DNA of 64,000 nt from Acidobacteriota bacterium. GTDB lineage: Bacteria > Acidobacteriota > Thermoanaerobaculia > Multivoradales > JAGPDF01. The notes beneath the pieces are model-generated. The model saw nothing but the letters and a program-made list of their open reading frames with translations, did not search any database and was not told where the DNA came from. The position numbers were made by a program, and so were the translations under genes. Numbering within the stretch: the stretch's first letter is position 1; every line of letters starts with the position of its first letter. Positions 1 to 64,000 of this stretch are shown here, in pieces. The stretch is from positions 5,434 to 69,433 of the forward strand of contig JAAYLR010000030.1 of the NCBI GenBank assembly GCA_012521815.1, written 5' to 3'.

Positions 1-1076
1 GCTTCACGCCGATCGCCTCGAGGATCCGCGCCGCCTCCATGACGATAGCGACGCCCGCGCCGTTGTCGGTCGCGCCGGTGCCGGCGTGCCACGAGTCGAG
101 GTGGGCGCCCGCCATCACGATCTCCTCCCGGCGGTCGGTGCCGGGGATCTCGGCGAACACGTTGCCGACGGGAGCGCGGTCGGGGTGGAAGGTGGCCGCG
201 ACGTCGATCTCGATCTCCACCTCCCGCCCGGCGTCGAGGGCACGGGTGACGCGCCCGTACGGCGCTTCGGCCATCACCAGCCCCGGCACCCCGCGGCTGC
301 GCCCGGGGACGCCGCCGCCCCCGCCGCCGACCACGTAGAGGATGCCGTGCGGCCGGGTCGACTTCTCCACCGTCGCGAGCGCGCCCTCTTCGACGAGAAA
401 CCGGTTGCGCGCCTCGGAGAAATCCCACCGCTTGCGCGCCCGGGTTGCCCAGTCGCCGCCGAACCCCCAGCCGGAGATCCGGTAGGTCTCCAGGTCGGCG
501 AGCCCCTTCTCGTCGTAGCGGCGATACGGGCGCTCCTCGGCGGGATCGCGCGGCGCCGCCGGGCCGCGAACCTCCTCCGGCTCCGGGTCGATGAAGAGCA
601 CCTTCCCGCGCAGCTTCCCGCGCAGCGCCTCGAAGTCCGCCTCGCTCGCGAGCCGGCCGCGGATGGCGGGACCGCGCACGGGGCCGTCGGTGCCGACCGA
701 CCAGGCGAGCGGCAGGGCGTGGAGCGGCGCGGCGAACGGTGCGAGCGCGTGGACGCTCGTGCGGGAGAACGACCAGCCCTCTCCGAACGGGATCTCCTCC
801 TGATAGACCCGCTCGAACCCCCAGCCGCGGAACCGCTCCTCGGCCCAGGCGGTCGCCGCGATGTAGCCGGGCGAGCCGGTCAGCCGCGGCCCGACCTCCT
901 CGGTGAGCGCGGTGAGGGTCTCCATCACCTGCGAGCGACGGAGCCCCTCCTGCCGGATCCGGGTGACCATCGCATGGTCGACCGGCTCGGCCGCGAAGAG
1001 CGGCAGCGCGCCGATGAGCAAGAGAAGGAGCGGGATGAGGCCGAGACGGCGGGAGCGCGAGGCGAACAGGTTCATG
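1..1076 (-). CDS. M28 family zinc aminopeptidase, secreted; C-terminal part continues beyond the window start
   Basis: Reverse-strand translation starts MNLFASRSRRLGLIPLLLLLIGALPLFAAEP (signal peptide) from the ATG at 1074-1076. It runs without a stop to position 1 and contains peptidase M28-like segments. The antisense + ORF 86..1249 is low-complexity. Confidence 0.75.
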
Positions 1077-1258
1077 AACCCTCCTTGCCACCGGAACCGG
1101 GGCGGTTCGACTATTTACCACAGCGCCGCCGCGGGCCGCTGCGGAATCCTCCCCTTGACGGATCGCCGCCGCGGCGAGACAGTCTCCGGCGGACAGCCGC
1201 CACCCCGCCGGCCGGTCTCCCTCCGGCAACGGTCGCGGGCGGGCCGTGAGGTGCGCCG

Positions 1259-3061
1259 ATGTCGCTTCCCAACGCCGTCATCCTCCTTCCGTTCGCCGCG
1301 CTCCTTATCGTCGCCGCCGGTACGGCAGCCGGCGCCGACCGCCCGCCGGAACCCTGGCCGCTCGAAAGGTGCCAGGCGATTTTCGAGAAGACGCTGACCG
1401 TCGCCCTCACCCCCGACCTCTCGGGCCTCACGCCGGGCGAGAAGGCGGCGGTCGAGGAGCTCCTCGCCGCCGGCGAGATCCTCCAGAACCTCTACGAGGA
1501 CGCCCGCCATCCGCAGGCGGCCGCGGTGCGGGCGTGGCTCGCCGAAGCGCCCGTCCACGAGGAGCTGCCCGCCTGTCAGGTCGGCCTCTACCGGCTCTTC
1601 CAGGGGCCGATCGCGACGACCCTCGACAACCGGCGCGAGCCGTTCCTCGCCGTCGCCCCCGAAACGCCGGGCAAGAACGTCTACCCGCCGGGGATCACCG
1701 CCGCCGAAGTGGAGGCGTTCCTCGCCGCCCACCCGGAGGAGCGGGAGGCGATCCTCGGCGAGCGGACCGCCGTCCGCCGGGCGACCACCGCGGCGCTCGC
1801 CCGTGACCTCGCGGCGCTCGGCCGCCATCCGGTTCTCGACGCCCTCCACCCCGGCCTCGCCGACCGTCTCCGCGCGCTCGCCGCCGCGCCCGACCCGGCG
1901 CGCCTCTACGCCGTGCCGTACGCCGTCGCCTGGGCCGACGAGCACGTCGCGCTGCAGCGCCACCTCTTCCGCGCCGCCGACCTCGTCGCGACGGACGATC
2001 CGGAGCTCGCGCGCTACCTGCGCAACCGGGGGCGGGACTTCCTCTCGAACGACTACGAGAGCGGCGACGCCGCCTGGGTGACCGGTCGCTTCCGGCACCT
2101 CAACGCCCAGATCGGCGCCTACGAGACGTACGACGACGCCCTCTTCGGGGTCAAGGCGTTCCCCTCGTTCTCCCTGCTGCTGCGCGACCCGGAGGCCTCG
2201 GCGGGGCTCGCGCGCGGGATGGCGGCGCTGCAGGAGATCGAGGACGCCCTTCCGTACGAGCCGCACAAGCGGGTGCGCTCCGACATCCCGGTGGGGGCCT
2301 ACGAGGTGATCGCCGACTTCGGGCAGGCGCGCGGCACGAACACCGCCTCGATCCTTCCGAACGATCCGCTCTACGCCCGGCGCTACGGGCGGCTGATCCT
2401 GCTGCGCGGCAACATCATGACCGACCCGGAGCTGTTCGCGATCGCCGAGCGGCGGTGGCGGGCGGCGGTCGCCCCGCCGCACGCCGGCGAGCTCGCGCTC
2501 GCGGGCGGCTACCAGCGCACCCTCTGGCACGAGGTGGGGCATTACCTCGGGGTCGACGCCACCGCCGACGGCCGCCCGCTCGACCAGGCGCTCGGCGCCT
2601 GGACCGACGCGCTCGAGGAGCTCAAGGCCGACCTCGTCTCCCTCTTCGCGGTGCAGCGCTTCGCCGCCGCCGGCACGATGAGCGCCGCGGAGCGCCGGGC
2701 GGTGGAGGCCGACGGCATCCTCCGCACCCTGCTCGAGCACCCGCCGCGGCGCGACCAGCCGTACCAGACGATGATGCTCGCCCAGATGAACTACTTCCTC
2801 GACCGCGGCCTGCTCACGGCCGACGCCGACGCCCGCCTCGCGATCCGCTACGAGCGGTACCCGGAGACCGTGGCGGCGATGCTCGGCGAGGTCCTCGCCC
2901 TCCAGCGGCGCGGCGATCCGGCCGCCGCCGAGGCGTTCTTCACCCGCTGGACGAACTGGGACGAAGCGCTCCACGAGCGGCTCGCCGAGCGCCTCCGCGA
3001 AGCGGCGGGGCCGCGCTTCCGGGTCGTCTACTACCGGGCGCTCGGCGAAGTGGGGCCCTGA
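1259..3061 (+). CDS. secreted zinc metallopeptidase, M49 (dipeptidyl-peptidase III)-like
   Basis: The 600-aa ORF has an N-terminal signal peptide. It carries an HEVGH zinc-binding motif followed about 40 aa later by EELKAD, which matches the HExxGH...EExxAE/D pair of family M49. Confidence 0.65.
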   Translation: MSLPNAVILLPFAALLIVAAGTAAGADRPPEPWPLERCQAIFEKTLTVALTPDLSGLTPGEKAAVEELLAAGEILQNLYEDARHPQAAAVRAWLAEAPVHEELPACQVGLYRLFQGPIATTLDNRREPFLAVAPETPGKNVYPPGITAAEVEAFLAAHPEEREAILGERTAVRRATTAALARDLAALGRHPVLDALHPGLADRLRALAAAPDPARLYAVPYAVAWADEHVALQRHLFRAADLVATDDPELARYLRNRGRDFLSNDYESGDAAWVTGRFRHLNAQIGAYETYDDALFGVKAFPSFSLLLRDPEASAGLARGMAALQEIEDALPYEPHKRVRSDIPVGAYEVIADFGQARGTNTASILPNDPLYARRYGRLILLRGNIMTDPELFAIAERRWRAAVAPPHAGELALAGGYQRTLWHEVGHYLGVDATADGRPLDQALGAWTDALEELKADLVSLFAVQRFAAAGTMSAAERRAVEADGILRTLLEHPPRRDQPYQTMMLAQMNYFLDRGLLTADADARLAIRYERYPETVAAMLGEVLALQRRGDPAAAEAFFTRWTNWDEALHERLAERLREAAGPRFRVVYYRALGEVGP

Positions 3062-3095
3062 CGGCGGCGCCTCCGCCGTGCGAGAATCCGCGGCC

Positions 3096-3260
3096 ATGTG
3101 CCATCAGGTTCGTTGTTCCCGCTGCGGCAAGCCCACCTGGGCGGGCTGCGGCCGTCATATCGAGAACGCTCTCGCCGGCGTCCCTCCCGAGCGGCGCTGC
3201 ACCTGCCCCCGCCCGGAGTCGTGGCTGCAGCGGCTCGCCGCCCTGCTCCACCGCGACTGA
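3096..3260 (+). CDS. small Cys-rich zinc-ribbon-like protein (about 54 aa); start uncertain (GTG 3078 or ATG 3096)
   Basis: Sequence MCHQVRCSRCGKPTWAGCGRHIENALAGVPPERRCTCPRPE has a CxxC...C..H...CxC pattern. Third codon positions are GC-rich. It lies 17-35 nt after the M49-like stop on the same strand. No clear SD. Confidence 0.35.
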   Translation: MCHQVRCSRCGKPTWAGCGRHIENALAGVPPERRCTCPRPESWLQRLAALLHRD

Positions 3261-3279
3261 CGCTCCGTCCTCACGCGAG

Positions 3280-3307
3280 CGAGGCCCCCGTCTGACCGGG
3301 GGCCTCG
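3280..3307. terminator. bidirectional GC-rich hairpin terminator between convergent genes
   Basis: Perfect 11-bp inverted repeat cgaggcccccg-tctgac-cgggggcctcg. It sits between the + small gene (ends 3260) and the - DUF4332 gene (ends 3354). Confidence 0.5.
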
Positions 3308-3353
3308 TCCGTCATCGTGCCGGGGCGGACGCGGGCGCGCCCCCGGCTGCGTC

Positions 3354-3764
3354 TCAGTACTCGAGCGCGCGCGGCAGCTGCTTCGCCTCGGCCACCCACT
3401 TCGTGACCTCGGCGACGGGGGGCACGCGGCGGGTGAGCCGCTTCGCCTGCTGCACCTCGGCCATCGCGGCGGCGAGGTTCGCGGGGTTGCGCTGCGCGAG
3501 CTCGGGGACCGTGTCGACCCCGGCGGCCTCCAGCAGCTCGGAGTACTCCGGGCCGATCCCGTGGATCCGGAAGAGGTCGGCCATGTTCGCCCACTTCAGC
3601 AGCCGCGCGGCCGAGAGCCCGGCCTTCGCCGCGAGCTCCGTCCGCTGCTTCGGCGTCCTGCAGGCCGCGAGGAGCGCGTCGGTATCGCTGACTCCCGCCG
3701 CGCGCAGCTTCTCTCCGTACACCGCTCCGATCCCCTCGATCGCTTCGATCTTCATGTTGGCCAT
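3354..3764 (-). CDS. DUF4332 (helix-hairpin-helix) domain protein
   Basis: Starts MANMKIEAIEGIGAVYGEKLRAAGV, 136 aa, with a typical DUF4332 N-terminal signature. A GGAGG SD lies 6 nt upstream of the ATG at 3764. The annotated ORF 3354..4256 is over-extended upstream. Confidence 0.7.
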   Translation of the reverse strand: MANMKIEAIEGIGAVYGEKLRAAGVSDTDALLAACRTPKQRTELAAKAGLSAARLLKWANMADLFRIHGIGPEYSELLEAAGVDTVPELAQRNPANLAAAMAEVQQAKRLTRRVPPVAEVTKWVAEAKQLPRALEY

Positions 3765-3893
3765 CGGCGACCTCCTTTCGGTCCTCGGATCATAGCCGTT
3801 CGCGCTCGCTCCCGGGCTCCGGACGACGCTCGCGGCGCGGCCATCCGGCAGCCGTCTCCGATCCCGCGGCGACCGGCGATAGACTCGGCGGCG

Positions 3894-4658
3894 ATGGCGG
3901 ACGAACCCGGGATCACCGGCGCCGCGGCCGTTCTGCGCACCGCGCGGCGCGTGCTCGCGTTCACCGGCGCGGGGATCTCGGTGGCGAGCGGGATCCCGCC
4001 GTTCCGCGGCGAAGACGGCCTCTGGACGCGCTTCGACCCGTCGTCGCTCGCGCTGGACACCTTCCTCGACGACCCCGCCGCCGCCTGGCGGTTCCTGAAC
4101 GAGATCTTCTACCTCCCGCTCGCGGGAGCGGCGCCGAACCCGGCCCACCGGGCGCTCGCGTCGCTCGAGCGGGCCGGGCGCCTCGCGGCGGTCGCGACCC
4201 AGAACGTGGACGGCCTCCACCGCGCCGCCGGCAGCCGCCGGGTCCACGAGCTCCACGGCACCCTCCGGCGGCTCCGCTGCCTCGCCTGCGAGGCGGTCTC
4301 CGCCCTCGCCGACTCCGGTCTCGGCGAGCTGCCGCCGACCTGCCGCCTCTGCGGCGGGATCCTCCGCCCGGAGATCGTCTTCTTCGACGAAGGGCTCGCC
4401 GAGCCGGCGCGCAGCGACGCCTTCGCCGCGGCCGCGGGCTGCGATGCGATCCTCGTCGTCGGCACCTCGGGGGAGGTGCTGCCGGCCGGTCTCCTCCCCT
4501 GGACCGCCGCCGAGCAGGGGGCCACCGTCATCGAGATCAACACGGTTCCGTCGGCCTACACCGAACCCCTCACCGACCTCTTCCTGCAGGGCTCCGCGAC
4601 GGCGCTCCTGCCGCGCCTCGCCGCCGCCCTCGACCTCGCTCCGCCGCCGGCGGAGTGA
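3894..4658 (+). CDS. cobB: NAD-dependent protein deacetylase, Sir2 family (CobB-like)
   Basis: Sirtuin motifs are present in order: GAGISVASGIPPFRG, QNVDGLH, HG(T), and the CxxC...CxxC zinc pair (CLAC...CRLC). Start is the ATG at 3894 inside the longer ORF 3561..4658. Confidence 0.85.
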   Translation: MADEPGITGAAAVLRTARRVLAFTGAGISVASGIPPFRGEDGLWTRFDPSSLALDTFLDDPAAAWRFLNEIFYLPLAGAAPNPAHRALASLERAGRLAAVATQNVDGLHRAAGSRRVHELHGTLRRLRCLACEAVSALADSGLGELPPTCRLCGGILRPEIVFFDEGLAEPARSDAFAAAAGCDAILVVGTSGEVLPAGLLPWTAAEQGATVIEINTVPSAYTEPLTDLFLQGSATALLPRLAAALDLAPPPAE

Positions 4659-4669
4659 CCGGAGGCGCC

Positions 4670-7351
4670 ATGAGCGTCCACAACCTCGGCCGGATCTTCG
4701 ATCCGAAGCGGATCGCCCTCGTGGGCGCCTCGCCCAACCCGAACAGCGTCAGCGGCAAGGTGCTCTCGAACCTCGTCACCGGCGGCTTTCCCGGCGTCGT
4801 CTACCCCGTCCATCCGACCCAGGAGGCGGTGCTCGGGATCCCCTGCTTCCCCGACGTCGCGAGCCTGCCGCGGGTGCCCGAGCTCGCGATCGTCTGCACC
4901 CCGGCCGAACAGGTGCCGGCCGCCGTCACCGCCTGCGGCGAGGCCGGGATCCTCGGCCTGATCGTGATGTCCGCCGGCTTTCGCGAGACGGGCGAGGCGG
5001 GGCGGGCGCTCGAACAGGAGGTGCGCGCCGCGCACGCCCGCTTCCCCGGGATGCGGATCCTCGGGCCGAACTGCCTCGGGGTGATCGTCCCGCGCCGCAA
5101 CCTCAACGCCAGCTTCGGCCCCGCGATGCCGCGCGACGGCCAGATCGCCTTCCTCTCGCAGTCCGGAGCGCTCTGCACCTCGGTGCTCGACTGGGCGCGC
5201 GACGAGCGTGTCGGCTTCTCCCACTTCGTCTCGCTCGGCAACGCCCTCGACGTCGGCTTCGGCGATCTCATCGACTACTTCGGCGAGGACGAGAAGACCC
5301 GCTCGATCCTGCTCTACATCGAGTCGGTCAGCCGGGCGCGGGCGTTCATGACCGCCGCACGCGCCTTCGCCCGCACCAAGCCGATCCTCGCCTTCAAGGC
5401 CGGGCGCTTCCCGACGTCGGCCGCGGTCGCCGCCTCGCACACCGGCGCGATGGCCTCGGAGGACGCGGTCTACGACGCCGCCTTCGAACGGACCGGGATC
5501 GCCCGCGTCTTCGATCTCGGCGACGTCTTCGACTGCGCCGCGCTGGTAGGCCGCAGCCGGATGCCGCACGGCCCCCGCCTCGGCATCGTGACCAACGCCG
5601 GCGGCCCCGGCGTGGTGGCGACCGACGCCCTCGTCGCGGCCGGCGGCGAGCTCGCCACGCTCGCGCCCGCCACGCTCGCCGCGCTCGACGACTGCCTCCC
5701 GCCCGCCTGGTCGCACGGCAACCCGGTGGACGTCCTCGGCGACGCCGGCTCGCGGCGGCTCGAGAAGGCGGTCGAGGCGGTGCTCGCCGACCCCGGCGTG
5801 GACGCGCTGCTCGTGATCCTCACCCCCCAGGCGATGACCAACCCCACCGGCGCCGCGAAGGTGCTCGCGCGGCTGGCGGAGAAGAGCCCGAAGCCGGTGC
5901 TCGCCGCCTGGCTCGGCGGCCAGGCGATGCGCGAGGGGGCCGGCATCCTCGCCGAGGCCGGGGTGGCCGCCTACCAGACCCCCGAGCAGGCGGTGCGCGC
6001 CTTCATGACCCTCGTCGCCTACGCCCGCAACCTCGAGATCCTCTACGAGACGCCGAAGGACGTGGCGATCGAGCTCCCGTTCGACCGCGCCGAGGCGAAG
6101 CGCGCCTTCGTCGCCCGCGCGATCGCCGGCGCCGGCACCCTCTCCGAGGAGAGCTCGAAAGAGCTCCTCCACGCCTACGGGATCCCGGTCGTGCGCGCGC
6201 GGCCGGCGGCCGACGCCGCGGCGGCGGTGGCGCTCGCCGAGGAGCTCGGCTACCCGGTGGTGCTCAAGATCCACTCCCCCGACATCACCCACAAGACCGA
6301 CGTCGGCGGCGTCGCCCTCGACCTGGGCAGCGCGGAGATGGTCACCGCCGCCTTCGATCAGATCGTGCGCAACGCCCGCGAGCGGCGGCCGGAGGCGCGC
6401 CTCGCGGGAGTGACCGTGCAGCGGATGGTGCAGGCGCGCGACGGGGTGGAGCTGATCCTCGGCGTGAAGCGCGACGCGGTCTTCGGCACGGTGATGATGG
6501 CCGGCATGGGCGGGATCGGCGCCGAGCTGCTCGGCGAGCGCAGCCTCGGCTTCCCGCCCCTCAACGAGCGGCTCGCGCGCCGGATGCTCGAGAAGCTCCG
6601 GCTCTGGCCGCTCCTCGCCGGCTACCGGGGCCGGCCGCCGGTCGATCTCGACCGGCTCGTCGCGGTGCTCATCCGCCTCTCCTACCTCGCCGCCGACTAC
6701 CCGGAGATCGCCGAGCTCGACATCAACCCGCTGCTCGTGAGCCCCGGCGAGGTGATCGCGCTCGACGCCCGGGTGGTGCTCGATCGCGCCCCCGACGGCG
6801 CGCTCGACGAGGCGTACCCGCACCTCGTCCTCCGCCCCTACCCCGAGCGGCTGGTCCGGCGGGCGGTGCTGCGCGACGGCACGCCGGTGACGCTGCGGCC
6901 GATCAAGCCCGAGGACGAACCGCTCTGGCACGCGATGCTCGCGAGCTGCTCGCGCGAGTCGCTCTACTCGCGCTTCCGCTCGCACTACAACTGGGCGACC
7001 CACGAGGCCGCGACCCGGCACTGCTACATCGACTACGCGCGGGAGATCGCGATCGTCGCCGAGGTCGAGGAGCGGAGCGAGCGGCGGCTCGTCGGGGTCG
7101 GGCGGCTGATCGCCGACCCCGGGCACGAGGAGGCCGAGTACGCGGTGCTGGTGATCGACGCCTTCCAGAACCGCGAGCTCGGCTCGCTGCTCACCGACAC
7201 CTGCATCGAGGTCGCCCGTGGCTGGCAGTTGCGGCGGCTGGTGGCCGAGACCGACACCACGAACCGGGCGATGATCGCGGTCTTCGCGAAGCGGGGTTTC
7301 GAGATCCGCACCGGCGAGGACTCGACCGTCGAGGTCTCGCTCCCGCTCTGA
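4670..7351 (+). CDS. pat: protein lysine acetyltransferase Pat (acetyl-CoA synthetase (ADP-forming)-like domains + C-terminal GNAT)
   Basis: 893 aa. The N-terminus has a CoA-binding / succinyl-CoA-synthetase-like fold (VGASPNPNSVSGKV..., ATP-grasp) and the C-terminal ~200 aa is GNAT. GGAGG precedes the ATG at 4670. An alternative GTG at 4655 overlaps the cobB stop (GTGA). Confidence 0.85.
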   Translation: MSVHNLGRIFDPKRIALVGASPNPNSVSGKVLSNLVTGGFPGVVYPVHPTQEAVLGIPCFPDVASLPRVPELAIVCTPAEQVPAAVTACGEAGILGLIVMSAGFRETGEAGRALEQEVRAAHARFPGMRILGPNCLGVIVPRRNLNASFGPAMPRDGQIAFLSQSGALCTSVLDWARDERVGFSHFVSLGNALDVGFGDLIDYFGEDEKTRSILLYIESVSRARAFMTAARAFARTKPILAFKAGRFPTSAAVAASHTGAMASEDAVYDAAFERTGIARVFDLGDVFDCAALVGRSRMPHGPRLGIVTNAGGPGVVATDALVAAGGELATLAPATLAALDDCLPPAWSHGNPVDVLGDAGSRRLEKAVEAVLADPGVDALLVILTPQAMTNPTGAAKVLARLAEKSPKPVLAAWLGGQAMREGAGILAEAGVAAYQTPEQAVRAFMTLVAYARNLEILYETPKDVAIELPFDRAEAKRAFVARAIAGAGTLSEESSKELLHAYGIPVVRARPAADAAAAVALAEELGYPVVLKIHSPDITHKTDVGGVALDLGSAEMVTAAFDQIVRNARERRPEARLAGVTVQRMVQARDGVELILGVKRDAVFGTVMMAGMGGIGAELLGERSLGFPPLNERLARRMLEKLRLWPLLAGYRGRPPVDLDRLVAVLIRLSYLAADYPEIAELDINPLLVSPGEVIALDARVVLDRAPDGALDEAYPHLVLRPYPERLVRRAVLRDGTPVTLRPIKPEDEPLWHAMLASCSRESLYSRFRSHYNWATHEAATRHCYIDYAREIAIVAEVEERSERRLVGVGRLIADPGHEEAEYAVLVIDAFQNRELGSLLTDTCIEVARGWQLRRLVAETDTTNRAMIAVFAKRGFEIRTGEDSTVEVSLPL

Positions 7352-7377
7352 ACGCCCGGTTCCCGGAGGATGCCGCC

Positions 7378-8532
7378 ATGAACCCTCGCCTCGCCGCCGC
7401 CGCCCTCGCCCTCTCGCTGCTGCCGCTCCCCGGCGCGGCCACCGCCGGTCCCGTGCCGGCCGCGGCGCCGCCCGCGCTCGCGGAGGTGCGCGCGGCGATG
7501 GGGATCCCCTCCGCGGACGACATGCGCGGGCAGCGCGACACCGTCGGCTTCGCCTCGACCGCCGCGCAGATGGCGCGCGTCTGGGAGCTCGCGGGGAGCC
7601 CGCCCGCCCCGGAGAGGTTCGGCTCCCGCCCCGCGCCCGGCGTCGCCGGGGTGATCGCGCCGCACGACGACTACCTCTACTCCGGCCGCGTCGCCCGCGA
7701 GACGCTCTCGCTCCTGACCGCACGCACGGTGGTGCTCGTCGGCGTCTTCCACAAGTACCGGGCCTTCGGAGCGCGCGACCAGCTCGTCTTCGATCCGTAC
7801 CGCGCCTGGCGGGCGCCCGACGGCGAGATCCCGGTCGCCGCGCTCCGCGAGGAGCTCCTCGCGGCGCTCCCCGCCGGCTTCGCGGTGCAGGACGCGGCGA
7901 TGCACGACGCCGAGCACTCGCTCGAGTCGCTCGCCTACTGGTTGCGCCACGCGCGGCCCGATCTGGAGATCGTGCCGATCCTCGTGCCCGCGGCCTCCTT
8001 CCCCCGGCTCGAAGCGCTCGGCGCCGCGCTCGGGCGGGCGCTCGCCGAGGCGATGACCCGGCACGGCTGGCGTCTCGGCCGCGACGTGGCGATCGCGATC
8101 TCGGCCGACGCCGTGCACTACGGCGACGACTTCGCCCACGTTCCGTTCGGCGCGGGAGGGATCGAAACCTACCGGCAGGCGGTCGCGCGCGATCTCGCGC
8201 TCCTCCGCGGTCCCCTCGCGGGCCCGGTCGACAGCGCGGCGGCGCACGCGCTCTTCGCGACCTTCGTCGACCCGGAAGCCCCCGATCAGTACCGCCTCCC
8301 CTGGTGCGGCCGCTTCTCGATCCCGCTCGGGATGCTCGCGCTCGCCGAGACCGCCCGCGCCCTCGGCCTGCCCCCCCTCGAATCCCGTCCGCTCGCCTAC
8401 GCCACCTCGGTCGGCCAGCCCGAGCTGCCGGTGCGCGAGATCGGCCTCGGCGCCACCGCCCCCGCGAACCTCTACCATTTCGTCGGCCAGCCGGGGGTGG
8501 CGTTCGTGCTCCCCGCCGCCCCGGAGCCGTAG
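7378..8532 (+). CDS. MEMO1 / AmmeMemoRadiSam-system protein B family protein with signal peptide
   Basis: N-terminal signal MNPRLAAAALALSLLPLPGAATA, then the Memo-like motif GVIAPHDDYLYSG, with histidines conserved through the ORF. Confidence 0.65.
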   Translation: MNPRLAAAALALSLLPLPGAATAGPVPAAAPPALAEVRAAMGIPSADDMRGQRDTVGFASTAAQMARVWELAGSPPAPERFGSRPAPGVAGVIAPHDDYLYSGRVARETLSLLTARTVVLVGVFHKYRAFGARDQLVFDPYRAWRAPDGEIPVAALREELLAALPAGFAVQDAAMHDAEHSLESLAYWLRHARPDLEIVPILVPAASFPRLEALGAALGRALAEAMTRHGWRLGRDVAIAISADAVHYGDDFAHVPFGAGGIETYRQAVARDLALLRGPLAGPVDSAAAHALFATFVDPEAPDQYRLPWCGRFSIPLGMLALAETARALGLPPLESRPLAYATSVGQPELPVREIGLGATAPANLYHFVGQPGVAFVLPAAPEP

Positions 8533-8547
8533 CCGCGCCGGCGGCGC

Positions 8548-9165
8548 TCAGGAGCGTTCGAGGAGCGCGAGCAGCTTCTCGCCGTTCACCCCGGCAGGGA
8601 GTCTCTCGGCGAAGCCGAGGAGGGCGGCGAGGCGGGCGGCGAGCTGACGCTCGGCCTCCCGGAGCGCCAGCTTCGCCTGCGCGAGCCGCTCCTTCGCCGG
8701 ACGCATCCACTGCTCCTGGAACTCCTTGCCGGAGAGGGTGCCGTCGCGGATCCGCTGCCGGCCCTCGCGGCGGATCGTGTCGAGATGCCGGCTCGCCGCC
8801 GCGGCCTCCAGAGCGATCGGCGCCGTCTCCCATCGCCACCCCGTGTGCACCGCCACCACCTCGCCCCGCTTCGCGAGCGCGCGCCGCACGAGCTCCACCC
8901 CCGCCGCGACGAGCGCGGCCACCTCGCGCTCGCCATCCGCGGTGAGGCTCCCGTCCTCCGCCCACCGCTTCCGGGAGAGCGCGAAATAGGGGATGTGCGA
9001 GCTCGCGAGGCGCAGCGGCCATGGCCGCTCGATCTCGACACCGAGATCGGACGCGCAGGCGCGCACCCTGCCCTCCACCTCCAGCTCACCGACCTGCTGC
9101 CGCAGCGCTACCTCCACCCACTCCGGTCCTCCGGAACCGTTCTCACGCGCTTCGTTCGCCGCCAT
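8548..9165 (-). CDS. hypothetical protein (205 aa)
   Basis: Clean ORF with an AGGAGG SD 6 nt upstream of the ATG at 9165. Third positions are GC-biased. I recognise no domain. Confidence 0.55.
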   Translation of the reverse strand: MAANEARENGSGGPEWVEVALRQQVGELEVEGRVRACASDLGVEIERPWPLRLASSHIPYFALSRKRWAEDGSLTADGEREVAALVAAGVELVRRALAKRGEVVAVHTGWRWETAPIALEAAAASRHLDTIRREGRQRIRDGTLSGKEFQEQWMRPAKERLAQAKLALREAERQLAARLAALLGFAERLPAGVNGEKLLALLERS

Positions 9166-9205
9166 CGCCCACCTCCTTCCGCCCCCGAATCCTCCACCTC
9201 GCCGT

Positions 9206-9220
9206 TGACAGAACCTGTCA
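9206..9220. promoter_or_regulatory. 15-bp perfect palindrome TGACAGaacCTGTCA (candidate operator) with TTGACA hexamer, in 5' region of the 8548..9165 gene
   Basis: tgacag-aac-ctgtca read directly at 9206-9220, 41-55 nt upstream of the start codon at 9165. TTGACA sits at 9205-9210 on the + strand. Confidence 0.25.
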
Positions 9221-9503
9221 GCGAGCCGGGATGGAGACGGCTGCTGATCCGCAGCCGATGCCGCGGCTTCCCCCCACGGTGGTCTGCCGCGGAGGTGGGG
9301 ACGAGATCGCGGGCGCGGGAGCCGTGGCGGGTGCGGAGGAGGCGGGCGGGATGGGCGAACGGCGAGCTGCTCCAGGGCGGTGAGCCAGCTCTCGCGGGCG
9401 CGCCCTGCGGCTCGCTCGCCGGCCTGCGCCGGGGCGGATACACCCCGTCCCCGCGCCGCGGAGGAGCTCCGGGCGCGACCTCCGCGGGCGGGGGGGGTAT
9501 CTG

Positions 9504-9992
9504 CTAGCTGCTGGCCAGCAGGCGCTGACGGGTGTACGGGATGAGGCCGCCGGCGTCGATGATCGCCTGCCGGGCCGGGGGAAGCGGCACGGTGGCGAAG
9601 CGCTTGCCGGTGGTCTGGTTGAGGATGCTCCCGCTCTCGAGCACGAGCTCGTCTCCCTCGTCCGCCTCCAGCTCCGGCGCGGTGACGAGCGAGAGGCCGA
9701 GGTTGATCGCGTTCTGCAGGAAGATGCGGGCGAAGCCGCGCGCCACGATCGTCAGCTCGTGCCCGCGCAGGCAGGAGGCCGCCTGCTCGCGCGAGGAGCC
9801 GCAGCCGAAGTTCTTCCCGCCGACGATCGCCGCGCCCTTGCCGGCGCCCGACTTGAGCAGCGCGTTGAGCTCCGGCGCGTCGGCGAAGGCGAACTGCGGG
9901 GTCTCGGTGGGGAGCACGGTCGCCATGAAGCGGCCGGGGTAGATGACGTCGGTCGAGATGTCGTCGCCGACCTTCGCGATGACCTTGAGCAT
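9504..9992 (-). CDS. leuD: 3-isopropylmalate dehydratase / aconitase-family small subunit (LeuD-like, short archaeal type)
   Basis: 162 aa, MLKVIAKVGDDISTDVIYPGRF...GKNFGCGSSREQA, typical LeuD swivel domain. GGGAG SD. Start is 2 nt after the leuC stop. Confidence 0.85.
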   Translation of the reverse strand: MLKVIAKVGDDISTDVIYPGRFMATVLPTETPQFAFADAPELNALLKSGAGKGAAIVGGKNFGCGSSREQAASCLRGHELTIVARGFARIFLQNAINLGLSLVTAPELEADEGDELVLESGSILNQTTGKRFATVPLPPARQAIIDAGGLIPYTRQRLLASS

Positions 9993-9994
9993 GA

Positions 9995-11284
9995 TCAGGC
10001 TCCCTGACGGGGGTCGGTGATGACCCCGGTGATCGCCGAGGCGGCGGCGACTTCGGGCGAGCAGAGGTAGACCTCCGTCTTCGGGTTCCCCATCCGCCCC
10101 TTGAAGTTCCGGTTCGTGGTCGAGAGCGCGACCTCGTGGTCGCCGAGCGCGCCCTGGTGGATGCCGAGGCAGGGGCCGCAGCCGGAGTTCATGACCACCG
10201 CGCCCGCCTTCATCAGCGTCGCGACGTAGCCGGCTTCGAGCGCCTCCTGGTAGATCCGGCCGGAGGCCGGGAAGACGAGCATCCGCGTCTCCCGCGCCAC
10301 CTTCTTGCCTTCGAGGATCCGCGCCGCGGCGGCGATGTCGTCGAGCCGCCCGTTCGTGCACGAACCGATGACGATCTGGTGGACCTTCGTCCCCGCCACC
10401 GCGTCGATCGGCTTGACGTTGTCGACGGTGTGGGGGCAGGCGATCTGCGGCGCGAGCCGGGAGACGTCGACGTGCACCGTGCGCTCGTAGACGGCGTCGG
10501 GATCGGGGCCCACGAGCTCGAGCTCGTCCTCCACCCCGGCGACCTCGCGCAGGTAGCGGACCGTCTCCTCGTCGGCGGGGACGATCCCCGAGGTCGCGCC
10601 GGCCTCGACGGTCATGTTGCAGATCGTGAGCCGTCCGGAGGTCGGCATCCTCCGGATCGTCTCGCCGCCGAACTCGATCACCCGGAAGTTCGCCCCCTCG
10701 GCGCCGAGCAGCCCGACGAGGTGGAGGATCAGGTCCTTCGCGCCGACCTCCGGCGGGAACTCGCCCGTCACCTCGACCCGGATCGTCGGCGGCACCTCGA
10801 TGTTGAGGGCGACACCGAGCGTCCAGACCGAGGCCATCTCGGTCGCGCCGATCCCGAAGGCGAAGGCGCCGAGCGCGCCGTGGCTGGTGGTGTGGGAGTC
10901 GGTGCCCACGACCACCGCGCCGGGGCGCACGTAGCCGTTTTCGGGCAGGATCTGGTGGCAGATCCCCCCCTCGTCGCCGCGGATGTCATGGAACCGCCCG
11001 ATCCCGTGCAGCCCGACGAACTCCCGGACCTTCTTCTGGTTGCTCGCCGTCTTGGCCGACTCGGCCGGCACCCGGTGGTCGAAGATGATGGCGAGGCGCG
11101 ACGGATCCCAGATCCGCGGCTCGCGCCCGGTCCCTTCGAAGACGGCGTGGAACTGATTGACGACCAGCGCCGCGTTCTCGTGCGACATCGCGAGATCGAC
11201 GCGCGGCTCCAGCACCTCGCCCACCCGCACGCTTTCGCGCCCCGCGGCGCGGGCAAGGATCTTCTCGACAACGGTCATGCCCAT
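9995..11284 (-). CDS. leuC: 3-isopropylmalate dehydratase / homoaconitase large subunit (LeuC-like)
   Basis: 429 aa aconitase catalytic domain with VGTDSHTTSHGALGAFAFGIG and the Fe-S cysteines (SCTNGR, GCGPCLG). AGGAGA SD upstream of the ATG at 11284. Confidence 0.85.
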   Translation of the reverse strand: MGMTVVEKILARAAGRESVRVGEVLEPRVDLAMSHENAALVVNQFHAVFEGTGREPRIWDPSRLAIIFDHRVPAESAKTASNQKKVREFVGLHGIGRFHDIRGDEGGICHQILPENGYVRPGAVVVGTDSHTTSHGALGAFAFGIGATEMASVWTLGVALNIEVPPTIRVEVTGEFPPEVGAKDLILHLVGLLGAEGANFRVIEFGGETIRRMPTSGRLTICNMTVEAGATSGIVPADEETVRYLREVAGVEDELELVGPDPDAVYERTVHVDVSRLAPQIACPHTVDNVKPIDAVAGTKVHQIVIGSCTNGRLDDIAAAARILEGKKVARETRMLVFPASGRIYQEALEAGYVATLMKAGAVVMNSGCGPCLGIHQGALGDHEVALSTTNRNFKGRMGNPKTEVYLCSPEVAAASAITGVITDPRQGA

Positions 11285-11364
11285 CTCAGTTCGTCTCCTA
11301 TCCTGCGGTCGTTACCCGATCCACGAGATAACCGCACGCACGCAACGTTCTTTCCGCCTCTCTC

Positions 11365-12561
11365 TCAGACGACGCCCTGCGCGCGGAGGTCGGCGATCTC
11401 GGCCGCGCTCAGGCCGAGGCCGCCGAGCACTTCGTCGGTGTGCTGGCCGAGCTTCGGCGGCGGCGCGGTGATCGCGCCCGGCGAGTCGGAGAGCTTGGCG
11501 GTCATGTTGAAGAGCTTCACCTCCCCGATCTCGTCGTCCACCCGCACCGAGGTGAGCGTCCGCCGGTGTTCGACCTGCGGCTGGGAGAGCGCCTCGGCGA
11601 GCGAGAGGATCGCGCCGGAGGGCACGTCCTTGGCGTTGAGCGCCTCGACCCAGTGGGCCGTCGGCCGCTCGGCGAGCTTCGCCTCGAGCAGCGGCGTGAG
11701 CGCCTTGCGGTTCTTCTTCCGCTCGTCGCGCTCCTGGAAGCGGGGGTCGCTCTTCAGCTCGGGCAGCTCGAGCACCTCGGTGACCGCCTCCCACTGCTCC
11801 TGCTTGTTCGCGGCGATGTTGATGAAGCCGTCGCCGGTGCGGAAGACGCCCGAGGGCGCGGCGGTGAAGTTGTCGTTGCCCATCGGCACCGGGCCCTTGC
11901 CGCCGATCAGCAGGTTCGCCGCCACCCAGCCCATCAGCGGCATGATCGAGTCGAGCAGCGCGACGTCGATCGCCTGCCCCCGGCCGGTGCGCTCGCGGTG
12001 GAAGAGCGCCGCCATGATCGCGAAGGCGGCGTTGAGCCCGCCCACCGTGTCGCAGACCGGGAAGCCGGCGCGCAGCGGATGGAGCCGCTCGTCGCCGTTG
12101 ACGTCCATCTCCCCGGAGAGCCCCTGGATGATCTGGTCGTAGGCGGGCTTGGCGGCATCCGGGCCGTCCTTGCCGAAGCCGGAGATCCCGCAGTAGACGA
12201 GCCGCGGGTTGATCTCGGCGAGCGCCTCGTAGCCGAGGCCGAGCCGGGGCATGACGTCGGGGCGGAAGTTCTCCACCACCACGTCCGCGCCGGCCACCAG
12301 CCGCCGGAAGAGCTCCTTGCCCGCCGGCGCCTTGAGGTTGAGGGTGAGCGACTTCTTGTTCGCGTTCTGGGCGAGGAAGCTCGTGCCCATCAGCTGCTTG
12401 TTGTACGCGGGCACGTTGCCGAGCACCCGCGCGAGATCTCCCGCCTTCGGGTTCTCCACCTTCACCACCTCGGCGCCGAGCAGCGCGAGGTGGAGGGTGC
12501 AGAACGGCCCCGAGAGGACGTTGGTCAGATCGAGGACTCGAATGCCATCGAGGACGCCCAT
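11365..12561 (-). CDS. family III CoA-transferase (CaiB/BaiF family)
   Basis: 398 aa, MGVLDGIRVLDLTNVLSGPFCTLHLALLGAEVVKVE is the family hallmark. GGGAGGGAG SD. Start overlaps the upstream gene's stop region. Confidence 0.85.
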   Translation of the reverse strand: MGVLDGIRVLDLTNVLSGPFCTLHLALLGAEVVKVENPKAGDLARVLGNVPAYNKQLMGTSFLAQNANKKSLTLNLKAPAGKELFRRLVAGADVVVENFRPDVMPRLGLGYEALAEINPRLVYCGISGFGKDGPDAAKPAYDQIIQGLSGEMDVNGDERLHPLRAGFPVCDTVGGLNAAFAIMAALFHRERTGRGQAIDVALLDSIMPLMGWVAANLLIGGKGPVPMGNDNFTAAPSGVFRTGDGFINIAANKQEQWEAVTEVLELPELKSDPRFQERDERKKNRKALTPLLEAKLAERPTAHWVEALNAKDVPSGAILSLAEALSQPQVEHRRTLTSVRVDDEIGEVKLFNMTAKLSDSPGAITAPPPKLGQHTDEVLGGLGLSAAEIADLRAQGVV

Positions 12562-12563
12562 CT

Positions 12564-13493
12564 TCAGCTCCCTCCCGCCGCGGCGGCCGGCTCCGGGATC
12601 GGGCCGGCGCGATAGACGTTGCCCGGCATCTCGCGGCCGCAGCAGGCGGCCACCTCGCGCGCCACGTCGAGCAGCACCGCGAGATCGATCTCGCGGCGCT
12701 CGCCGCCGCGCTGCAGGGCGTGCACGAGATCCTCGGTGCAGGTGTTCCCGCCGGCCACCGCGGTGAACGGGCAGCCGCCGAGACCGGCCACCGAGGCCTC
12801 GAAGTGGGTGACCCCGGCCCGCCGCGCGGCGTAGCAGTTGGCGAGCGCGAGGCCGTAGGTGTCGTGGAAGTGACAGGCGCAGTCGATCCCCGGCGCGAGC
12901 GCGAAGACCGCCTCGTAGAGCGCCTCGACGGCGTCCGGGGTGCCGTGGCCGGCGGTGTCGGCGAGGCTCAGGTTGCGCAGCCCCGCGTCGAGGAACGAGC
13001 GGACGATGCCGAGCACCCGCTCGCGCGGCACCGGCCCCTCGTACCCGCAGCCGAAGGCCGACTGCACGGAGACCTGCACCCGCTTGCCCGCCGCCGCGGC
13101 CGCCTGCGCCATGGCGATGATCCGGCCGGTCGCGTCGGCGATGCTCATGCCGGTGTTCTTCCGGCTGTGCGTCTCGCTCGCCGAGACCCCCATGCAGAAC
13201 ATCTCGACGCCGCACTCGAGCCCCCGCTCCAGCCCCTTCTCGTTGAGCACCAGCCCCGAGAGGGTCGCGGACGCGGGCTTGCGCCCCGGCTGCGTGAAGT
13301 GCTGAAAAAGCTCGGCGGTGTCGGCCATCTGCGGCACCCGGTCGGGGCGCACGAACGAGCCGAGCTGGAGGATGTCGACGCCGCTGGCGAGCAGCCGCTC
13401 GCCCCAGGCGATCTTCTGCGCCGTGGGCACGACCTGCTTCTCCATCTGCAGGCCGTCGCGCAGTCCGACCTCGTGCAGGACGATCTGGCTCAC
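12564..13493 (-). CDS. HMG-CoA lyase-like (HMGL family; possibly citramalyl-CoA lyase) protein
   Basis: 309 aa TIM-barrel HMGL-like: VGLRDGLQ near the N-terminus and the conserved H.H metal site (CACHFHDTYG). GTG start at 13493 with GGAGG 6 nt upstream. Confidence 0.8.
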   Translation of the reverse strand: MSQIVLHEVGLRDGLQMEKQVVPTAQKIAWGERLLASGVDILQLGSFVRPDRVPQMADTAELFQHFTQPGRKPASATLSGLVLNEKGLERGLECGVEMFCMGVSASETHSRKNTGMSIADATGRIIAMAQAAAAAGKRVQVSVQSAFGCGYEGPVPRERVLGIVRSFLDAGLRNLSLADTAGHGTPDAVEALYEAVFALAPGIDCACHFHDTYGLALANCYAARRAGVTHFEASVAGLGGCPFTAVAGGNTCTEDLVHALQRGGERREIDLAVLLDVAREVAACCGREMPGNVYRAGPIPEPAAAAGGS

Positions 13494-13506
13494 GGAACGC
13501 CTCCGT

Positions 13507-14625
13507 TCAGAGCTTCGCCGCGATGGCGCGGCCGAGATCGAGGGTGGTGGCGCTGCCGCCCATGTCGTAGGTGCGGACCTGCCCCTCGGCGATCACCGCC
13601 GCGGTCGCCGCCTCGATCCGGCCCGCCATCTCCGTCTCGCCGAGCCAGTCGAGCATCATCTTCGCGGCGAGGATGGTGGCGATCGGGTTGACCTTGTACA
13701 TCCCCGCGTACTTCGGCGCCGAGCCGTGCGAGGGCTCGAAGACGCCGAGCTTCGTGCCGATGTTGCCCGAGCAGCCGAAGCCGAGGCCGCCGACCATCTG
13801 CGCCGCGAGGTCGGAGATGATGTCGCCGTAGAGGTTCGGCGCCACGAGCACCTCGTAGGAGAGCGGGTTCTTCAGCAGCCACATGCAGATCGCGTCGATG
13901 TTCGCGTCGTCGCAGGCGATCTCCGGGTAGTCGGCGGCGACCTTGCGGGCCATCTCGAGGAAGAGCCCGTCGGTGGCGCGCACCACGTTCGCCTTGTGGA
14001 TGATCGTCACCTTCTTGCGGCCGTGCTTGCGGGCGTACTCGAACGCCGCCCGTGCGATCCGCTCCGAGCCGTGGCGGGTGTTGATCTTGCACGAGATCGC
14101 GTACTCGTCGAGGGCGCGGCCGGCGAACGGCTTGAACGCCGGGGCGTTGCGGCCGAGCACCTCGGCCACCTCGGCCGGCACCGGCGAGAACTCGACGCCG
14201 GCGTAGAGGTCCTCGGTGTTCTCGCGGAAGACCACGAGGTCGATCCCCTCGCGCAGGTTGAGCGGGTTGCCCGGATACGCCTTGCAGGGGCGCAGGCAGG
14301 TGTAGAGATCGAACAGCTGCCGCATCCGCACGATCGGCGAGCGGTACTTCAGCCCCTTGCCCTGCAGCTCGGGGACGAGCTCGGCCTCGGCGGTCTTCGC
14401 CGGCTTCGAGGTGATGGCGCCGAACATCGCGGCGTCGACGCGGCCGAGCAGGTCCACGGTGCGCTGCGGGAAGGCGTCTCCCTCCCGGCACCAGAACTCC
14501 CAGCCGATGTCACCATGTTCGTAGTCGGCCCGGAAGCCGACGGCGTCGAGCACGAGGCGGGTCGCTTCGAGGACTTCGATGCCGATTCCATCTCCGGGCA
14601 GCCAGGCGATCTTGTAGCTCTTCAT
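13507..14625 (-). CDS. isocitrate/isopropylmalate dehydrogenase family protein (LeuB-/tartrate-DH-like)
   Basis: 372 aa from the ATG at 14625 (MKSYKIAWLPGDGIGIEV...NLYGDIISDLAAQMVGGLG). This is a beta-decarboxylating dehydrogenase signature. The ORF 13507..14790 is over-extended. Confidence 0.85.
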   Translation of the reverse strand: MKSYKIAWLPGDGIGIEVLEATRLVLDAVGFRADYEHGDIGWEFWCREGDAFPQRTVDLLGRVDAAMFGAITSKPAKTAEAELVPELQGKGLKYRSPIVRMRQLFDLYTCLRPCKAYPGNPLNLREGIDLVVFRENTEDLYAGVEFSPVPAEVAEVLGRNAPAFKPFAGRALDEYAISCKINTRHGSERIARAAFEYARKHGRKKVTIIHKANVVRATDGLFLEMARKVAADYPEIACDDANIDAICMWLLKNPLSYEVLVAPNLYGDIISDLAAQMVGGLGFGCSGNIGTKLGVFEPSHGSAPKYAGMYKVNPIATILAAKMMLDWLGETEMAGRIEAATAAVIAEGQVRTYDMGGSATTLDLGRAIAAKL

Positions 14626-14788
14626 GGATTCGCTCCGCAGGGGTTGGTGGCCCGTCCGGCCACCGGGGTCGGGCCGCTTCGGCGGCCGGAAACAGGCTAT
14701 CCGCCGGACGTTGCGCCGTCGCCACCCCGCCGGGCGGGAGGCATACAATGCCCTCGACTCTGAACCGCGACCGCGGAGGCGGAACACC

Positions 14789-17700
14789 ATGCGAGCGAAC
14801 TGTCAGAGCAGTGCCGGGAGAACCCTGTCCGGCCTCGGGGGGATCCTCCTCCTCTCCCTCCTTCCGGGCCTCGCCACCGGCGCCGGAGCGGCCCCTCCCG
14901 AGGTGCTCCCCGGCCGGGTCCCGGCGGCGGGGGAGCAGGCGGTGACGGTGCGGGTCGCCGCGCTCGGACGCTACGCGCTCGCCGTCGAGAGCCTCCAGGG
15001 GGTGGCGCTCACCCACGTCGACCGGCTCGCGGGGGAGGTCGCAACCGCCGGCGAGGCCGGGGAGGCCGACGGCCGCCTCGATCTCTTCCTGGAGCCGGGG
15101 GAGATCCGGGTGCGTACCCGGGGGCCCGAGCTCGGCCGCGGGGAGGCCCGGCTCACGCTCACCCCGTTCCGCGAGCTCCACGGCAACGCCCTGCCGCACC
15201 TGACGGCCACCGCGCAACTCTCCACCGAGCTCGGCGACCACGAGCAGCGCTCCTGGTGGGTGGAGGCCGTCGCGGGCGAGCCGCTCCTCGCCGAGGCCGC
15301 CGGCCGCCATCTCGCCGACCTCCGCCTCTGGCAGGGGGGCGACTGGCTCCTGCCCGCCCTCCCGGTCTGCGAGCCGATCGAGCCGGTGGCGGGACGGCCG
15401 CTCACCCGCTGCCGCCTGCAGGCCGAGCTGCCGCCGGGGCGCTACCGGCTGAGCGCCTACGGCGGCCCGGGCCTCGCCTGGGCGCGGGCGGGCGGCGAGC
15501 GCCCGCTCCACCTCCGGCTCGGCACCTCGCGCCGGGCCGAAGCGGGGCGCGAGCGGCTCACGATCGGCCCGTTCGGCAGCGAGCGCTTCGTGCTGCCGGG
15601 GAGCACCACCTTCGCCCGGATCGAGCTCCCCGCGCCGGGGCGCGCCACCCTCCGGTTCGGCGACTACGAGCCCGACGCGCCGTTCGCGGCGCCGTGGCGG
15701 ACGGCCGAGATCGACGAGGAGACGCTCGCGCCGGTCGTCGAGCTGCGGCGCCGGGAGACCGACGGCGAAGCCCTTCTCGAGATCGAAGGGATTCCCGGGC
15801 AGGAGCTCGTCTGCGAGCACCTCCGCGTCGCCCGCAAGGCGCCGGTCACCGGCGCCGGGCCGCACTGGGTCGGAAGCGTCCACGCGGGCACCGCGGCCGA
15901 CGCGATCGACGCCACCGGCCTCCTCGTCCTGGAGGTCCCCGACGGCGCCCCCCGCCTCCTCGCCGCCCGGACGGTCGAGCTCGGCGGCGACGGCGTCTGG
16001 CACCGCCGCTTCCAGCTCGACGACACGGCGACGCTCTTCCTCCACGTCGCGGAGCCGGGCAGCTGGGAGCTGACCACCGCCGGCGTCGCCGTCGAGGCCC
16101 GGATCGAGCCGTTCCTCCTCTCGCCCCCCGCCAACTACCGGCCACCGGCGCTCCGCGAGACCCCGCTCTCGTGGGAGCTCGACCGCGGCTACTGGGTCCT
16201 CACGCTGCGCCCCGTGCGGCGCGGCATCGTGACGGCGGCGCTCCATCCGGCGGGCACCCCGGTGCCGGCGGCGTTCACCGCTCCCCTGCCGGCGGTGCGG
16301 CTCGGTGCGGTCGACCTCGACCCCGAATCGGCCTACACCCTCTGGCTCAACGAGCAGCCGGACGTCGCCGTCGGACCGGTCGCCCGGCCGCTGCCGCTCG
16401 ACCTCGCCGCGCCGCTGCCGCTCGCCCTGCGCCCCGGCGAGGAGATCGAGCTCCCGGTGCTCGTCCCGGCGCCCGGCCACCTGCGGGCGGTCGTCGAGGA
16501 CGGCTCGGCGTGGGAGCTCTCCCTCGACGGCGCCCCCTGGACGCTCGAACCCGGGGTGAGCCCGGGCACGGGAGCGCTGCGAGTCCGCTCGACCTCCGCG
16601 GCGAGCCTCTCGGCCTCGCTCGCTCTCGTCCCGGACGCGGTGGCCGGCGCACCGGCCACCGCACTGGCCGCGCCGCCGCCGCTCCTCGCCGAGAGCCTCT
16701 CCCTCACCCTCGCCCGCCACGAAGGGCGGAGCTTCCGCCTGCCCGTCACCCGCGCCGGGCTCTACACGTTCGAGTCGACCGGGCTGCTCGCCACCGCGGG
16801 GAGCCTGCGGGGGCGGGTGCTCGCGCCGTTCGCCTTCGGGATGGAGAACGGCACCGGCCGGAACTTCCGCCTCGCCGCCTGGCTCCCCGAGGGGGAGTAC
16901 CAGCTCCAGGTCGAGAGCCTCGGCGAGAGCGCCGGGCCGGCCGGGCTGCGCTGGCGCCGCGGCGAGCTGCGCGACGGCGGCGAGCTGCTGCCTGCGGTGA
17001 GCGCCCGCGCCGAGCTCGGCGCCGGGGAGGGGATCGTCTGGCGGTTCGACGTTCCGGAGCCGGGGCGGTACGAGGTCGAGGCCCGGCGCGCCGGCCGGCC
17101 GGCGCCGTTCCGGCTGGAGGATCCGGAAGGGTTCCCCGTCGGGGAGGCGCTCGCCGAGGGGATGGCGGAGGTCCGGCTCACCCCGGGCTCCCACCGCCTC
17201 CTCGTGCTCGGCGATGACGCCGCCGGGCCGCTCGTCGTCCGGCTCGAGCGTCACGACGAGCCGGCGGCCGCCACCGGCCACGGACCGCACCCGCTGCCGC
17301 TCGGCGTGACGCGCGAGCACCTCTGGCGCGAGCCGGAAGGAGAGGCGAGCGAAGCCTCCGAGCGGCCGCCCGACCGGTGGCGCTTCACCCTCCCCGCCCC
17401 CGCCGAGGTCATCCTCACCCTCGACCCCGAGATGACCGGCACCCTCCTGCGGCCGGGCGCCGCGGCGGACGAACCGCTCCCGGCCGCGCGGCCGCTCTCC
17501 CTCCGGCTCGCCGCCGGCGAGCACGAGCTCCGCCTCCGTGCCGGCACCCCCGACGATCTGCGCCCCTACGAGCTCAGGATCGACCCGGTGCCGCTCCTCG
17601 CCGGCCTCGAGCGGGAGCTGACGGCTCCCGGCGAGGTCGAGGTCGCGGTCGGTGCGGCCGGCAGCTATCTCCTCGAATCGCGCGGCGAGGCCGACCTCCG

Positions 17701-20014
17701 GGCCCGGCTCCTCGACGCCGGCGGACGGGTGGTCGCCGCGGGGGACGACCGCCCCGGCGACTGGAACTTCCAGCTCGCGCTGCCGCTCGTGGCCGGCCGG
17801 TACCGGCTGCAGGTCGATCCGGTCGGCGGCGAGCCGGCCCGGAGCCGGGTGGCGATGCGTGCTCTCCCCGAGCGCGAGGAGGGCAGCTGGAATGCCGCCG
17901 GCGAACGACGGGTCACCCTCGGCGAAGAGGCGCTCGTCCTCCCCCTCGCGCTCCCGGCGCGGGCGGAGCTGCTCGCCGTGGCCGCCCGCTCGGAGAGCGC
18001 CGTCGGCCTGCGCCTCGACCGGCGCGACGGCGACGGCTGGCGGGAGGTGGCGGCCGCCGACGGCCCCGGGGCGCTCCTCGCCGTGCCGCTCGGCGAGAAA
18101 GCGCCGCTCCGGCTCCGCCTGCTCGGGCTCGACCGCCGGCCGGCGGCGGTGACCCTCCACGGCTTCGCCGGACCGCTCCGCGAGCTCCGGGAGCGTGATC
18201 TCGCGCGTGGGGTGACGCTGCCGGTACTCGCCGGCTTCTCCCCGCCGCTCGCCGCCGCCACGCTCCGGCTCGAGCGCCCGGGCGCCCTGCGCCTCTCGGG
18301 GCAACCGGCAGCGCTGCTCGCGAGCGGCGAGCCGCTCGCCTCGCTCACCTTCGCCGGCGACCTCCTCGTCGCGACCGGAAACCGCCTCTGGGTCGCCGCG
18401 GCGGGCGGCGGGGCGCCCCGGCTCACCGCCACCCGCGCGACGGCGGGAAGTGAGGGTCTCACCCTGTCCCTCACCCCGGACGGCCGCGCGGCCTGCGATC
18501 TCGCGAACCCCGAAGCGCTGCGCTGGGTGGAGGCGACCGCCCCCGCCGGGACCCTCCTCGTGAACACGGCTCTGGCGGACGGCAGCCGCCGCTGGGATCG
18601 CGCGAGCGCCCCCGGCCGCGCGGGCGCCGCGACGGTCGCCCAGCCCGGCGACCGGACGGCGTTCGTGCGGAGCGAAGGGTCGCTCTCCCCCTCGGTACAG
18701 CTGAAGTCGACACCGCTCGCGCTCGCCCCCGCCGTCGAGCTCGCTGCCGGAGAGAGCCGTCTTCTCGAGCTTCCCGCCGGCGGCGGCCGGGAGCTCCGGC
18801 TCCCGGCCGGGCGGTGGCGCCTCGCGCTCGCCCTCGAACGCGGCGCCGCGCTCGCGCTCGGCGACGCGGCCACCCCGGAGGCGCTCGTCCGCGCCGAGGA
18901 AGAGCACCACGCCGAAAGCCTCCTGACGTCGGCCCGGCGGGCGCTCGCGCTCAACCCGACCGGCGCGGCGCGCCAGCTCCGGATCGCCCTCGAACCCCTC
19001 CTCCCCGGCGAGGAGACCGCCGCCCGCCTCGGGCCCGACGGGCGGCTGGAGCTCCTCGCCCCCGGCGCCGGCACCCTCCGCCTCGACCTCCCCCCGGCGA
19101 GCTGCCCGGTCACCCGGCTGCGCGTCGCCGGCGCCACGGCGCTCCTCGTCGCCGCCGACGGCAGCCTCCAGCACGGCCCCGAGCTGCGCTGGCCCGCGGT
19201 GGGCGGCACGCTCCGGCTCCGGCACGACGCCGGCCCGGTGGCCCTCTGGCCCGCCGCCGGCGACCCCGCCGCGCTCGGCTTCTCCCCGGCGCCTGCCGCC
19301 ACCCCGCTCGCCTCCCGGACGCGTCTCGCGGGGGGTGCCGAACAGCGGCTCACGCTGCCCACCGGAGCCCCCGCGCTCCTCGCGCTCCACGGCCCGGCAC
19401 CGCTCTTCGCCGCCCTCGTGACCGCCGACGGCATGGTGGGCTGGGCCGGCCTCCTCGCGCCGGGCACGGCCGCCGTCCTGCCGGTGCCGGACGGCGGCGG
19501 CGAGCTCCGCCTCCGGGGGCTCGCCGGCGCGCCGCTGCCGGCGGGGGTCGAGATCGCCCTCGCCCCGGTGACGCCGCTCGGCGACGGCCTCGGCGAGGAG
19601 CGGCTCCTCGCCCCCGGCGAGGCGCACGGCTACACCTTCACCCTGGAGACGGCCCGCCGCGTCGGGCTCGGGGTGCGGAGCGACAGCGGCCGGGTGGAGG
19701 GCACGCTCTTCGCCGCCGACGGCCGCACGCTCGCCGCGGGCGGCCTCCTCTGGGAGGAGCTGCCGGCCGGCCGCTACCTCTTCGCGCTCCAGCTCTCCCC
19801 GGCCGCCCCCGCCGCCCTCGCCGCGCCGGTGGCCGTGGGGCTCACCCCCGCCGGGCTCGCCCCGCCGCCGGCCGCCGAGCTTGCCCGGCTGCGCGAGCTC
19901 GCCGCCGCGCCCGACCCGCCGCCCCCCGGGGCGATCGCCGGCGAGATCGCCTGGCCCCTGACCGGCATCCCGAGCGAGTCCGACGAACCGACCTCCGAGG
20001 AGAGCGACCGATGA
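14789..20014 (+). CDS. giant secreted repeat protein (1741 aa) of unknown function, first gene of the A2M-PBP1C operon
   Basis: GGAGG SD plus the ATG at 14789. Signal peptide MRANCQSSAGRTLSGLGGILLLSLLPGLATGAGA. There are at least eight [PA]GxYx[LV]-type ~100-aa modules (PGRYRLSA, PGSWELTT, AGLYTFES, EGEYQLQV, PGRYEVEA, AGSYLLES, AGRYRLQV, AGRYLFAL). No thioester or catalytic motif. The stop overlaps the next start (ATGA at 20011-20014). Confidence 0.7.
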   Translation: MRANCQSSAGRTLSGLGGILLLSLLPGLATGAGAAPPEVLPGRVPAAGEQAVTVRVAALGRYALAVESLQGVALTHVDRLAGEVATAGEAGEADGRLDLFLEPGEIRVRTRGPELGRGEARLTLTPFRELHGNALPHLTATAQLSTELGDHEQRSWWVEAVAGEPLLAEAAGRHLADLRLWQGGDWLLPALPVCEPIEPVAGRPLTRCRLQAELPPGRYRLSAYGGPGLAWARAGGERPLHLRLGTSRRAEAGRERLTIGPFGSERFVLPGSTTFARIELPAPGRATLRFGDYEPDAPFAAPWRTAEIDEETLAPVVELRRRETDGEALLEIEGIPGQELVCEHLRVARKAPVTGAGPHWVGSVHAGTAADAIDATGLLVLEVPDGAPRLLAARTVELGGDGVWHRRFQLDDTATLFLHVAEPGSWELTTAGVAVEARIEPFLLSPPANYRPPALRETPLSWELDRGYWVLTLRPVRRGIVTAALHPAGTPVPAAFTAPLPAVRLGAVDLDPESAYTLWLNEQPDVAVGPVARPLPLDLAAPLPLALRPGEEIELPVLVPAPGHLRAVVEDGSAWELSLDGAPWTLEPGVSPGTGALRVRSTSAASLSASLALVPDAVAGAPATALAAPPPLLAESLSLTLARHEGRSFRLPVTRAGLYTFESTGLLATAGSLRGRVLAPFAFGMENGTGRNFRLAAWLPEGEYQLQVESLGESAGPAGLRWRRGELRDGGELLPAVSARAELGAGEGIVWRFDVPEPGRYEVEARRAGRPAPFRLEDPEGFPVGEALAEGMAEVRLTPGSHRLLVLGDDAAGPLVVRLERHDEPAAATGHGPHPLPLGVTREHLWREPEGEASEASERPPDRWRFTLPAPAEVILTLDPEMTGTLLRPGAAADEPLPAARPLSLRLAAGEHELRLRAGTPDDLRPYELRIDPVPLLAGLERELTAPGEVEVAVGAAGSYLLESRGEADLRARLLDAGGRVVAAGDDRPGDWNFQLALPLVAGRYRLQVDPVGGEPARSRVAMRALPEREEGSWNAAGERRVTLGEEALVLPLALPARAELLAVAARSESAVGLRLDRRDGDGWREVAAADGPGALLAVPLGEKAPLRLRLLGLDRRPAAVTLHGFAGPLRELRERDLARGVTLPVLAGFSPPLAAATLRLERPGALRLSGQPAALLASGEPLASLTFAGDLLVATGNRLWVAAAGGGAPRLTATRATAGSEGLTLSLTPDGRAACDLANPEALRWVEATAPAGTLLVNTALADGSRRWDRASAPGRAGAATVAQPGDRTAFVRSEGSLSPSVQLKSTPLALAPAVELAAGESRLLELPAGGGRELRLPAGRWRLALALERGAALALGDAATPEALVRAEEEHHAESLLTSARRALALNPTGAARQLRIALEPLLPGEETAARLGPDGRLELLAPGAGTLRLDLPPASCPVTRLRVAGATALLVAADGSLQHGPELRWPAVGGTLRLRHDAGPVALWPAAGDPAALGFSPAPAATPLASRTRLAGGAEQRLTLPTGAPALLALHGPAPLFAALVTADGMVGWAGLLAPGTAAVLPVPDGGGELRLRGLAGAPLPAGVEIALAPVTPLGDGLGEERLLAPGEAHGYTFTLETARRVGLGVRSDSGRVEGTLFAADGRTLAAGGLLWEELPAGRYLFALQLSPAAPAALAAPVAVGLTPAGLAPPPAAELARLRELAAAPDPPPPGAIAGEIAWPLTGIPSESDEPTSEESDR

Positions 20015-23000
20015 TCCCTGCCGCCACCCGCCGCGCCCTCCCCCTGCTGCTGCTCCTCCTCGCACCGGCCGCGCTCGGGGCCGTGGCGGCGCGCGCCGCC
20101 GACCAGCCGCCGCCGCCCGCGCGTCCGGCCGCCGCCCGCGACGGGGTGACGCTCGTCCCCGACCGCTTCCTCCGCCGCTGGGATCCGGTGACCCTCTTCT
20201 TCCCCACCGTGCAGGGGCCCGAGCGGGGGGGGCCGGAGGCGCACCCGGAGCGCTTCGTCACGATCACCCCCGAACAGCCCGGCGCCTTCACCTGGCTCGA
20301 CGGGCGGACGCTCCAGTTCCAGCCGGCCACCCCCTGGCCGGCGCTCGCCGAGGTGACGGTGCGGGCGGGCGAGCGGCGCTTCCCGCTCGCCGTCCTCCTC
20401 TCCGCGCCGGTGGCGAGCCACCCGGCCGACGGCGCCGAGGGGCTCGCGCGGCTCGACGAGATCACGCTCACCTTCTCCGATCCGGTCGACCCCGCGGCGC
20501 TCGCCCGGGCGGTCACGGTCGAGATCGCCCCGCTGCCCGGCGCCGGGAGCGAGGGCGCCCGGCGCCTCGCCCCCGGGGAGGTCACGGTCAAGCCGCTCCC
20601 GCCCGACCCGGAGGGGAACCACCGGTATGCGCTCCGCCTCCCCGGCCCGGTGCCGGGCGGACACCGCCTCCACCTGCGGCTGGGGCTCTCCCCCGCGGCC
20701 GGCGAGCCCGGCCTCGCCGCCGAGCTCGGCTTCGCCACCGCCATCCCGTTCCGCGCCCTCGCCTTCGGCTGCCGGAGCCGCCAGCTCCCGGTGCTGCCCG
20801 CGGGCGCCCTCTACCCGGCCGCGCAGGCGCTCGCCTGCGAGGGGGACGACCCGGCGGTGGTCGTCGACTTCTCGGCGCTGCCCCGGACGCTCGGGATCGT
20901 CGAGGCGAAGAACCTCGTCCGCCTCTCCCCGCCGGTCGCCGACCTGACCGCCACCCTCTCCGGCCGCCGCCTCGAGCTGCGCGGCGCCTTCACGCGGGAG
21001 AGCGCCTACCGGGTCCGGCTCGTCCCGTCGCCGCTCTCCGACGAGGAGGGCCGGCCGCTCGACCTCGGCGGGGCCAACGAGCTGACCCTCGCCTTCTCCC
21101 GCCCGAGCCCGTACCTGCGGCTGGCCGCCAGCACCGGGATCGCCGAACGGCGCGGGCCGCAGATGATCCCGCTCACCGGGCGCGGGGAAGAGCGGATCGA
21201 CCTCCGGATCCACCGGATCGACCCGCTCGACCGCGCCTTCTGGCCGTTCCCCACGACCCCGGTCGCGGTGGACGAGGGGCAGCGCCCCCCCGGCCCCGGC
21301 GAGCGCCCGGAGCCGTGGACGCAGCCGCAGAGCGGGCCGGAGGCCGCGGAGATCGCGGCCCGGATCGTCGCGCTCGGCTCCCCGGCGCTCTCCGCCCTCG
21401 TCGACCTGCCGCTCCGGCGCGACGGCGGCTCGGCGAGCTTCGGGCTCGACCTGCAGCCGCACCTCGCCCGGATCGCCGGCGAAGGGGCCCCGGGGACCTA
21501 TCTCGTGGGCCTCCGGCGCCTCGGCGGCGGCGCGGAGCGGCACTACCTCCGGCTCCAGGTCTCCGACCTCGCGCTCACGACGCTCGAAGAGGCGCGGCGG
21601 ACCGTCTTCCTCGTCACCTCGCTCGCCGACGCCCGCCCGGTCGCCGGCGCCGAGGTGCGGGTGGAGGGGGTGCGCTGGGCGGGCGGCCGTCCGAGCTGGA
21701 TCGACCTCTTCCGCGGCCGCACCGACGGCACCGGCCGCGTCGCCTGGGACGCCCCCGGCTCTCCCGGCCGGGCGCATCAGCAGGTGGCGCGGATCGTGGT
21801 GGCGGCGGGCGACGACCGGCTGGTGCTCGACCCGCAGCACCCCGCCGAGGCGTACCGCGACGGACGGTGGCAGGCCGACGACGGCGGCTGGCTCCAGTGG
21901 ACGCAGGAGCCCCTCGAGTGGCGCGGCGAGGAGGTCGAGCGGCTCGCCCACCTCTTCACCGAGCGGCCGGTCTACCGCCCCGAGGACCCGGTGCACCTGA
22001 AGGCGTACCTGCGCACCCGCACCGGCGGCCGGCTCGCGCCGCTCGCTACCGAGGGGGTCTTCGTGATCGACGGCCCCGGCGACCTCGTCTGGCGCTACCC
22101 GGTCGAGCCGGCGGAGAACGGCTCCGTCTACCTGCGCTTCGAGGAGCCCGACCTGCCCACCGGCACCTACCGGGCCCGGTTCGAGGCCCTCGACGACCAG
22201 GGACCGGTGCGGGGCACGGTCTCCTTCCGCAAGGAGGCGTACCGCCTCCCCCGTTTCGAGGTGCGGCTCGACGGGCCGGAACGGGTGCCGCTCGACCGCC
22301 CGTTCGATCTCCGGCTGACCGCCACCTACTACGCCGGCGGCCGCGTCGCCGCCCGCCCCGTCGAGTGGCGCGTCACGCAGTTCCCGTACGCCTGGAGCCC
22401 GCCCGGGCGCCCCGGCTTCCACTTCTCCTCCGACGCCCGCTTCTCCGGCGAGAGCCGCTTCGAGGCGACCCCGGCGTTCGCCCGCGCCGACCTGACCGAC
22501 GAGGACGGCGGCGCCCGGCTCCGGCTCGACCCGGCGCTCGAGCCGACCGCCCAGCCGCGCACCTACGTGGTCGAGGCCACGGTGGTCGACGTCGACGAGC
22601 AGACGGTGAGCGCCACCCGGCAGGTGGTCGCGCTCCCGCCCCTCCTGCTTGGCCTGCGCGTGCCCCGGTATCTGGAGGAGGCCGGCGCGCTGCGCCCCGA
22701 GGTGCTCGTGCTCGGCCCCGACGCCGAGCCGCTCGCCGGCCAGCCGGTCACGGTACGGCTCCGCCAGCGCCGCTGGCACTCCCACCTGCGCGCCTCGGAC
22801 TTCACCGACGGCGTGGCCCGCTACGTCACCGAGATGGTCGAGGAGAACCTCGCCGAGCAGCGGGTGACGAGCGGGACCGAGCCGGTCACCGCCGGCTTCA
22901 CCCTCCCCGAGGCCGGGGTCTACGTCGTCGAGCTCGAGGCGCGCGACCGCCTCGGCCGCACCCAGCGGGTGGCGGTCGACCTCTTCGCGGGCGGCGGCGA

Positions 23001-25824
23001 GCCGGTCGCCTGGCCGCGGCCGGCGACGCCGGTCTTCCACGTCACCCCCGACCGCACCCGCTACCGCCCCGGCGACACCGCCCGGCTCGTCCTCCAGAGC
23101 CCGTTCCAGAGCGGCGAGGCGCTGGCGATCGTCGAGGCGCCCGACGGCGTCCGGTACGAATGGCTCCCGGTGCGCAACGGCCAGGCCGTCCTCTCGCTGC
23201 CCGTCGCGGGGAGCTGGACCCCGAAGATCCCGGTCCACTTCCTCCTCCTGCGGGGCCGCCTCGCGGGGACCCGGCCGCTCCCCGGCAACGCCACCGACCC
23301 CGGCCGCCCCGCCACCTTCGGGGCGACCGTCTGGCTGGAGGTCGAGCCGCGCGCCCACCGCCTCGACGTCGCGCTCGCGCACCCGACACGCGCCCGGCCC
23401 GGGGAGGAGATCGAGATCGAGGTCCGCCTCGCCGATCCCGACGGTCACCCGGCCGCCGGCGAGGTCACCCTCTGGCTCGTCGATCAGGCGGTTCTCGCGC
23501 TCGGGCGCGAGCAGCGGCTCGATCCGGTGCCGAGCTTCCTCGGCCAGCCGCGCTCCCGGTGGAGCGCCCGCGACACCCGCGCGCTCGTCTTCGGCTTCCT
23601 CCCGTTCACCGGCCAGCCCGGCGGCGACGAGGGGGAGGAGGCGGGCTCGCTGCTCGACCGGCAGACGGTGCGACGCAACTTCCAGCCGGTGCCGTTCTAC
23701 GAGCCGGCGCTCGCGGTCGGCCCCTCCGGTGTCGCCCGCGTGCGTCTGACGCTCCCCGACGACCTGACGAACTTCATGGTGCGCGCCAAGGCGGTCTCCG
23801 GCGCCGCGCGGTTCGGCTGGGCCACCGGCCGGATCGAGGTCCGCCTGCCGGTCCTCGTCCAGCCGGCGCTGCCGCGCTTCGTGCGCCCCGGCGACCGTTT
23901 CGTCGCCGGCGCGGTCGGCCGGGTGCTCGACGGCACCAGCGGGGCCGGCACCGCCGAGGCCAGGGTGGCGGGCGTCACCCTCGACGGCCCCGCGAAGCAG
24001 GCGCTCGCCTGGGAGAGCGATCGCCCCGCGCTTGCGAGCTTCCCGCTGAGCGTCCCGCCGGACGCGACCGGCGAGGCGCGGATCCGGATCGGCGCCGAGC
24101 GACGCGCCGACGGCGCCGGCGACGCCTTCGAGCTCACGCTGCCGATCCGCCCCGACCGGGAGCGCGAGCTCACCCGGGAGCTCACCCGGCTCGCCCCCGG
24201 CGGTGCGCTCCGCCTGCCGGCGCCCGCCGGCGCGGTGCGCCCGGGGAGCCTGCAGCGGCGCCTCCTGCTCACGACCGAGGCGCGGGTGGCGGCGCTCGCC
24301 ACCGGCCTCGACTTCCTCCTCGACTACCCGCACGGCTGCACCGAGCAGCGCCTCGCCGCCGCCCGCGCCCAGCTCGCGCTCGCGCGCTTCCGCGAGCTGC
24401 TCGGACGCGAGGAGGGCGCGGCGCGGCTCGCTCGCGCGGTGCGCGACACCCTCGACTGGCTGCCGCTCGTCCAGCAGCCGAGCGGGCTGTTCGCCGGCTG
24501 GCCCGGCGGCACCGGCTCGGTGACCCTCACTGCCTGGACGGTCGAGTTCCTCGCCGAGGCGGCCGAGGCCGGGCACGCGGTCGAACCCGGGGTGCGCGAC
24601 GCCGCCCTCCGGGCGCTCGCCCAGGCGCTCCGCTCCGACTACTCGGAGCTGCTCGCCGGCGAGGAGTGGGCCGAGCGGACGGCGGCACTCCGCGCCCTCG
24701 CCCGCGCCGGACGGTTCGATCCGGCGTACGGCAACGAGCTCGCCCGCCGCGCCCAGTTCCTCGACCTCGAGGGGCGCGCCAACGTCCTCGCCGCCTTCGA
24801 GCGCGGCGGCGCGGCGACGGCTCCGGCCGTGAGCCCGCTCGCCGACTCGCTCTGGGAGGGGATCGGCGTCCGGCTCCATCAGGGAGAGGAGCTCTTCGGC
24901 GGCCTCACCGGCGACGAGCGGACGCGCGATCCCCGGCTCCTCCCCTCCGAGACACGGACGATGGCGCAGATGCTCCGCGCCCTCCGCCCGCTGCCGCGGG
25001 AGGGGGAGCGGGAGCGGCGCTTCACGCTGCTCGCCGACGCCCTCGTGGCGCGCGGGCGCGGCGACGGCTGGGGGAGCACGAACGCGAACGCGGCGGCGAT
25101 CCTCGCCCTCTCCGAGCTGCTCGCCGAAGGCGGCGACGGCCCCGCGGTGCGCGCCGAGCTGCGGCATGCCGGGCGCCACGAGCCGCTCACCGTGGACGGC
25201 CGCGCGCCCGCCGTGCACTGGCGTTCGGCGGCGGCGGGCGAGGTCATGGTCGAGCTTCCGGCGACGGCCGCGGCCCCGCTCTCCGCGGTGAGCGAGGCCT
25301 CCTGGATCCCGGCCGCCTCCGGCGCGGAGGCCGCGGCCCGGCAGGCGGGGTTCGTCCTCCGCCGCACGCTCGAGATCGAGCGGCACGGAGCCCCTGCCGA
25401 GGCGCCGCCGGAGCGGGTGACGATCGACCGTCCGGGAAGCGAGGTCGCGCTCGTGCAGGGCGAGATCGTCGAGGAGCGGATCCAGATCGTGAACCCGGAG
25501 GACCGGCACTTCGTCGCGGTCGTCGTGCCGCTCGCCGCCGGCTTCGAGCCGCTCAACCCGGCGCTCGAGACCGCGCCGCCGGAGGCCCGCCCGCGCGGCC
25601 GCGACACCCTCGAGCCGACCTACGCCTTCTTCCTCGACGACCAGGCGGCGTTCTACTTCGATGCGCTGCCGAAGGGGACGTACGACCTCTTCTTCCGCGT
25701 CCGCGCCCAGATCCCCGGCCGCTTCGTGCAGCCGCCGGCGAAGGTCGAGATGATGTACGACGCGAGCGTCGCGGGCACGAGCGCCGGCGCGACGATCGAG
25801 ATCGCGCCCCGGCCCGAGCGGTGA
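20011..25824 (+). CDS. yfhM: bacterial alpha-2-macroglobulin family protein (thioester-containing, YfhM/ECAM-like)
   Basis: 1937 aa with signal peptide. Thioester motif YPHGCTEQ at about 24337-24348. Multi-domain MG-like N-terminus. Followed by a pbpC homolog with a GTGA start/stop overlap. Confidence 0.85.
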   Translation: MIPAATRRALPLLLLLLAPAALGAVAARAADQPPPPARPAAARDGVTLVPDRFLRRWDPVTLFFPTVQGPERGGPEAHPERFVTITPEQPGAFTWLDGRTLQFQPATPWPALAEVTVRAGERRFPLAVLLSAPVASHPADGAEGLARLDEITLTFSDPVDPAALARAVTVEIAPLPGAGSEGARRLAPGEVTVKPLPPDPEGNHRYALRLPGPVPGGHRLHLRLGLSPAAGEPGLAAELGFATAIPFRALAFGCRSRQLPVLPAGALYPAAQALACEGDDPAVVVDFSALPRTLGIVEAKNLVRLSPPVADLTATLSGRRLELRGAFTRESAYRVRLVPSPLSDEEGRPLDLGGANELTLAFSRPSPYLRLAASTGIAERRGPQMIPLTGRGEERIDLRIHRIDPLDRAFWPFPTTPVAVDEGQRPPGPGERPEPWTQPQSGPEAAEIAARIVALGSPALSALVDLPLRRDGGSASFGLDLQPHLARIAGEGAPGTYLVGLRRLGGGAERHYLRLQVSDLALTTLEEARRTVFLVTSLADARPVAGAEVRVEGVRWAGGRPSWIDLFRGRTDGTGRVAWDAPGSPGRAHQQVARIVVAAGDDRLVLDPQHPAEAYRDGRWQADDGGWLQWTQEPLEWRGEEVERLAHLFTERPVYRPEDPVHLKAYLRTRTGGRLAPLATEGVFVIDGPGDLVWRYPVEPAENGSVYLRFEEPDLPTGTYRARFEALDDQGPVRGTVSFRKEAYRLPRFEVRLDGPERVPLDRPFDLRLTATYYAGGRVAARPVEWRVTQFPYAWSPPGRPGFHFSSDARFSGESRFEATPAFARADLTDEDGGARLRLDPALEPTAQPRTYVVEATVVDVDEQTVSATRQVVALPPLLLGLRVPRYLEEAGALRPEVLVLGPDAEPLAGQPVTVRLRQRRWHSHLRASDFTDGVARYVTEMVEENLAEQRVTSGTEPVTAGFTLPEAGVYVVELEARDRLGRTQRVAVDLFAGGGEPVAWPRPATPVFHVTPDRTRYRPGDTARLVLQSPFQSGEALAIVEAPDGVRYEWLPVRNGQAVLSLPVAGSWTPKIPVHFLLLRGRLAGTRPLPGNATDPGRPATFGATVWLEVEPRAHRLDVALAHPTRARPGEEIEIEVRLADPDGHPAAGEVTLWLVDQAVLALGREQRLDPVPSFLGQPRSRWSARDTRALVFGFLPFTGQPGGDEGEEAGSLLDRQTVRRNFQPVPFYEPALAVGPSGVARVRLTLPDDLTNFMVRAKAVSGAARFGWATGRIEVRLPVLVQPALPRFVRPGDRFVAGAVGRVLDGTSGAGTAEARVAGVTLDGPAKQALAWESDRPALASFPLSVPPDATGEARIRIGAERRADGAGDAFELTLPIRPDRERELTRELTRLAPGGALRLPAPAGAVRPGSLQRRLLLTTEARVAALATGLDFLLDYPHGCTEQRLAAARAQLALARFRELLGREEGAARLARAVRDTLDWLPLVQQPSGLFAGWPGGTGSVTLTAWTVEFLAEAAEAGHAVEPGVRDAALRALAQALRSDYSELLAGEEWAERTAALRALARAGRFDPAYGNELARRAQFLDLEGRANVLAAFERGGAATAPAVSPLADSLWEGIGVRLHQGEELFGGLTGDERTRDPRLLPSETRTMAQMLRALRPLPREGERERRFTLLADALVARGRGDGWGSTNANAAAILALSELLAEGGDGPAVRAELRHAGRHEPLTVDGRAPAVHWRSAAAGEVMVELPATAAAPLSAVSEASWIPAASGAEAAARQAGFVLRRTLEIERHGAPAEAPPERVTIDRPGSEVALVQGEIVEERIQIVNPEDRHFVAVVVPLAAGFEPLNPALETAPPEARPRGRDTLEPTYAFFLDDQAAFYFDALPKGTYDLFFRVRAQIPGRFVQPPAKVEMMYDASVAGTSAGATIEIAPRPER

Positions 25825-28184
25825 GCCGCCGGCGCCGGCGCGCGCTCGCGCTCGCGATCCTCGCCGCGCCCCTGCTCGGGGTGGGGGGGCTCGCGCTCGC
25901 GCGCTCGGGCCTGGAGGCGCCGGCGCCGACGCTCCTGGTGCGCGACCGCGCCGGGCAGTTTCTCGGCGAGCTCCCCGCGCCGGGCGACGAGCGGCTCGGC
26001 TACTGGCCGCTCCCCGAGCTGCCGGCGCGGGTGGCGGCGGCGACGCTCGCGCTCGAAGACCGCCGCTTCGCTCGCCATCCCGGCGTCGATCCGCTCGCGA
26101 TCGCCCGCGCCTTCGTCCAGAACCGGGCGGCCGGGCGACGGCTCTCGGGCGCCTCGACGATCGCGATGCAGGTCGCCCGCCTGCAGCACCCCGGGCCGCG
26201 CGGCTACCTCCGCAAGGGGGTCGAGGCGGCGACCGCGCTCGCCCTCACCGCCCGGCACGGACGCGAGGCGCTCCTCGCCCACTATCTGCGGATCGTCCCC
26301 TACGGCCACCGGATCCACGGGATCGCCTACGCCGCCCGGCGGTACCTCGACAAGCCGGTGGCGGATCTCTCCTGGGCCGAGATCGCCTTCCTCGCCGCGA
26401 TCCCGCAGGCGCCCGCCCGCCACGACCCGTTCACCGCCGCCGGCCGCGCCCGGGCGGTGCGGCGGGGGGAGCGGATCCTCGACCGCCTCGCCGCCGACGG
26501 CCTCCTCGACGCCCACGACCTCGCGGTGGCGCGCGCCGAGATCGCCCATCTCCGCCTCCCCTGGCAGGCGGCGCGGCCCCGCGCCGCGCTCCACCCGCTC
26601 CTCGCCCTCGAATCGCGCCTCCCGCCGGACGCCCGGGCGACCGCGCCGCTGCTCACCACCACGCTCGCCCTCGAGCTGCAGGAGGAGGTCGAGGAGCTCG
26701 CCGCCCGCGCGGTGCACGCCGCCGCCGACCGGGGGGCGGGCAACGCCGCGGTCCTCGTGGTCGCACGCGGCAGCTGGGAGGTGCTCGCCGCGGTCGGCTC
26801 GACCGGCTACTACGACGCCGGCCGCGCCGGGGCGATCGACTACCTGCGGGTGCCCCGCTCCTCCGGCTCGACGCTCAAGCCGTTCGTCTACGCCCTCGCG
26901 CTCGAGCGGGGCGAGATCTCGCCGGCCACCATCCTCGACGACCTCGGCCCCGGCCCGGGCGGGATCGTCAACGCCGACGGGCGGTTCCTCGGCCCGCTCC
27001 TGCCGCGCACCGCGCTCGCCAACTCGCGCAACGTCCCCGCGGTGGACCTCCTCGCCCGGCTCGGCCTCGACCGCGTCTACGGCCTCTGCGGCGACCTCGG
27101 CCTCCACGACGGCCGCCTCCCGGCGCGCCGCTACGGGCTCGGGCTCGCGATCGGCTCCCTGCCGGTGAGCCTCGAACGGCTCGTCGGCGCCTACACCGCG
27201 CTCGCCGGAGACGGCCGCCGCCACGAGCTCGTCTGGCTCCGCCCCCGCCCCGGCCAGCCGCCGCCGGGGGCGCCGGTCCGCCTCTTCTCCGAGGAGACGG
27301 CCCGCCTCCTGACCCTCTTCCTCGCCGATCCGCAGGCCCGCCTGCCAACCTTCCCGCGGATGGGCGCGACCGAGTACCCGTTCCCGGTGGCGGTGAAGAC
27401 CGGCACCTCCTCCCGCTACCGCGACGCCTGGACGATCGCCTGGTCGGACCGCTACCTCGTCGGCGCCTGGGTCGGCGACCCCGACGAGCGGCCGATGAGC
27501 CACCTCTCCGGCTACCGGGTCGCCGCCGGGCTCGTGCAGGAGGTGCTCCTCCACCTCCACGGCGCGCGGAGCGACGGGATCGGCCAGCCCGACTTCCCGG
27601 CGCCGCGCGGCTGGCGGCGGGAGCGCCTCTGTCCGCTCTCGGGCGGCCGCGCCACCGCCGCCTGCGGCACCGCACAGCTCGAATGGCTGCCCGCCGACGC
27701 CCCCTCTCCCCCCGAGTGCACCGCGCACCGTCTCGTCGCCCTCGATCGCCGCACCGGCCGGCCGGCCCGGCCGGGCAGCCCCGACGCGACGGTCGAGTGG
27801 CGCTCGGAGCTCCGCCTTCCCCCGCGCTACGCCGGCTGGCTCGCCGCCCGGGCGCGGCCCGCTGCCGAGGAGGATGCTCCCGGAACGGCTTTCCTGCCGC
27901 AGCTCGCCGGCGTCGAGGCGCGCATCGAGGTGCTCTCCCCGGAGCCGGGCAGCCGCCTGCTCCGCGACCCGGAGACGCCGGAGGCGCTGCGCACCGTCGC
28001 GCTGCGCGCCGTCGTCGATCCCCCTTCCCCGCAGCTCGTCTGGTACCTCGACGGCCGCCCGCTCGCCACCGTGGAGAGCCCGTACGAGCTCCGCTGGCGG
28101 CTCGAGCCCGGCGAGCACGTCTTCCAGGCGCGCCTCCCCTTCGGCGGCGCCCGCTCCCGGCTGGTGCGGGTGACGGTGGAGTGA
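25821..28184 (+). CDS. pbpC: penicillin-binding protein 1C (transglycosylase/transpeptidase)
   Basis: 787 aa. The GT51 transglycosylase N-terminus has EDRRFARHPGVD and RLSGASTIAMQVARL. The transpeptidase domain has the SxxK motif GSTLKP. GTG start overlaps the A2M stop. Confidence 0.85.
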   Translation: MSRRRRRALALAILAAPLLGVGGLALARSGLEAPAPTLLVRDRAGQFLGELPAPGDERLGYWPLPELPARVAAATLALEDRRFARHPGVDPLAIARAFVQNRAAGRRLSGASTIAMQVARLQHPGPRGYLRKGVEAATALALTARHGREALLAHYLRIVPYGHRIHGIAYAARRYLDKPVADLSWAEIAFLAAIPQAPARHDPFTAAGRARAVRRGERILDRLAADGLLDAHDLAVARAEIAHLRLPWQAARPRAALHPLLALESRLPPDARATAPLLTTTLALELQEEVEELAARAVHAAADRGAGNAAVLVVARGSWEVLAAVGSTGYYDAGRAGAIDYLRVPRSSGSTLKPFVYALALERGEISPATILDDLGPGPGGIVNADGRFLGPLLPRTALANSRNVPAVDLLARLGLDRVYGLCGDLGLHDGRLPARRYGLGLAIGSLPVSLERLVGAYTALAGDGRRHELVWLRPRPGQPPPGAPVRLFSEETARLLTLFLADPQARLPTFPRMGATEYPFPVAVKTGTSSRYRDAWTIAWSDRYLVGAWVGDPDERPMSHLSGYRVAAGLVQEVLLHLHGARSDGIGQPDFPAPRGWRRERLCPLSGGRATAACGTAQLEWLPADAPSPPECTAHRLVALDRRTGRPARPGSPDATVEWRSELRLPPRYAGWLAARARPAAEEDAPGTAFLPQLAGVEARIEVLSPEPGSRLLRDPETPEALRTVALRAVVDPPSPQLVWYLDGRPLATVESPYELRWRLEPGEHVFQARLPFGGARSRLVRVTVE

Positions 28185-28207
28185 GCGGGCGATAGAGTCG
28201 GCGCACG

Positions 28208-29035
28208 ATGAGCCACTCCCCCGAGCACCCCTTTCTCGCCGCCGTCGTCCAGATGACCTCCACCTCCGACGAGGAGGAGAACTGGCGGCAGGCGAAGGCG
28301 TTGATCGAGAAGGCCGCCCGGCTCGGCGCCGAGCTCGTCGTGACGCCGGAGAACACGAACTTCCTCGGCCCCCACGAGGAGAAGGTCCGCCGCGCCGAGC
28401 CGCTCGACGGCCCGACCTGCGGCCGCTTCGCCGCGCTCGCCGACTCCCTCGACCTCTTCCTCCTGCTCGGCTCGTTCAACGAGGCGAGCGACGAGCCGGA
28501 GCGCTGCTTCAACACGAGCGTGCTCTTCGGCCAGGAGGGGGAGATCCTCGGCGTCTACCGGAAGATCCATCTCTTCGACATCGACCTCGGCCCCTCGGCC
28601 GGCTTCCGCGAGTCGGCCACGGTCAAGCCCGGCGACGAGGTGGTCGTCGCGGAGACCCCGCTCGGCCGCCTCGGCCTCTCGATCTGCTACGACCTCCGCT
28701 TCGGCGAGCTCTACCGGGAGCTGGTCCAGCGGGGCGCCGAGCTGATCGCGATCCCGTCGGCGTTCACCGCGACCACCGGCAAGGCCCACTGGGAGGTGCT
28801 CGTCCGCGCGCGGGCGATCGAGACCCAGACCTGGGTGCTCGCCGCCGGCCAGCACGGCGCCCACGACGACGGCGGCCTGCGCGAGAGCCACGGGCAGTCG
28901 CTGATCGTCGACCCCTGGGGGCAGATCGTCGCCGCCGTCCCGGACGGCCCCGGCGTGGCGCTCGCCGAGATCGATCTCGACCGCGTGCGCCGGGTGCGCG
29001 CCGGTCTGCCCGTCGCCCGTCACCGCCGCCTCTGA
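28208..29035 (+). CDS. carbon-nitrogen hydrolase family protein (nitrilase/amidase, Nit-like)
   Basis: 275 aa with the E-K-C triad context: TPENT (Glu), K in VYRKIHLFD, and Cys in LGLSICYDLRF. Confidence 0.85.
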   Translation: MSHSPEHPFLAAVVQMTSTSDEEENWRQAKALIEKAARLGAELVVTPENTNFLGPHEEKVRRAEPLDGPTCGRFAALADSLDLFLLLGSFNEASDEPERCFNTSVLFGQEGEILGVYRKIHLFDIDLGPSAGFRESATVKPGDEVVVAETPLGRLGLSICYDLRFGELYRELVQRGAELIAIPSAFTATTGKAHWEVLVRARAIETQTWVLAAGQHGAHDDGGLRESHGQSLIVDPWGQIVAAVPDGPGVALAEIDLDRVRRVRAGLPVARHRRL

Positions 29036-29102
29036 ACCGCGGCATCCCGTCACCGGAAGTCGCCTTTCGCAGACTGGAACCCGCCGGTAAGCGGCGCCAC
29101 GC

Positions 29103-29516
29103 TCAGAAGACGAACGCTTCGCGGTAGTCGAGGGCCGACGAGGCCTGATAGGTGGCGCCGCCGGGTCCGGTCGCGGTGAGCCAGGCGTGGGCCTCGCCGC
29201 GGCCCGCGCCCGGGCGCAGGCCGAGATGGAGCCGCACCTCGAGGCCGCAGCGCGTCCAGAGCTCGAGGAGCAGGAGCGCCCGCTTCAGGCAGGGGCCGTG
29301 CCCGCGCGGCGGGAGCCACGGCAGGAGGCGCTCCACCGCCCCGGCCAGCCGCTCCGGGCGCGCGAGGAGGCGGGGCAGCGGCCGGGCGCGGCCCGCCTCG
29401 CGGAGCGTGGCGACGAGGGCGTCGAAGGCGAGACGGCGCTTCCGCCGGGCGAGCCGCACGGAGGCGGCGAGGATCGCCGGCAGGGACGCGAGGAGGAAGA
29501 GGGCGTTGGCGATCAA
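29103..29516 (-). CDS. lasso-peptide-B2-like transglutaminase-fold protein (Transglut_core3), orphan
   Basis: 137 aa. GPCLKRALLLLELWTRCGLEVRLHLGLRPGAGRGEAHAWLTATG matches the CLxRALAL...G[IV]R...AHAWVE core of lasso B2 / McjB-C-like cysteine proteases. TTG start without SD, so the true start may be further downstream. Confidence 0.55.
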   Translation of the reverse strand: MIANALFLLASLPAILAASVRLARRKRRLAFDALVATLREAGRARPLPRLLARPERLAGAVERLLPWLPPRGHGPCLKRALLLLELWTRCGLEVRLHLGLRPGAGRGEAHAWLTATGPGGATYQASSALDYREAFVF

Positions 29517-29587
29517 ACCGGAGGTCGAGCGTACACCGCCGCGCGCCCGGCGCGAACCGCGCGCCGCCAGGGCGGCGATCTGAGAAG

Positions 29588-31354
29588 ATGCCCGCCATGA
29601 GCTTCCGCGCCTCCGTCCGCCGCCTCTCCTTCGCGTTCCTGCTCCTCCTGCTCGGAGGCCCGGTCGCGCGCCTCTCGCCCCTGCCGGCGCAGACCGGCGA
29701 GGGGACGTACGGCTCGTTCCTCGATCAGATCGAGGTCGAGGTCGTGGAGGTGGACCTGCTCGTCTCCGGCCGGGACGGCCGGCCGCTCCGTGATCTCCGG
29801 CGCGAGGAGTTCACGCTCCTCGTCGACGGCGAGCCGGTCGAGATCCGCTACTTCGCCGCGCCGTCCCCCGAGCCCGGCGCGAGTGCCGCGGCGGAGCCCG
29901 GTGCAGAGGCCGAGGGCGAGCAGCCCGACGCCGAGCCGGCGATCGTCGTCGCCTACCTGGACGAGACCGCGATCCGGCCCGGGCCGCGCAACCAGCTCCT
30001 CGAGGCGTTCGGCCGCGTTCTCTCCAGACGCCTGGCCGCCGGCGACCGGGTGATGGTGGCGCGCTTCGACGAGGGCCTCCGCCTCCTGACCGAGCTGACC
30101 ACCGACGAGGAGGTCGTCCGGAGCGCGCTCGCCCAGGCGGCGAAACGCGCCCCGGCGAGCCTCGTCGCCCAGATGGAGGAGGGCGCGCTGCTGCAGGAGC
30201 TCGAGAGCAGCGGCGGGGGCGGGGGTGGCGGCGGCGGGGGCGGCGCGCTCCGGAACGACGACGAAGAGATGGAGGCGATGCGGCTCCGGGTCGAGGTCGA
30301 GTCGCGGGCTTCCGCCGACGCCGACCGGCAGCGCCGCGCGACGGCGGCCCTCGCCGACCTCGTCGGCGCGCTCGGCGGTCTGCCCGGGCGCAAGACGGTG
30401 CTCCTCGGCAGCGGCGGCTTCCTCACCCGGCCCGGCGCCCGCCTCGGCGACATCTGGCAGCAGCGCTTCGCCGAATTCGACTCCGGCGGCGCGCTGCCGG
30501 GACACGAGTTCGACGCCGAGGCGGGCGGGCTGCAGCACGCCTTCTCCCGCCTCCTGCGCACCGCCCAAGCGACGCGCGTCACCTTCGTCACGATCGAGGC
30601 CGGCGACGCCGCCAGCGGCCTGCCCGACGCCTCCTTCGGCGGCGGCCTCGCGGCAGCGAGTTCCCTCGCCGCGAGTACCGCCGGCCTCGAAGCAAGCGGC
30701 AACCTCGGCGTTCTCGCCGCGGCCACCGGGGGCCGGCGGTTGAAGCTCGAGCCCCGGATCGCCGAGGCGCTCTCCCGGGTCGGAGACGATCTCGACGCCC
30801 GCTACTCGCTCGGCTTTCCGACCGGTCCCGAGGCGGGCACGCGCTTCCACCGGATCGAGGTCCGGGTCGCGCGGGAGGGCGTGCGGGTCGAGCACCGGGA
30901 AGGGTTCCGCCGGCGCGCGGGCGCCGACCGCGCCGTCGACGCGCTCCTCGCCACCGCCGCGCTCGGCGGCACCGAGAACCCGATGGGGGTCACGGTGACG
31001 ACCGGGACCCCGCAGCGCGCCGGCCGCGGCCGGTACTCGCTCGTGCCGGTGGAGGTGAAGGTGCCGCTGCGCGCCGTCACCCTGCTCCCGGAGGGGAACG
31101 CCCAGCGAGGGCGGCTCAGCTTCTCCTTCGCGCTGCGCGACCCGAGCGACCGGCTCGTCCAGCTCGAGCCGCGGCCGCTCACCTTCACGGTGCCCAACGC
31201 GGAGCTCGCCGCCGCGCTGCGCCAGACGATCTCGATGCACGTCGAGATCCCGGTCGCGAGCGGACCTCACCGCCTCGCGATCGGAATCCACGACGAGATC
31301 GGCGACGCCCGCTCCTCTCTCGCCGTCCCGTTCGACCTGCCGCCGGTCCGATGA
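29588..31354 (+). CDS. VWA domain protein of the 'VWFA-related Acidobacterial domain' type, secreted
   Basis: Signal peptide, then IEVEVVEVDLLVSGRDGRPLRDLRREEFTLLVDGEPVEIRYF, the characteristic N-terminal block of that family. Central poly-Gly (11 G). Alternative ATG at 29597. Confidence 0.75.
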   Translation: MPAMSFRASVRRLSFAFLLLLLGGPVARLSPLPAQTGEGTYGSFLDQIEVEVVEVDLLVSGRDGRPLRDLRREEFTLLVDGEPVEIRYFAAPSPEPGASAAAEPGAEAEGEQPDAEPAIVVAYLDETAIRPGPRNQLLEAFGRVLSRRLAAGDRVMVARFDEGLRLLTELTTDEEVVRSALAQAAKRAPASLVAQMEEGALLQELESSGGGGGGGGGGGALRNDDEEMEAMRLRVEVESRASADADRQRRATAALADLVGALGGLPGRKTVLLGSGGFLTRPGARLGDIWQQRFAEFDSGGALPGHEFDAEAGGLQHAFSRLLRTAQATRVTFVTIEAGDAASGLPDASFGGGLAAASSLAASTAGLEASGNLGVLAAATGGRRLKLEPRIAEALSRVGDDLDARYSLGFPTGPEAGTRFHRIEVRVAREGVRVEHREGFRRRAGADRAVDALLATAALGGTENPMGVTVTTGTPQRAGRGRYSLVPVEVKVPLRAVTLLPEGNAQRGRLSFSFALRDPSDRLVQLEPRPLTFTVPNAELAAALRQTISMHVEIPVASGPHRLAIGIHDEIGDARSSLAVPFDLPPVR

Positions 31355-33336
31355 GCCGCGCGCTTCTGCTGGCCGCGCTCGCGGCCTTTCTCGCCATGCC
31401 GCTCGCGGGAGAAGAGCCGCTCCGGGCTCGCGACCTCGGCGGCGCCCGCCCCGAAGCCGCGGCGCTGGCGCTCTCCGGCGGCGAAGGGGGCGACCTGCGG
31501 CTCGTCGTGGCCGCCTGGCCGCTGCCCGAGACCTCCGGCCCGAACGTCCTCGTCGTGGTCGAGGCCGACGGTCCGAGCCTCCTGCGCCGGACCGAGAGCC
31601 CGGCGCTCCCGCTCGAGTGGACGCTCTACGCGCTCGCGGCCGACGGCGCGGTGACCGGTTTCCTCGCCGAAGGGGTCCGCATCGAGGGGCGCGAAGAGGT
31701 GGTCGAGACCGGGGTTCGCTTCACCGCGGCGCTCACCCTGCCGCCGGGGCCGCAGAGCCTGCGGGTGCTGCTGCGGCATCGCGACAGCGGGGCGTTCGGG
31801 GTGCGGAAGGTCGAGCTCACGGTCGAAGAGCCCGCCCGCGGCTTCCTCCTCCTGCCGTCCGCGGCGCGGGCGCCATGGGTCGAGGTTCGGTCCGCCCGGC
31901 TCCCCGACTCTCCCTCCCCCCTCCTCGCGGCGCTCCTCGCGATCGCTCCGGAGGCGCTCCCGCTCGCCCGTCCGGAGGGGGAGGGCGAGCTGCTCGTCTG
32001 GCCGCCACCGGCCGCTCCGCCGCGCGTCGAGCTCACCGTCGAGGGGATGCCGGACCCGATCATCGGCGCGCAGCTGCTGCCCGGCGACGCCGCGCCGCCC
32101 GTCGGGCTCGCCCGCTACCGGCTGCCGGCGCTCCCGGCGCCGCCGGGCCTCTACCAGCTCTCGCTCGCCGGCGCCGCCCCGGGTGGCCTGCGGGCGGCGC
32201 TCCTGCCCGGCGGCCAGCCGCCGCCAGCCCGGGGCTGGCCCGCCCTCTTCGGGAGCATCGAAACGATTCTCGCGGCCGACGAGAGCGGCCCCGAGGCGCC
32301 GGAGCGGCCCGCGGCCTCCCGGACCGAGCTCGAACGGAGCCTCCGAAACGCCTATCTCGAGATCCTCGCCGAGCTCGCCGCCGGCCAGCCCGAGGCCGCG
32401 GTGGCCCGGCTGATGGAGCACGAGACCGCCACCGTGGCGCGTGAGCCGCGCGAGGCGCTCCGCTACCTCGATCGCGCGCAGGAGAGCGTGATCGCCCGGC
32501 TCGGGGAGCTCGACCCCGACGCGCTGCTGCCGATCGCCGACCTGCACCGGCGTCTCTTCACGGCGCATCTGACCGCCGGGCACCCCGCGCTGGCCCGGCA
32601 GGCGATGGCCCGGGCCGAGGCCGCCACCCAGCGCTTCGCCGCCCGTGCCGGCACCGAGGACCGGGGCCTCGCCGCGGCCTCGCTGCTAAGCCTCGCGGCC
32701 TCCCTCTTCGACGCGGTCATCCCGCGCCGGGCCGCCGAGCTCGCCGCGCAGGCCGAGAACCTCGTTCCCGGCCACGCCGCCGCGCTCCTCGCGCAGGCGG
32801 TGGTCCTCGAGCGGGCCCAGGAGCACCGCGAGGCCACCGCGGTGCTCGACCGCCTCCTCCGCGCCGACCCCGAACAGCGCGAGGCCCGCCTGCGCCGGGC
32901 ACTGCTCGCCCAGCGGGACGGTTCCCGGAAGGGACCGCAACGGGAGCTCCGCGCGCTCGTGGCGCCGCCGGCACGCGACTGGGTGGCGGCGGTGGCGGCA
33001 CAGGAGCTGGCGCGCACGCTGGTCGCCCGGGGGCAGGCCGAAGAGGCGGTGACGATGCTCGCGGCCGCCGAGGCCCGGCTCGGAGACGCCGGCGGTCTCG
33101 CGGTCGCCCGCGCCTGGGCCGAGGAGCGGGCCGGCCGGCGCAGCGCGGCGCTGACCCATCTCGAACGGATTCCGCCCCCCTCCCGCCTCCACGGCGACTC
33201 CCCGCGCCGCCGCTACGGCCGCTGGCCCGAGGAGGCCCTCCAGGCCGAACGGCGGACCGCGGTCGAAGCGGCGCTCCTGCGCCTGCCGGCGCTCGCCGCC
33301 GCGCTCGCCCGGGAACCCGGGGAGGGCCCCGCATGA
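31351..33336 (+). CDS. secreted hypothetical protein with C-terminal all-alpha/TPR-like region
   Basis: 661 aa with signal peptide MSRALLLAALAAFLAMPLAG. The C-terminal 330 aa are Ala/Leu/Arg-rich helical repeats. ATGA overlap with the upstream VWA gene. Confidence 0.6.
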   Translation: MSRALLLAALAAFLAMPLAGEEPLRARDLGGARPEAAALALSGGEGGDLRLVVAAWPLPETSGPNVLVVVEADGPSLLRRTESPALPLEWTLYALAADGAVTGFLAEGVRIEGREEVVETGVRFTAALTLPPGPQSLRVLLRHRDSGAFGVRKVELTVEEPARGFLLLPSAARAPWVEVRSARLPDSPSPLLAALLAIAPEALPLARPEGEGELLVWPPPAAPPRVELTVEGMPDPIIGAQLLPGDAAPPVGLARYRLPALPAPPGLYQLSLAGAAPGGLRAALLPGGQPPPARGWPALFGSIETILAADESGPEAPERPAASRTELERSLRNAYLEILAELAAGQPEAAVARLMEHETATVAREPREALRYLDRAQESVIARLGELDPDALLPIADLHRRLFTAHLTAGHPALARQAMARAEAATQRFAARAGTEDRGLAAASLLSLAASLFDAVIPRRAAELAAQAENLVPGHAAALLAQAVVLERAQEHREATAVLDRLLRADPEQREARLRRALLAQRDGSRKGPQRELRALVAPPARDWVAAVAAQELARTLVARGQAEEAVTMLAAAEARLGDAGGLAVARAWAEERAGRRSAALTHLERIPPPSRLHGDSPRRRYGRWPEEALQAERRTAVEAALLRLPALAAALAREPGEGPA

Positions 33337-34520
33337 GCCACCGGCGAATCCTCGTCACCCTCCTGCTCGCGCTCGCCTACGTCTTCGGGAGCATCGCCGC
33401 GGCGGCGGCCCTCGAGGTCGCGATCCTCGAGCCGGTGCCCGGCAGCGGCGCCTTCGGCGAGATCCGGGTCGTGGCCGAGGTGCGGGGATCCGAACCGGTC
33501 AGGGAGCTCGAGCTCTTCTTCCAGGGGAAGCGGGTCGCGGCGCGGAGCGCCCCTCCCTGGGTCTTCCGGCTCGACGTCGGGCAGGAGAACATCGACCGCG
33601 CCTTCCGGGTCGTCGCCCACGCGGCGGACGGGCGCACGAGCGAAGCGGAGCTGACGCTGCCGCGGATCCGGATCGATCTCGAGGTCGAGGCCCGGCTGCA
33701 GCAGCTCTACGTCACCGTCACCCGCGGCGGCCAGCGGATCCTCGACCTGCCGCGTTCGCAGTTCATCGTCCTCGACGAAGGGCAGCGTCAGCAGCTCGTG
33801 ACTTTCGAGCGCGGTGACGTACCGCTCACCGCGGTGCTGATGGTCGACTCGAGCCTCAGCATGCGGGGCGACCGGCTCCGCACCGCCCTGCGCGGAGCGG
33901 GGCTCTTCGCCCGCGGGATGGCGCCGCTCGACGAGGCGATGCTGCTCCTCTTCTCCGACCGCCTCCTCTACCGTTCGCCGTTCAGCCACGATCCGGCGGT
34001 GCTCGAGCGCGGCCTCGCGAACGTCGAGGCGAGCGGCGGCACGGCACTCAACGATCATCTCTACCTCGCCCTGCAGCTGCTCGAACGGCGGCAGGGACGC
34101 CGGGTCGTGGTGCTCTTCTCCGACGGCGTGGACGTCGACTCGCTCCTGCCGATCGCGGAGGTCGTCACCACCGCCCGCCGCTCGCAGGCGCTCGTCTACT
34201 GGCTGCGGCTCCGCGAAGGGGGCGGCGACCCGCGGGAGAGCGGCCACATCTCCGTCTGGCGGGACCATGCCGAACACCGCGCGGAGCTCGACGGGCTCGC
34301 CCGGCTGGTGAGCGCCAGCGGCGGCCGGATCATCGATCTCGCCCGCCTCGAAGAGGCCGAGGCGGCGTTCGCCGACGTGCTCGCCGAGCTGCGCGAGCAG
34401 TACGTGCTCGGCTACTACCCGAGCGGCGCCCGGCAGAGCGGCCGCTGGCGCCGGGTCGAGGTGCGGACGGGCGGCAGCGGCCTCGAGCTGCGCACCCGCA
34501 GCGGCTACTTCGACGAGTGA
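33333..34520 (+). CDS. VWA domain protein, 'VWFA-related Acidobacterial domain' type
   Basis: 395 aa with signal peptide. The N-terminal block is VAILEPVPG...LDLPRSQFIVLDEGQRQQLVTFE, with a MIDAS-like DxSxS (VDSSLS). ATGA overlap with the upstream gene. Confidence 0.75.
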   Translation: MSHRRILVTLLLALAYVFGSIAAAAALEVAILEPVPGSGAFGEIRVVAEVRGSEPVRELELFFQGKRVAARSAPPWVFRLDVGQENIDRAFRVVAHAADGRTSEAELTLPRIRIDLEVEARLQQLYVTVTRGGQRILDLPRSQFIVLDEGQRQQLVTFERGDVPLTAVLMVDSSLSMRGDRLRTALRGAGLFARGMAPLDEAMLLLFSDRLLYRSPFSHDPAVLERGLANVEASGGTALNDHLYLALQLLERRQGRRVVVLFSDGVDVDSLLPIAEVVTTARRSQALVYWLRLREGGGDPRESGHISVWRDHAEHRAELDGLARLVSASGGRIIDLARLEEAEAAFADVLAELREQYVLGYYPSGARQSGRWRRVEVRTGGSGLELRTRSGYFDE

Positions 34521-34589
34521 CGCCCGGTCGCGGGGGCACCCGGCATGGCGGCGCTCCCGCCGCCCTCCCCGGGATCCGCGGCAGCCGAC

Positions 34590-34961
34590 TCAGTTCAGGT
34601 GGATGCGGGTCGGACCGTGACCCGATTCGGCCTCGTAGCCGTGCGAGAGGACGAAGAACCAGGCCGAGAAGCGCTCGTTCTCGCTCTCGGTGATGAGGTC
34701 GAAGACGAACTCTCCCTCCACGTCGCCGGCGGCCTCCTCGACGTAGGCCACCTGCTCGGGCTCGACGATCAGCTCCGCCTGCACCCGCTTGCCCCGGATC
34801 AGCTGCACGACGAGCCGCTCCGGCCCTTCACTCGCGAAATGCCAGTGCACGTCGTCGTCGTCGTAGAGCACCGCCTCCGGCGTGCCCGCCCGCAGGATGC
34901 AGTTCGGATGGGCGAGGAGCCAGTTCCAGAAGCCGTCGAACGGGAGGGTCTGCAGGACCAT
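34590..34961 (-). CDS. hypothetical protein (123 aa)
   Basis: ORF MVLQTLPFDGFWNWLLAHPNCILRAG...HGPTRIHLN is a distinct, non-low-complexity sequence. The upstream extension of ORF 34590..37934 is an artefact. Confidence 0.5.
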   Translation of the reverse strand: MVLQTLPFDGFWNWLLAHPNCILRAGTPEAVLYDDDDVHWHFASEGPERLVVQLIRGKRVQAELIVEPEQVAYVEEAAGDVEGEFVFDLITESENERFSAWFFVLSHGYEAESGHGPTRIHLN

Positions 34962-35130
34962 CGCGGCGGCGAGCCTATCGCACCCGCGAAGGCGCCGATC
35001 CCCGCGTGGGAAGGGGACCGCCCCCACCCCGGAGCGTCGGCTCGCCCGCCCGCCCCGCTCCCCCGGCCGGGTGGCGCGCCGGCCCCCGGTCCGGCCGTAC
35101 TCTTCCCGGGAGCCGAGGTTCGCCACGAAG

Positions 35131-35550
35131 ATGCTCCCCCTCCTCGTCCCGCTCGCTTCCCTTCCGGCCGCCGATTCGCTGCTCCGGCGGATCGTGGAGC
35201 AGGTCGCGGCCGCGCTGCCGGAGCTGCGGGTGCTCTGGCCGGAAGAGGAGGGCGGCCTCGGCGCGGCCCTCGCCACCGCCCGCTCGGTGGTCTTCCTCGA
35301 GCACGATCCGGCGGTGATCCCCACCAGCGTCGGGGTCGAGCTCCTGCGGGCCGGCGAGGCTCCGTCCGCCGGCGACGACGGGAGATACGCCGAGCTCCTG
35401 CGCGAGGCCGCGGCTCCCGCTGCGCGGCGCGCCCGCGTGCGGCTGCTCGGCAGCGGCGACGAACCCGCCGCCGAGGCGGCCGAGATCGTCGAGCTCGCGG
35501 TCCGCTGCACCCTGCGCCTCCTCGACGACTGGGCGCTATCGCCCGCCTGA
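35131..35550 (+). CDS. hypothetical protein (139 aa)
   Basis: Third positions are almost exclusively G/C from the ATG at 35131. No homology recognised and no clear SD. Confidence 0.35.
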   Translation: MLPLLVPLASLPAADSLLRRIVEQVAAALPELRVLWPEEEGGLGAALATARSVVFLEHDPAVIPTSVGVELLRAGEAPSAGDDGRYAELLREAAAPAARRARVRLLGSGDEPAAEAAEIVELAVRCTLRLLDDWALSPA

Positions 35551-35587
35551 GCGATTCGGGCGGCGGCGCCCGGGGAGCTCTCCGGCT

Positions 35588-36508
35588 TCAGAAGAGCGGA
35601 CCCGGCCCGAGGAGCAGCCCCCAGAGCGGGAGGGTCAGGAGGGAGACGAGAACCCCGAATCCGGCGAGCGCCGCGGCGAGCTCCGGCGCGAGCCGGTGCA
35701 GGCTCGCCAGGGCGGCGGCGGTGACCATCGGCGGCATCGCGCTCTCCAGCACCGCCGCCGCCGCCGGCAGCGGTGCGAGCCCGAGGGGCCGCACGAGGAG
35801 CAGGGCGAACGCCGGCAGGACGACGAGCTTGAGCAGGAGCCCCGCCGCGAGGGGTGCCCGCACCGTCCGCGGCAGCCGGAGCCGGAGCTGGAGCCCCAGC
35901 GCGAACGCCACCACCGGCAGGAGCGCTCCCGCGAGCTGGTCGAGCAGGCTGGCGACGACCGGCGGCGGGTCCGCCGGCATCAGCGTGAGCGCGAAGAGCA
36001 GCGCCGGAAACGGCGGGAAGCGGAGCAGCCGCCGGAGGAGCGCCCGCGCCGAGAGCGGTTCGCCGCCGCCGTAGCGGGCGAGCACCCAGAACCCCCACGT
36101 CGTGAGGAGGATGAACGAGCCGAACTGGTCGTACGCCACCGCGTACGGCAGGGCGTCGCGGCCGAGCAGCGCCGCGGTGAGCGGGTAGCCGAGGAACGAG
36201 GTGTTGCCGAGCGGCGCGCAGAGCAGCAGCACCGCCCGCTCGGCCGGCGCCAGCCGCAGCGCCCGGGCCACGAGGTGGACGAGCCCGGCGGTGGCGAGCA
36301 GGAGGAGCCACGGGATCGCCACGAGCCCGAGCAGGGACGGCTCGGGCCGCAGCCCCGCGGCGTGGCGCAGCACGGCGGCGGGCAGGCAGACGTAGAGGAC
36401 GAAGAGGTTGAGCGCGTCGGCCCCGGCGGCCGGGAAGGCGCCGAGCCGCGCCGTGAGCTTGCCGGCGGCGAAGAGGCAGAGGATGAGGACGAAGGCGTCG
36501 AGTGCCAT
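35588..36508 (-). CDS. AEC (auxin efflux carrier) family transporter
   Basis: 306 aa, about 10 predicted TM helices, typical AEC family layout. It lies 18 nt downstream of the decarboxylase gene on the same strand. Confidence 0.8.
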   Translation of the reverse strand: MALDAFVLILCLFAAGKLTARLGAFPAAGADALNLFVLYVCLPAAVLRHAAGLRPEPSLLGLVAIPWLLLLATAGLVHLVARALRLAPAERAVLLLCAPLGNTSFLGYPLTAALLGRDALPYAVAYDQFGSFILLTTWGFWVLARYGGGEPLSARALLRRLLRFPPFPALLFALTLMPADPPPVVASLLDQLAGALLPVVAFALGLQLRLRLPRTVRAPLAAGLLLKLVVLPAFALLLVRPLGLAPLPAAAAVLESAMPPMVTAAALASLHRLAPELAAALAGFGVLVSLLTLPLWGLLLGPGPLF

Positions 36509-36526
36509 GGACGGCGGCGCGAAACC

Positions 36527-38002
36527 TCAGCGCGGCGCCCCCTCGCCGGCGGCGAGCTCGGCCGCGAGCGCCGCAGCCTCCGCCTCGATCTGCTGCCAGG
36601 CCCGCTCGACATGGCGTGCCTCGGTCTGCGACTGCCCGACCATGAACCGCAGCGTGAACCGCCCGTCGAGGCGGGTGTGCGTGAGGTAGAGCTCGCCGCT
36701 CGCGTTGAGCCGTTCGAGGAGCCGCTCGCCGAAGGCATCGCCGTGGCGGGGGCGGAAGCAGACGAGGTTGAGCGGCGCCGGCGCCGCGAGCTCGAACAGC
36801 TCGGAGGCGGCGACCCGGCGGGCGACCTCCTGCGCCAGCGCCACGTGCCGCCGGACGTGGTGGCGGAGCCCCTCGGCGCCGTACCAGCGCAGCACGAACC
36901 AGAGCTTCAGTGCCCGGAAGCGGCGCCCGAGCGGCACCTGCCAGTCGCGATAGTCGATCACCGCCCCCGACTCGGTCGCCCGGTTCCGCAGGTACTCGGG
37001 GAGGACCGAGAGGGTGCGCACGAGCGCCGCGCGGTCGGCGACCCAGAAGGCGTCGCAGTCGAGGCTCGTGAACATCCACTTGTGGGGGTTGAAGCAGTAG
37101 CTGTCGGCCAGCTCGAGGCCGTCCTGCAGATGGCGCAGCTCCGGGCAGATCGCCGCCGTGCCGGCCATCGCCCCGTCCACGTGGAGCCAGAGCCCCTCGC
37201 GGCGGGCGATCTCGCCGATCGCGCGGAGCGGATCGACGGCGTTCGAGGAGGTCGTCCCGACCGTCGCGCAGACGAAGCAGGGAAGCCGCCCCGCCGCCCG
37301 GTCGGCCGCGATCGCCGCCGCCAGCCGGTCGGGGCGCAGCGCATGGTTCGCGTCGGTCTCGATCAGCCGCAGCCCCTCGCGCCCGAGGCCGGCGATCACC
37401 GCCGCCTTCTCGACCGACGAGTGGGTCTCGGGCGAGGCGTAGGCGACGAGCGGCGCCTGGCCGGCGAGCCCGGCCCGGTTCGTCTCCCAGCCCGTCGCCC
37501 GGTCGCGGGCGGCGAGCAGCGCGCAGAGCGCCGCCGAGGAGGCGGAGTCCTGGATCACGCCGCCGCCGGACGCGTCCGAGCGGAACGCCGCCGGCAGCCC
37601 GAGCAGCTCGACGAGCCAGTCGAGGACGTGGGTTTCGAGCTCGGTGCACGCCGGGCTCGTCGCCCAGAGCATCCCCTGCACGCCGAGCCCGGCGATCAGC
37701 AGCTCGCCGAGGATCGCCGGCCCGGAGGTGTTCGCCGGGAAGTAGGCGAAGAAGCTCGGCGACTGCCAGTGGGTGATGCCGGGGAGGATGATCCGCTCCA
37801 GATCGGCGAGCAGCGCCGCGAACGGCTCCGGCTCCTCCGGCGCCGACGGCGGCAGGAGCGCCCGGATCGCCCCCGGCTCGACGCGCGAGAGCACCGGCAG
37901 CTCCTCGACCCGCTCCTGATACCGGGCGAGCCACGCCAGGGCCTCCTGCCCGTGCCGCTGCAGCTCCTCCGGGGTCATGTGGTAACTCTGCCGCTCGCTC
38001 AT
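36527..38002 (-). CDS. pyridoxal-phosphate-dependent group II decarboxylase (aromatic-L-amino-acid / tyrosine decarboxylase-like)
   Basis: 491 aa from the ATG at 38002 (GGGGAGG SD). Has SFFAYFPANTS and the PLP-lysine motif CFNPHKWMF. The ORF 36527..38077 is over-extended. Confidence 0.85.
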   Translation of the reverse strand: MSERQSYHMTPEELQRHGQEALAWLARYQERVEELPVLSRVEPGAIRALLPPSAPEEPEPFAALLADLERIILPGITHWQSPSFFAYFPANTSGPAILGELLIAGLGVQGMLWATSPACTELETHVLDWLVELLGLPAAFRSDASGGGVIQDSASSAALCALLAARDRATGWETNRAGLAGQAPLVAYASPETHSSVEKAAVIAGLGREGLRLIETDANHALRPDRLAAAIAADRAAGRLPCFVCATVGTTSSNAVDPLRAIGEIARREGLWLHVDGAMAGTAAICPELRHLQDGLELADSYCFNPHKWMFTSLDCDAFWVADRAALVRTLSVLPEYLRNRATESGAVIDYRDWQVPLGRRFRALKLWFVLRWYGAEGLRHHVRRHVALAQEVARRVAASELFELAAPAPLNLVCFRPRHGDAFGERLLERLNASGELYLTHTRLDGRFTLRFMVGQSQTEARHVERAWQQIEAEAAALAAELAAGEGAPR

Positions 38003-38076
38003 CTCAGCCTCCCCCGCGGGCGCTCGCACCCGCCTGCTCGGGATCATCTCACCGCTGCCCGCGTTCACATCGCCCA

Positions 38077-38116
38077 CCAGAAACGAGACGGGGCGGGCCA
38101 GCCGGCCCGCCCCGTC
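38077..38116 (-). terminator. intrinsic terminator downstream of OPT transporter gene
   Basis: Perfect 13-bp GC stem gacggggcgggcc-agcc-ggcccgccccgtc at 38087-38116. On the minus strand it is followed by UCUCGUUUCU. Confidence 0.55.
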
Positions 38117-38139
38117 GCATCGGCAGCGCCGGTCGCGGC

Positions 38140-40200
38140 CTACATCACCGCGGTCGGCGGCGCCGGCTCATCGGCCTTCCCGGCCTTCGACAGCGGCACC
38201 CGGATCAGGTACCAGGCGAGGATCGCGAAGACCGGCAGCGCGAGCCACGGGGCGACCCCCGCGAGACCCGGGATCCGGTAGAACTCCGCCGGCTGGCCCA
38301 TCCGGTCGCGCACGAAGACCGCGGTGGCGACGAGCAGGCCGACCAGCGCCTCGCCCGCGATCAGGCCGGAGGCGGCGAGCACGCCGGCGTTCTCCACCCG
38401 CGCCTTCTGGGCGTCGTTGAACTGCCGCTTCTCCTTGCGGCGGTCGACGAAGCCGCGGATCATGCCGCCGATGAAGATCGCGAAGGTGGTCTCCAGCGGC
38501 AGGTACATGCCGACCGCGAAGAGCATCGGGCTCTTGACCCGGACGAGGATCAGGGCGATCCCCATCGCGATGCCGACGAGCACGAGCGGCCAGGCCATCT
38601 CGCCGCCCACGATCCCCTGCGAGACCGCGGCCATCAGGCCGGCCTGCGGCGCCGGGAGGTTCGGGCCGCCGAAGCCGCCGAGGGCGGGATTCGCCTTGAG
38701 GTCGGAGACGTGGAGGACGTAGAGCGGGAAGAAGAGCACGAGGCCGGAGACCACGATGCCGATGATGTCGCCGACCTGCATCTTCCACGGCGTACCGCCG
38801 AGGATGTGCCCGACCTTCAGGTCCTGCAGCATCTCGCCGGCCACCGCCGCCGAGACGCAGCCGACCGCGGCGACACCGAGCACCGCCGCCACCCCTTCCA
38901 TCCCCTTGGCGCCGATGATCACCATCGTGAGCGCGGCGACGATCGTCGTCGCGAGCGTCAGCCCCGAGATCGGGTTGTTCGACGAGCCGATCATGCCGAC
39001 GAGGTTCCCCGAGACCGCGGCGAAGAAGAAGCCGGTCACGAGGATCACGATCGCGGCGAGCACCGCGGCGCCGATCGCCTTGGTGAAGAAGAAGTAGAGG
39101 GCCACCATCAGCACCAGGATCACGCCGATGCCGAGGAGCACCGTCTTGAACGGGAGGTCGCGCTCGGTCCGGTCGGTCGGCGCGGCGGCGGCGGCCGACT
39201 TCTTCACGTCGGCGATGCCCCGCTTGATGCCGACCGCGAGGTTCTTGCGCATCTTGTAGAGCGTGAAGGTGGCGCCCACGAGCATCCCGCCGACCGCGAT
39301 CGGCCGGACGATGAACTGGTAGAGGTGGTTGGTGAGCTGCGCCCAGTTTTCGACCCCGGCGGCGTCGGTGTAGGTGCCGATCAGCGAGGGGCCGAGGAAG
39401 AAGACGAGCAGCGGCACGAACAGCCCCCAGGCCATCAGGCCGCCGGCGAAGTTCAGGGCGCCGAGCTCGGGGCCGATGATGTAGCCGACGCCGATGTACG
39501 CCGGGCTCGCCGCCGGGGCGTGCATCGTGGTGATGCCGCCCGCCGGCACCTTGTTCGAGGTGGCGGACAGCCCGAGCCGGACGAAGCTCTCCTTGAGCTT
39601 CCCGACGGCGAGCGCGAAGGAGTTGGACTTGGCGAAGACGCCGAGGTCGGCGAGGAGCTGGAGCAGCGCCCCGACGCCCATCGCGCGGAAGAGCTGCACC
39701 GCCGCCTCCGAGCCCTTCTGGCCGGCCTTGTGGATCTCCGCCGCGGCCCGCGACTCGGGGAACGGCAGCGTCTCGTCCTCGACCATCACCCGGCGGAGGA
39801 TCGTGACGAACATGATCCCGAGCAGGCCGCCGAGGATCATCAGCGCGCTCGCGAGCCAGTACTCGTTGCCGAGGTTGCCGGGCTCGAACTTCCAGATCTT
39901 GAGGATCACGAACGCCGGCACGGTGAAGATCGCGCCGGCGGCGACCGACTCGCCGATCGAGCCGACGGTCCGGGCGAAGTTCTCTTCGAGGATGCTGCCC
40001 CGGAAGACCCGCAGCACCGCCATGGCGATGACCGCGGCCGGATAGGTGGCCGCGATCGTCATGCCGGCCTTCAGACCGAGGTAGGCGTTGGCCGCGCCCA
40101 GGATCACGCTCAGCAGCAGGCCCAGGATCAGGGCCCGCAGGGTGAATTCGAGCATGCTGGTGTTGGCCGGGACGTAGGGCTGGTAGCGCTTGTCGCTCAA
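38140..40200 (-). CDS. OPT family oligopeptide transporter
   Basis: 686 aa polytopic membrane protein with OPT-family signature segments. TTG start at 40198-40200 preceded by GGAGGAGG (MSDKRYQPYVPANTS...). The long ORF 38140..43074 is over-extended. Confidence 0.85.
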   Translation of the reverse strand: MSDKRYQPYVPANTSMLEFTLRALILGLLLSVILGAANAYLGLKAGMTIAATYPAAVIAMAVLRVFRGSILEENFARTVGSIGESVAAGAIFTVPAFVILKIWKFEPGNLGNEYWLASALMILGGLLGIMFVTILRRVMVEDETLPFPESRAAAEIHKAGQKGSEAAVQLFRAMGVGALLQLLADLGVFAKSNSFALAVGKLKESFVRLGLSATSNKVPAGGITTMHAPAASPAYIGVGYIIGPELGALNFAGGLMAWGLFVPLLVFFLGPSLIGTYTDAAGVENWAQLTNHLYQFIVRPIAVGGMLVGATFTLYKMRKNLAVGIKRGIADVKKSAAAAAPTDRTERDLPFKTVLLGIGVILVLMVALYFFFTKAIGAAVLAAIVILVTGFFFAAVSGNLVGMIGSSNNPISGLTLATTIVAALTMVIIGAKGMEGVAAVLGVAAVGCVSAAVAGEMLQDLKVGHILGGTPWKMQVGDIIGIVVSGLVLFFPLYVLHVSDLKANPALGGFGGPNLPAPQAGLMAAVSQGIVGGEMAWPLVLVGIAMGIALILVRVKSPMLFAVGMYLPLETTFAIFIGGMIRGFVDRRKEKRQFNDAQKARVENAGVLAASGLIAGEALVGLLVATAVFVRDRMGQPAEFYRIPGLAGVAPWLALPVFAILAWYLIRVPLSKAGKADEPAPPTAVM

Positions 40201-40365
40201 CAGGTCTCCTCCTCCGGTGAAGCGGTTCGCGTCCCCGGAGGCCGCCGGGCCCGGGGGGGACGGTTCACGGCATACCGGCGGATTGTACAGTCTGGACCGC
40301 TCTTCCACCCCCGACCGTCCGGGCAGGGCGCCCACGGCCGCGCCGCTCCGGTAGCATGACCTCCC

Positions 40366-43300
40366 GTGGCCGTCCCTTTCCCCCTCCCTCCCGGCACCCC
40401 TCGCGAGCTCCACGTCTCCCGTGAGGCCCGGGACCGGTACCGCTTCGACGAAGACCTCTTCGGCTTCACCGGCCGCGCGCTGATCGCCCATTTCGCGGCC
40501 GCCCGGCGCTTCGCGGCGGCGATCAACGCCCGCCGCGACACCGTCCGCCACCCGGAGCAGGCGGTCTCGACCGGGGAGATCGCCGCCGCCGGGCTGATCG
40601 ACGAGATCAACCACCTCCTCCTCCGGCGGTTCCGGGAACGGGCCGACCCCGGGCTGCTCGGCCGCGCCCTCGCCCTCTTCGGGGAACGGCTCGGCACCGC
40701 GGCGGTGCAGCAGACCCTCGCGGGGTTCTGCGACGAGTTCCCGCCGGTGGCGGTCTACCGCCGCCAGCTCGCCCCGGAGAGCTGGCTCGCCGGCGCGACC
40801 GGCGGCGAGCCGCACCGCGAGGCGGCGCTCGAGGAGCTCGCGCTCCTCTGGCTCAACAACCTGAACCCGGCCTTCGTGCGTCACCGCGAGCTCTTCGACG
40901 ACCGGCGGCTCGCGGCGACCACCTCCTACAACCAGGTCGTGGCGGGGTTGCGGGAGGCGTTCGGACGCCACCCCGTTCCGGCCGAGCTCGCCGGCGAAGG
41001 GGGCGAGGAGAACATCCTCGACCTTCTGCGGGCGGCCGCCCTCGCCGCGCCGCACTCCGCCGAGGCGCAGCTCCGGCTCCTGCTCGCCCGTTTCGGCGAC
41101 CTCGTCGGCCACGACCTCGCTCGCGAGCTGCTCACTGCGCTCGACGTCCTCAAGGAGGAGGGGCGGGCGCTGCTCGCCGCCGGCGGCGGCTTCGGCGCCC
41201 CCGCGGAGCTCCGCGCCGCCGAGCTGCCGCTGCCCGCCTTCGACGGCCTCGCCGTCGAGCCGGAGGCGTTCACGGCCGACCGCGCCTGGATGCCGCGGCT
41301 CGTGCTGCTCGCGAAGAACGTCTTCGTCTGGCTCGATCAGCTCTCCCGGCGCCACCGGCGGCCGCTCGCGACGCTCGCCGAGATCCCCGACGCCGAGCTC
41401 GACGAGCTCGCCCGCCGCGGGATCACCGGTCTCTGGCTGATCGGCCTCTGGGAGCGCAGCCCCGCCTCGCGGCGGATCAAGCAGCTCATGGGCAACCCGG
41501 AGGCGGCGGCCTCGGCCTACTCGCTCTTCGACTACGTGATCGCGGGCGAGCTCGGCGGCGAGGCGGCGCTCGCCGACCTCGCGGCGCGCGCCGCGCGGCG
41601 GGGGATCCGGCTCGCGAGCGACATGGTGCCGAACCACGTGGGGATCGACGGCCGCTGGGTGCTCGAGCATCCCGAGTGGTTCATCCAGCTCCCCTACCCG
41701 CCTTTCCCCTCCTATTCGTTCGACGGCCCCGACCTGTCGCCCGATCCCGCGATCGGCATCCACCTCGAGGATCACTACTACCAGCGGAGCGACGCCGCGG
41801 TCGTCTTCCGCCGCACCGACCGGCGTACCGGCGAGGTCCGCTACCTCTACCACGGCAACGACGGCACCCACATGCCGTGGAACGACACCGCGCAGCTCGA
41901 CTACCTCCGCGCCGACGTCCGCGAGGCGGTGATCCAGACGATCCTGCGGGTGGCGCGGCAGTTCCCGATCGTCCGCTTCGACGCCGCGATGACGCTCGCC
42001 AAGCGCCACTACCAGCGCCTCTGGTACCCGGAGCCCGGCACCGGCGGCGACATCCCGTCGCGCGCCGGCCGCGGCCTCTCGCGCGCCGAGTTCGACGCCC
42101 AGATGCCGCAGGAGTTCTGGCGGGAGGTGGTCGACCGGTGCGCCGCCGAGGTGCCCGAGACGCTTCTGCTCGCCGAGGCGTTCTGGCTCATGGAGGGGTA
42201 CTTCGTCCGCTCCCTCGGGATGCACCGGGTCTACAACAGCGCCTTCATGGTCTGCCTGCGCGACGAGGAGAACGCCAAGTACCGGCGGATCCTCAAGGAG
42301 ACGCTCGAGTTCGACCCGGAGATCCTCTACCGGTTCGTCAACTTCGTGAGCAACCCGGACGAGCGCACCGCGGTCGATCAGTTCGGCAAGGGGGACAAGT
42401 ACTTCGGCGTCGCCACGCTGATGGCCACCCTCCCCGGCCTGCCGATGTTCGGCCACGGCCAGATCGAGGGGTTCGCCGAGCGGTACGGGATGGAGTACCG
42501 CCGCGCCTACCACGACGAGGAGCCCGACCCGTGGCTGCTCGCGCGCCACGAGCGGGAGATCTTCCCGCTCCTCCACCGCCGCGCGCTCTTCGCCGGCGTC
42601 GAGGAGTTCTGCCTCTACGACCTCGTGGGCGACGAGGGCGGGGTGCGCGAGGACGTCTTCGCCCTCTCCAACCGCCGCGGCCCGGAGCGCGCCCTCGTCC
42701 TCTGCAACAACGGCCCCCACCCGCAGAGCGGCCGGCTCTTCCGCGCCGCGCCGGCGGCCGAGAAGCTGCCGGACGGCACGAAGCGGCTCCGCGAGCGCAC
42801 CCTCGCCGAAGGGCTCGGCCTCGCCGGCGGCCCGGACCGGATCCTCCTCTGGCGGGAGCCCGGCAGCGGCCTCGAGTACCTGCGGCCGAGCGGCGAGCTC
42901 GCGGCCCACGGCTTCCCGGTCTCGCTCGGCCCGTACCAGACCCGGGTCCTGCTCGACCTGCGCGAGCTCACCGACGCCGACGGCCGCTACCACGCGCTCG
43001 CCGCCGAGCTCGGGGAGCGCGGGGTGCCGAGCGTCGAGGAGGCGCTGCTGGAGATGGCGCTCCGCCCCCTCCACGCCCCGTTCGCCGCCCTCCTCGCCCC
43101 GGACCTCACGGCCGCCCTCCTCGCTCCCGCCGCGAGCCCGGACGAGGAGAGCTGGTGGCTCGCGACCGCAGCGGCGCTTCCGGAGACGGAGCGCGAGGAA
43201 GAGCTCCCCGATGCCGACGGCGGCGAAGCGCAGGCCCCGGACGAACCGGCGGCCGATGGGGAGACCGTGCTGCCTCCGCTCGCCGACGGCGTCAGCGAAG

Positions 43301-44214
43301 AGGCTCCGGCGGAGCGGGCACCGGAGGCCGCCGAGGAGGCGGTCGCGCCCTCTCTCGCCGCGGATGCCGAAGACGGAACCGGCGCGGAGATTCCCTCCGA
43401 ACCGGCCGTGGACGATCTCGAACCCGCGGCCTCGGAGACCGTGGCCACGGCTCTCCCGGAGCCCGCGCGACGGCTGGAGGCGGCGCTCGCCACCGCGCTC
43501 CGTGCGGCCGCCGAAGAGGCCGGGATTCCGGAGGCGGACCGGGAGGTCGCGATCGCGGCGGTGACCGCCGGCGTGCTCCCCGGCGTCGCCAGGCTGCGGG
43601 CGCTCGTCGCCGCCGCCCGGAGCGACGAGGAGAGCCCGGCGGCGGTCCGCCTCCGCGCGGCGTTCGGGCCCGGAAAACGGGAGGCGGGGCTGCTCGCCTG
43701 GCTCCTCCTCCGCGACCTCGGGAGGCTCGCCGGGGAGGCGGAAACCGGGACGGCGGCGACGGCGGTGCGCGAGCGCACCGCGGCCTGGTTCGACGACTGG
43801 CGGCTCGGCCGGGTCGTGGCGCGGCAGCTCGCGGCCGGGGGGCTCTCACCGGCGGCGGCCGAGCGGGCGGTCCAGGCGGTGCGGCTCCTCTTCCTCCTCG
43901 AGAGGCCCGGCGCGCGCGCCGCCGCCGCCGAGGTCCCCGCCCTCTTCGCCGAAGCCGCGGCGAGCGAGGCGGGGCGCACGCTGCTCGGCATCCATCCGTA
44001 CGACGGGGTGGTCTGGCTGCGGCGCGAGGGGCTCGACGAGCTGACCGCCTGGCTCCTGCTCGCCGCCCGACTCGAGACGCTGGATGCCACCGCCGGGGAG
44101 ATCGCCGCCGCCGGCGGCCGTGTCCTCGCCGCCCGCGCCGAGCGTGCCGGCTACCGGCTGGAGCCCCTCCTCCGGACGCTCACCGGCGAGCCGGACGCCG
44201 ACGCCGACGCCTGA
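40366..44214 (+). CDS. alpha-amylase family (GH13-like) protein with about 450-aa Ala/Glu-rich C-terminal extension
   Basis: Catalytic region motifs DMVPNHVG and FDAAMTL. The C-terminal third is low-complexity acidic/Ala-rich. GTG start at 40366 is uncertain. Confidence 0.7.
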   Translation: MAVPFPLPPGTPRELHVSREARDRYRFDEDLFGFTGRALIAHFAAARRFAAAINARRDTVRHPEQAVSTGEIAAAGLIDEINHLLLRRFRERADPGLLGRALALFGERLGTAAVQQTLAGFCDEFPPVAVYRRQLAPESWLAGATGGEPHREAALEELALLWLNNLNPAFVRHRELFDDRRLAATTSYNQVVAGLREAFGRHPVPAELAGEGGEENILDLLRAAALAAPHSAEAQLRLLLARFGDLVGHDLARELLTALDVLKEEGRALLAAGGGFGAPAELRAAELPLPAFDGLAVEPEAFTADRAWMPRLVLLAKNVFVWLDQLSRRHRRPLATLAEIPDAELDELARRGITGLWLIGLWERSPASRRIKQLMGNPEAAASAYSLFDYVIAGELGGEAALADLAARAARRGIRLASDMVPNHVGIDGRWVLEHPEWFIQLPYPPFPSYSFDGPDLSPDPAIGIHLEDHYYQRSDAAVVFRRTDRRTGEVRYLYHGNDGTHMPWNDTAQLDYLRADVREAVIQTILRVARQFPIVRFDAAMTLAKRHYQRLWYPEPGTGGDIPSRAGRGLSRAEFDAQMPQEFWREVVDRCAAEVPETLLLAEAFWLMEGYFVRSLGMHRVYNSAFMVCLRDEENAKYRRILKETLEFDPEILYRFVNFVSNPDERTAVDQFGKGDKYFGVATLMATLPGLPMFGHGQIEGFAERYGMEYRRAYHDEEPDPWLLARHEREIFPLLHRRALFAGVEEFCLYDLVGDEGGVREDVFALSNRRGPERALVLCNNGPHPQSGRLFRAAPAAEKLPDGTKRLRERTLAEGLGLAGGPDRILLWREPGSGLEYLRPSGELAAHGFPVSLGPYQTRVLLDLRELTDADGRYHALAAELGERGVPSVEEALLEMALRPLHAPFAALLAPDLTAALLAPAASPDEESWWLATAAALPETEREEELPDADGGEAQAPDEPAADGETVLPPLADGVSEEAPAERAPEAAEEAVAPSLAADAEDGTGAEIPSEPAVDDLEPAASETVATALPEPARRLEAALATALRAAAEEAGIPEADREVAIAAVTAGVLPGVARLRALVAAARSDEESPAAVRLRAAFGPGKREAGLLAWLLLRDLGRLAGEAETGTAATAVRERTAAWFDDWRLGRVVARQLAAGGLSPAAAERAVQAVRLLFLLERPGARAAAAEVPALFAEAAASEAGRTLLGIHPYDGVVWLRREGLDELTAWLLLAARLETLDATAGEIAAAGGRVLAARAERAGYRLEPLLRTLTGEPDADADA

Positions 44215-44256
44215 CGGCCGGCGAGGCCGGGGCCCTCCGGTCCGGGAACCGCCGTC

Positions 44257-45681
44257 TCAACCGGCCCGGCGCTCGGCGCGAGCGGCGGCGACGGCGGCTT
44301 CCCGCTCGCGGCGCTCCTCGTCGCTGAGCGCCCACTTCCGCACCGAGACCGTCGCCTTCATCTTCTCGATCACCTCGAGCGCGATCTCCCGCACCAGCGG
44401 CTCGAGGGCAGCGACGCCGTCGCCGGTGAGGAGGCGGCCGACGAGGGCGTCCGACATCTCGGCGAGCGCCCCTTCGCCCGCCGGGGTCCGGGAGGTGGCG
44501 GCGAGGGACTCGACGGTCGCCTCGATCACGAGGCCGCCGATCGCGCGGGCGAGCGGGCGGACGACGAGACCGGGCAGCGGCACCTCGTCGAGCGCGCGGG
44601 AGCGGGCGACGGCATGGTCGAGGTGGAGGGCGAGGAGCCGGTGCAGGCCGGCGAGCAGCTCCGGATCGGCGAGGAGGCTCCCGATCTGGCTCGCGAGCTC
44701 GCCCGCGATCGCCTCCCGCCGCCCGGCGACGACCTCCGCCGCGATCCGCCGGTGGGTGCCCGCGAGGAGCTCCTCCTCCAGCTCGTGGAGCAGGACGAGC
44801 GCCACCCGGTCGGAGACCTCCTCGGCGATGATCGCGCCGATCGTGCCCGCGGCGCGGCTGAAGAGATCGCGGCCGACGCTCGACAGCTCGCTGCGGCGCA
44901 GCCGCATGTAGATCGAAACCGCGCGCAGCGGCCGGAAGAGCCGGAAGTAGGCGGTCGGCAGGAGGCCGATCACGTCGTACCAGTGGAAGAGCGGATAGAA
45001 CCACCAGCGCGCGTCGCGCCCCCGCCGCACCGCCCCGCGCCAGCGCCAGGCGAACTCGCCGACGAAGAGGAGGAGGAACGGCAGGTCGAGCTTCCAGAAG
45101 TTGTCCTCGAGGGCGCCCGTGCGGTCGTACTCGCGGTAGAAGTTCGGCACGAGCAGGGGGCGCAGCTCGCTGTCGAAGAAGGCGAGGCGGTGGCGCAGCA
45201 GCTGCCGCTCGGGCGGCCAGAGCGCCACCGCCGCCGCCGAGGCGCGCACCGGATCGGCGAGCTCGAGCGTCGGGATCTCCAGCTCCGCCGCCACCCGCCG
45301 CCGTACCGCCTCGAAGCTGCGACCCTGCCCGGAGCGTTCGAACGGGTTCTCGACCAGCAGCCGGGCGGTGAGGGCCTGGAGCGTCTCGAGCCGCGCCGCC
45401 GTCGGCTCGCGCCCGGGCTCGAGCTCCACGCCCTGGCGCACCGCCTGCTCTTCGGCGAGCAGAGCGGCGGTGAGCGGATGGGGCTCGATCCCCTTGACCG
45501 GATCGTAGAGGCGCACGAGCGGCGGCAGGAAGCGCTGATAGGTCGGCCGGAGGAGCAGGTAGGTGAGGTCGAAGAGGATGAGGCAGAGGTTGATCAGCGC
45601 CACCCAGACCATGAAGACGTCCCAGAGCAGCTCGCGGCCGAGCCTGCCCCGGGGATGCACCTGCGCCAGCAGCTCCTTCAC
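44257..45681 (-). CDS. hypothetical membrane protein with S4-like arginine-periodic helix
   Basis: 474 aa. GTG start with GGAGGAGGTGG SD. TM segments include YFRLFRPLRAVSIYMRLRR (Arg every third residue). Confidence 0.55.
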   Translation of the reverse strand: MKELLAQVHPRGRLGRELLWDVFMVWVALINLCLILFDLTYLLLRPTYQRFLPPLVRLYDPVKGIEPHPLTAALLAEEQAVRQGVELEPGREPTAARLETLQALTARLLVENPFERSGQGRSFEAVRRRVAAELEIPTLELADPVRASAAAVALWPPERQLLRHRLAFFDSELRPLLVPNFYREYDRTGALEDNFWKLDLPFLLLFVGEFAWRWRGAVRRGRDARWWFYPLFHWYDVIGLLPTAYFRLFRPLRAVSIYMRLRRSELSSVGRDLFSRAAGTIGAIIAEEVSDRVALVLLHELEEELLAGTHRRIAAEVVAGRREAIAGELASQIGSLLADPELLAGLHRLLALHLDHAVARSRALDEVPLPGLVVRPLARAIGGLVIEATVESLAATSRTPAGEGALAEMSDALVGRLLTGDGVAALEPLVREIALEVIEKMKATVSVRKWALSDEERREREAAVAAARAERRAG

Positions 45682-45815
45682 GCTCCCACCTCCTCCATCG
45701 TGCGGATCCTAGCCCTCCCGCCGGGGCGGCGCCCGCGAGAAGGGAGGGAGCTGGTGATAGCGTTCCCGCAGCCGTTCGCCGCGCACCCGGCACCCAGACC
45801 TTCGGAGGCCCGCCG

Positions 45816-47288
45816 CTGGATACCGCCCTCGTTCTCGCGCTCCTCGCCGGCGCGACGCTCCTGCTGCTGAGCGTCCTCGCCAGCCGTCTCTCCTCCCGCC
45901 TCGGGATCCCCGCGCTCCTCCTCTTCCTCCTCATCGGGATGCTCGCCGGCTCGGAGGGTCCGGGCGGGATCGCCTTCGACAACGCCCGGCTCGCGATGTT
46001 CGTCGGCTCGATCGCGCTCGCGCTGATCCTCTTCGACGGCGGGCTCCAGACCGAGCTCGAGCAGCTCGGCCGGCCGCAGCTGCGCGCCGGGCTGATCCTG
46101 GCGACCCTCGGGGTCGTCATCACGGCCGCGGTGGTCGCCGCCTTCTGCGTGCTCGCGCTCGGGATGTCGCCGCTCCAGGGGCTCCTGGTCGGTTCCGTGC
46201 TCTCCTCCACCGACGCCGCGGCGGTCTTCTCCGTGCTCCGGGCGCGCGGGGTCGGTCTCTCGCCGCGGCTGCGCTCGCTCATCGAGTTCGAGTCGGGCAG
46301 CAACGACCCGACCGCCGTCTTCCTGACCGTGGCCGTCATCTCCGCGGCCCAGCTCGAGGCCGCCGAGCCGTGGCGACTCGTCCTCTCGTTCCTCTTCCGG
46401 ATGGGCGGCGGCGTCGCCCTCGGCTGGCTCGCGGGGCGGGTCCTCGTCTGGCTGCTCAACCGGATCGACCTCGAGTACGACGGCCTCTACTCGGTGCTCA
46501 CCCTCGCCGCGGTCGGCACCATGTTCGGCGCCGCCGAGGCCGCCGGCACCAGCGGCTTCGTGGCGGTCTACGTGGCCGGGCTCACGATGGCGGGCCGGAT
46601 CTTCGTCCACCATCGCAGCATCGTGCGCTTCCACGAGGGGCTCGCCTGGCTGATGCAGGTGACGATGTTCCTGGTCCTCGGCCTGCTCGTCTACCCCTCG
46701 CACCTGGCCCGCGGGATCTGGCCGGCGCTGGCGATCTCGGCGGTGCTGATGCTCGTCGCGCGGCCGGCGGCGACCTTCCCGTCGCTGATCGGCTCGGGCC
46801 TGAGCTGGCGCGAGCGGCACATGGTCGCCTGGGTGGGGCTGCGGGGGGCGGCCCCGATCATCCTCGCCACCTTCCCGCTCGTCGCCGGCCTCGACACCTC
46901 GGGGGTGATCTTCAACACCGTCTTCGTCGCGGTGATCACCTCGGTGCTCGTCCAGGGCCCGACCGTGAGCCTCGTGGCCCGGCGTCTCGGCATCGCCGAA
47001 CCGGTCACCGAGCCCCTTCGCTCCCCGATCGACGTCGACCTCCCGCGCGACCCGACCTTCTCGGTCAAACGGTTGCAGATCGAGGCCGGCTCGGAGGCCG
47101 ACGGCAAGAAGCTGCTCGCCATCGGCGGCCCCGACCGGCCGCTCATCGTCCTGATCCGCCGCCAGGGCTGCCTCTTCCTGCCCACCGGTGCCAGCCCGCT
47201 CGCCGCCGGCGACGAGCTGTTCGCGCTCGGCTCGGACGAGTCGATGCAGGCGCTCGGGCAGATCCTCCGGAAACCCAGGATCCCCTGA
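45816..47288 (+). CDS. nhaP2: K+/H+ (cation:proton) antiporter NhaP2-like with C-terminal TrkA-C domain; apparent CTG start
   Basis: An ATG-only start (45939) would delete TM1 (LDTALVLALLAGATLLLLSVLASRLSSRLGIPALLLFLLIGMLAG, a canonical NhaP2 N-terminus). GGAGG at 45804-45808 lies 7 nt before the CTG at 45816. No in-frame ATG/GTG/TTG is available upstream. Confidence 0.7.
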   Translation: MDTALVLALLAGATLLLLSVLASRLSSRLGIPALLLFLLIGMLAGSEGPGGIAFDNARLAMFVGSIALALILFDGGLQTELEQLGRPQLRAGLILATLGVVITAAVVAAFCVLALGMSPLQGLLVGSVLSSTDAAAVFSVLRARGVGLSPRLRSLIEFESGSNDPTAVFLTVAVISAAQLEAAEPWRLVLSFLFRMGGGVALGWLAGRVLVWLLNRIDLEYDGLYSVLTLAAVGTMFGAAEAAGTSGFVAVYVAGLTMAGRIFVHHRSIVRFHEGLAWLMQVTMFLVLGLLVYPSHLARGIWPALAISAVLMLVARPAATFPSLIGSGLSWRERHMVAWVGLRGAAPIILATFPLVAGLDTSGVIFNTVFVAVITSVLVQGPTVSLVARRLGIAEPVTEPLRSPIDVDLPRDPTFSVKRLQIEAGSEADGKKLLAIGGPDRPLIVLIRRQGCLFLPTGASPLAAGDELFALGSDESMQALGQILRKPRIP

Positions 47289-47329
47289 ACGGGGCGCCCC
47301 GCCCGGCCTCGGGATAAGCTCGCCGGCCG

Positions 47330-48802
47330 ATGGCAACTCCGATCCCGCCCAACCGCGCCCGCTTCACGCTCGGCGAGCTCGCTACCGCCACCGGCGGCCG
47401 GCTCTTCGCCGCCGATCCCGAGACCGCGGTCACGGGGGTCACCACCGACTCGCGTACCGCCGAGGCGGGGGGACTCTTCGTCGCGCTCTGGGTACCGCCT
47501 GGCGGCCCCCTCGAGATGACCCGGGACGGCCACGAGTTCGTCGCCGCCGCCCGCGAGCAGGGCGCCTTTCCCATGGTGGCCACCGGCCGCAGCGTCACAG
47601 GTCCCCGGCTCGAGGTCGCCGATACCCTCCGCGCCCTCGGTGACCTCGCCCGCCATTTCGTGGCGCGGCAGACGCAGGGGCACCCGGTGCCGGCGCTGGC
47701 GATCGGCGGCGCCGCGGGCAAGACCACCACGAAGACGCTGGCCGCGGCCGCGGTCACCGCCCTCTGCGGCCCGACCCTCGCCACCCCGGGAAGCCTGAAC
47801 AACCTGCTCGGGGTGCCCCTCACCCTCCTCTGCCTCGGCCGGGAGCACCGGACGATGGTGATCGAGTGCGGCACCTCGTCGCCCGGCGAGATCCCCCGCC
47901 TCGGCGAGATCGTGCGCCCCGAGGTGGCGCTCGTCCTCAACGTCGACCTCGAGCACAGCGAGCGGCTCGGCGACCTCGCGGCGATCGCCGACGAGGAGGC
48001 CGCGCTCTTCGCGGCCGCCCGCCGCGCCGTCGTCACCTCGACCGAAGAGCCGGAGCTCCTCGCGCGGCTCCCCCGGAGCGGCGGGCAGGAGGCGCTCCTC
48101 TTCGGCGCCGGCGCGCCGGCGGACGTGCGCCTCGCCCGCCGGGAGACGCTTCCCGACGGAACCGCGCGGGTCGTGCTCGAGATCGCCGCGCGGCTGCGGG
48201 CCCGGCGGGCCGACCGCCGGCTCGAGATCGTCACCCCGCTGCTCGGTCCCACTGCCGCCGTGGATCTCGCTGCCGCGGTGGCGGGTACGGCGGCGCTCCG
48301 GGACCGGCCGCTCGATCAGGAGGAGCTGGTCGCGGTCGCGCGGGCGCTCGGCGCGGTGCCAGCGGTGCCCGGGCGTCTCGCCCCCCGCCGGTTCGGCGAG
48401 GTGCTCGTGCTCGACGACAGCTACAACGCCAACCCGCGCTCGGTGCGCGCCGCGCTGGCCGCGGCCCGCGAGGCCGCCGCGGCCCGGAACGGCCGGCTCC
48501 TCGTCGCGCTCGGCGACATGCTCGAGCTCGGCGACGCCGCGGCGACCGCGCACGCCGAGATCGTGCAGGAGGCGGCGGCCGGGGCCGCGCTCTTCGCCGG
48601 CGCCGGCCCCTTGACCACGGCGGCGGCGCGCGCGGCCGGCCTCGCCACCGACTGCCTCCTCGCCGACGACGCGGCCGAGCTCGCCGAGGCGCTCGTCGCC
48701 CGAAGCGCGCCGGGCGACGTGGTCCTCGTCAAGGGCTCGCGGGGGATGCGGATGGAGCGGCTCGTCGCCGCCTTCGAACGCGCGGGAGAGGACCCCGGAT
48801 GA
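47330..48802 (+). CDS. murF: UDP-N-acetylmuramoyl-tripeptide--D-alanyl-D-alanine ligase (MurF)
   Basis: 490 aa with DSR...GGLFVAL, GKTTTK P-loop, DDSYNAN and [10 protein letters not shown] motifs diagnostic of MurF. It is not flanked by murE/mraY. Confidence 0.8.
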
Positions 48803-50517
48803 GCACCGGAGAGGCCACGACCCGGCGCGGTGCCGAGATCCTGCTCGCCGCCTACCAGGCCTACCGCACCGCGCTCGCCGGCCTCACGGACGCCGCCGCC
48901 GGGCACTTCGCACGCCGCGACTGGGCAGCCGCCCGGCGGGATGCGGTCGAGCGGCTCGTCATCTACCGCCAGAACCTCGACACGGCGATCGCCGCGCTCA
49001 CGGAACAGTTCGGGGAGGCGGTCCGCCTGCGCCAGACCTGGGGCGGGCTCAAGGCGGCGTTCCGGCCGCTCGCGGCGGCCGAGGTCGACACCGAGATCGC
49101 GGAGACCTTCTTCAACTCCGCGACCCGCCGGGTCTTCTCCACCGTCGGCATCGACCCGGAGATCGAGTTCGTCTCCCGCGCGGCGCCGCTGGCCGCCGTC
49201 GGCCCGGACGAGGACGGGACGGCGTGCCGGCGCTTTCCGGCGAGCGGCGGCCTCGAGGCGCTCCTCGGCGAGATCCTCGCCGGCTACCGCCCCGGATGCG
49301 GCTACGAAGACGCCGCCCGCGACGCGGCGCTCGGCGCCGCCGCGCTCGCCGAGGCCCTCGCCGGCGCCACCGTCCACGAGGCCGAGCTCGTCCGCGCCCC
49401 CTTCCATCGCGGCCAGGCCGCCTATCTGGTCGGCCGCCTCCGCGGCCCCGGTCTGCGGCAACCGCTGGTGCTCGCGCTCACCAACCCGGACGGCCGCGCC
49501 CGGCTCGACGCCGTGCTCACCGCCGAGGACGACGTGAGCATCGTCTTCAGCTTCACCCGCTCCTACTTCTTCGTCGACGCCGGCCGCACCGCCGAGCTCG
49601 TGCGCTTCCTCCGGGCGATCATGCCGCGCAAGCCGGTGGGCGAGCTCTACAACTCCCTCGGCTTCAACAAGCACGGCAAGACCGAGCTCTACCGGGCGCT
49701 GCTCCGGCACCTCGAGACCACCGACGCCCGCTTCGACATCGCCCGCGGCGAGCGCGGGATGGTGATGGCGGTCTTCGACCTCGCCGGCTTCGACTCGGTC
49801 TTCAAGATCATCCGCGACCGGTTCGATCCGCCGAAGTCGACCACCCGGGCCGAGGTGATGGGCAAATACCGGCTCGTCTTCGAGCACGACCGGGCCGGCC
49901 GGCTGGTCGACGCCCAGGAGTTCGAACACCTCGTCTTCGCCCGCGAACGGTTCACCCCCGCGCTCCTCGCCGAGCTGGCGGCGAAGTGCGCCGGCACCGT
50001 GCGGATCACCGACGACACGGTCCACTTCGACCACCTCTACACCGAGCGCCGGCTCACCCCGCTCGACGTCTGGCTCCGGGAGGCGTCGCCGGAGGCGGCC
50101 CGGGCGGCGGTGCTCGACTTCGGGCAGGCGCTGCGCGACCTCGCGGCCACCGACATCTTCCCCGGCGACCTCCTGCTCAAGAACTTCGGCGTCACCCGGC
50201 ATCACCGGGTGGTCTTCTACGACTACGACGAGCTCTCGCGGGTGCGCGACTGCGTCTTCCGCGACCTGCCCGAGGCGGAGACCGACGAGGAGGAGATGGC
50301 CGGGGAGGCCTGGTTCTACGTCGACGAGCGCGACATCTTCCCCGAGGAGTTCATCCGCTTCTTCGGCATCCCGCCGGCGCTGCGCGCTCCGTTCCTCGAC
50401 GCCCACCGCGACCTGCTCCGCGCCGACTTCTGGCGCTCCCTGCAGGAGGACCACCGCCGGGGCGTCCATTACGACATCCGCCCCTACCCCGACTCGCTCC
50501 GTCTCCACCCCCGCTGA
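48799..50517 (+). CDS. aceK: isocitrate dehydrogenase kinase/phosphatase
   Basis: 572 aa, AceK-specific architecture and motifs (FDYDEL, ATP-binding region). ATGA overlap with the murF stop. Confidence 0.85.
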
Positions 50518-50609
50518 ACGCCGCGCCGGGCAGCCGGCGGCGGCCGGGTGGTATCCTGCGCCCGGTTCGAGTGTCGTTTCGCCGGATCCCGAAAGACAGG
50601 AGGTCTCCC

Positions 50610-51911
50610 ATGTCCGAATGGCGTTTCACGGTCCCCGGAGACGGGGCGCAGATCACCCTGGAAGGCGGCCGCCTGCAGGTGCCCGACCGGCCGATCGTCC
50701 CGTTCATCGAGGGCGACGGCACCGGCCCCGACATCTGGCGGGCGTCGGTGCGCGTCTTCGACGCCGCGGTCGAGAAGGCGTACGGCGGCCGGCGGAAGAT
50801 CGCCTGGATGGAGGTGCTCGCCGGGCAGAAGGCGTTCGACCTCGCCGGCGTCTGGCTGCCGGAGGCGACCGTGGAGGCGTTCCGCGACTACCTGGTCGGG
50901 ATCAAGGGCCCCCTCACCACCCCGATCGGCGGCGGCATCCGCTCGCTCAACGTCGCGCTGCGCCAGCTGCTCGACCTCTACGTCTGCCTGCGGCCGGTCC
51001 GCTGGTTCGCAGGGGTCCCCTCGCCGGTGAAGCATCCGGAGAAGGTGGACATGGTGATCTTCCGCGAGAACACCGAGGACATTTACGCCGGCATCGAGTT
51101 CGCCGCCGGCTCGCCCGAGGCCACGAAGCTGCTCGCGTTCCTCGGCGCCGAGTTCCCGAAGGAGTACGCGAAGATCCGCTTCCCCGGCAGCTCGGGCATC
51201 GGCATCAAGCCGGTCTCCGAGGAGGGAACCGAACGGCTGGTGCGCGCCGCGATCGACTACGCGCTCACCAACGGCCGCAAGAGCGTCACCTTCGTGCACA
51301 AGGGCAACATCATGAAGTACACCGAAGGGGCGTTCCGCAACTGGGGCTACGCGCTCGCGGAGCGGGAGTTCGGCGACCGGGTCTACACCTGGGAGCAGTG
51401 GGAGCGCACCAGGCGCGAGCGGGGCGAGAAGGCGGCCAACGAGGAGCAGCGCGGGGCGCTCGCCGGCGGCCGGGTGCTCGTCAAGGACGCGATCGCCGAC
51501 ATCACCCTGCAGCAGGTCCTCACCCGCCCCAACGAGTTCGACGTCATCGCCACCCTGAACCTCAACGGCGACTACCTCTCCGACGCCCTCGCCGCGCAGG
51601 TCGGCGGCATCGGGATCGCACCGGGCGGCAACGTCAACTACGCCACCGGCCACGCGGTCTTCGAGGCGACCCACGGCACCGCGCCGAAGTACGCCGACCT
51701 CGACAAGGTGAACCCCGGCTCGGTGATCCTCTCCGGCGAGATGATGCTCCGCTACCTCGGCTGGACGGAGGCCGCGGATCTGATCCTCCGCGGCATGGAC
51801 GGCGCCATCGGCGCGCGCCGGGTCACCTACGACTTCGCGCGGCTGATGGAGGGAGCCACCGAGATCCGCTGCTCGGAGTTCGGCGACGCGGTGATCGCCC
51901 AGATGGGCTGA
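50610..51911 (+). CDS. icd: NADP-dependent isocitrate dehydrogenase (AceK-regulated type)
   Basis: 433 aa. The phosphorylation loop [20 protein letters not shown] matches the E. coli Ser113 region. AGGAGG SD before the ATG at 50610. Confidence 0.9.
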
Positions 51912-51936
51912 GGCGAGCGCCAGACGCCGTCCGGCC

Positions 51937-53358
51937 TCAGGCGAGCGGCTCGCCGCGGCGCACCCGGCCGCGGGCGAGCGAGGCGAGCACCCCGAGCACG
52001 CAGAGCGGGCCGAAGAGCAGGAACGCCTGCCGCTGCGTGGCGAGCAGCGCCAGCGCGTTGTCCGCGCCGAGCCGCGCCTCCCCCATCGTGCGGGCGGTCA
52101 GGAGCGCGAGCGCCGCCATCGAGAGCGACTGGCCGAGCTGCCGCATCGTCCCGAGGACCGCCGAGGCCACGCTGTAATCGCGCCGGTCGACCGCGCTCAT
52201 CACCGCGTTGGTGTTCGGCGAGGAGAAGAGCGCGAAGCCGACGCCGATCAGCAGCAGCGTTCCCACCACCACCGCGAGCGGCGTGGCGGGGCCGAGCAGC
52301 GCGAAGAGGAATAGGGAGAGCGCCGTCAGCGCCATCCCGAGCGAAGCCGGCACCCGGGGCTGGAACCGGTCCGAGAGCCGGCCGGCGAGCGGGGAGAGGA
52401 GCGCCATGGTCAGCGGCTGGGCGAGCAGCAGCAGGCCGGCGTGGCGCGGCGGCAGCCCCCGGACCACCTGCAGGTAGAGCGAGAGGAGATAGCCGACCGC
52501 GAAGGTGGCGCTGTAGTTGAGCAGCGCCGCGAGGTTCGAGAAGGTGAAGACCGGATCGCGGAAGAGCCGCGCCGGCACGATCGGCCGCGCGCTCAGCCGG
52601 TCGCGCACGAGGAAGAGCCCGAAGGCCACCGCGCCGGCGGCGATCACCCACTTGCCCGCGCCGCTCCGCGCCACCGCCGCGAGGCCGCCGACGAGCGCCC
52701 CGAAGCCGGCGGCGTAGAGCGCGGCGCCGAGCCAGTCGAACCGTCGCTCCGTCACCTCCGGCGACCGCTCGCGCGGGATCGAGAGCGCGCCGTAGAGCGC
52801 CATCCCGCCGCCGAACAGGCCGCTGCCGAGGAAGATCGCGCGCCAGCCGAACCACTCGACGATCAGCCCGCCGATCACCGGTCCGAGCGCGAGGCCGAGA
52901 TAGACCGAGGCGACGCTGATCCCGAGGACCCGTCCCCGCTGCGAGGCGGGGAAGGCGGCCACGACCATCGCCATCCCGGTGGCGAACGGCATCGCACCGG
53001 TGCCACCTTGCAGCGCCCGCAACCAGACGAGCGAGCTGATGTTCGGCGCCGCCGCCGCGGCGAGAAGGAAGAGAGCCTGCAGCGCGGCGCCGGTGAGGAA
53101 GATCCGCCGACGGCCGGCGAGGTCGGCGAGCCGGCCGAACGGCAGCAGCAGCGCCGCGGCGGCGATGATGAACGCGACGACGACCCCGTGCAGCGCCGCC
53201 GCGGGGGCCGCGAACTCCTCGCCGATCGCCGGGATCGCCAGGTTGAGGGCGCTCGAGAGAAAGGGGGTGAGGAACGCCGAAAGGCTCACCACCACGAGGA
53301 CCGCCTGCCGCTGCCCGGGCGGCGGCAGCGCCCCCGGGGGGCCTTCCACGCCCGCCAT
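51937..53358 (-). CDS. MFS transporter (DHA2-like drug:H+ antiporter family)
   Basis: 473 aa, about 14 TM helices, MFS motif GRLADLAGRRR. Confidence 0.8.
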   Translation of the reverse strand: MAGVEGPPGALPPPGQRQAVLVVVSLSAFLTPFLSSALNLAIPAIGEEFAAPAAALHGVVVAFIIAAAALLLPFGRLADLAGRRRIFLTGAALQALFLLAAAAAPNISSLVWLRALQGGTGAMPFATGMAMVVAAFPASQRGRVLGISVASVYLGLALGPVIGGLIVEWFGWRAIFLGSGLFGGGMALYGALSIPRERSPEVTERRFDWLGAALYAAGFGALVGGLAAVARSGAGKWVIAAGAVAFGLFLVRDRLSARPIVPARLFRDPVFTFSNLAALLNYSATFAVGYLLSLYLQVVRGLPPRHAGLLLLAQPLTMALLSPLAGRLSDRFQPRVPASLGMALTALSLFLFALLGPATPLAVVVGTLLLIGVGFALFSSPNTNAVMSAVDRRDYSVASAVLGTMRQLGQSLSMAALALLTARTMGEARLGADNALALLATQRQAFLLFGPLCVLGVLASLARGRVRRGEPLA

Positions 53359-53454
53359 GGGCCCGAGTCTACGGGATGCACGGACGCCGCATCGCGGCGC
53401 GAGCCGCTAGAATGTTCGCGTGCCCGCTTCGCGGCACCGAGAGGGAGGATCGCG

Positions 53455-55215
53455 ATGCCCACCGAACAGACCGAGATGCGGCGTGTCCTCTACTTCCCCG
53501 GGCGCGCGGCGCTGACCGCCTCGTTCTTCCGGTCGCTCGCCGCGCTCGACGAGTGCCGGCTCGGGGCGCGCAGCGGCGAGCCCACGGTGGTCTGCCGGGA
53601 GACCGCCCTCTCGTTCGTCGAACGGCGCTCGATCGAATCGTTCCTCGCCGCCCTCCACAGCCAGTACTTCAACCTCGTCCTGCTCGACCTCCGCGAGCCG
53701 GTGGAACCCCGCGGACGGAAGCGCAAGCAGACGGCGTTCGCGCGCGGGATGGCGCTGCTCGAGGCGATGGATCGCGAGACCGACATCGAACGCCGGTACG
53801 GCTTCCACCGGATCTTCGCCCTCGTCTCGGGGCCGGATCCGATCGAGGTCGACCGCCAGATCGCCACCCTCGGCGCGGTCGGGGTGCGCCACGTGATGCG
53901 GGACCCCTCGACCTGCCACCACGATCCGTCCTGTCCCCGCCTCCCCGAAGCCGCCGCCTTCTCCCGCCAGGTGCTGCGGGAGATGAAGGAGGTCTGCCTG
54001 CACCGGCAGCCGGGCAAGATCGCGCTCTGCGTCTCGGGCGGCGGGATCACCGGCCTCTACTTCGAGCTCGGGGTCCTGAAGTGCCTCGAGGACTGCCTCC
54101 CCCCCGGCACCCTCAACCGGCTCGACCTCTACTTCGGCATCAGCGCCGGCAGCGTGCTCAGCGGCATCCTCGCCAACGGCTTCTCGGTGACCGAGTTCAT
54201 GGCGGCGATCGACGGCGCGGGAGAGGGGCGGATCGAGCCGCTCGACCTCAACCTCCTCGGCCTCTCGCACCTCGACCTGCGCGGCCTCGCCGCGCCGCTG
54301 CGGCAGGTCTTCTCGCTCGCCAGCCGCGGCGCCGCCGAGCTGCTCCGGGGGCGGCTCCCCTTCTCGCTCGAATCGCTGATCTTCGAGTACGGCGACCTCT
54401 TCCACGCGCCGTTCCGCACCGACGGCTTCGGCAACCTGCTGCGGCGCGCCTTCAGCCGCCCCGGTCACACCGACGACTTCCGGCAGCTGCCGCACCCCCT
54501 CTTCGTCGGCGCCACCGATCAGGACCTCAAGGAGCACGTCCTCTTCGGCGAGCCGCCGTACGACGAGGTGCCGATCAGCGTCGCCATCCAGGCCTCGATG
54601 AGCATCAACCCGGTCTTCGCGCCGACCGTGATCGGCGGCCGCTACTTCGAGGACGGCGCGGTGACCCGGACCTCGAACTTCCCCGACGCCATCCGGAAAG
54701 GCGCGGACCTGATCTTCACCATCGACCCGATCGTCCCGTACGTCTCGAAACGCGCCGGCTTCGCCCGGAACCGCGGGGTCTTCTACAACACCGACCAGGA
54801 CATCCGCACCGTCTCCTTCACCCGCTACGACACCACCCGCAACTGGGCGCTGCGGCGCCACCCCGAGGTCTCGCTCTACACCTTCCTGCCGCCGAACAGC
54901 CTGCGCCGGATCCTCTCGGTCAACCCGATGGACCACCGGCCGTTCCGCGAGATCTGGCGGGGCGCCTACCTCGGCACCCTGAAGCGGATCGAAGCGCTGG
55001 GCTACCGCCTCCGCGGCGACCTGCGGGCGCACGGGATCGCCTTCGACCCGCAGCCGGCCATGGCGGTGGCGGCCCGGCTCAATGCGGTCCGACAACCGCG
55101 CTTCGCCGACTTCTTCCCCGACGGAAAGGTCGAGATCCGGTCGGTCGAACCGCCCGCGAAGCCGCGGGCGACGAAGCGCCCGGCCCGGCGCCCGCAGGCG
55201 CCGCCCGCCGCCTGA
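53455..55215 (+). CDS. patatin-like phospholipase with ~190-aa N-terminal extension
   Basis: Oxyanion CVSGGGITG, lipase GISAGS (GxSxG) and the DGA/DGG Asp motif (FEDGAV). The N-terminal 190 aa are not matched to any domain I recognise. GAGGGAGG SD. Confidence 0.8.
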   Translation: MPTEQTEMRRVLYFPGRAALTASFFRSLAALDECRLGARSGEPTVVCRETALSFVERRSIESFLAALHSQYFNLVLLDLREPVEPRGRKRKQTAFARGMALLEAMDRETDIERRYGFHRIFALVSGPDPIEVDRQIATLGAVGVRHVMRDPSTCHHDPSCPRLPEAAAFSRQVLREMKEVCLHRQPGKIALCVSGGGITGLYFELGVLKCLEDCLPPGTLNRLDLYFGISAGSVLSGILANGFSVTEFMAAIDGAGEGRIEPLDLNLLGLSHLDLRGLAAPLRQVFSLASRGAAELLRGRLPFSLESLIFEYGDLFHAPFRTDGFGNLLRRAFSRPGHTDDFRQLPHPLFVGATDQDLKEHVLFGEPPYDEVPISVAIQASMSINPVFAPTVIGGRYFEDGAVTRTSNFPDAIRKGADLIFTIDPIVPYVSKRAGFARNRGVFYNTDQDIRTVSFTRYDTTRNWALRRHPEVSLYTFLPPNSLRRILSVNPMDHRPFREIWRGAYLGTLKRIEALGYRLRGDLRAHGIAFDPQPAMAVAARLNAVRQPRFADFFPDGKVEIRSVEPPAKPRATKRPARRPQAPPAA

Positions 55216-55282
55216 CTCCCCACCGGGGCGCCGCCCGGGCTGAAACCCGGCGGCGCTCCCGTTCGTTCAAAAGGAGTCCCCC

Positions 55283-55298
55283 GCGGCCCCGGGGCCGC
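55283..55298. promoter_or_regulatory. 16-bp perfect palindrome GCGGCCCCGGGGCCGC in 5' UTR/promoter of tricorn-like protease gene
   Basis: Read directly. The palindrome lies 19 nt upstream of the ATG at 55317 and just upstream of its GGAGGAG SD. Confidence 0.3.
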
Positions 55299-55316
55299 AC
55301 CACCGATGGAGGAGAG

Positions 55317-58300
55317 ATGCGCCGCCTTGCCAGCCTCACGCTGCCGCCCCTCGTTCTCGCGACCGTCCTGCTGCTCCTCGCCGCCGCCCACCCGGCGGCT
55401 GCCGACGAGCCGCCCCGGCTCCTGCGCCAGCCCACCCTCTCGGCCCACGAGATCGCCTTCGCCTTCGCCGGCGACCTCTGGGTGGCTCCCCGCGCCGGCG
55501 GGGAGGCACGGCAACTGACCACCCACCCCGGGCTGGAGCGGGATCCGGTCTTCTCCCCCGACGGCAGCCGGATCGCCTTCACCGGCGAGATCGACGGCAA
55601 CGTGGACGTCTACGTCGTGCCCACCGCCGGCGGCGCGCCGCAGCGGCTGACCTGGCACCCCGGCCCCGATCAGGTCGTCGGCTGGAGCCCGGACGGGAGC
55701 CGGATCCTCTTCCGCAGCGCCCGGGACAGCGCCAGCCGCGGCACCCGGCTCTGGTCGGTTCCCGCCACCGGCGGCTGGCCCGAGCGGCTGCCGCTCCCCG
55801 AGGCGTTCTGGGGCACCTACTCCCCGGACGGCGCCCGGCTCGCCTACATGCCGTACGAGCGGAGCCAGCTCTCCTGGAAGCGGTACCGCGGCGGCCAGGT
55901 GACCCACACCTGGATCGTCGATCTCGCGAGCCTCGCGGTCGAGGCGGTGCCGCACGGCAACGCGAACGACTCCTACCCCTCCTGGGCCGAGGACGGCCGG
56001 ATCTACTTCCTCTCCGACCGGGAGGGCGCGGTCACCCTCTTCCGCTTCGACCCCGCGACGAAGGGGACGGAGCGGGTCTTCACGAACGACGGGTTCGATC
56101 TGAAGAACGCCCGGCCCGGCCCCGGCGCCGTCGTCTTCGAGCGGTTCGGCGAGATCGGCCTCTACGACCTCGCGAGCGGCCGGGTGAGCTTCCCCGAGAT
56201 CCGCGTCACCCCCGACCTCGCCGCGCTGCGGCCGCGCTGGACGAAGGTCGGCGACCAGGCCGGCGCCGGCGCCATCTCCCCGACCGGCGCCCGCGCCGCC
56301 TTCTCCGCTCGCGGCGAGATCTTCACGGTGCCGGCCGAGAAGGGCGACCCGCGCAACCTGAGCCGCAGCCCCGGCGCCGCCGACCGCGACCCGGCCTGGT
56401 CGCCCGACGGTCAGACGGTCGCCTGGCTCTCCGACGAGTCGGGCGAGTACGCCCTCCACCTCGCGCCGCAGAGCGGCCTCGGCGAGGTGCGGAGGATCCC
56501 GCTCGGCGAGCCGCCGTCGTTCTTCTACCGGCCGCTCTTCTCGCCCGACGGCAACTGGATCGCCCTCACCGACAAGCGGCTCAACCTCTGGGTCGTCGAG
56601 CTCGCCACCGGCGCGATGACGAAGGTGGACACCGCCACCTACGATCACCTCACCCGCGCGATCGACCCCGCCTGGTCGCCCGACTCCCGCTACCTCGCCT
56701 ACACCCGGCGCCAGCCCTCGCTCCTCCACGACGTCTACCTCTTCGACGTCGCGGCGAAGCGGACCCACCGGCTCACCGACGGCCTCGCCGACGCGACCCA
56801 GCCGGTCTTCGACGCCTCGGGCAAGTACCTCTGGTTCGCCGCCTCCACCGACTTCGGCCCGACCTCGGCCTGGCTCGACATGACCGGTGTCGAGCACCCG
56901 GTCACCCGCGCGGTCTATCTCGCGATCCTCGCGGCCGGCGAGCCGTCGCCGTTCGCCCCCGAAAGCGACGAGGAGAAGCCCGCCGCGGCCGCCGCGACGA
57001 AGGCGGCCGGCAAGGAGAAGGGGAAGAAGCCCGCCGACGCCGGCAAGCAGACCGAGGCGGAGAAGGAGAAGGAGAAGGAGAACGTCCGGGTCCAGGTCGA
57101 TCTCGACGGGATCGCCCGGCGGATCGTGCCGGTGCCCGGCATCTCGCCGCAGCACTACTACCGGCTCGCCGCCGGCAAGGCCGGCGTCCTCTTCTTCCTG
57201 CAGGCCGCCGAGCTGACGGGCGCCGACGAGGAGGGACCCTCCGCCGGTCCGCTCTGGCGCTACGAGCTCGAGAAGCGGAAGGCGACCCGGCTCGCCAACG
57301 GCATCGACGCGGTCGAGGTCTCGCGCGACGGCGAGAAGCTGCTCGTCCACTCCGGGGCGGGCTGGTCGATCCACGCCACGACCGGCGAGCTCGATCTGAG
57401 CAAGGGCAGGCTTCCCCTCGACCGCCTCGAGGTCCGGGTCGATCCGCCCGCCGAGTGGCGGCAGATCCACCACGAGGCGTGGCGCCTGGAGCGCGACTTC
57501 CTCTACGACCCCGGCTTCCACGGCCTCGACCTGAGAGCTACCGAAACGCGGTACGCCCGCTGGCTCGACGGCCTCGCCCATCGCGACGACCTCAACTACC
57601 TGCTCGTCGAAGGGCTCGGCGAGCTCAGCCTCGGCCACGTCTACGTCGGCGGCGGCGACCTGCCCGAGCCGCCGCGCGTCAAGGGGGGCCTCCTCGGCGC
57701 CGACTGGGAGGTCGCCAACGGCCGCTACCGGATCGCGCGGATCTACTCGGGCGAGAGCTGGAACCCCGGCCTCGTCGCCCCGCTCGACCGCCCCGGCGTG
57801 GACGCCCGGGTGGGCGACTACCTGATCGCGGTCGAGGGGCGCGAGCTGCGGGCGAGCGACTCCCTCTACGCCGCCTTCGAAGCGACCGCCGGCCGTGCGG
57901 TGCGGATCCGGCTCGCCGCCGACCCGGAGGGGAAGGGGGCGCGCGAGGCGACGGTGACCCCGGTCGAAAGCGAGATGGGGCTCCGCTACCGCGGCTGGGT
58001 CGAGGACAACCGCCGCCGCGTCGAGGAGCGCTCCGGCGGCCGCCTCGGCTACCTCCACCTGCCCAACACCGCGGGCGCCGGCTACACCTCGTTCAACCGG
58101 TACTTCTACCCGCAGATCGACCGCGACGGGCTCGTCGTCGACGAGCGGAACAACGGCGGCGGGCTGATCGCCGACCACATCGTGGAGGTCCTCGGCCGGC
58201 GTCCGCTCTGGGCCGTCGCGACCCGCGAAGGGATCCCGATGCGCTCCCCCGCCGGCGCCCTCTACGGCCCGAAGGTGATGCTGATCAACCGGCAGGCGGG

Positions 58301-58670
58301 CTCGGGCGGCGACGCCCTCCCCTGGATGTTCCGCGAGCTCGGGCTCGGCCCCCTCGTCGGCACCCGCACCTGGGGCGGGCTCGTCGGGATCTGGGACTAT
58401 CCCGGCCTGATCGACGGCGGCCGGGTCACCGCCCCGCGCGGCGGCCTCTTCACCCGCAACGGCCGCTGGGAGGTGGAGAACGTCGGCGTCGCCCCCGACT
58501 ACGAGGTCGAGCTCACCCCGCGCGACTTCGCCGCCGGCCGCGACCCGCAGCTCGAGAAGGCGATCGACCTCCTCCTCGAGGCGCTCGCCAAGGAGCCGCC
58601 GGCCCGGCCGGAGATCCCGCCCTACCCGGACTACCAGGTGAGCCCCTGGCGGACCGAAGCCACGCCGTGA
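55317..58670 (+). CDS. tricorn protease homolog / S41 family peptidase with beta-propeller and PDZ-like regions
   Basis: 1117 aa with signal peptide. The N-terminal TolB-like WD40/beta-propeller repeats are SPDGSRIAF, SPDGARLAY and SPDGNWIAL. The S41 catalytic region has GSGGDALP and VGTRTWGG. There is a Lys/Glu low-complexity insert. Confidence 0.8.
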   Translation: MRRLASLTLPPLVLATVLLLLAAAHPAAADEPPRLLRQPTLSAHEIAFAFAGDLWVAPRAGGEARQLTTHPGLERDPVFSPDGSRIAFTGEIDGNVDVYVVPTAGGAPQRLTWHPGPDQVVGWSPDGSRILFRSARDSASRGTRLWSVPATGGWPERLPLPEAFWGTYSPDGARLAYMPYERSQLSWKRYRGGQVTHTWIVDLASLAVEAVPHGNANDSYPSWAEDGRIYFLSDREGAVTLFRFDPATKGTERVFTNDGFDLKNARPGPGAVVFERFGEIGLYDLASGRVSFPEIRVTPDLAALRPRWTKVGDQAGAGAISPTGARAAFSARGEIFTVPAEKGDPRNLSRSPGAADRDPAWSPDGQTVAWLSDESGEYALHLAPQSGLGEVRRIPLGEPPSFFYRPLFSPDGNWIALTDKRLNLWVVELATGAMTKVDTATYDHLTRAIDPAWSPDSRYLAYTRRQPSLLHDVYLFDVAAKRTHRLTDGLADATQPVFDASGKYLWFAASTDFGPTSAWLDMTGVEHPVTRAVYLAILAAGEPSPFAPESDEEKPAAAAATKAAGKEKGKKPADAGKQTEAEKEKEKENVRVQVDLDGIARRIVPVPGISPQHYYRLAAGKAGVLFFLQAAELTGADEEGPSAGPLWRYELEKRKATRLANGIDAVEVSRDGEKLLVHSGAGWSIHATTGELDLSKGRLPLDRLEVRVDPPAEWRQIHHEAWRLERDFLYDPGFHGLDLRATETRYARWLDGLAHRDDLNYLLVEGLGELSLGHVYVGGGDLPEPPRVKGGLLGADWEVANGRYRIARIYSGESWNPGLVAPLDRPGVDARVGDYLIAVEGRELRASDSLYAAFEATAGRAVRIRLAADPEGKGAREATVTPVESEMGLRYRGWVEDNRRRVEERSGGRLGYLHLPNTAGAGYTSFNRYFYPQIDRDGLVVDERNNGGGLIADHIVEVLGRRPLWAVATREGIPMRSPAGALYGPKVMLINRQAGSGGDALPWMFRELGLGPLVGTRTWGGLVGIWDYPGLIDGGRVTAPRGGLFTRNGRWEVENVGVAPDYEVELTPRDFAAGRDPQLEKAIDLLLEALAKEPPARPEIPPYPDYQVSPWRTEATP

Positions 58671-58777
58671 CCGCCCCGGGCTGGCCGCCGCCGGCGGATC
58701 GCGATAGGGTCGCCCCCACCGATCCCGCCGGCGGCGTCCCCGCCGGAGACAACTGACCGGTTCCGAGGAGGCTCAGG

Positions 58778-59626
58778 ATGAAGAAGCTGTTCTCGTTTGT
58801 CCTCGCGTTCGCGCTGCTCGCCGGCGCCAGCGCCGCGTTCGCCCAGCTCGAGCTGCCGCGCCCCAGCCCGAAGGCGAGCGTCATGCAGCAGGTCGGCATC
58901 ACCGAGATGACCATCACCTACTCGCGCCCGGGAGTGAAGGGCCGCGCGATCTGGGGGGAGCTCGTCCCCTGGGGCGAAGTCTGGCGCACCGGCGCCAACG
59001 AGGCGACCACGATCACCTTCTCCACCCCGGTGACGATCGCCGGCACCGCCGTTCCGGCCGGCACCTACGGCCTCTTCACGATCCCCGGCGAGAAGGAGTG
59101 GACGGTGATCCTGAACAAGGCGGCCAAGCAGTGGGGCGCCTACGAGTACAAGCCCGAGGAGGATCTGCTCCGCTTCCCGGTCACGCCCACCGCCGCCCCG
59201 TTCACCGAGCGGCTGACCTTCACCTTCCCGAATACCACCCCGGACGGGACCGACGTGACGCTCACCTGGAAGGAGCTGGCGGTGAGCTTCCACGTCGCGG
59301 TGGACGTCCACGCCCTCGTGCTCGACGGCGTCCGCAAGGCGATCGCCGAGGCGAAGGAGGACGACTGGCGCACCCCGCTGCGGGCGGCGACCTACTGCCT
59401 CGACAACGGCGTCGGCCTCGACGAGGCGCGCGGCTGGGTCGAGCGCTCGCTCGCGGTCCAGGCCTCGATGGGCGGCCTCCTCGCCCAGGCCCGCTTCGCC
59501 GCGCTCGATGGCGACAAGGCGGCGGCGGTCAAGCTCGCCCAGCGGGCGATCGCCGTCGGCAAGCAGGCCGATCCGAAGACCGATACGACGATGGTCGAGC
59601 GCTTCATCAAGGAGTGGAGCCAGTAG
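58778..59626 (+). CDS. DUF2911 domain secreted protein
   Basis: 282 aa with signal peptide MKKLFSFVLAFALLAGASAAFA and GAGG SD. Confidence 0.65.
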   Translation: MKKLFSFVLAFALLAGASAAFAQLELPRPSPKASVMQQVGITEMTITYSRPGVKGRAIWGELVPWGEVWRTGANEATTITFSTPVTIAGTAVPAGTYGLFTIPGEKEWTVILNKAAKQWGAYEYKPEEDLLRFPVTPTAAPFTERLTFTFPNTTPDGTDVTLTWKELAVSFHVAVDVHALVLDGVRKAIAEAKEDDWRTPLRAATYCLDNGVGLDEARGWVERSLAVQASMGGLLAQARFAALDGDKAAAVKLAQRAIAVGKQADPKTDTTMVERFIKEWSQ

Positions 59627-59657
59627 CCCCGCGGCGGAACGTCCAGCTCCGCCACCT

Positions 59658-59699
59658 CCGAGGCGCCCCGCCAGCCGGCCGGGCGCCTCGGCTCTTTTC
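59658..59699 (+). terminator. rho-independent terminator after DUF2911 gene
   Basis: Stem ccgaggcgccc ... gggcgcctcgg (11 bp) followed by CTCTTTTC. Confidence 0.55.
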
Positions 59700-59740
59700 A
59701 GGCCCCGGAGCGCGGGCCGAGGCGTCGCCGGCAGGGGCGA

Positions 59741-60637
59741 TCAGGCGAGCGAGCCGCCGGCGTAGAACCGCTCGAGCCGGGCGTCTTTCTCCCGGAAGCG
59801 CTCCGCCAGCCAGGCGGCGAGCGCCTCGGGAGCCGCCGGCAGCTCGGCGAGCGGGTAGCGGCGGACGTCGAGATGCACCTCCCGCATCCGCCCCTTGGCC
59901 CACTGCCAGAGGCTCGGCAGCCCGCCGACGTAGCCGATCGTCACGTCGTAGACCGCGACGACGTGCCCCGCGAGCCCGGTGACCGAGGCGACGAACCCCT
60001 TCGCGCGCGGCAGCAGCACGTGGCGCGGCAGCTCGCGCGCCTGCGCGGCGGCGTACTCGCGCGCCTGCGCCAGCCGGGCCGCGGTGAGGCGCGTCCCCTC
60101 GACGAAGGAGACGAGCCAGACGGGCACCTTCGCCCCGCGCAGCTTCGCGAAGACCGCCTCGATCCGCTGCCGGTCGGCGGTCCAGTCCCGCTTCACGAAG
60201 AGGCAGTCGAGGAACCGCAGCCCCCAGCCGACCCCCGGCCAGTGCCGCAGCGACCGCTTCACGAACCACTTCATGTCGCCCAGGCGCCGCTCCCGCCGGG
60301 CGAGGAGGAAGAGCACCTGCACGTCGGTCATCGCCTGATGGTTGACGATCAGCAGCGCGTTCTCCCGCGGCAGCTCGGCCTCGCCGGTGAAGACCACCCG
60401 CGTGCGGTGTACGGCGAGCGTGACCCGCGCGCACGCCCCCCAGAAGGTGTTCGCCGCCCACCGGTTGAGGCGCCGGAACGAGGCGCGCGAGAACGGCCGC
60501 ACCACGAGCGAGGCGGTCTGGAGGAGGTTGAGCGCGAGCAGCGAGGAAAAGAGCGCCACCGCGACGATCACGCCGCGGCAGGCGACGAGCAGGCGCCGGG
60601 GCCAGGGGCGTTCGCGGCCGAGAGGGGGCAGAGGCAT
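59741..60637 (-). CDS. lysophospholipid acyltransferase (PlsC / LPLAT family)
   Basis: NHQAMTD (HX4D) and FVEGTR motifs. The start is taken at the second ATG (60637, GGTGGAG SD). An alternative upstream ATG at 60673 lacks an SD. Confidence 0.75.
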   Translation of the reverse strand: MPLPPLGRERPWPRRLLVACRGVIVAVALFSSLLALNLLQTASLVVRPFSRASFRRLNRWAANTFWGACARVTLAVHRTRVVFTGEAELPRENALLIVNHQAMTDVQVLFLLARRERRLGDMKWFVKRSLRHWPGVGWGLRFLDCLFVKRDWTADRQRIEAVFAKLRGAKVPVWLVSFVEGTRLTAARLAQAREYAAAQARELPRHVLLPRAKGFVASVTGLAGHVVAVYDVTIGYVGGLPSLWQWAKGRMREVHLDVRRYPLAELPAAPEALAAWLAERFREKDARLERFYAGGSLA

Positions 60638-60707
60638 CGGGTTCTCCACCGGACGCCCTGTCCGAACCGGCATCCGCAGCGAAGGGAGCCTATCCGATCC
60701 GGCCGCC

Positions 60708-61811
60708 TCAGGCCTCCGGGCTGCGCAGCGTGACGTGGTGGAGCTCGCTCCGCGCCCAGAGACGCATCCGCGGCCCCCAGGTGCCGGTGCCGCGGGAGAC
60801 GATCACGGTGGCGCCGGCCACCTCGGCGCGCCCGGAGATGACCGGGTAGGCGAGGCGGACGAACGCCCCGAACGGCCAGATCTGCCCGCCGTGGGTATGG
60901 CCCGAGAGCACGAGCCCGGCCCCTTCGCCCGCGGCCCGCTCCAGGTGGAGCGGACTGTGCGAAAGGAGCACGACCCCGCCCGGCGGACGGCCGGCGAGGG
61001 CGGCGGCGATCGCCGCGCCGTCGGGGTCGGTGCGCCGGCGCATCGTCAGATCGTCCACCCCGGCGAGCACGAGCCCCGGGCGCGGCTCGACCCACCGGTC
61101 GCGCAGCACCTCCATCCCGGCCTCCTCGAAGTTCGCCACGCTCTTCTCGACGCCGCGGAAGTACTCGTGGTTGCCGGTCACCGCCCAGACCCCGAGCGGC
61201 GCGCGGAGGCGTCCGAGCAGCGGGATCAGCTCGTGATGGTTCGGCCCGTGCCCCTCCAGGATGTCGCCGCCGACGAGGATCAGGTCGGGGGCGAGCGCGG
61301 CCACCTCCTCGACCCGCGCCGCGAGCCAGCGGGCGCCCACGAGGTTGCCGAGGTGGAGGTCGGTGAGGAGCACGAAGGTGGTGCCGTCGGCCGCCGCCGG
61401 CAGCCCCGCGAGCCGGACCTCGTGCCGGACGAGCCGCGGCGGGCGGAGCGCCTGCCCGGTGGCGACGAGGGTGAGCAGCAGCGCCACCCCGAGCGCGCCC
61501 ACCCGCACCGCCGGCGCCAGCCCCGGCGCGAAGCGCCCGAAGCCGGTCACGACTTCGGCGGCGAGCAGACAGGTGAAGGCGAGGAGGAAGAAGCCCATCC
61601 AGGTGGCGCCGATCCACTCGAGCGCCGCCGCGAGATGGCCCGGCATGGCCCACTCGACGAGGCGGGCGAGGACGTAGCTCAGCGCGAGGAAGACCGCGGC
61701 GGTGACGAGCCCCCAGCGGGGCAGCCGGCCGGCGATCCCCGGCAGGGAGGCGAGCCGCCAGACGAGATAGACGTGGGCGGCGATCCAGGATCCGAGAACG
61801 ACGAACGGCAT
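60708..61811 (-). CDS. membrane-anchored metallophosphoesterase (YkuE/calcineurin-like)
   Basis: 367 aa from the ATG at 61811 (GGAAGGAG SD). Three N-terminal TM helices, then DLHLG, GDILEGHG, GNHE and GHTHGG phosphoesterase motifs. The ORF 60708..62156 is over-extended. Confidence 0.8.
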   Translation of the reverse strand: MPFVVLGSWIAAHVYLVWRLASLPGIAGRLPRWGLVTAAVFLALSYVLARLVEWAMPGHLAAALEWIGATWMGFFLLAFTCLLAAEVVTGFGRFAPGLAPAVRVGALGVALLLTLVATGQALRPPRLVRHEVRLAGLPAAADGTTFVLLTDLHLGNLVGARWLAARVEEVAALAPDLILVGGDILEGHGPNHHELIPLLGRLRAPLGVWAVTGNHEYFRGVEKSVANFEEAGMEVLRDRWVEPRPGLVLAGVDDLTMRRRTDPDGAAIAAALAGRPPGGVVLLSHSPLHLERAAGEGAGLVLSGHTHGGQIWPFGAFVRLAYPVISGRAEVAGATVIVSRGTGTWGPRMRLWARSELHHVTLRSPEA

Positions 61812-61840
61812 CGGTGAGACTCCTTCCTTCGACCTGTCCT

Positions 61841-62569
61841 TCAACGCACCAGCGGCAGCAGCCAGCCCCGGGCCTTCTCCATCCGCCGCCGCACGATCTC
61901 GACGCGGCGGCGGTAGGCGCGGCTCTCGCTGCCCGGGTGCCACGCCGACGGCTTCGGCAGCGCCGCCGCGAGCGCCGCGGCCTCGGGCGCGGAGAGCGCG
62001 CTCGCGCTCTTGCCGAAGTACTGCCCCGCCGCCGCCTCGGCCCCGTAGAGCCCCGGACCGAGCTCCACCACGTTCAGGTAGAGCTCGAGGATCCGCGCCT
62101 TGCCGAGCGTCCGCTCGAGCTCGCGCGTGAGCAGCGCCTCCTTCGCCTTCCGCCACGGGTTGCGCGACGGCGAGAGCCAGAGGTTCTTCGCCAGCTGCTG
62201 GGTGAGCGTCGAGGCGCCGCGCGGCAGCCTGCGATCATCCCACGCCGCGGCGAGCGCCGCCTTCATCTCCCCGGTGGCGAAGCCGCGGTGGCTGAAGAAG
62301 TCGATGTCCTCGGCCACCAGCACCGCGATCTTCAGCTCCGGCGAGATCCGCCGCGCCGGCACCGGCCGCCACGCCACCCGGTCGCTCCGGCCTGCGGCGC
62401 GCTGCCGGGCGCGGTACCGCTCGATGAACGCCGTCGTCGCCGGGTCGCCCTCCCGCAGCGCCGCCACGTCTGGCCAGGTCGCCCACTCGAAGCCGGCGAA
62501 CCCGGCGAGCGCCATCGCCCCGGCGAGCGCCAGCCGCGGGAGCCACCGGAATCGCCGCTTCCCGGCCAT
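61841..62569 (-). CDS. mtgA: monofunctional biosynthetic peptidoglycan transglycosylase
   Basis: 242 aa from the ATG at 62569. Single TM, then the GT51 motifs EDIDFFSHRG and GASTLTQQLAKN. Confidence 0.8.
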   Translation of the reverse strand: MAGKRRFRWLPRLALAGAMALAGFAGFEWATWPDVAALREGDPATTAFIERYRARQRAAGRSDRVAWRPVPARRISPELKIAVLVAEDIDFFSHRGFATGEMKAALAAAWDDRRLPRGASTLTQQLAKNLWLSPSRNPWRKAKEALLTRELERTLGKARILELYLNVVELGPGLYGAEAAAGQYFGKSASALSAPEAAALAAALPKPSAWHPGSESRAYRRRVEIVRRRMEKARGWLLPLVR

Positions 62570-62617
62570 CCGGGGAGAGTATCCCGCTCCGGCGCCGCTT
62601 GCAGGTAGACTCCGCCC

Positions 62618-63511
62618 GTGCAGATCATCGTCAACCCGGCGGCGGCCGGTGGCCGGCTGGGCAGGCAGTGGCCGCGTCTCGAGCGGCGCCTCCACGACCT
62701 CGGCATCCGCCTGCCGACGGTCTGGACGGAGGCGCCCGCCCACGCCACCGAGCTCGCCGCCGCGGCGGTGCGCGACGGGTACGAGGTGGTCGTCGCCGCC
62801 GGCGGCGACGGGACGATCTGCGAGGTGCTCGAAGGGCTCCAGCAGGCCGGCGGCGGGACGCTCGCGATCCTCCCCCTCGGCACCGGCAACGACGCGGCGC
62901 GGGCGGTCGGAGTCCCCCGGCGGTTCGCGACCGCGGCGCGGCTCCTGCAGCACGGCGAGCCGCGCGCGGTGGACGTCGTGCGCGCCGGCGAGCGCTCGGT
63001 GCTCAACGCCATCGGCGTCGGGCTGCTCGGCGAGATCAACGTCAACGCCTCGCGGATGAAGGCGGTCCGCGGCATCACCGCCTACTTCACCGCCGCCTCC
63101 GCCACCCTCTTCCGCTACCGCTGCCCCGAGATCGAGCTCAGGGACGGCGACGGCTTCCACTACGCGGGCCCGATGACGATCCTCGCGATCCAGAGCGGGC
63201 CGACCACCGGCGGCGGCTTCCGCCTCTGCCCCGGCGCCCGCACCGACGACGGCGAGTTCGACATCACCCTCGTCTCCCACACCGGCGTGCCGGCGCGTCT
63301 CGGTGCCGTCACCCACGCGCTGCGCGGCACCCTCGCCCGCAAGACGTTCACCACCGAACACCGGGGCCGGCGCCTCGAGCTGCGCTGCGAGGTGCCACTC
63401 GCCTGCCACTGGGACGGCAACCCGGGCGCGATCGAGCCCCCCGGCATCGTCTTCGAGCTCCTCCCCGGCGCCCAGCAGGTCCTCCTCCCGCCCCGCCCGC
63501 CCGCGGCCTGA
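62618..63511 (+). CDS. diacylglycerol kinase catalytic-domain lipid kinase (YegS/DgkA-like)
   Basis: 297 aa with AGGDGT and LPLGTGNDAARA motifs. GTG start. Confidence 0.8.
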   Translation: MQIIVNPAAAGGRLGRQWPRLERRLHDLGIRLPTVWTEAPAHATELAAAAVRDGYEVVVAAGGDGTICEVLEGLQQAGGGTLAILPLGTGNDAARAVGVPRRFATAARLLQHGEPRAVDVVRAGERSVLNAIGVGLLGEINVNASRMKAVRGITAYFTAASATLFRYRCPEIELRDGDGFHYAGPMTILAIQSGPTTGGGFRLCPGARTDDGEFDITLVSHTGVPARLGAVTHALRGTLARKTFTTEHRGRRLELRCEVPLACHWDGNPGAIEPPGIVFELLPGAQQVLLPPRPPAA

Positions 63512-63546
63512 CGGCACGGCGCCGCTGGATTGCCTAGAATGGCCGC

Positions 63547-64000
63547 ATGAGCGAGCGAGAGACCCCGTCCGGACGCCTGATCGAGAACGAAGAAGAGCTG
63601 GCGGCGATCGTGCGCGCGATGCGCACCATCGCGGTCGTCGGCATGAAGGGGGACGACCGCCCCGACGAGTCGGCCCACGCCATCCCCGCGATGCTCCAGG
63701 CCCGCGGCTGCCGCGTGATCCCGGTCAACCCGAAGCTCGAGCGCGCCCTCGGCGAACGCGCCTGGCCCGCGCTCGCCGCCATCCCCGAGCCGTTCGACCT
63801 CGTCGACGTCTTCCGCCGGATCGACGTGATCCCGGCCCTGGCCGACGAGATCCTCGCCCTTCCCGCCGACCGCCGCCCCCGCGTCGTCTGGCTCCAGAGC
63901 GGCATCCGCCACGACGAAGCCGCCGCCCGCCTCACCGCCGCCGGCATCGACGTCGTCCAGGACGCCTGCCTCGGCATCTACGGCAGCCGCTACCTCCCGC
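63547..64000 (+). CDS. CoA-binding domain protein (YccU-like), 3' end beyond window
   Basis: MSERETPSGRLIENEEELAAIVRAMRTIAVVGMKGDDRPDESAHAIPAMLQARGCRVIPVNPK is a typical CoA-binding Rossmann N-terminus. No stop before the window end. Confidence 0.65.
   Translation, partial: MSERETPSGRLIENEEELAAIVRAMRTIAVVGMKGDDRPDESAHAIPAMLQARGCRVIPVNPKLERALGERAWPALAAIPEPFDLVDVFRRIDVIPALADEILALPADRRPRVVWLQSGIRHDEAAARLTAAGIDVVQDACLGIYGSRYLP

Follow-up and report, generated by a model that had tools for sequence, protein, structure and literature searches.

A stand-alone gene for a predicted lasso-B2-type cysteine peptidase, located in a 64-kb stretch of acidobacterial DNA (hereafter, the window), probably encodes a split-B B2 peptidase that became detached from its RiPP partners in one shallow clade of the Thermoanaerobaculia and has been maintained by selection. 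The probability of this reading, in which the enzyme would still be functional and its substrate would be encoded elsewhere, is put at roughly 55 %. The gene is divergent from three genes for predicted secreted proteins, namely two von Willebrand factor A-type (VWA) proteins and a middle protein situated between them (Table 1). Based on comparison with orthologous and more distant loci, the placement of B2 beside this trio appears to be synteny inherited within the clade, the product of a recent and chance neighbourhood at a hypervariable spot, and not a conserved functional module.

Table 1. Coordinates of the B2-like gene, the VWA trio and the intervening and flanking features, numbered from the first position of the window
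Feature	Position	Strand	Details
CN_hydrolase (nitrilase-superfamily amidase)	28208..29035	+	PF00795, 213 bits
Hypervariable junction / deletion scar, B2 stop to CN_hydrolase stop	29036..29102		67 bp
Predicted stand-alone lasso-B2-type (Transglut_core3) cysteine peptidase (B2)	29103..29516	-	137 aa, TTG start
Divergent spacer, B2-like gene to VWA1	29517..29587		71 bp
VWA1, TIGR03436 VWA protein, predicted secreted	29588..31354	+	588 aa, 151 bits (cutoff 81.25)
Middle protein, predicted secreted	31351..33336	+	661 aa, ATGA overlap with VWA1 stop
VWA2, TIGR03436 VWA protein, predicted secreted	33333..34520	+	395 aa, 140 bits (cutoff 81.25)

The source lineage belongs to the Thermoanaerobaculia, so that the assignment to the Acidobacteria made in a first-pass annotation is correct. 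The open reading frames of the B2-like gene and the trio are all backed by GC3 periodicity (0.92-0.96). The annotation had also proposed that the B2-like product carries the Cys and His core of the lasso-B2 peptidases, and profile searches bear this out, identifying the gene as a genuine member of the family; the protein matches both PF13471 (Transglut_core3; 44.5 bits, cutoff 26) and NF033537 (lasso_biosyn_B2; 37.5 bits, cutoff 33), and the B2 protein of a bona fide lasso cluster, at locus L009, scores 33.0 bits on the latter model. The NF033537/PF13471 family corresponds to the C-terminal domain of McjB. The core residues, Cys76 (within CLKRAL) and His110 (within AHAWL), are invariant across 16 homologs, and hhalign pairs them with Cys150 and His182 of McjB, in an alignment that is weak (E = 0.1) and that ends ahead of Asp194. 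The triad of McjB is Cys-His-Asp, with Asp as its third residue, and the homolog alignment contains no invariant Asp downstream of His110. The Asp of a 'PDG' motif, which is common in homologs, is Gly in the window B2 as well as in P0001 and P0003, and E, N or H in some others; since this position varies in RiPP-linked members too, with E in the B2 of L009, the Asp may not be catalytic. Ser126 is nearly invariant among the homologs. In the AF2 model of the window protein (pLDDT 92.9), the Cys heads a helix (residues 75-89) and the His sits on an adjacent strand (109-116). B2 proteins have no solved structure, and the best Foldseek matches of the model in the PDB are weak (E at least 0.027), most of them being transglutaminase/papain-like Cys enzymes; these neighbours include PeiP, PeiW, 3isr, TglA, NATs, vasohibins and FXIIIa. 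The window B2 is without a signal peptide.

Characterized B2 proteins require a B1/RRE partner, and lasso-type cyclases are common in the Thermoanaerobaculia. The annotation had placed no lasso cluster within 15 kb of the gene, and the absence of partners in fact extends across the whole 64 kb. When all called genes in the window were scanned with Pfam, no Asn_synthase, PqqD or ABC transporter was detected, and searches with iterated HMMs yielded zero matches there to Asn synthase, PqqD, NTP_transf_5, HprK-like/ScmC or rSAM proteins. A leader/core regular expression that recovers the positive controls L009, L010 and L005 found no precursor in the window. The idea that a small precursor-like gene might be located next to B2 fared no better, with no independent ORF of at least 20 aa in either the 71-bp or the 67-bp gap that flanks it. 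Additionally, the orthologous loci that were fetched (L001, L006-8, L014 and L041-44) contain no B1, cyclase or precursor gene.

Neither the window nor any of the other fetched loci of the orphan clade has a disrupted B2 reading frame, and these copies diverge from one another by approximately 20-25 % at the amino acid level. The dN/dS of B2 relative to orthologs is 0.27-0.31, with values of 0.20-0.39 for neighbouring genes, all of which are rough at a GC content of ~75 %, and its pN/pS relative to a 98 % identical strain (L044) is 0.21, a figure based on just 6 substitutions. Wherever at least 14 of 15 homologs share a residue in the alignment, the window protein has it too; all family-invariant residues are kept, and there is no rate acceleration. 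Taken as a whole, these comparisons indicate that the gene is intact and under purifying selection, with a dN/dS of about 0.2-0.3. Phylogenetically, the orphan B2 sequences are monophyletic (100 % bootstrap) and sister to the B2 of L009 (94 %), to which the window protein is 56-57 % identical. The L009 cluster encodes PqqD, a lasso-type Asn-synthase cyclase, NTP_transf_5 and an HprK-like gene, along with a Val(-2) leader, and a 59-aa ORF therein passes the lasso-leader model (YEPPRLERLG...TTVL|GPTTQIPTE). Among 26 distinct Thermoanaerobaculia loci, 14 carry a partner-less B2, that is, 13 of the 25 other loci of the subfamily that were compared (the remaining 12 being RiPP-linked) plus the orphan clade. 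At least two further syntenic groups of partner-less genes occur, one by hemF and the atp operon, and the other by NTP_transf_5 and Polysacc_synt_2. Judging from these gene neighbourhoods, the detachment of B2 from its partners is a recurrent event.

The trio had been described as three secreted proteins with overlapping reading frames, in which two 'VWFA-related' proteins flank a helical-repeat protein, and that description holds. The ATGA overlaps at 31351 and 33333 are present, the latter joining the start of VWA2 to the stop of the middle gene, and all three N-termini are hydrophobic and signal-peptide-like, suggesting export. VWA2 also matches VWA_2 (52 bits) and is the only one of the two VWA proteins to keep a full MIDAS motif (DSSLS...GGTAL...SDGVD); that of VWA1 is degenerate (D-E-T-A-I), and VWA1 carries a poly-Gly insert. 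When the VWA2 motif was followed across five lineages, it was largely kept in L001, L038, L039 and L040, with DASTS in L039 and GGSAI in L038. The middle protein belongs to a small family (8 matches), and its AF2 model has a beta-rich N-terminal half followed by an all-alpha repeat at residues 324-654 (pLDDT about 90). Because its matches to the Pfam TPR models are all below threshold, the best being TPR_14 at 18.6 bits against a cutoff of 23.5, it is 'TPR-like' by virtue of this alpha-alpha architecture only. The VWA/beta+TPR-like/VWA arrangement is kept in at least six lineages, and the trio may represent a self-standing, secreted, MIDAS-bearing VWA assembly that is encoded by one translationally coupled operon.

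The conservation of the trio extends beyond that of its association with B2. In three more distant operons (L038, L039 and L040), the middle protein is 31-37 % identical to that of the window and VWA1 orthologs are present, and no B2-like ORF was detected in any of them, the best B2-profile E-value being 0.35 with filters off. Two of these B2-less loci each retain one gene of the window flank, CN_hydrolase in L038 and a PLP decarboxylase in L039, and the comparison establishes the trio, at the level of gene content, as independent of B2. Conversely, the trio is beside none of the 25 other B2 loci. The adjacency is limited to one shallow clade (at least 75 % amino acid and about 77 % DNA identity), where it occurs in every lineage that has the upstream flank on its contig (the window, L001, L006/L014 and L042-43); the L041 contig starts at B2, leaving that flank unsampled. 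Given this consistency, which extends to the window with its lack of a glycosyltransferase cassette, a functional link peculiar to the clade is conceivable. On the other side of B2, the junction with CN_hydrolase is plastic and hypervariable, as alignments between loci reveal. A 97-98 % identical strain (L044) has a 411-aa OmpA plus F5/8-type-C gene at this site, and the 67 bp that remain in the window align to the ribosome-binding site and first ~10 codons of that OmpA-like gene, its ATG changed to AGA. Elsewhere, the junction contains PMT_2 (L001), GT4, PMT_2 and YhhN (L006/L014) or GT4 and PMT_2 (L041, at the contig end). CN_hydrolase itself, which has orthologs in L001, L006, L014, L044 and the B2-less L038 (72 % identity), is a conserved flank that anchors the synteny and has no part in B2 or VWA function.

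Several other explanations have been weighed against detachment with retained function. The first-pass annotation suggested that the divergent arrangement could reflect a module for processing or maturation, with the protease acting on the secreted assembly and a divergent promoter common to both sides. The arrangement itself stands, including the 71-bp gap, a short-spacer divergence is seen in every sampled orphan-clade lineage (among them L001, L006, L014 and the window, which lacks glycosyltransferase genes), and B2 and the trio are constrained to a similar degree. The module, however, is very unlikely and largely refuted by the test that the annotation itself had set; the expected linkage of singleton Transglut_core3 genes to VWA operons is confined to the one clade, and with a conservation depth of only about 77 % DNA identity, descent alone can account for it. 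Moreover, since B2 is without a signal peptide and the trio proteins are apparently exported, the enzyme would not share a compartment with its proposed substrates, and no sigma-70-like promoter consensus was found in the 71-bp spacer. It is also possible, albeit unlikely, that B2 works with the cassette that it heads (GT4, GT-C/PMT_2 and YhhN), for example by processing or anchoring a protein substrate or lipid-linked substrate of envelope glycosylation; in the window lineage, where the junction would have held the since-deleted OmpA-like gene, B2 would then be a leftover. Four of five sub-lineages have the glycosyltransferase genes directly after B2 and in the same orientation, pointing away from the trio, with gaps of 58-85 bp or, in L001, an ATGA overlap between the B2 stop and the PMT_2 start; PMT_2 is 84 % identical between lineages, and one of the other partner-less groups adjoins Polysacc_synt_2 and NTP_transf_5. 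Yet the cassette is missing from the window and L044, where B2 is still intact and constrained, its own gene content varies, and none of the 25 other B2 loci is linked to glycosyltransferases. The window lineage also branches outside the group that bears these genes (71 % bootstrap), and the cassette may hence have been inserted beside B2 at a later stage.

A different possibility is that a lasso/RiPP cluster was lost and that B2 survives from it as a relic without function, in which disabling mutations have yet to accumulate. The lack of any partner in 64 kb, the gene loss and replacement at the neighbouring junction, the Gly in place of the 'PDG' Asp, and the frameshifts in a related B2 copy and its neighbours at L018 are all compatible with decay, but the intact frames across divergent loci, the retention of the family-invariant residues and the signature of constraint, down to the (low-count) comparison with the nearest strain, make a relic quite improbable. 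Finally, B2-type peptidases might have left RiPP clusters several times in the Thermoanaerobaculia and been kept for a non-RiPP job, a proposal that we regard as similarly doubtful. The protein could in that case serve as a cysteine peptidase or transamidase, in the cytoplasm or close to the membrane, with envelope proteins or glycoconjugates as its substrates; in this clade, the candidate targets would be the products of the GT4/PMT_2 cassette or pre-export forms of the VWA proteins. Such a stand-alone B2 would give the Transglut_core3 scaffold a new function and widen the known roles of the fold, although the present data do not require that reading.

Under the favoured explanation of a detached but functional peptidase, B2 would now occupy a hypervariable junction between the CN_hydrolase gene and an older, self-sufficient trio operon. 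Endopeptidase cleavage, presumably in the cytoplasm, would rely on Cys76 at the N-terminal end of its helix together with His110 on the neighbouring strand. The substrate would be supplied in trans, most likely as a RiPP-type precursor that an RRE/PqqD (B1) protein, with its gene elsewhere in the genome, would present to the enzyme.

The closest known relatives are the split-B B2 proteins, such as PadeB2 and BsfB2, of phosphorylated lasso-peptide clusters (PMC10368454). The window protein resembles these in HMM family, length (about 130-150 aa), the Cys and His of CLxRAL and HAW, and a predicted transglutaminase-like fold. Unlike them, its gene is without B1/PqqD, cyclase, precursor, kinase or exporter in 64 kb, is located at a hypervariable junction amid housekeeping-type genes, and has sister-lineage copies that head a glycosyltransferase cassette. 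A match to 'lasso peptide biosynthesis B2 protein' is, then, not evidence of a lasso cluster, and intact B2 genes without partners are relevant to both genome-mining pipelines and automatic annotation. As for the trio, BatA, BatB and BatC of the Bacteroides aerotolerance operon are co-operonic VWA, VWA and TPR proteins that act in the cell envelope, and Bat operons are marked by BatA/BatD-specific domains and by accompanying MoxR AAA+ and DUF58 genes. The trio likewise combines co-operonic VWA proteins with a TPR-like protein. However, neither the trio nor any other gene of the window encodes MoxR, DUF58 or Bat-specific Pfam families, the order of the trio is VWA-TPR-VWA, and its proteins have signal-peptide-like N-termini, with no transmembrane-like segment evident by hydropathy in mature VWA1 or VWA2. 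TIGR03436 (acidobact_VWFA) is a paralogous family that is expanded in the Acidobacteria, and VWA1 and VWA2 are typical in being acidobacterial, predicted to be secreted and well above the cutoff of the model. What sets them apart is that two members here flank a beta+TPR-like protein in a translationally coupled operon, a small, conserved and stand-alone arrangement that may offer a cleaner unit for the study of this large acidobacterial family.

The best-supported reading of the lone B2-like gene in the window is that it encodes a B2-type cysteine peptidase, detached but still functional, which lies beside an autonomous operon of three genes (VWA1, a middle gene and VWA2; the trio) by descent and not by function. 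Since the G+C content of the window is about 75 %, ORFs are plentiful on all of its strands; real ORFs were chosen by third-position GC (GC3), and the four proposed in the first-pass annotation all carry a coding signature (GC3 0.92-0.96). The ATGA start/stop overlaps reported at 31351 and 33333, as well as the 71-bp spacer from which B2 and the trio diverge, were also confirmed.

Positions of the features discussed, in the window and in loci fetched from other genomes or a metagenome (L numbers)
Feature	Sequence	Positions	Strand	Remarks
ORF without Pfam match	window	14711-20014		1767 aa; first in run 14711-28184
Bacterial alpha-2-macroglobulin (A2M)	window	20011-25824		1937 aa; run 14711-28184
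PbpC-type PBP1C	window	25821-28184		run 14711-28184
67-bp spacer	window	29036-29102		
B2-like gene	window	29103-29516	-	137 aa; Pfam Transglut_core3 44.5 bits (cutoff 26); NCBIfam lasso_biosyn_B2 37.5 bits (cutoff 33)
VWA1	window	29588-31354	+	588 aa; TIGR03436 acidobact_VWFA 151 bits (cutoff 81.25)
VWA1 glycine run	window	30200-30235		residues about 207-217
Middle gene	window	31351-33336	+	661 aa; TPR matches sub-threshold only
VWA2	window	33333-34520	+	395 aa; TIGR03436 acidobact_VWFA 140 bits (cutoff 81.25)
Small downstream gene	window	34590-34961	-	123 aa
Small downstream gene	window	35101-35550	+	149 aa
rSAM-type B2 cluster	L004	10001-12718		
Peptidase_C25	L004	12934-16485		
Peptidase_C25	L005	9201-13250		
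Uncalled ORF	L005	13398-13508	+	36-aa tail
Peptidase_C25	L009	6757-7842		
Peptidase_C25	L015	4975-7842		
Frame-split genes	L018	9898-16778		
Peptidase_C25	L018	14132-16778		
Tandem VWA1 paralogs	L038	6514-10004		581 and 577 aa
OmpA + F5/8-type-C (discoidin) gene	L044	10451-11686	-	411 aa

Only 15 word-sharing homologs of the B2 protein were found among 5.8 billion proteins, the named ones being from Thermoanaerobaculia, and Cys76 (CLKRAL) and His110 (AHAWL) are invariant in the family. In the AF2 model (pLDDT 92.9), helix 75-89 carries the Cys at its N-terminus and strand 109-116 carries the His; structural neighbours of the model are weak and mostly transglutaminase/papain-like cysteine enzymes. 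McjB-type proteins have a Cys-His-Asp triad (PMC7533575). The Asp of a 'PDG' motif that is common in the homologs is Gly in the window B2, and the same position is variable in one or more RiPP-linked members too (Glu in the B2 of L009, a canonical acidobacterial lasso cluster). When the B2 profile was aligned by hhalign with an McjB sequence, Cys and His were paired and the alignment stopped before the Asp; no counterpart of this third residue was located in the window B2. A PDB sequence search with the profile gave no match even at E = 1, which leaves the triad without an experimental template; no structure of a lasso B2 has been solved. Sequence, fold and ancestry all place the gene in the lasso B2 family. 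The orphan clade, comprising the window B2 and its close relatives, forms a monophyletic group (100 % bootstrap) whose sister is the L009 lasso B2 (94 %). Judged by context, the gene has no B1, cyclase or precursor, and so should not be described as belonging to a lasso system.

The orphan status claimed in the first-pass annotation holds over all 64 kb, as Pfam scans of every called gene gave housekeeping or metabolic functions only, including alpha-2-macroglobulin and PbpC, CN_hydrolase, PLP decarboxylase, an OPT transporter, AceK/IDH and a tricorn-like protease. Iterated HMMs for lasso-type Asn synthase, PqqD, NTP_transf_5, HprK-like/ScmC and rSAM/SPASM had no match in the window. A leader/core regex, which in relaxed form recovers the positive-control precursors of L009, L010 and L005, matched no precursor in the window, L001, L006 or L014, and the L009 precursor as phmmer query found none in the window (best E = 0.26). 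The first-pass annotation had suggested a search for small precursor-like ORFs in the 71-bp spacer and its flanks; the 71-bp and 67-bp gaps are both too small for a precursor, and neither has a separate ORF of 20 aa or more. A promoter/terminator scan of 28900-29750, which is uninformative for this phylum, had no match. The L009 cyclase as query gave 223 matches, none with the 'GX178_' locus tag of the MAG to which the window belongs, although such naming is sparse and that MAG is not complete. The window also contains a long co-directional gene run (14711-28184) in which every junction overlaps by 4 bp. A2M and PbpC are a classic gene pair, and the large partner upstream of them is unusual.

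Neighbourhoods were compared for the homolog loci, 24 reference-genome loci and one metagenome locus (L044, the only one that a metagenome scan with the window B2 returned), all annotated by tblastn, iterated HMMs and Pfam, and B2 was found in four kinds of context. In canonical lasso clusters (L005, L009/10 and L015), it accompanies PqqD, a lasso-type Asn synthase and NTP_transf_5, with an HprK-like gene also in L005 and L009. L009 has a 59-aa ORF, with the sequence ...YEPPRLERLGDLRTTVL|GPTTQIPTE..., that satisfies the NCBIfam model for lasso leaders; the leader with its Val(-2) and the HprK-like kinase of this locus fit acidobacterial phosphorylated lasso peptides as described (PMC10368454). 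Directly upstream of the Asn synthase in L005, an uncalled ORF reads YRSPRLVCYGSLVDLTQLSGSVVVDSGAFGPQTGGT and then a stop, and is likely a lasso precursor overlooked by gene callers. A second context combines rSAM/SPASM, PqqD and HprK-like/ScmC genes without a cyclase (L004/16, L018, L021, L025, L028, L033 and L036; L030, a short contig, has the rSAM only). These loci are like Haft's 'SynChlorMet' (Scm) cassette with a B2-type peptidase added, and may represent a class of RiPPs other than lasso peptides in which the leader peptidase is of the lasso type. Large Peptidase_C25 (gingipain-like) proteins adjoin lasso and rSAM clusters in five loci. In L018, a chromosome-level MAG (OY969426.1), B2, NTP_transf_5, C25 and the upstream MetH are each split across frames, which points either to decay of the RiPP cluster or to indel errors from long reads. 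The third context is partner-less. Its group A, from five Thermoanaerobaculia MAGs (L019, L022, L023, L032 and L034, with B2 at about 10000 in most), has B2 between coproporphyrinogen III oxidase and the atp operon (ATP-synt_A, ATP-synt_C, ECF sigma), beside small conserved unknowns of ~160 aa; group B, from three to four MAGs (L024, L027, L031 and probably L026), has B2 convergent with NTP_transf_5 and then Polysacc_synt_2 (CapD/WbpM-like), thus retaining the lasso-associated nucleotidyltransferase with neither PqqD nor cyclase; several further partner-less B2 genes are singletons. The fourth context is the clade of the window, at 75 % or more amino acid identity (window/L044, L001-3, L006-8/L014, L041 and L042-43).

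The N-termini of all three trio proteins are hydrophobic and, from their sequences, appear signal-peptide-like. The MIDAS motif is complete in VWA2 (DSSLS...GGTAL...SDGVD) and largely conserved over five lineages (DASTS in L039, GGSAI in L038); that of VWA1 is degenerate. The description of the middle gene product as a helical-repeat protein suits its C-terminal half, which the AF2 model (pLDDT 73.7) renders from residues 324 to 654 as a confident all-alpha repeat, but not its N-terminal half, which follows a signal helix and is beta-rich, at moderate-to-low confidence. An 11-glycine run in VWA1 is a variable insert of low complexity within the VWA region: L001 and L006 have a shorter or interrupted tract, and L038 has none. 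The trio is followed by two small genes, conserved in L001, that match no Pfam family; a DUF4397 gene that separates VWA2 from them in L001 and L014 is missing from the window.

That B2 and the VWA proteins form one module, for the processing or maturation of a surface assembly, was the proposal of the first-pass annotation; it was not borne out and is disfavoured. Among the contexts of B2, the trio adjoins it only in the clade of the window, and B2 has no export signal, whereas the trio proteins appear to have one. Furthermore, the middle-protein family, which is small, has more distant members (31-37 % identity) in L038, L039 and L040, each within a VWA1/middle/VWA2 operon of similar protein sizes; called genes overlap at every junction of the trio in L038 and L040, and between the middle gene and VWA2 in L039. 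L038 retains CN_hydrolase (72 % identity) and PbpC remnants, and L039 retains PLP decarboxylase after VWA2, yet a B2 profile run on six-frame ORFs with filters off found no B2-like ORF in any of the three (best E = 0.35). The trio is therefore older than B2 at this site, and independent of it. Two tandem VWA1 paralogs precede the middle gene in L038, so the operon can expand by duplication. Also disfavoured is a B2 that is a relic not yet decayed. The window and all other fetched loci of the orphan clade have its frame intact; its dN/dS, taken against L001 and L006, is 0.27-0.31, where the trio has 0.21-0.39 and CN_hydrolase 0.20; and its pN/pS versus L044 is 0.21 (4 synonymous and 2 non-synonymous changes), with neighbours at 0.08-0.33. 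The window B2 conforms at every column on which 14 or more of 15 homologs agree, and is as distant from the outgroup as its sisters are. By every test available on the sequence, the B2 gene is alive.

A third rival reading, less probable than that of a detached peptidase, has B2 act with the glycosyltransferase (GT) cassette that it heads in sister lineages. In all four loci with both flanks sampled (window, L001, L006 and L014), B2 lies between the divergent trio and CN_hydrolase, and the interval between B2 and CN_hydrolase has other cargo in each sub-lineage sampled: nothing in the window; the OmpA/discoidin gene in L044, a 97-98 % identical strain; in L001 a PMT_2 (GT-C) gene, its start overlapping the stop of B2; GT4, PMT_2 and YhhN in L006 and L014; GT4 and the start of PMT_2 on the short contig of L041; and GT4, where the contig ends, in L042/43. 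The 615-aa PMT_2 gene of L001, examined as a possible divergent lasso cyclase, is an ArnT-like GT-C glycosyltransferase, and has no copy in the window. Because the window lineage is sister to all GT-bearing lineages, branching outside them (71 % bootstrap), gain of the cassette in the sister group and its loss in the window are equally parsimonious. The 67-bp spacer of the window is a deletion scar: it can be aligned with the RBS and the first ~10 codons of the L044 OmpA-like gene, of which it retains just a diverged remnant, with ATG changed to AGA; there is strain-level gene loss at this junction. Equating that OmpA-like gene with the 445-aa gene after CN_hydrolase in L038, which would make it ancestral, was rejected, as the two are not homologous.

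For a detached but functional peptidase, the substrate is probably encoded elsewhere than in the window; if the case is like that of characterised B2 proteins, it would be a RiPP precursor that a PqqD-type RRE presents. Thermoanaerobaculia have many lasso-type cyclases. For annotation, a 'lasso B2' match in this class does not imply a lasso cluster. A by-product of the analysis is a cleanly delimited VWA / beta+TPR-like / VWA operon; its likeness to Bat-type VWA/TPR operons is only loose, the Bat partners MoxR and DUF58 are missing, and its VWA proteins are ordinary members of TIGR03436.

What the first reader, a model, noticed from the sequence alone, without database searches (positions are those of the whole stretch)
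47330..51911. murF translationally coupled to aceK, immediately upstream of the AceK-target icd
A full-length MurF (DDSYNAN and VKGSR motifs) sits outside any dcw cluster context, with NhaP upstream. Its stop overlaps the aceK start (ATGA at 48799-48802). aceK is normally the last gene of aceBAK and icd is normally unlinked. Here aceK lies directly 5' of an icd whose phospho-acceptor loop ([13 protein letters not shown]) is identical to the E. coli Ser113 region. The kinase is thus encoded with its substrate, and peptidoglycan precursor synthesis appears linked to TCA/glyoxylate flux control.
Basis: partly seen in the sequence, partly recalled or inferred. Interest (0 to 1): 0.5.

Follow-up and report, generated by a model that had tools for sequence, protein, structure and literature searches.

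The report
murF–aceK operon beside icd gene
In one group of wastewater Acidobacteria (class Thermoanaerobaculia), a cell-wall ligase gene (murF) that lies outside the usual cell-division cluster shares a transcript with the kinase gene aceK, which sits next to its target enzyme gene icd; this looks like shared low-level expression, not a link between wall synthesis and carbon flux.

Summary
A full-length MurF-family gene (47330-48802) ends in an ATGA overlap with an intact aceK (48799-50517). After a 92-nt spacer comes an NADP-isocitrate dehydrogenase gene (50610-51911) whose phospho-loop matches E. coli. The organism is a Thermoanaerobaculia MAG common in digesters and sewage.

- murF directly upstream of aceK recurs in four related lineages (AceK identity down to 62%).
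- It is absent from 80 more distant AceK loci. There, aceK sits next to aceA/aceB (19) or icd (8).
- It is also absent from nine more distant relatives of this MurF, whose constant neighbour is purE, often with the same 4-nt overlap.
- The window's only two extended -10 motifs lie upstream of the antiporter gene and in the aceK-icd spacer, so icd probably has its own promoter.

The likeliest reading is a lineage-specific housekeeping operon that gives aceK low, coupled expression. A wall-metabolism regulatory link is not indicated. Whether a second murF sits in a dcw cluster could not be tested.

One unexpected point emerged. This icd, like most aceK-adjacent icd genes found, carries the B. 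subtilis-type 13-residue insert, which the literature says hinders recognition by AceK.

The parts
45755..45763 (+). Extended -10-like motif TGATAGCGT; putative promoter P1 for antiporter-murF-aceK
   Evidence: It is one of only two TGNTANNNT matches in the 64-kb window on either strand, and it is intergenic and correctly oriented. TGATAGCCT sits at the equivalent place in L008. A GGAGG lies about 40 nt downstream, before the antiporter start. The promoter role is inferred; no transcript data exist.
45816..47288 (+). K+/H+ antiporter gene (NhaP2/CvrA type, with a C-terminal TrkA_C domain). The start is uncertain: CTG at 45816, inferred from the 490-aa NCBI gene call in L003, or ATG at 45939.
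   Evidence: Pfam Na_H_Exchanger and TrkA_C. NCBIfam NF003716 at 484 bits, cutoff 355. Alternative gene calls appear.
47310..47321 (+). 12-nt block CGGGATAAGCTC just upstream of the murF ATG, identical in the window and in L008 although the upstream genes differ. No Shine-Dalgarno sequence precedes murF. Role unknown.
   Evidence: Alignment and upstream sequences. Only two sequences share the block, and more distant relatives lack it.
47330..48802 (+). MurF-family ligase gene (UDP-MurNAc-tripeptide:D-Ala-D-Ala ligase), 490 aa. It belongs to a divergent sub-clade with the N-terminus MATPIPxN, the P-loop [10 protein letters not shown], and Glu223 where E. coli MurF has Lys202.
   Evidence: Mur_ligase_M and Mur_ligase_C domains. 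TIGR01143 at 257 bits, below the 288.6 cutoff. Full-length alignment to 1GG4, 4CVK and 4ZIY. Motif conservation across 120 homologues. Groups with dcw-embedded Myxococcota MurFs. dN/dS against L008 is 0.26.
48799..48802 (+). ATGA: the aceK start codon overlaps the murF stop codon. A GGGAGAGG Shine-Dalgarno-like run lies 7 nt upstream, inside murF.
   Evidence: Sequence. The equivalent GTGA overlap occurs in L008 and L177.
48799..50517 (+). aceK, bifunctional isocitrate dehydrogenase kinase/phosphatase, 572 aa
   Evidence: Pfam AceK_regulatory and AceK_kinase. NF002804 at 630 bits, cutoff 488. 38% identical to E. coli AceK, with [25 protein letters not shown] invariant.
50549..50557 (+). Extended -10 motif TGGTATCCT in the aceK-icd spacer; putative icd promoter P2
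   Evidence: TGGTATYCT is invariant in the window, L008 and L177 within an otherwise poorly conserved spacer. It is the only such 9-mer in the window, with 0.04 expected by chance. All seven TGNTANNNT matches in related loci are intergenic and correctly oriented. The promoter role is inferred.
50598..50603 (+). AGGAGG ribosome-binding site, 6 nt before the icd ATG
   Evidence: Sequence; conserved in L008 and L177.
50610..51911 (+). icd, homodimeric NADP-isocitrate dehydrogenase, 433 aa. Ser112 is equivalent to E. coli Ser113.
   Evidence: NF005425 at 706 bits and TIGR00183 at 674 bits. 64% identical to E. coli ICDH. The best PDB match is B. subtilis IDH 1HQS at 680 bits.
51327..51476 (+). The part of icd that encodes the AceK-recognition-segment region (aa 240-289). 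It is 50 residues long, as in B. subtilis IDH, against 37 in E. coli. The extra 13 residues are about aa 270-282 ([13 protein letters not shown]).
   Evidence: Alignments. Class definitions and their reported consequence for AceK recognition come from PMC3521221 and PMC12707098.

Best explanation
The locus is a lineage-specific housekeeping gene block in a sub-clade of Thermoanaerobaculia (Acidobacteriota).

(1) The first gene is a genuine but divergent MurF. Its clade includes MurFs embedded in the murE-murF-mraY position of Myxococcota. In Thermoanaerobaculia and Binatia this clade lies outside any dcw context, usually beside purE.

(2) In the window's sub-clade, aceK follows murF in place of purE, and icd follows aceK in three of the four lineages. 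No extended -10 motif precedes aceK. It is transcribed with the antiporter gene and murF from a promoter upstream of the antiporter. It is translated by coupling to murF through the 4-nt overlap and an internal Shine-Dalgarno-like run. That would keep the kinase/phosphatase at low, steady, catalytic levels.

(3) icd has a strong ribosome-binding site and very probably its own extended -10 promoter in the 92-nt spacer. The abundant dehydrogenase would then be expressed independently of its low-abundance regulator.

(4) AceK is expected to phosphorylate Ser112 of the adjacent ICDH, as in E. coli. If so, it does this on an ICDH that carries the B. subtilis-type insert.

(5) The murF-aceK juxtaposition reflects ancestry and expression hitch-hiking, not a metabolic coupling of wall synthesis to carbon flux.

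Shown: gene identities, the overlap, its conservation, the neighbourhood statistics and the motif positions. Inferred: the promoters, the translational coupling, the enzyme activities and the AceK-ICDH interaction.
For: Gene identities
- Family scans and structure-sequence matches.
- All catalytic motifs of the MurF are kept across 120 homologues.
- The Lys202-to-Glu change also occurs in MurFs that sit between murE and mraY (L018, L022, L038, L044, L049 and others). Burkholderiales dcw MurFs have Asn there.
- The shared MATPIPxN N-terminus and a neighbour-joining tree place the window protein with dcw-embedded Myxococcota MurFs (L015-L019, L022, L023).

Selection
- dN/dS against L008 is 0.26 for murF, 0.37 for aceK and 0.20 for icd.

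Neighbourhood
- murF-aceK adjacency is present in the window, L008, L177 and L180.
- L178 has purK-aceK with an ATGA overlap, and L179 has asnB-aceK-icd.
- 0 of 80 more distant AceK loci have murF nearby.
- More distant relatives of this MurF have purE as neighbour in L009-L014 and L174-L176, with a 4-nt murF/purE overlap in L010, L174 and L176.

Promoters
- Only two TGNTANNNT motifs exist in 64 kb. Both are intergenic, on the + strand, upstream of the antiporter gene and of icd.
- TGGTATYCT is invariant in three lineages, with 0.04 expected by chance.
- Seven of seven further matches in relatives are intergenic and correctly oriented.
- No terminator-like site and no Rfam element occur in 44000-53500.

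aceK and icd as a unit
- Identity to the window falls in parallel for AceK and the adjacent Icd. It is 53/79% in L095, 51/79% in L107, 56/81% in L179, 43/74% in L140 and 41/73% in L163.
Against: - murF-aceK adjacency survives while both flanks change. Upstream is the antiporter, abgT or a radical-SAM gene, and downstream of aceK is icd or another gene. It persists down to about 60% protein identity, which is longer than neutral gene order often lasts. Some selection on the pair cannot be excluded.
- In sister lineages (L010, L011, L174) a different type of IDH gene lies immediately upstream of murF, with 0-12 nt between them (0 in L010). So murF is found beside an IDH gene in two architectures, which is either coincidence or a weak hint of a link.
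- The MurF scores below the curated TIGR01143 cutoff, and PGAP names its 98%-identical cluster representative (P0001) only 'Mur ligase family protein'.
- I could not show that it is the only MurF in the genome.
- Promoters are inferred from motifs alone.
- The literature states that the 13-residue insert hinders recognition of IDH by AceK. That argues against the simple E. coli-like mechanism unless this AceK has adapted.
Confidence: 0.6

Rival explanations
1. Functional coupling. Co-transcription and translational coupling of murF and aceK, beside icd, would coordinate the last cytoplasmic ligase step of peptidoglycan precursor synthesis with control of the TCA/glyoxylate branch point. For example, wall synthesis would be matched to carbon supply.
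For: - The pair is kept in four lineages with 59-77% MurF and 62-75% AceK identity while the flanks vary, and three keep the 4-nt overlap.
- Other Thermoanaerobaculia have a different IDH gene abutting murF (L010, L011, L174).
Against: - There is no known biochemical connection between MurF (D-Ala-D-Ala addition) and ICDH or AceK (my own knowledge).
- The pairing is absent from 80 more distant AceK loci and from 9 more distant loci of this MurF clade.
- Within the clade, aceK can equally be coupled to purK (L178), and murF to purE.
- icd appears to have its own promoter.
- Gene order conserved only inside one lineage is weak evidence of function.
Confidence: 0.12
2. The MurF-like gene is a second, specialised paralogue and not the housekeeping MurF. 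A canonical murF would remain in a dcw cluster elsewhere. This copy, acquired from a Myxococcota-like donor, would add a different dipeptide or act in recycling or another pathway. Its operon partners (purE, aceK) would then say nothing about wall synthesis.
For: - It scores 257 bits on TIGR01143, below the 288.6 cutoff, against about 395 for typical dcw MurFs.
- It has Glu in place of the Lys202 equivalent, which I recall as the carbamylated lysine of MurD, MurE and MurF (Dementin et al. 2001, from memory).
- It groups with Myxococcota MurFs and not with the dcw MurFs of other Acidobacteriota (L029, L032, L070).
- It is out of dcw in every Thermoanaerobaculia and Binatia locus seen.
- Sorangium cellulosum carries an out-of-dcw member of the clade (L036).
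Against: - Every catalytic and MurF-specific motif is intact and under purifying selection.
- Equally divergent Glu-type members sit in the canonical murE-murF-mraY slot (L018 scores 296 bits).
- Most pipelines name the relatives MurF.
- MurF is single-copy in most bacteria (general knowledge).
- No second MurF was seen, but that could not be tested.
Confidence: 0.2
3. Assembly or binning artefact: the juxtaposition is a chimeric join in a metagenome contig.
For: The window comes from a metagenome-assembled genome with very high G+C content.
Against: - Identical gene order was read on 22 contigs, and the six places shown come from six different samples (ENA, NCBI, JGI).
- The same order occurs in related species on 164-kb and 941-kb contigs, and on other contigs.
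- The overlap is in frame for both genes.
Confidence: 0.01

Closest known systems
E. coli aceBAK operon and the AceK-ICDH phosphorylation switch
   Same: - Same bifunctional kinase/phosphatase family, with both domains and the catalytic FPGD...KNFGVTRH...YDYDE block conserved.
- Same type of homodimeric NADP-ICDH, with the Ser113-equivalent loop identical.
- aceK is again the promoter-distal, presumably low-expressed gene of an operon.
   Different: - aceK follows murF, not aceB-aceA, and no aceA or aceB lies in the 64-kb window.
- The substrate gene icd is adjacent instead of unlinked.
- The ICDH carries the B. subtilis-type 13-residue insert in the AceK-recognition segment. That class is described as a poor AceK substrate, or none.
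Canonical dcw-cluster murF (murE-murF-mraY), e.g. E. coli MurF (PDB 1GG4)
   Same: Full-length three-domain Mur ligase with the P-loop, the Glu/His metal ligands, DDSYNANP and KGSR. The nearest relatives in Myxococcota sit in the canonical slot.
   Different: - It lies outside any dcw context, beside an antiporter gene and aceK.
- Glu replaces Lys202.
- It scores below the curated TIGR01143 cutoff.
- In this class the usual neighbour is purE.
Bacillus subtilis isocitrate dehydrogenase (PDB 1HQS)
   Same: It is the best PDB match (680 bits, against 576 for E. coli ICDH). The 50-residue region with the helical-hairpin insert has the same length.
   Different: B. subtilis has no AceK (PMC3521221). 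Here the insert-bearing ICDH gene is adjacent to aceK, and the same holds in 8 of 10 other aceK-adjacent icd genes examined.
aceK-icd gene pairs in uncultured bacteria
   Same: aceK lies immediately next to icd in 8 of 80 metagenomic AceK loci, in both gene orders, and with a 4-nt overlap in L179.
   Different: None of those loci has murF upstream of aceK. Only the window's sub-clade does.

Membership tests
MurF (UDP-MurNAc-tripeptide:D-Ala-D-Ala ligase, TIGR01143) | Full-length three-domain Mur ligase that aligns end to end with solved MurF structures | tested here: met
   Query residues 12-486 align to 1GG4 residues 4-450 (E=1e-39). 4CVK, 4ZIY and 4QDI align similarly. Pfam Mur_ligase_M and Mur_ligase_C match.
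MurF (UDP-MurNAc-tripeptide:D-Ala-D-Ala ligase, TIGR01143) | ATP P-loop GxxGK(T/S), the metal-binding Glu and His, and the MurF motifs DDxYNANP and KGSR | tested here: met
   GAAGKTT (aa 127-133), E179, H209, LDDSYNANP (aa 361-369) and [10 protein letters not shown] (aa 467-476). All are invariant or nearly so in 120 homologues.
MurF (UDP-MurNAc-tripeptide:D-Ala-D-Ala ligase, TIGR01143) | Lysine equivalent to E. coli MurF Lys202 (the carbamylated lysine of MurD, MurE and MurF; recalled from Dementin et al. 2001) | tested here: not met
   Glu223 aligns with Lys202, and 119 of 121 clade members have Glu. The same Glu occurs in dcw-embedded MurFs (L018, L022, L038, L044, L047, L049, L075, L082), and Burkholderiales have Asn there. 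So this residue does not define the family in practice.
MurF (UDP-MurNAc-tripeptide:D-Ala-D-Ala ligase, TIGR01143) | Score above the curated HMM cutoff | tested here: not met
   257.4 bits against a cutoff of 288.6. Relatives score 271-302, a dcw-embedded Glu-type member 296, and typical dcw MurFs about 395.
MurF (UDP-MurNAc-tripeptide:D-Ala-D-Ala ligase, TIGR01143) | Position between murE and mraY in a dcw cluster | tested here: not met
   No dcw gene lies in the window. Relatives L009-L014 and L174-L176 are also outside dcw. More distant clade members L015-L019, L022 and L023 are inside it.
MurF (UDP-MurNAc-tripeptide:D-Ala-D-Ala ligase, TIGR01143) | Sole MurF of the genome, and D-Ala-D-Ala-adding activity | not testable with these tools
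   The rest of the genome cannot be read with these tools. A MraY-seeded search for a Thermoanaerobaculia dcw cluster returned only another Acidobacteriota lineage.
AceK (isocitrate dehydrogenase kinase/phosphatase) | AceK regulatory and kinase domains, and a score above the curated equivalog cutoff | tested here: met
   PF20423 at 264 bits and PF06315 at 347 bits. NF002804 at 630 bits against a cutoff of 488.
AceK (isocitrate dehydrogenase kinase/phosphatase) | Conserved catalytic core (Lys336, Asp457, Lys461, Asn462, Asp475, Asp477 in E. coli numbering, recalled from the structural papers) | tested here: met
   K336, D457, K461, N462, D475 and D477 are all invariant columns in the window / L008 / E. 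coli alignment. The loop after YDYDE aligns without any length difference.
AceK (isocitrate dehydrogenase kinase/phosphatase) | Genomic association with the glyoxylate-shunt genes aceB and aceA | tested here: not met
   No aceA or aceB lies in the window. 19 of 80 other AceK loci do have them adjacent. Their presence elsewhere in this genome was not testable.
AceK-regulated ICDH (E. coli-type 'class A' substrate) | Homodimeric NADP-ICDH with the Ser113 phospho-acceptor loop | tested here: met
   NF005425 at 706 bits. [13 protein letters not shown] is identical to E. coli, with Ser112.
AceK-regulated ICDH (E. coli-type 'class A' substrate) | Short AceK-recognition segment (about 36-37 residues, no helical insert) | tested here: not met
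   The region is 50 residues long with a 13-residue insert, as in B. subtilis IDH 1HQS. The literature assigns this form to the class not recognised by E. coli AceK.
Translationally coupled operon pair | Overlapping stop and start codons with an upstream Shine-Dalgarno-like run, conserved in relatives, and no intervening promoter or terminator signal | tested here: met
   ATGA in the window, preceded by GGGAGAGG. GTGA in L008 and L177, and an 11-nt gap in L180. No promoter-like or terminator-like site was found. Actual coupling was not testable.

The most novel reading that the evidence does not exclude
A widespread, uncharacterised branch of AceK regulates isocitrate dehydrogenases that carry the B. 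subtilis-type helical insert in the AceK-recognition segment. Current structural work treats that class of ICDH as excluded from AceK control. The branch is seen in Thermoanaerobaculia, and the AceK homologues at 52-57% identity carry source labels such as Eisenbacteria, Latescibacterota and Planctomycetes. If this is right, the substrate-recognition rules derived from the E. coli AceK-ICDH complex are not general, and AceK-type control of the TCA/glyoxylate branch point reaches well beyond Proteobacteria. In this sub-clade the kinase would be expressed as a translationally coupled passenger of a relocated murF.
Probability: 0.5. Interest if true: 0.55.

Novelty: new variant of a known kind. 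Interest (0 to 1): 0.33.

Why it matters
All three genes belong to well-known families, so the locus does not reveal a new kind of system. It gives three modest, testable points.

1. It is a natural case where the AceK switch is encoded beside its presumed substrate, and that substrate has the insert thought to block AceK. This tests directly how general the E. coli recognition model is.
2. It shows a whole class (Thermoanaerobaculia, and also Binatia) in which the only MurF-family gene seen lies outside the dcw cluster and has Glu in place of the Lys202 equivalent. That bears on ideas that mur gene order is constrained by Mur-complex assembly (PMC10214165).
3. It is a clean example of a low-abundance regulator expressed by hitch-hiking on an unrelated housekeeping gene. 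That is a caution against reading function from operon membership within a single lineage.

Tried and rejected
1. Search for a second, dcw-embedded murF in this lineage.
It returned only four loci of the window's own MurF group (L011-L014) and not the window's genome.
- A protein search seeded with MraY from an Acidobacteria dcw cluster (L029) returned 120 hits, all at least 74% identical to the seed. None was labelled Thermoanaerobaculia, and none lay on a contig known to carry the out-of-dcw MurF.
- The question stays open.

2. 'Inactive paralogue' inferred from the Lys202-to-Glu change. Rejected, because the same substitution occurs in MurFs located between murE and mraY.

3. AceK-side signature of adaptation to the insert-bearing ICDH. 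Comparing 8 AceKs next to insert-type icd with 24 others gave no group-specific indel and only three weakly discriminating columns. This is inconclusive, because the ICDH type of the 'other' genomes is unknown.

4. Standard sigma-70 and intrinsic-terminator scans found nothing in 45500-52500. The scan requires a -35 element, which these promoters appear to lack.

5. RNA fold of the aceK-icd spacer. A GC-rich hairpin forms after the aceK stop, but it is no more stable than shuffled sequence (z = 0.48). It was not interpreted as a terminator.

6. An Rfam scan of 44000-53500 gave only one chance-level hit. Inverted repeats showed nothing at the gene junctions.

7. Literature searches for reported aceK-icd adjacency, or for murF outside dcw in Acidobacteria, found nothing specific.

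8. A leaderless-mRNA or own-promoter reading of the conserved GGGATAAGCTC block upstream of murF was considered. It was left open, since only two sequences share the block.

Full report
**Source and context**

The window has 70-81% G+C. The exact MurF-like protein was read on 22 contigs. The places shown come from anaerobic-digester and sewage metagenomes and from the MAGs GCA_018000195.1 and GCA_029571755.1. The representative of the 98%-identical protein cluster is labelled Thermoanaerobaculia bacterium. All contigs shown have the same gene order: antiporter, Mur ligase, AceK, Iso_dh, then a convergent MFS transporter gene.

**Observation**

- The ORF 47330-48802 (+) ends in TGA at 48800-48802, and the aceK ATG is at 48799-48801.
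- aceK ends at 50517. icd begins at 50610 after a 92-nt spacer that carries AGGAGG 6 nt before the ATG.
- Family scans give Mur_ligase_M and Mur_ligase_C for the first gene, AceK_regulatory and AceK_kinase for the second, and Iso_dh for the third.
- NCBIfam gives AceK NF002804 at 630 bits (cutoff 488) and NADP-ICDH NF005425 at 706 bits (cutoff 490). The murF model TIGR01143 gives only 257 bits, below its 288.6 cutoff.
- The upstream gene is a K+/H+ antiporter (NF003716).
- tblastn with 15 E. coli dcw proteins finds no dcw gene in the window.

**Is the first gene a real MurF?**

- It aligns over its full length with E. coli, P. aeruginosa and A. baumannii MurF structures.
- The P-loop, the Glu and His ligands, DDSYNANP and KGSR are present. 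They are invariant across the 120 best homologues, which are 49-98% identical.
- One textbook residue is missing. Glu223 aligns with E. coli Lys202, and 119 of 121 clade members share the Glu. I recall Lys202 as the carbamylated lysine (Dementin et al. 2001).
- This is not a sign of inactivity. In 80 MurF loci from reference genomes, several MurFs sitting between murE and mraY have Glu at this position (L018, L022, L038, L044, L047, L049, L075, L082). Burkholderiales MurFs have Asn there.
- TIGR01143 scores put this in context. Typical dcw MurFs score about 395 bits, a dcw-embedded Glu-type member (L018) scores 296, and the out-of-dcw group scores 257-302.
- The invariant N-terminus MATPIPxN and a neighbour-joining tree place the window protein in a clade with dcw-embedded Myxococcota MurFs (L015-L019, L022, L023). 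It does not group with the dcw MurFs of other Acidobacteriota (L029, L032, L070). This may reflect an old transfer.
- Against the 77%-identical orthologue in L008, dN/dS is 0.26.
- I therefore file it as a divergent member of the MurF family. Its activity is untested.

**Where do relatives of this MurF sit?**

- Every out-of-dcw relative examined lies beside purE. These are L009, L010, L011, L174, L175 and L176 (Thermoanaerobaculia-like) and L012-L014 (Binatia and 'Deltaproteobacteria' MAGs).
- In L010, L174 and L176 the purE start overlaps the murF stop by 4 nt. In L012-L014 and L175 purE is divergently oriented.
- In L010, L011 and L174 a different, longer IDH gene (TIGR02924 type) lies immediately upstream. 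In L010 and L011 its TAG stop abuts the TTG start of murF.
- None is in a dcw cluster.
- I could not determine whether these genomes also have a dcw-embedded murF. The genome scan was truncated, and a MraY-seeded search reached only another Acidobacteriota lineage.

**How far does murF-aceK extend?**

A search with the window's AceK and context look-ups gave the following.

| Locus | AceK identity | MurF identity | Arrangement |
|---|---|---|---|
| L007/L008 | 75% | 77% | abgT-murF-aceK-icd, GTGA overlap |
| L177 | 63% | 64% | radical-SAM gene, murF, aceK, icd; GTGA overlap |
| L180 | 62% | 59% | murF, 11-nt gap, aceK, then a gene that is not icd |
| L178 | 62% | none | purK-aceK with ATGA overlap; no murF, no icd |
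| L179 | 56% | none | asnB-aceK-icd; aceK/icd overlap by 4 nt |

- Among 80 further AceK loci from metagenomes (39-54% identity), 19 have aceA or aceB immediately adjacent, 8 have icd, and none has murF.
- Of the 36 loci readable for at least 1 kb on both sides, 12 adjoin aceA/aceB, 4 adjoin icd and 20 adjoin neither.
- So murF-aceK is a conserved feature of one sub-clade only. aceK-icd is a recurrent minority arrangement across many lineages.
- aceK is repeatedly found as the overlapping downstream passenger of some unrelated biosynthetic gene.
- purE beside murF in relatives, and purK beside aceK in L178, would fit an ancestral order murF-purE-purK-aceK(-icd) reduced by deletions. That is speculation.

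**Transcription signals**

- The standard promoter and terminator scan found nothing.
- The aceK-icd spacers of the window, L008 and L177 share an invariant TGGTATYCT inside otherwise divergent sequence. It matches the extended -10 consensus TGnTAnnnT.
- That 9-mer occurs once in the window, against 0.04 expected by chance.
- The general pattern TGNTANNNT occurs only twice in 64 kb on both strands. Both hits are on the + strand in intergenic DNA. One is at 50549, upstream of icd. The other is at 45755, upstream of the antiporter gene, followed by GGAGG and the likely start.
- In related loci all seven further matches are intergenic and point at the adjacent gene. These include the equivalents of both sites in L008 and the icd site in L177.
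- I infer two units. The first is antiporter-(abgT)-murF-aceK, driven from P1. The second is icd, driven from P2, with possible read-through from the first.
- No RNA family and no convincing terminator lies in the region.

**The kinase and its presumed substrate**

- AceK is 38% identical to E. coli AceK. The catalytic block [25 protein letters not shown] is invariant, and the following loop has the same length.
- The ICDH is 64% identical to E. coli ICDH and has an identical phospho-loop.
- Its best structural relative, however, is B. subtilis IDH 1HQS, at 680 bits against 576 for E. coli.
- It has the same 50-residue version of the region that in E. coli (residues 239-275) forms the AceK-recognition segment. 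This includes the 13-residue insert.
- PMC3521221 states that in B. subtilis IDH this region forms a rigid helical hairpin that prevents AceK from acting.
[quoted passage not shown] That paper used absence of the insert to predict phosphorylatable IDHs.
- Yet 9 of the 11 aceK-adjacent icd genes I could read have the insert: the window, L008, L095, L098, L107, L140, L151, L163 and L167. L151 has one gene (asnA) between aceK and icd.
- Only the two divergently oriented pairs, L126 and L129, have the short E. coli form.
- The insert-type pairs fall in at least two AceK branches. AceK and Icd identities to the window fall in parallel, as expected for a co-inherited module.
- I found no AceK-side indel or strong signature that tracks the insert.
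- The simplest reading is that these AceKs do act on their neighbours and tolerate the insert. This needs an experiment.

**Verdict**

- The locus is best explained as a lineage-specific operon. A relocated, divergent MurF gene carries aceK as a translationally coupled, low-expression passenger. icd follows with its own promoter.
- The proposed link between peptidoglycan synthesis and TCA/glyoxylate control is not supported by the comparative data. Conservation of the pair down to about 60% identity, and the recurrence of IDH genes beside this murF, keep a small probability alive.
- The most interesting by-product is the AceK pairing with an insert-bearing ICDH.

Noticed in passing
window 51327-51476 (icd aa 240-289); also L008, L095, L098, L107, L140, L151, L163, L167: The aceK-adjacent ICDH has the B. 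subtilis-type 50-residue AceK-recognition region with a 13-residue insert. The literature says this form hinders AceK. 9 of 11 aceK-adjacent icd genes examined share it.
   Followed up: partly
window 47330-48802 (aa 223); 120 homologues; L018, L022, L038, L044, L047, L049, L075, L082: A large MurF sub-clade (MATPIPxN N-terminus, [11 protein letters not shown]-loop) has Glu where E. coli MurF has Lys202. The same Glu, or Asn in Burkholderiales, also occurs in dcw-embedded MurFs, so this lysine is not universal in MurF.
   Followed up: partly
L009-L014, L174-L176 (relatives of the window MurF): Out-of-dcw MurFs of Thermoanaerobaculia and Binatia are consistently next to purE, across two phyla. 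The arrangement is either a 4-nt overlap or divergent orientation. No functional reason is known.
   Followed up: partly
L010 6537-8000, L011 740-2182, L174 4552-5988: A longer IDH gene (TIGR02924 type, with the bacterial IDH C-terminal domain) lies directly upstream of murF in three sister lineages. In L010 and L011 its TAG stop abuts the TTG start of murF. This is a second, different IDH-murF juxtaposition.
   Followed up: partly
window 45755-45763 and 50549-50557; L008 2104, 4716, 11226; L177 4772(-), 9752; L179 6232; L176 2969: TGnTAnnnT (extended -10) is very rare in these 70-74% G+C sequences. Every occurrence seen is intergenic and points at the next gene. It looks like a usable promoter marker for this lineage.
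   Followed up: partly
L036 (Sorangium cellulosum So ceGT47, NZ_CP012670.1 8595917-8617356): A member of the same MurF clade (40% identity, Glu type, MATPIP N-terminus) lies outside any dcw context in a complete Sorangium genome. Other Polyangiaceae have clade members inside dcw. This may be a second copy.
   Followed up: no
window 9995-14802 (- strand): A cluster of an aconitase-family gene, an HMGL-like gene (homocitrate or isopropylmalate synthase type) and an Iso_dh-family gene. The best NCBIfam matches for the last are homoisocitrate and isopropylmalate dehydrogenase models, all below cutoff. It is probably a lysine (alpha-aminoadipate) or leucine pathway block, and it adds a second Iso_dh paralogue to the window.
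   Followed up: partly
window 3692-7351 (+): A large protein of about 1,200 aa with CoA-binding, succinyl-CoA-ligase-like, ATP-grasp_5 and C-terminal GNAT domains. This is a Pat/PatZ-like protein acetyltransferase architecture. Such enzymes regulate acetyl-CoA synthetase in other bacteria (my own recollection).
   Followed up: no
window 40366-44214 (+) and 44257-45681 (-): Two conserved genes (1,282 aa and 474 aa) have no Pfam or NCBIfam match. Both are syntenic with the murF region in L007/L008.
   Followed up: no
window 14618-25824 (+): Very long open reading frames (about 1,800 and 2,450 codons between stops) lie in the most G+C-rich part of the window, up to 81% G+C. They were not examined. 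They may be one giant repetitive protein or an artefact of the rarity of stop codons.
   Followed up: no
L178 955-2125: purK is split into two overlapping ORF calls (a pre-ATP-grasp part and an ATP-grasp/PurK_C part). This suggests a frameshift or an assembly error just upstream of the overlapping aceK.
   Followed up: no
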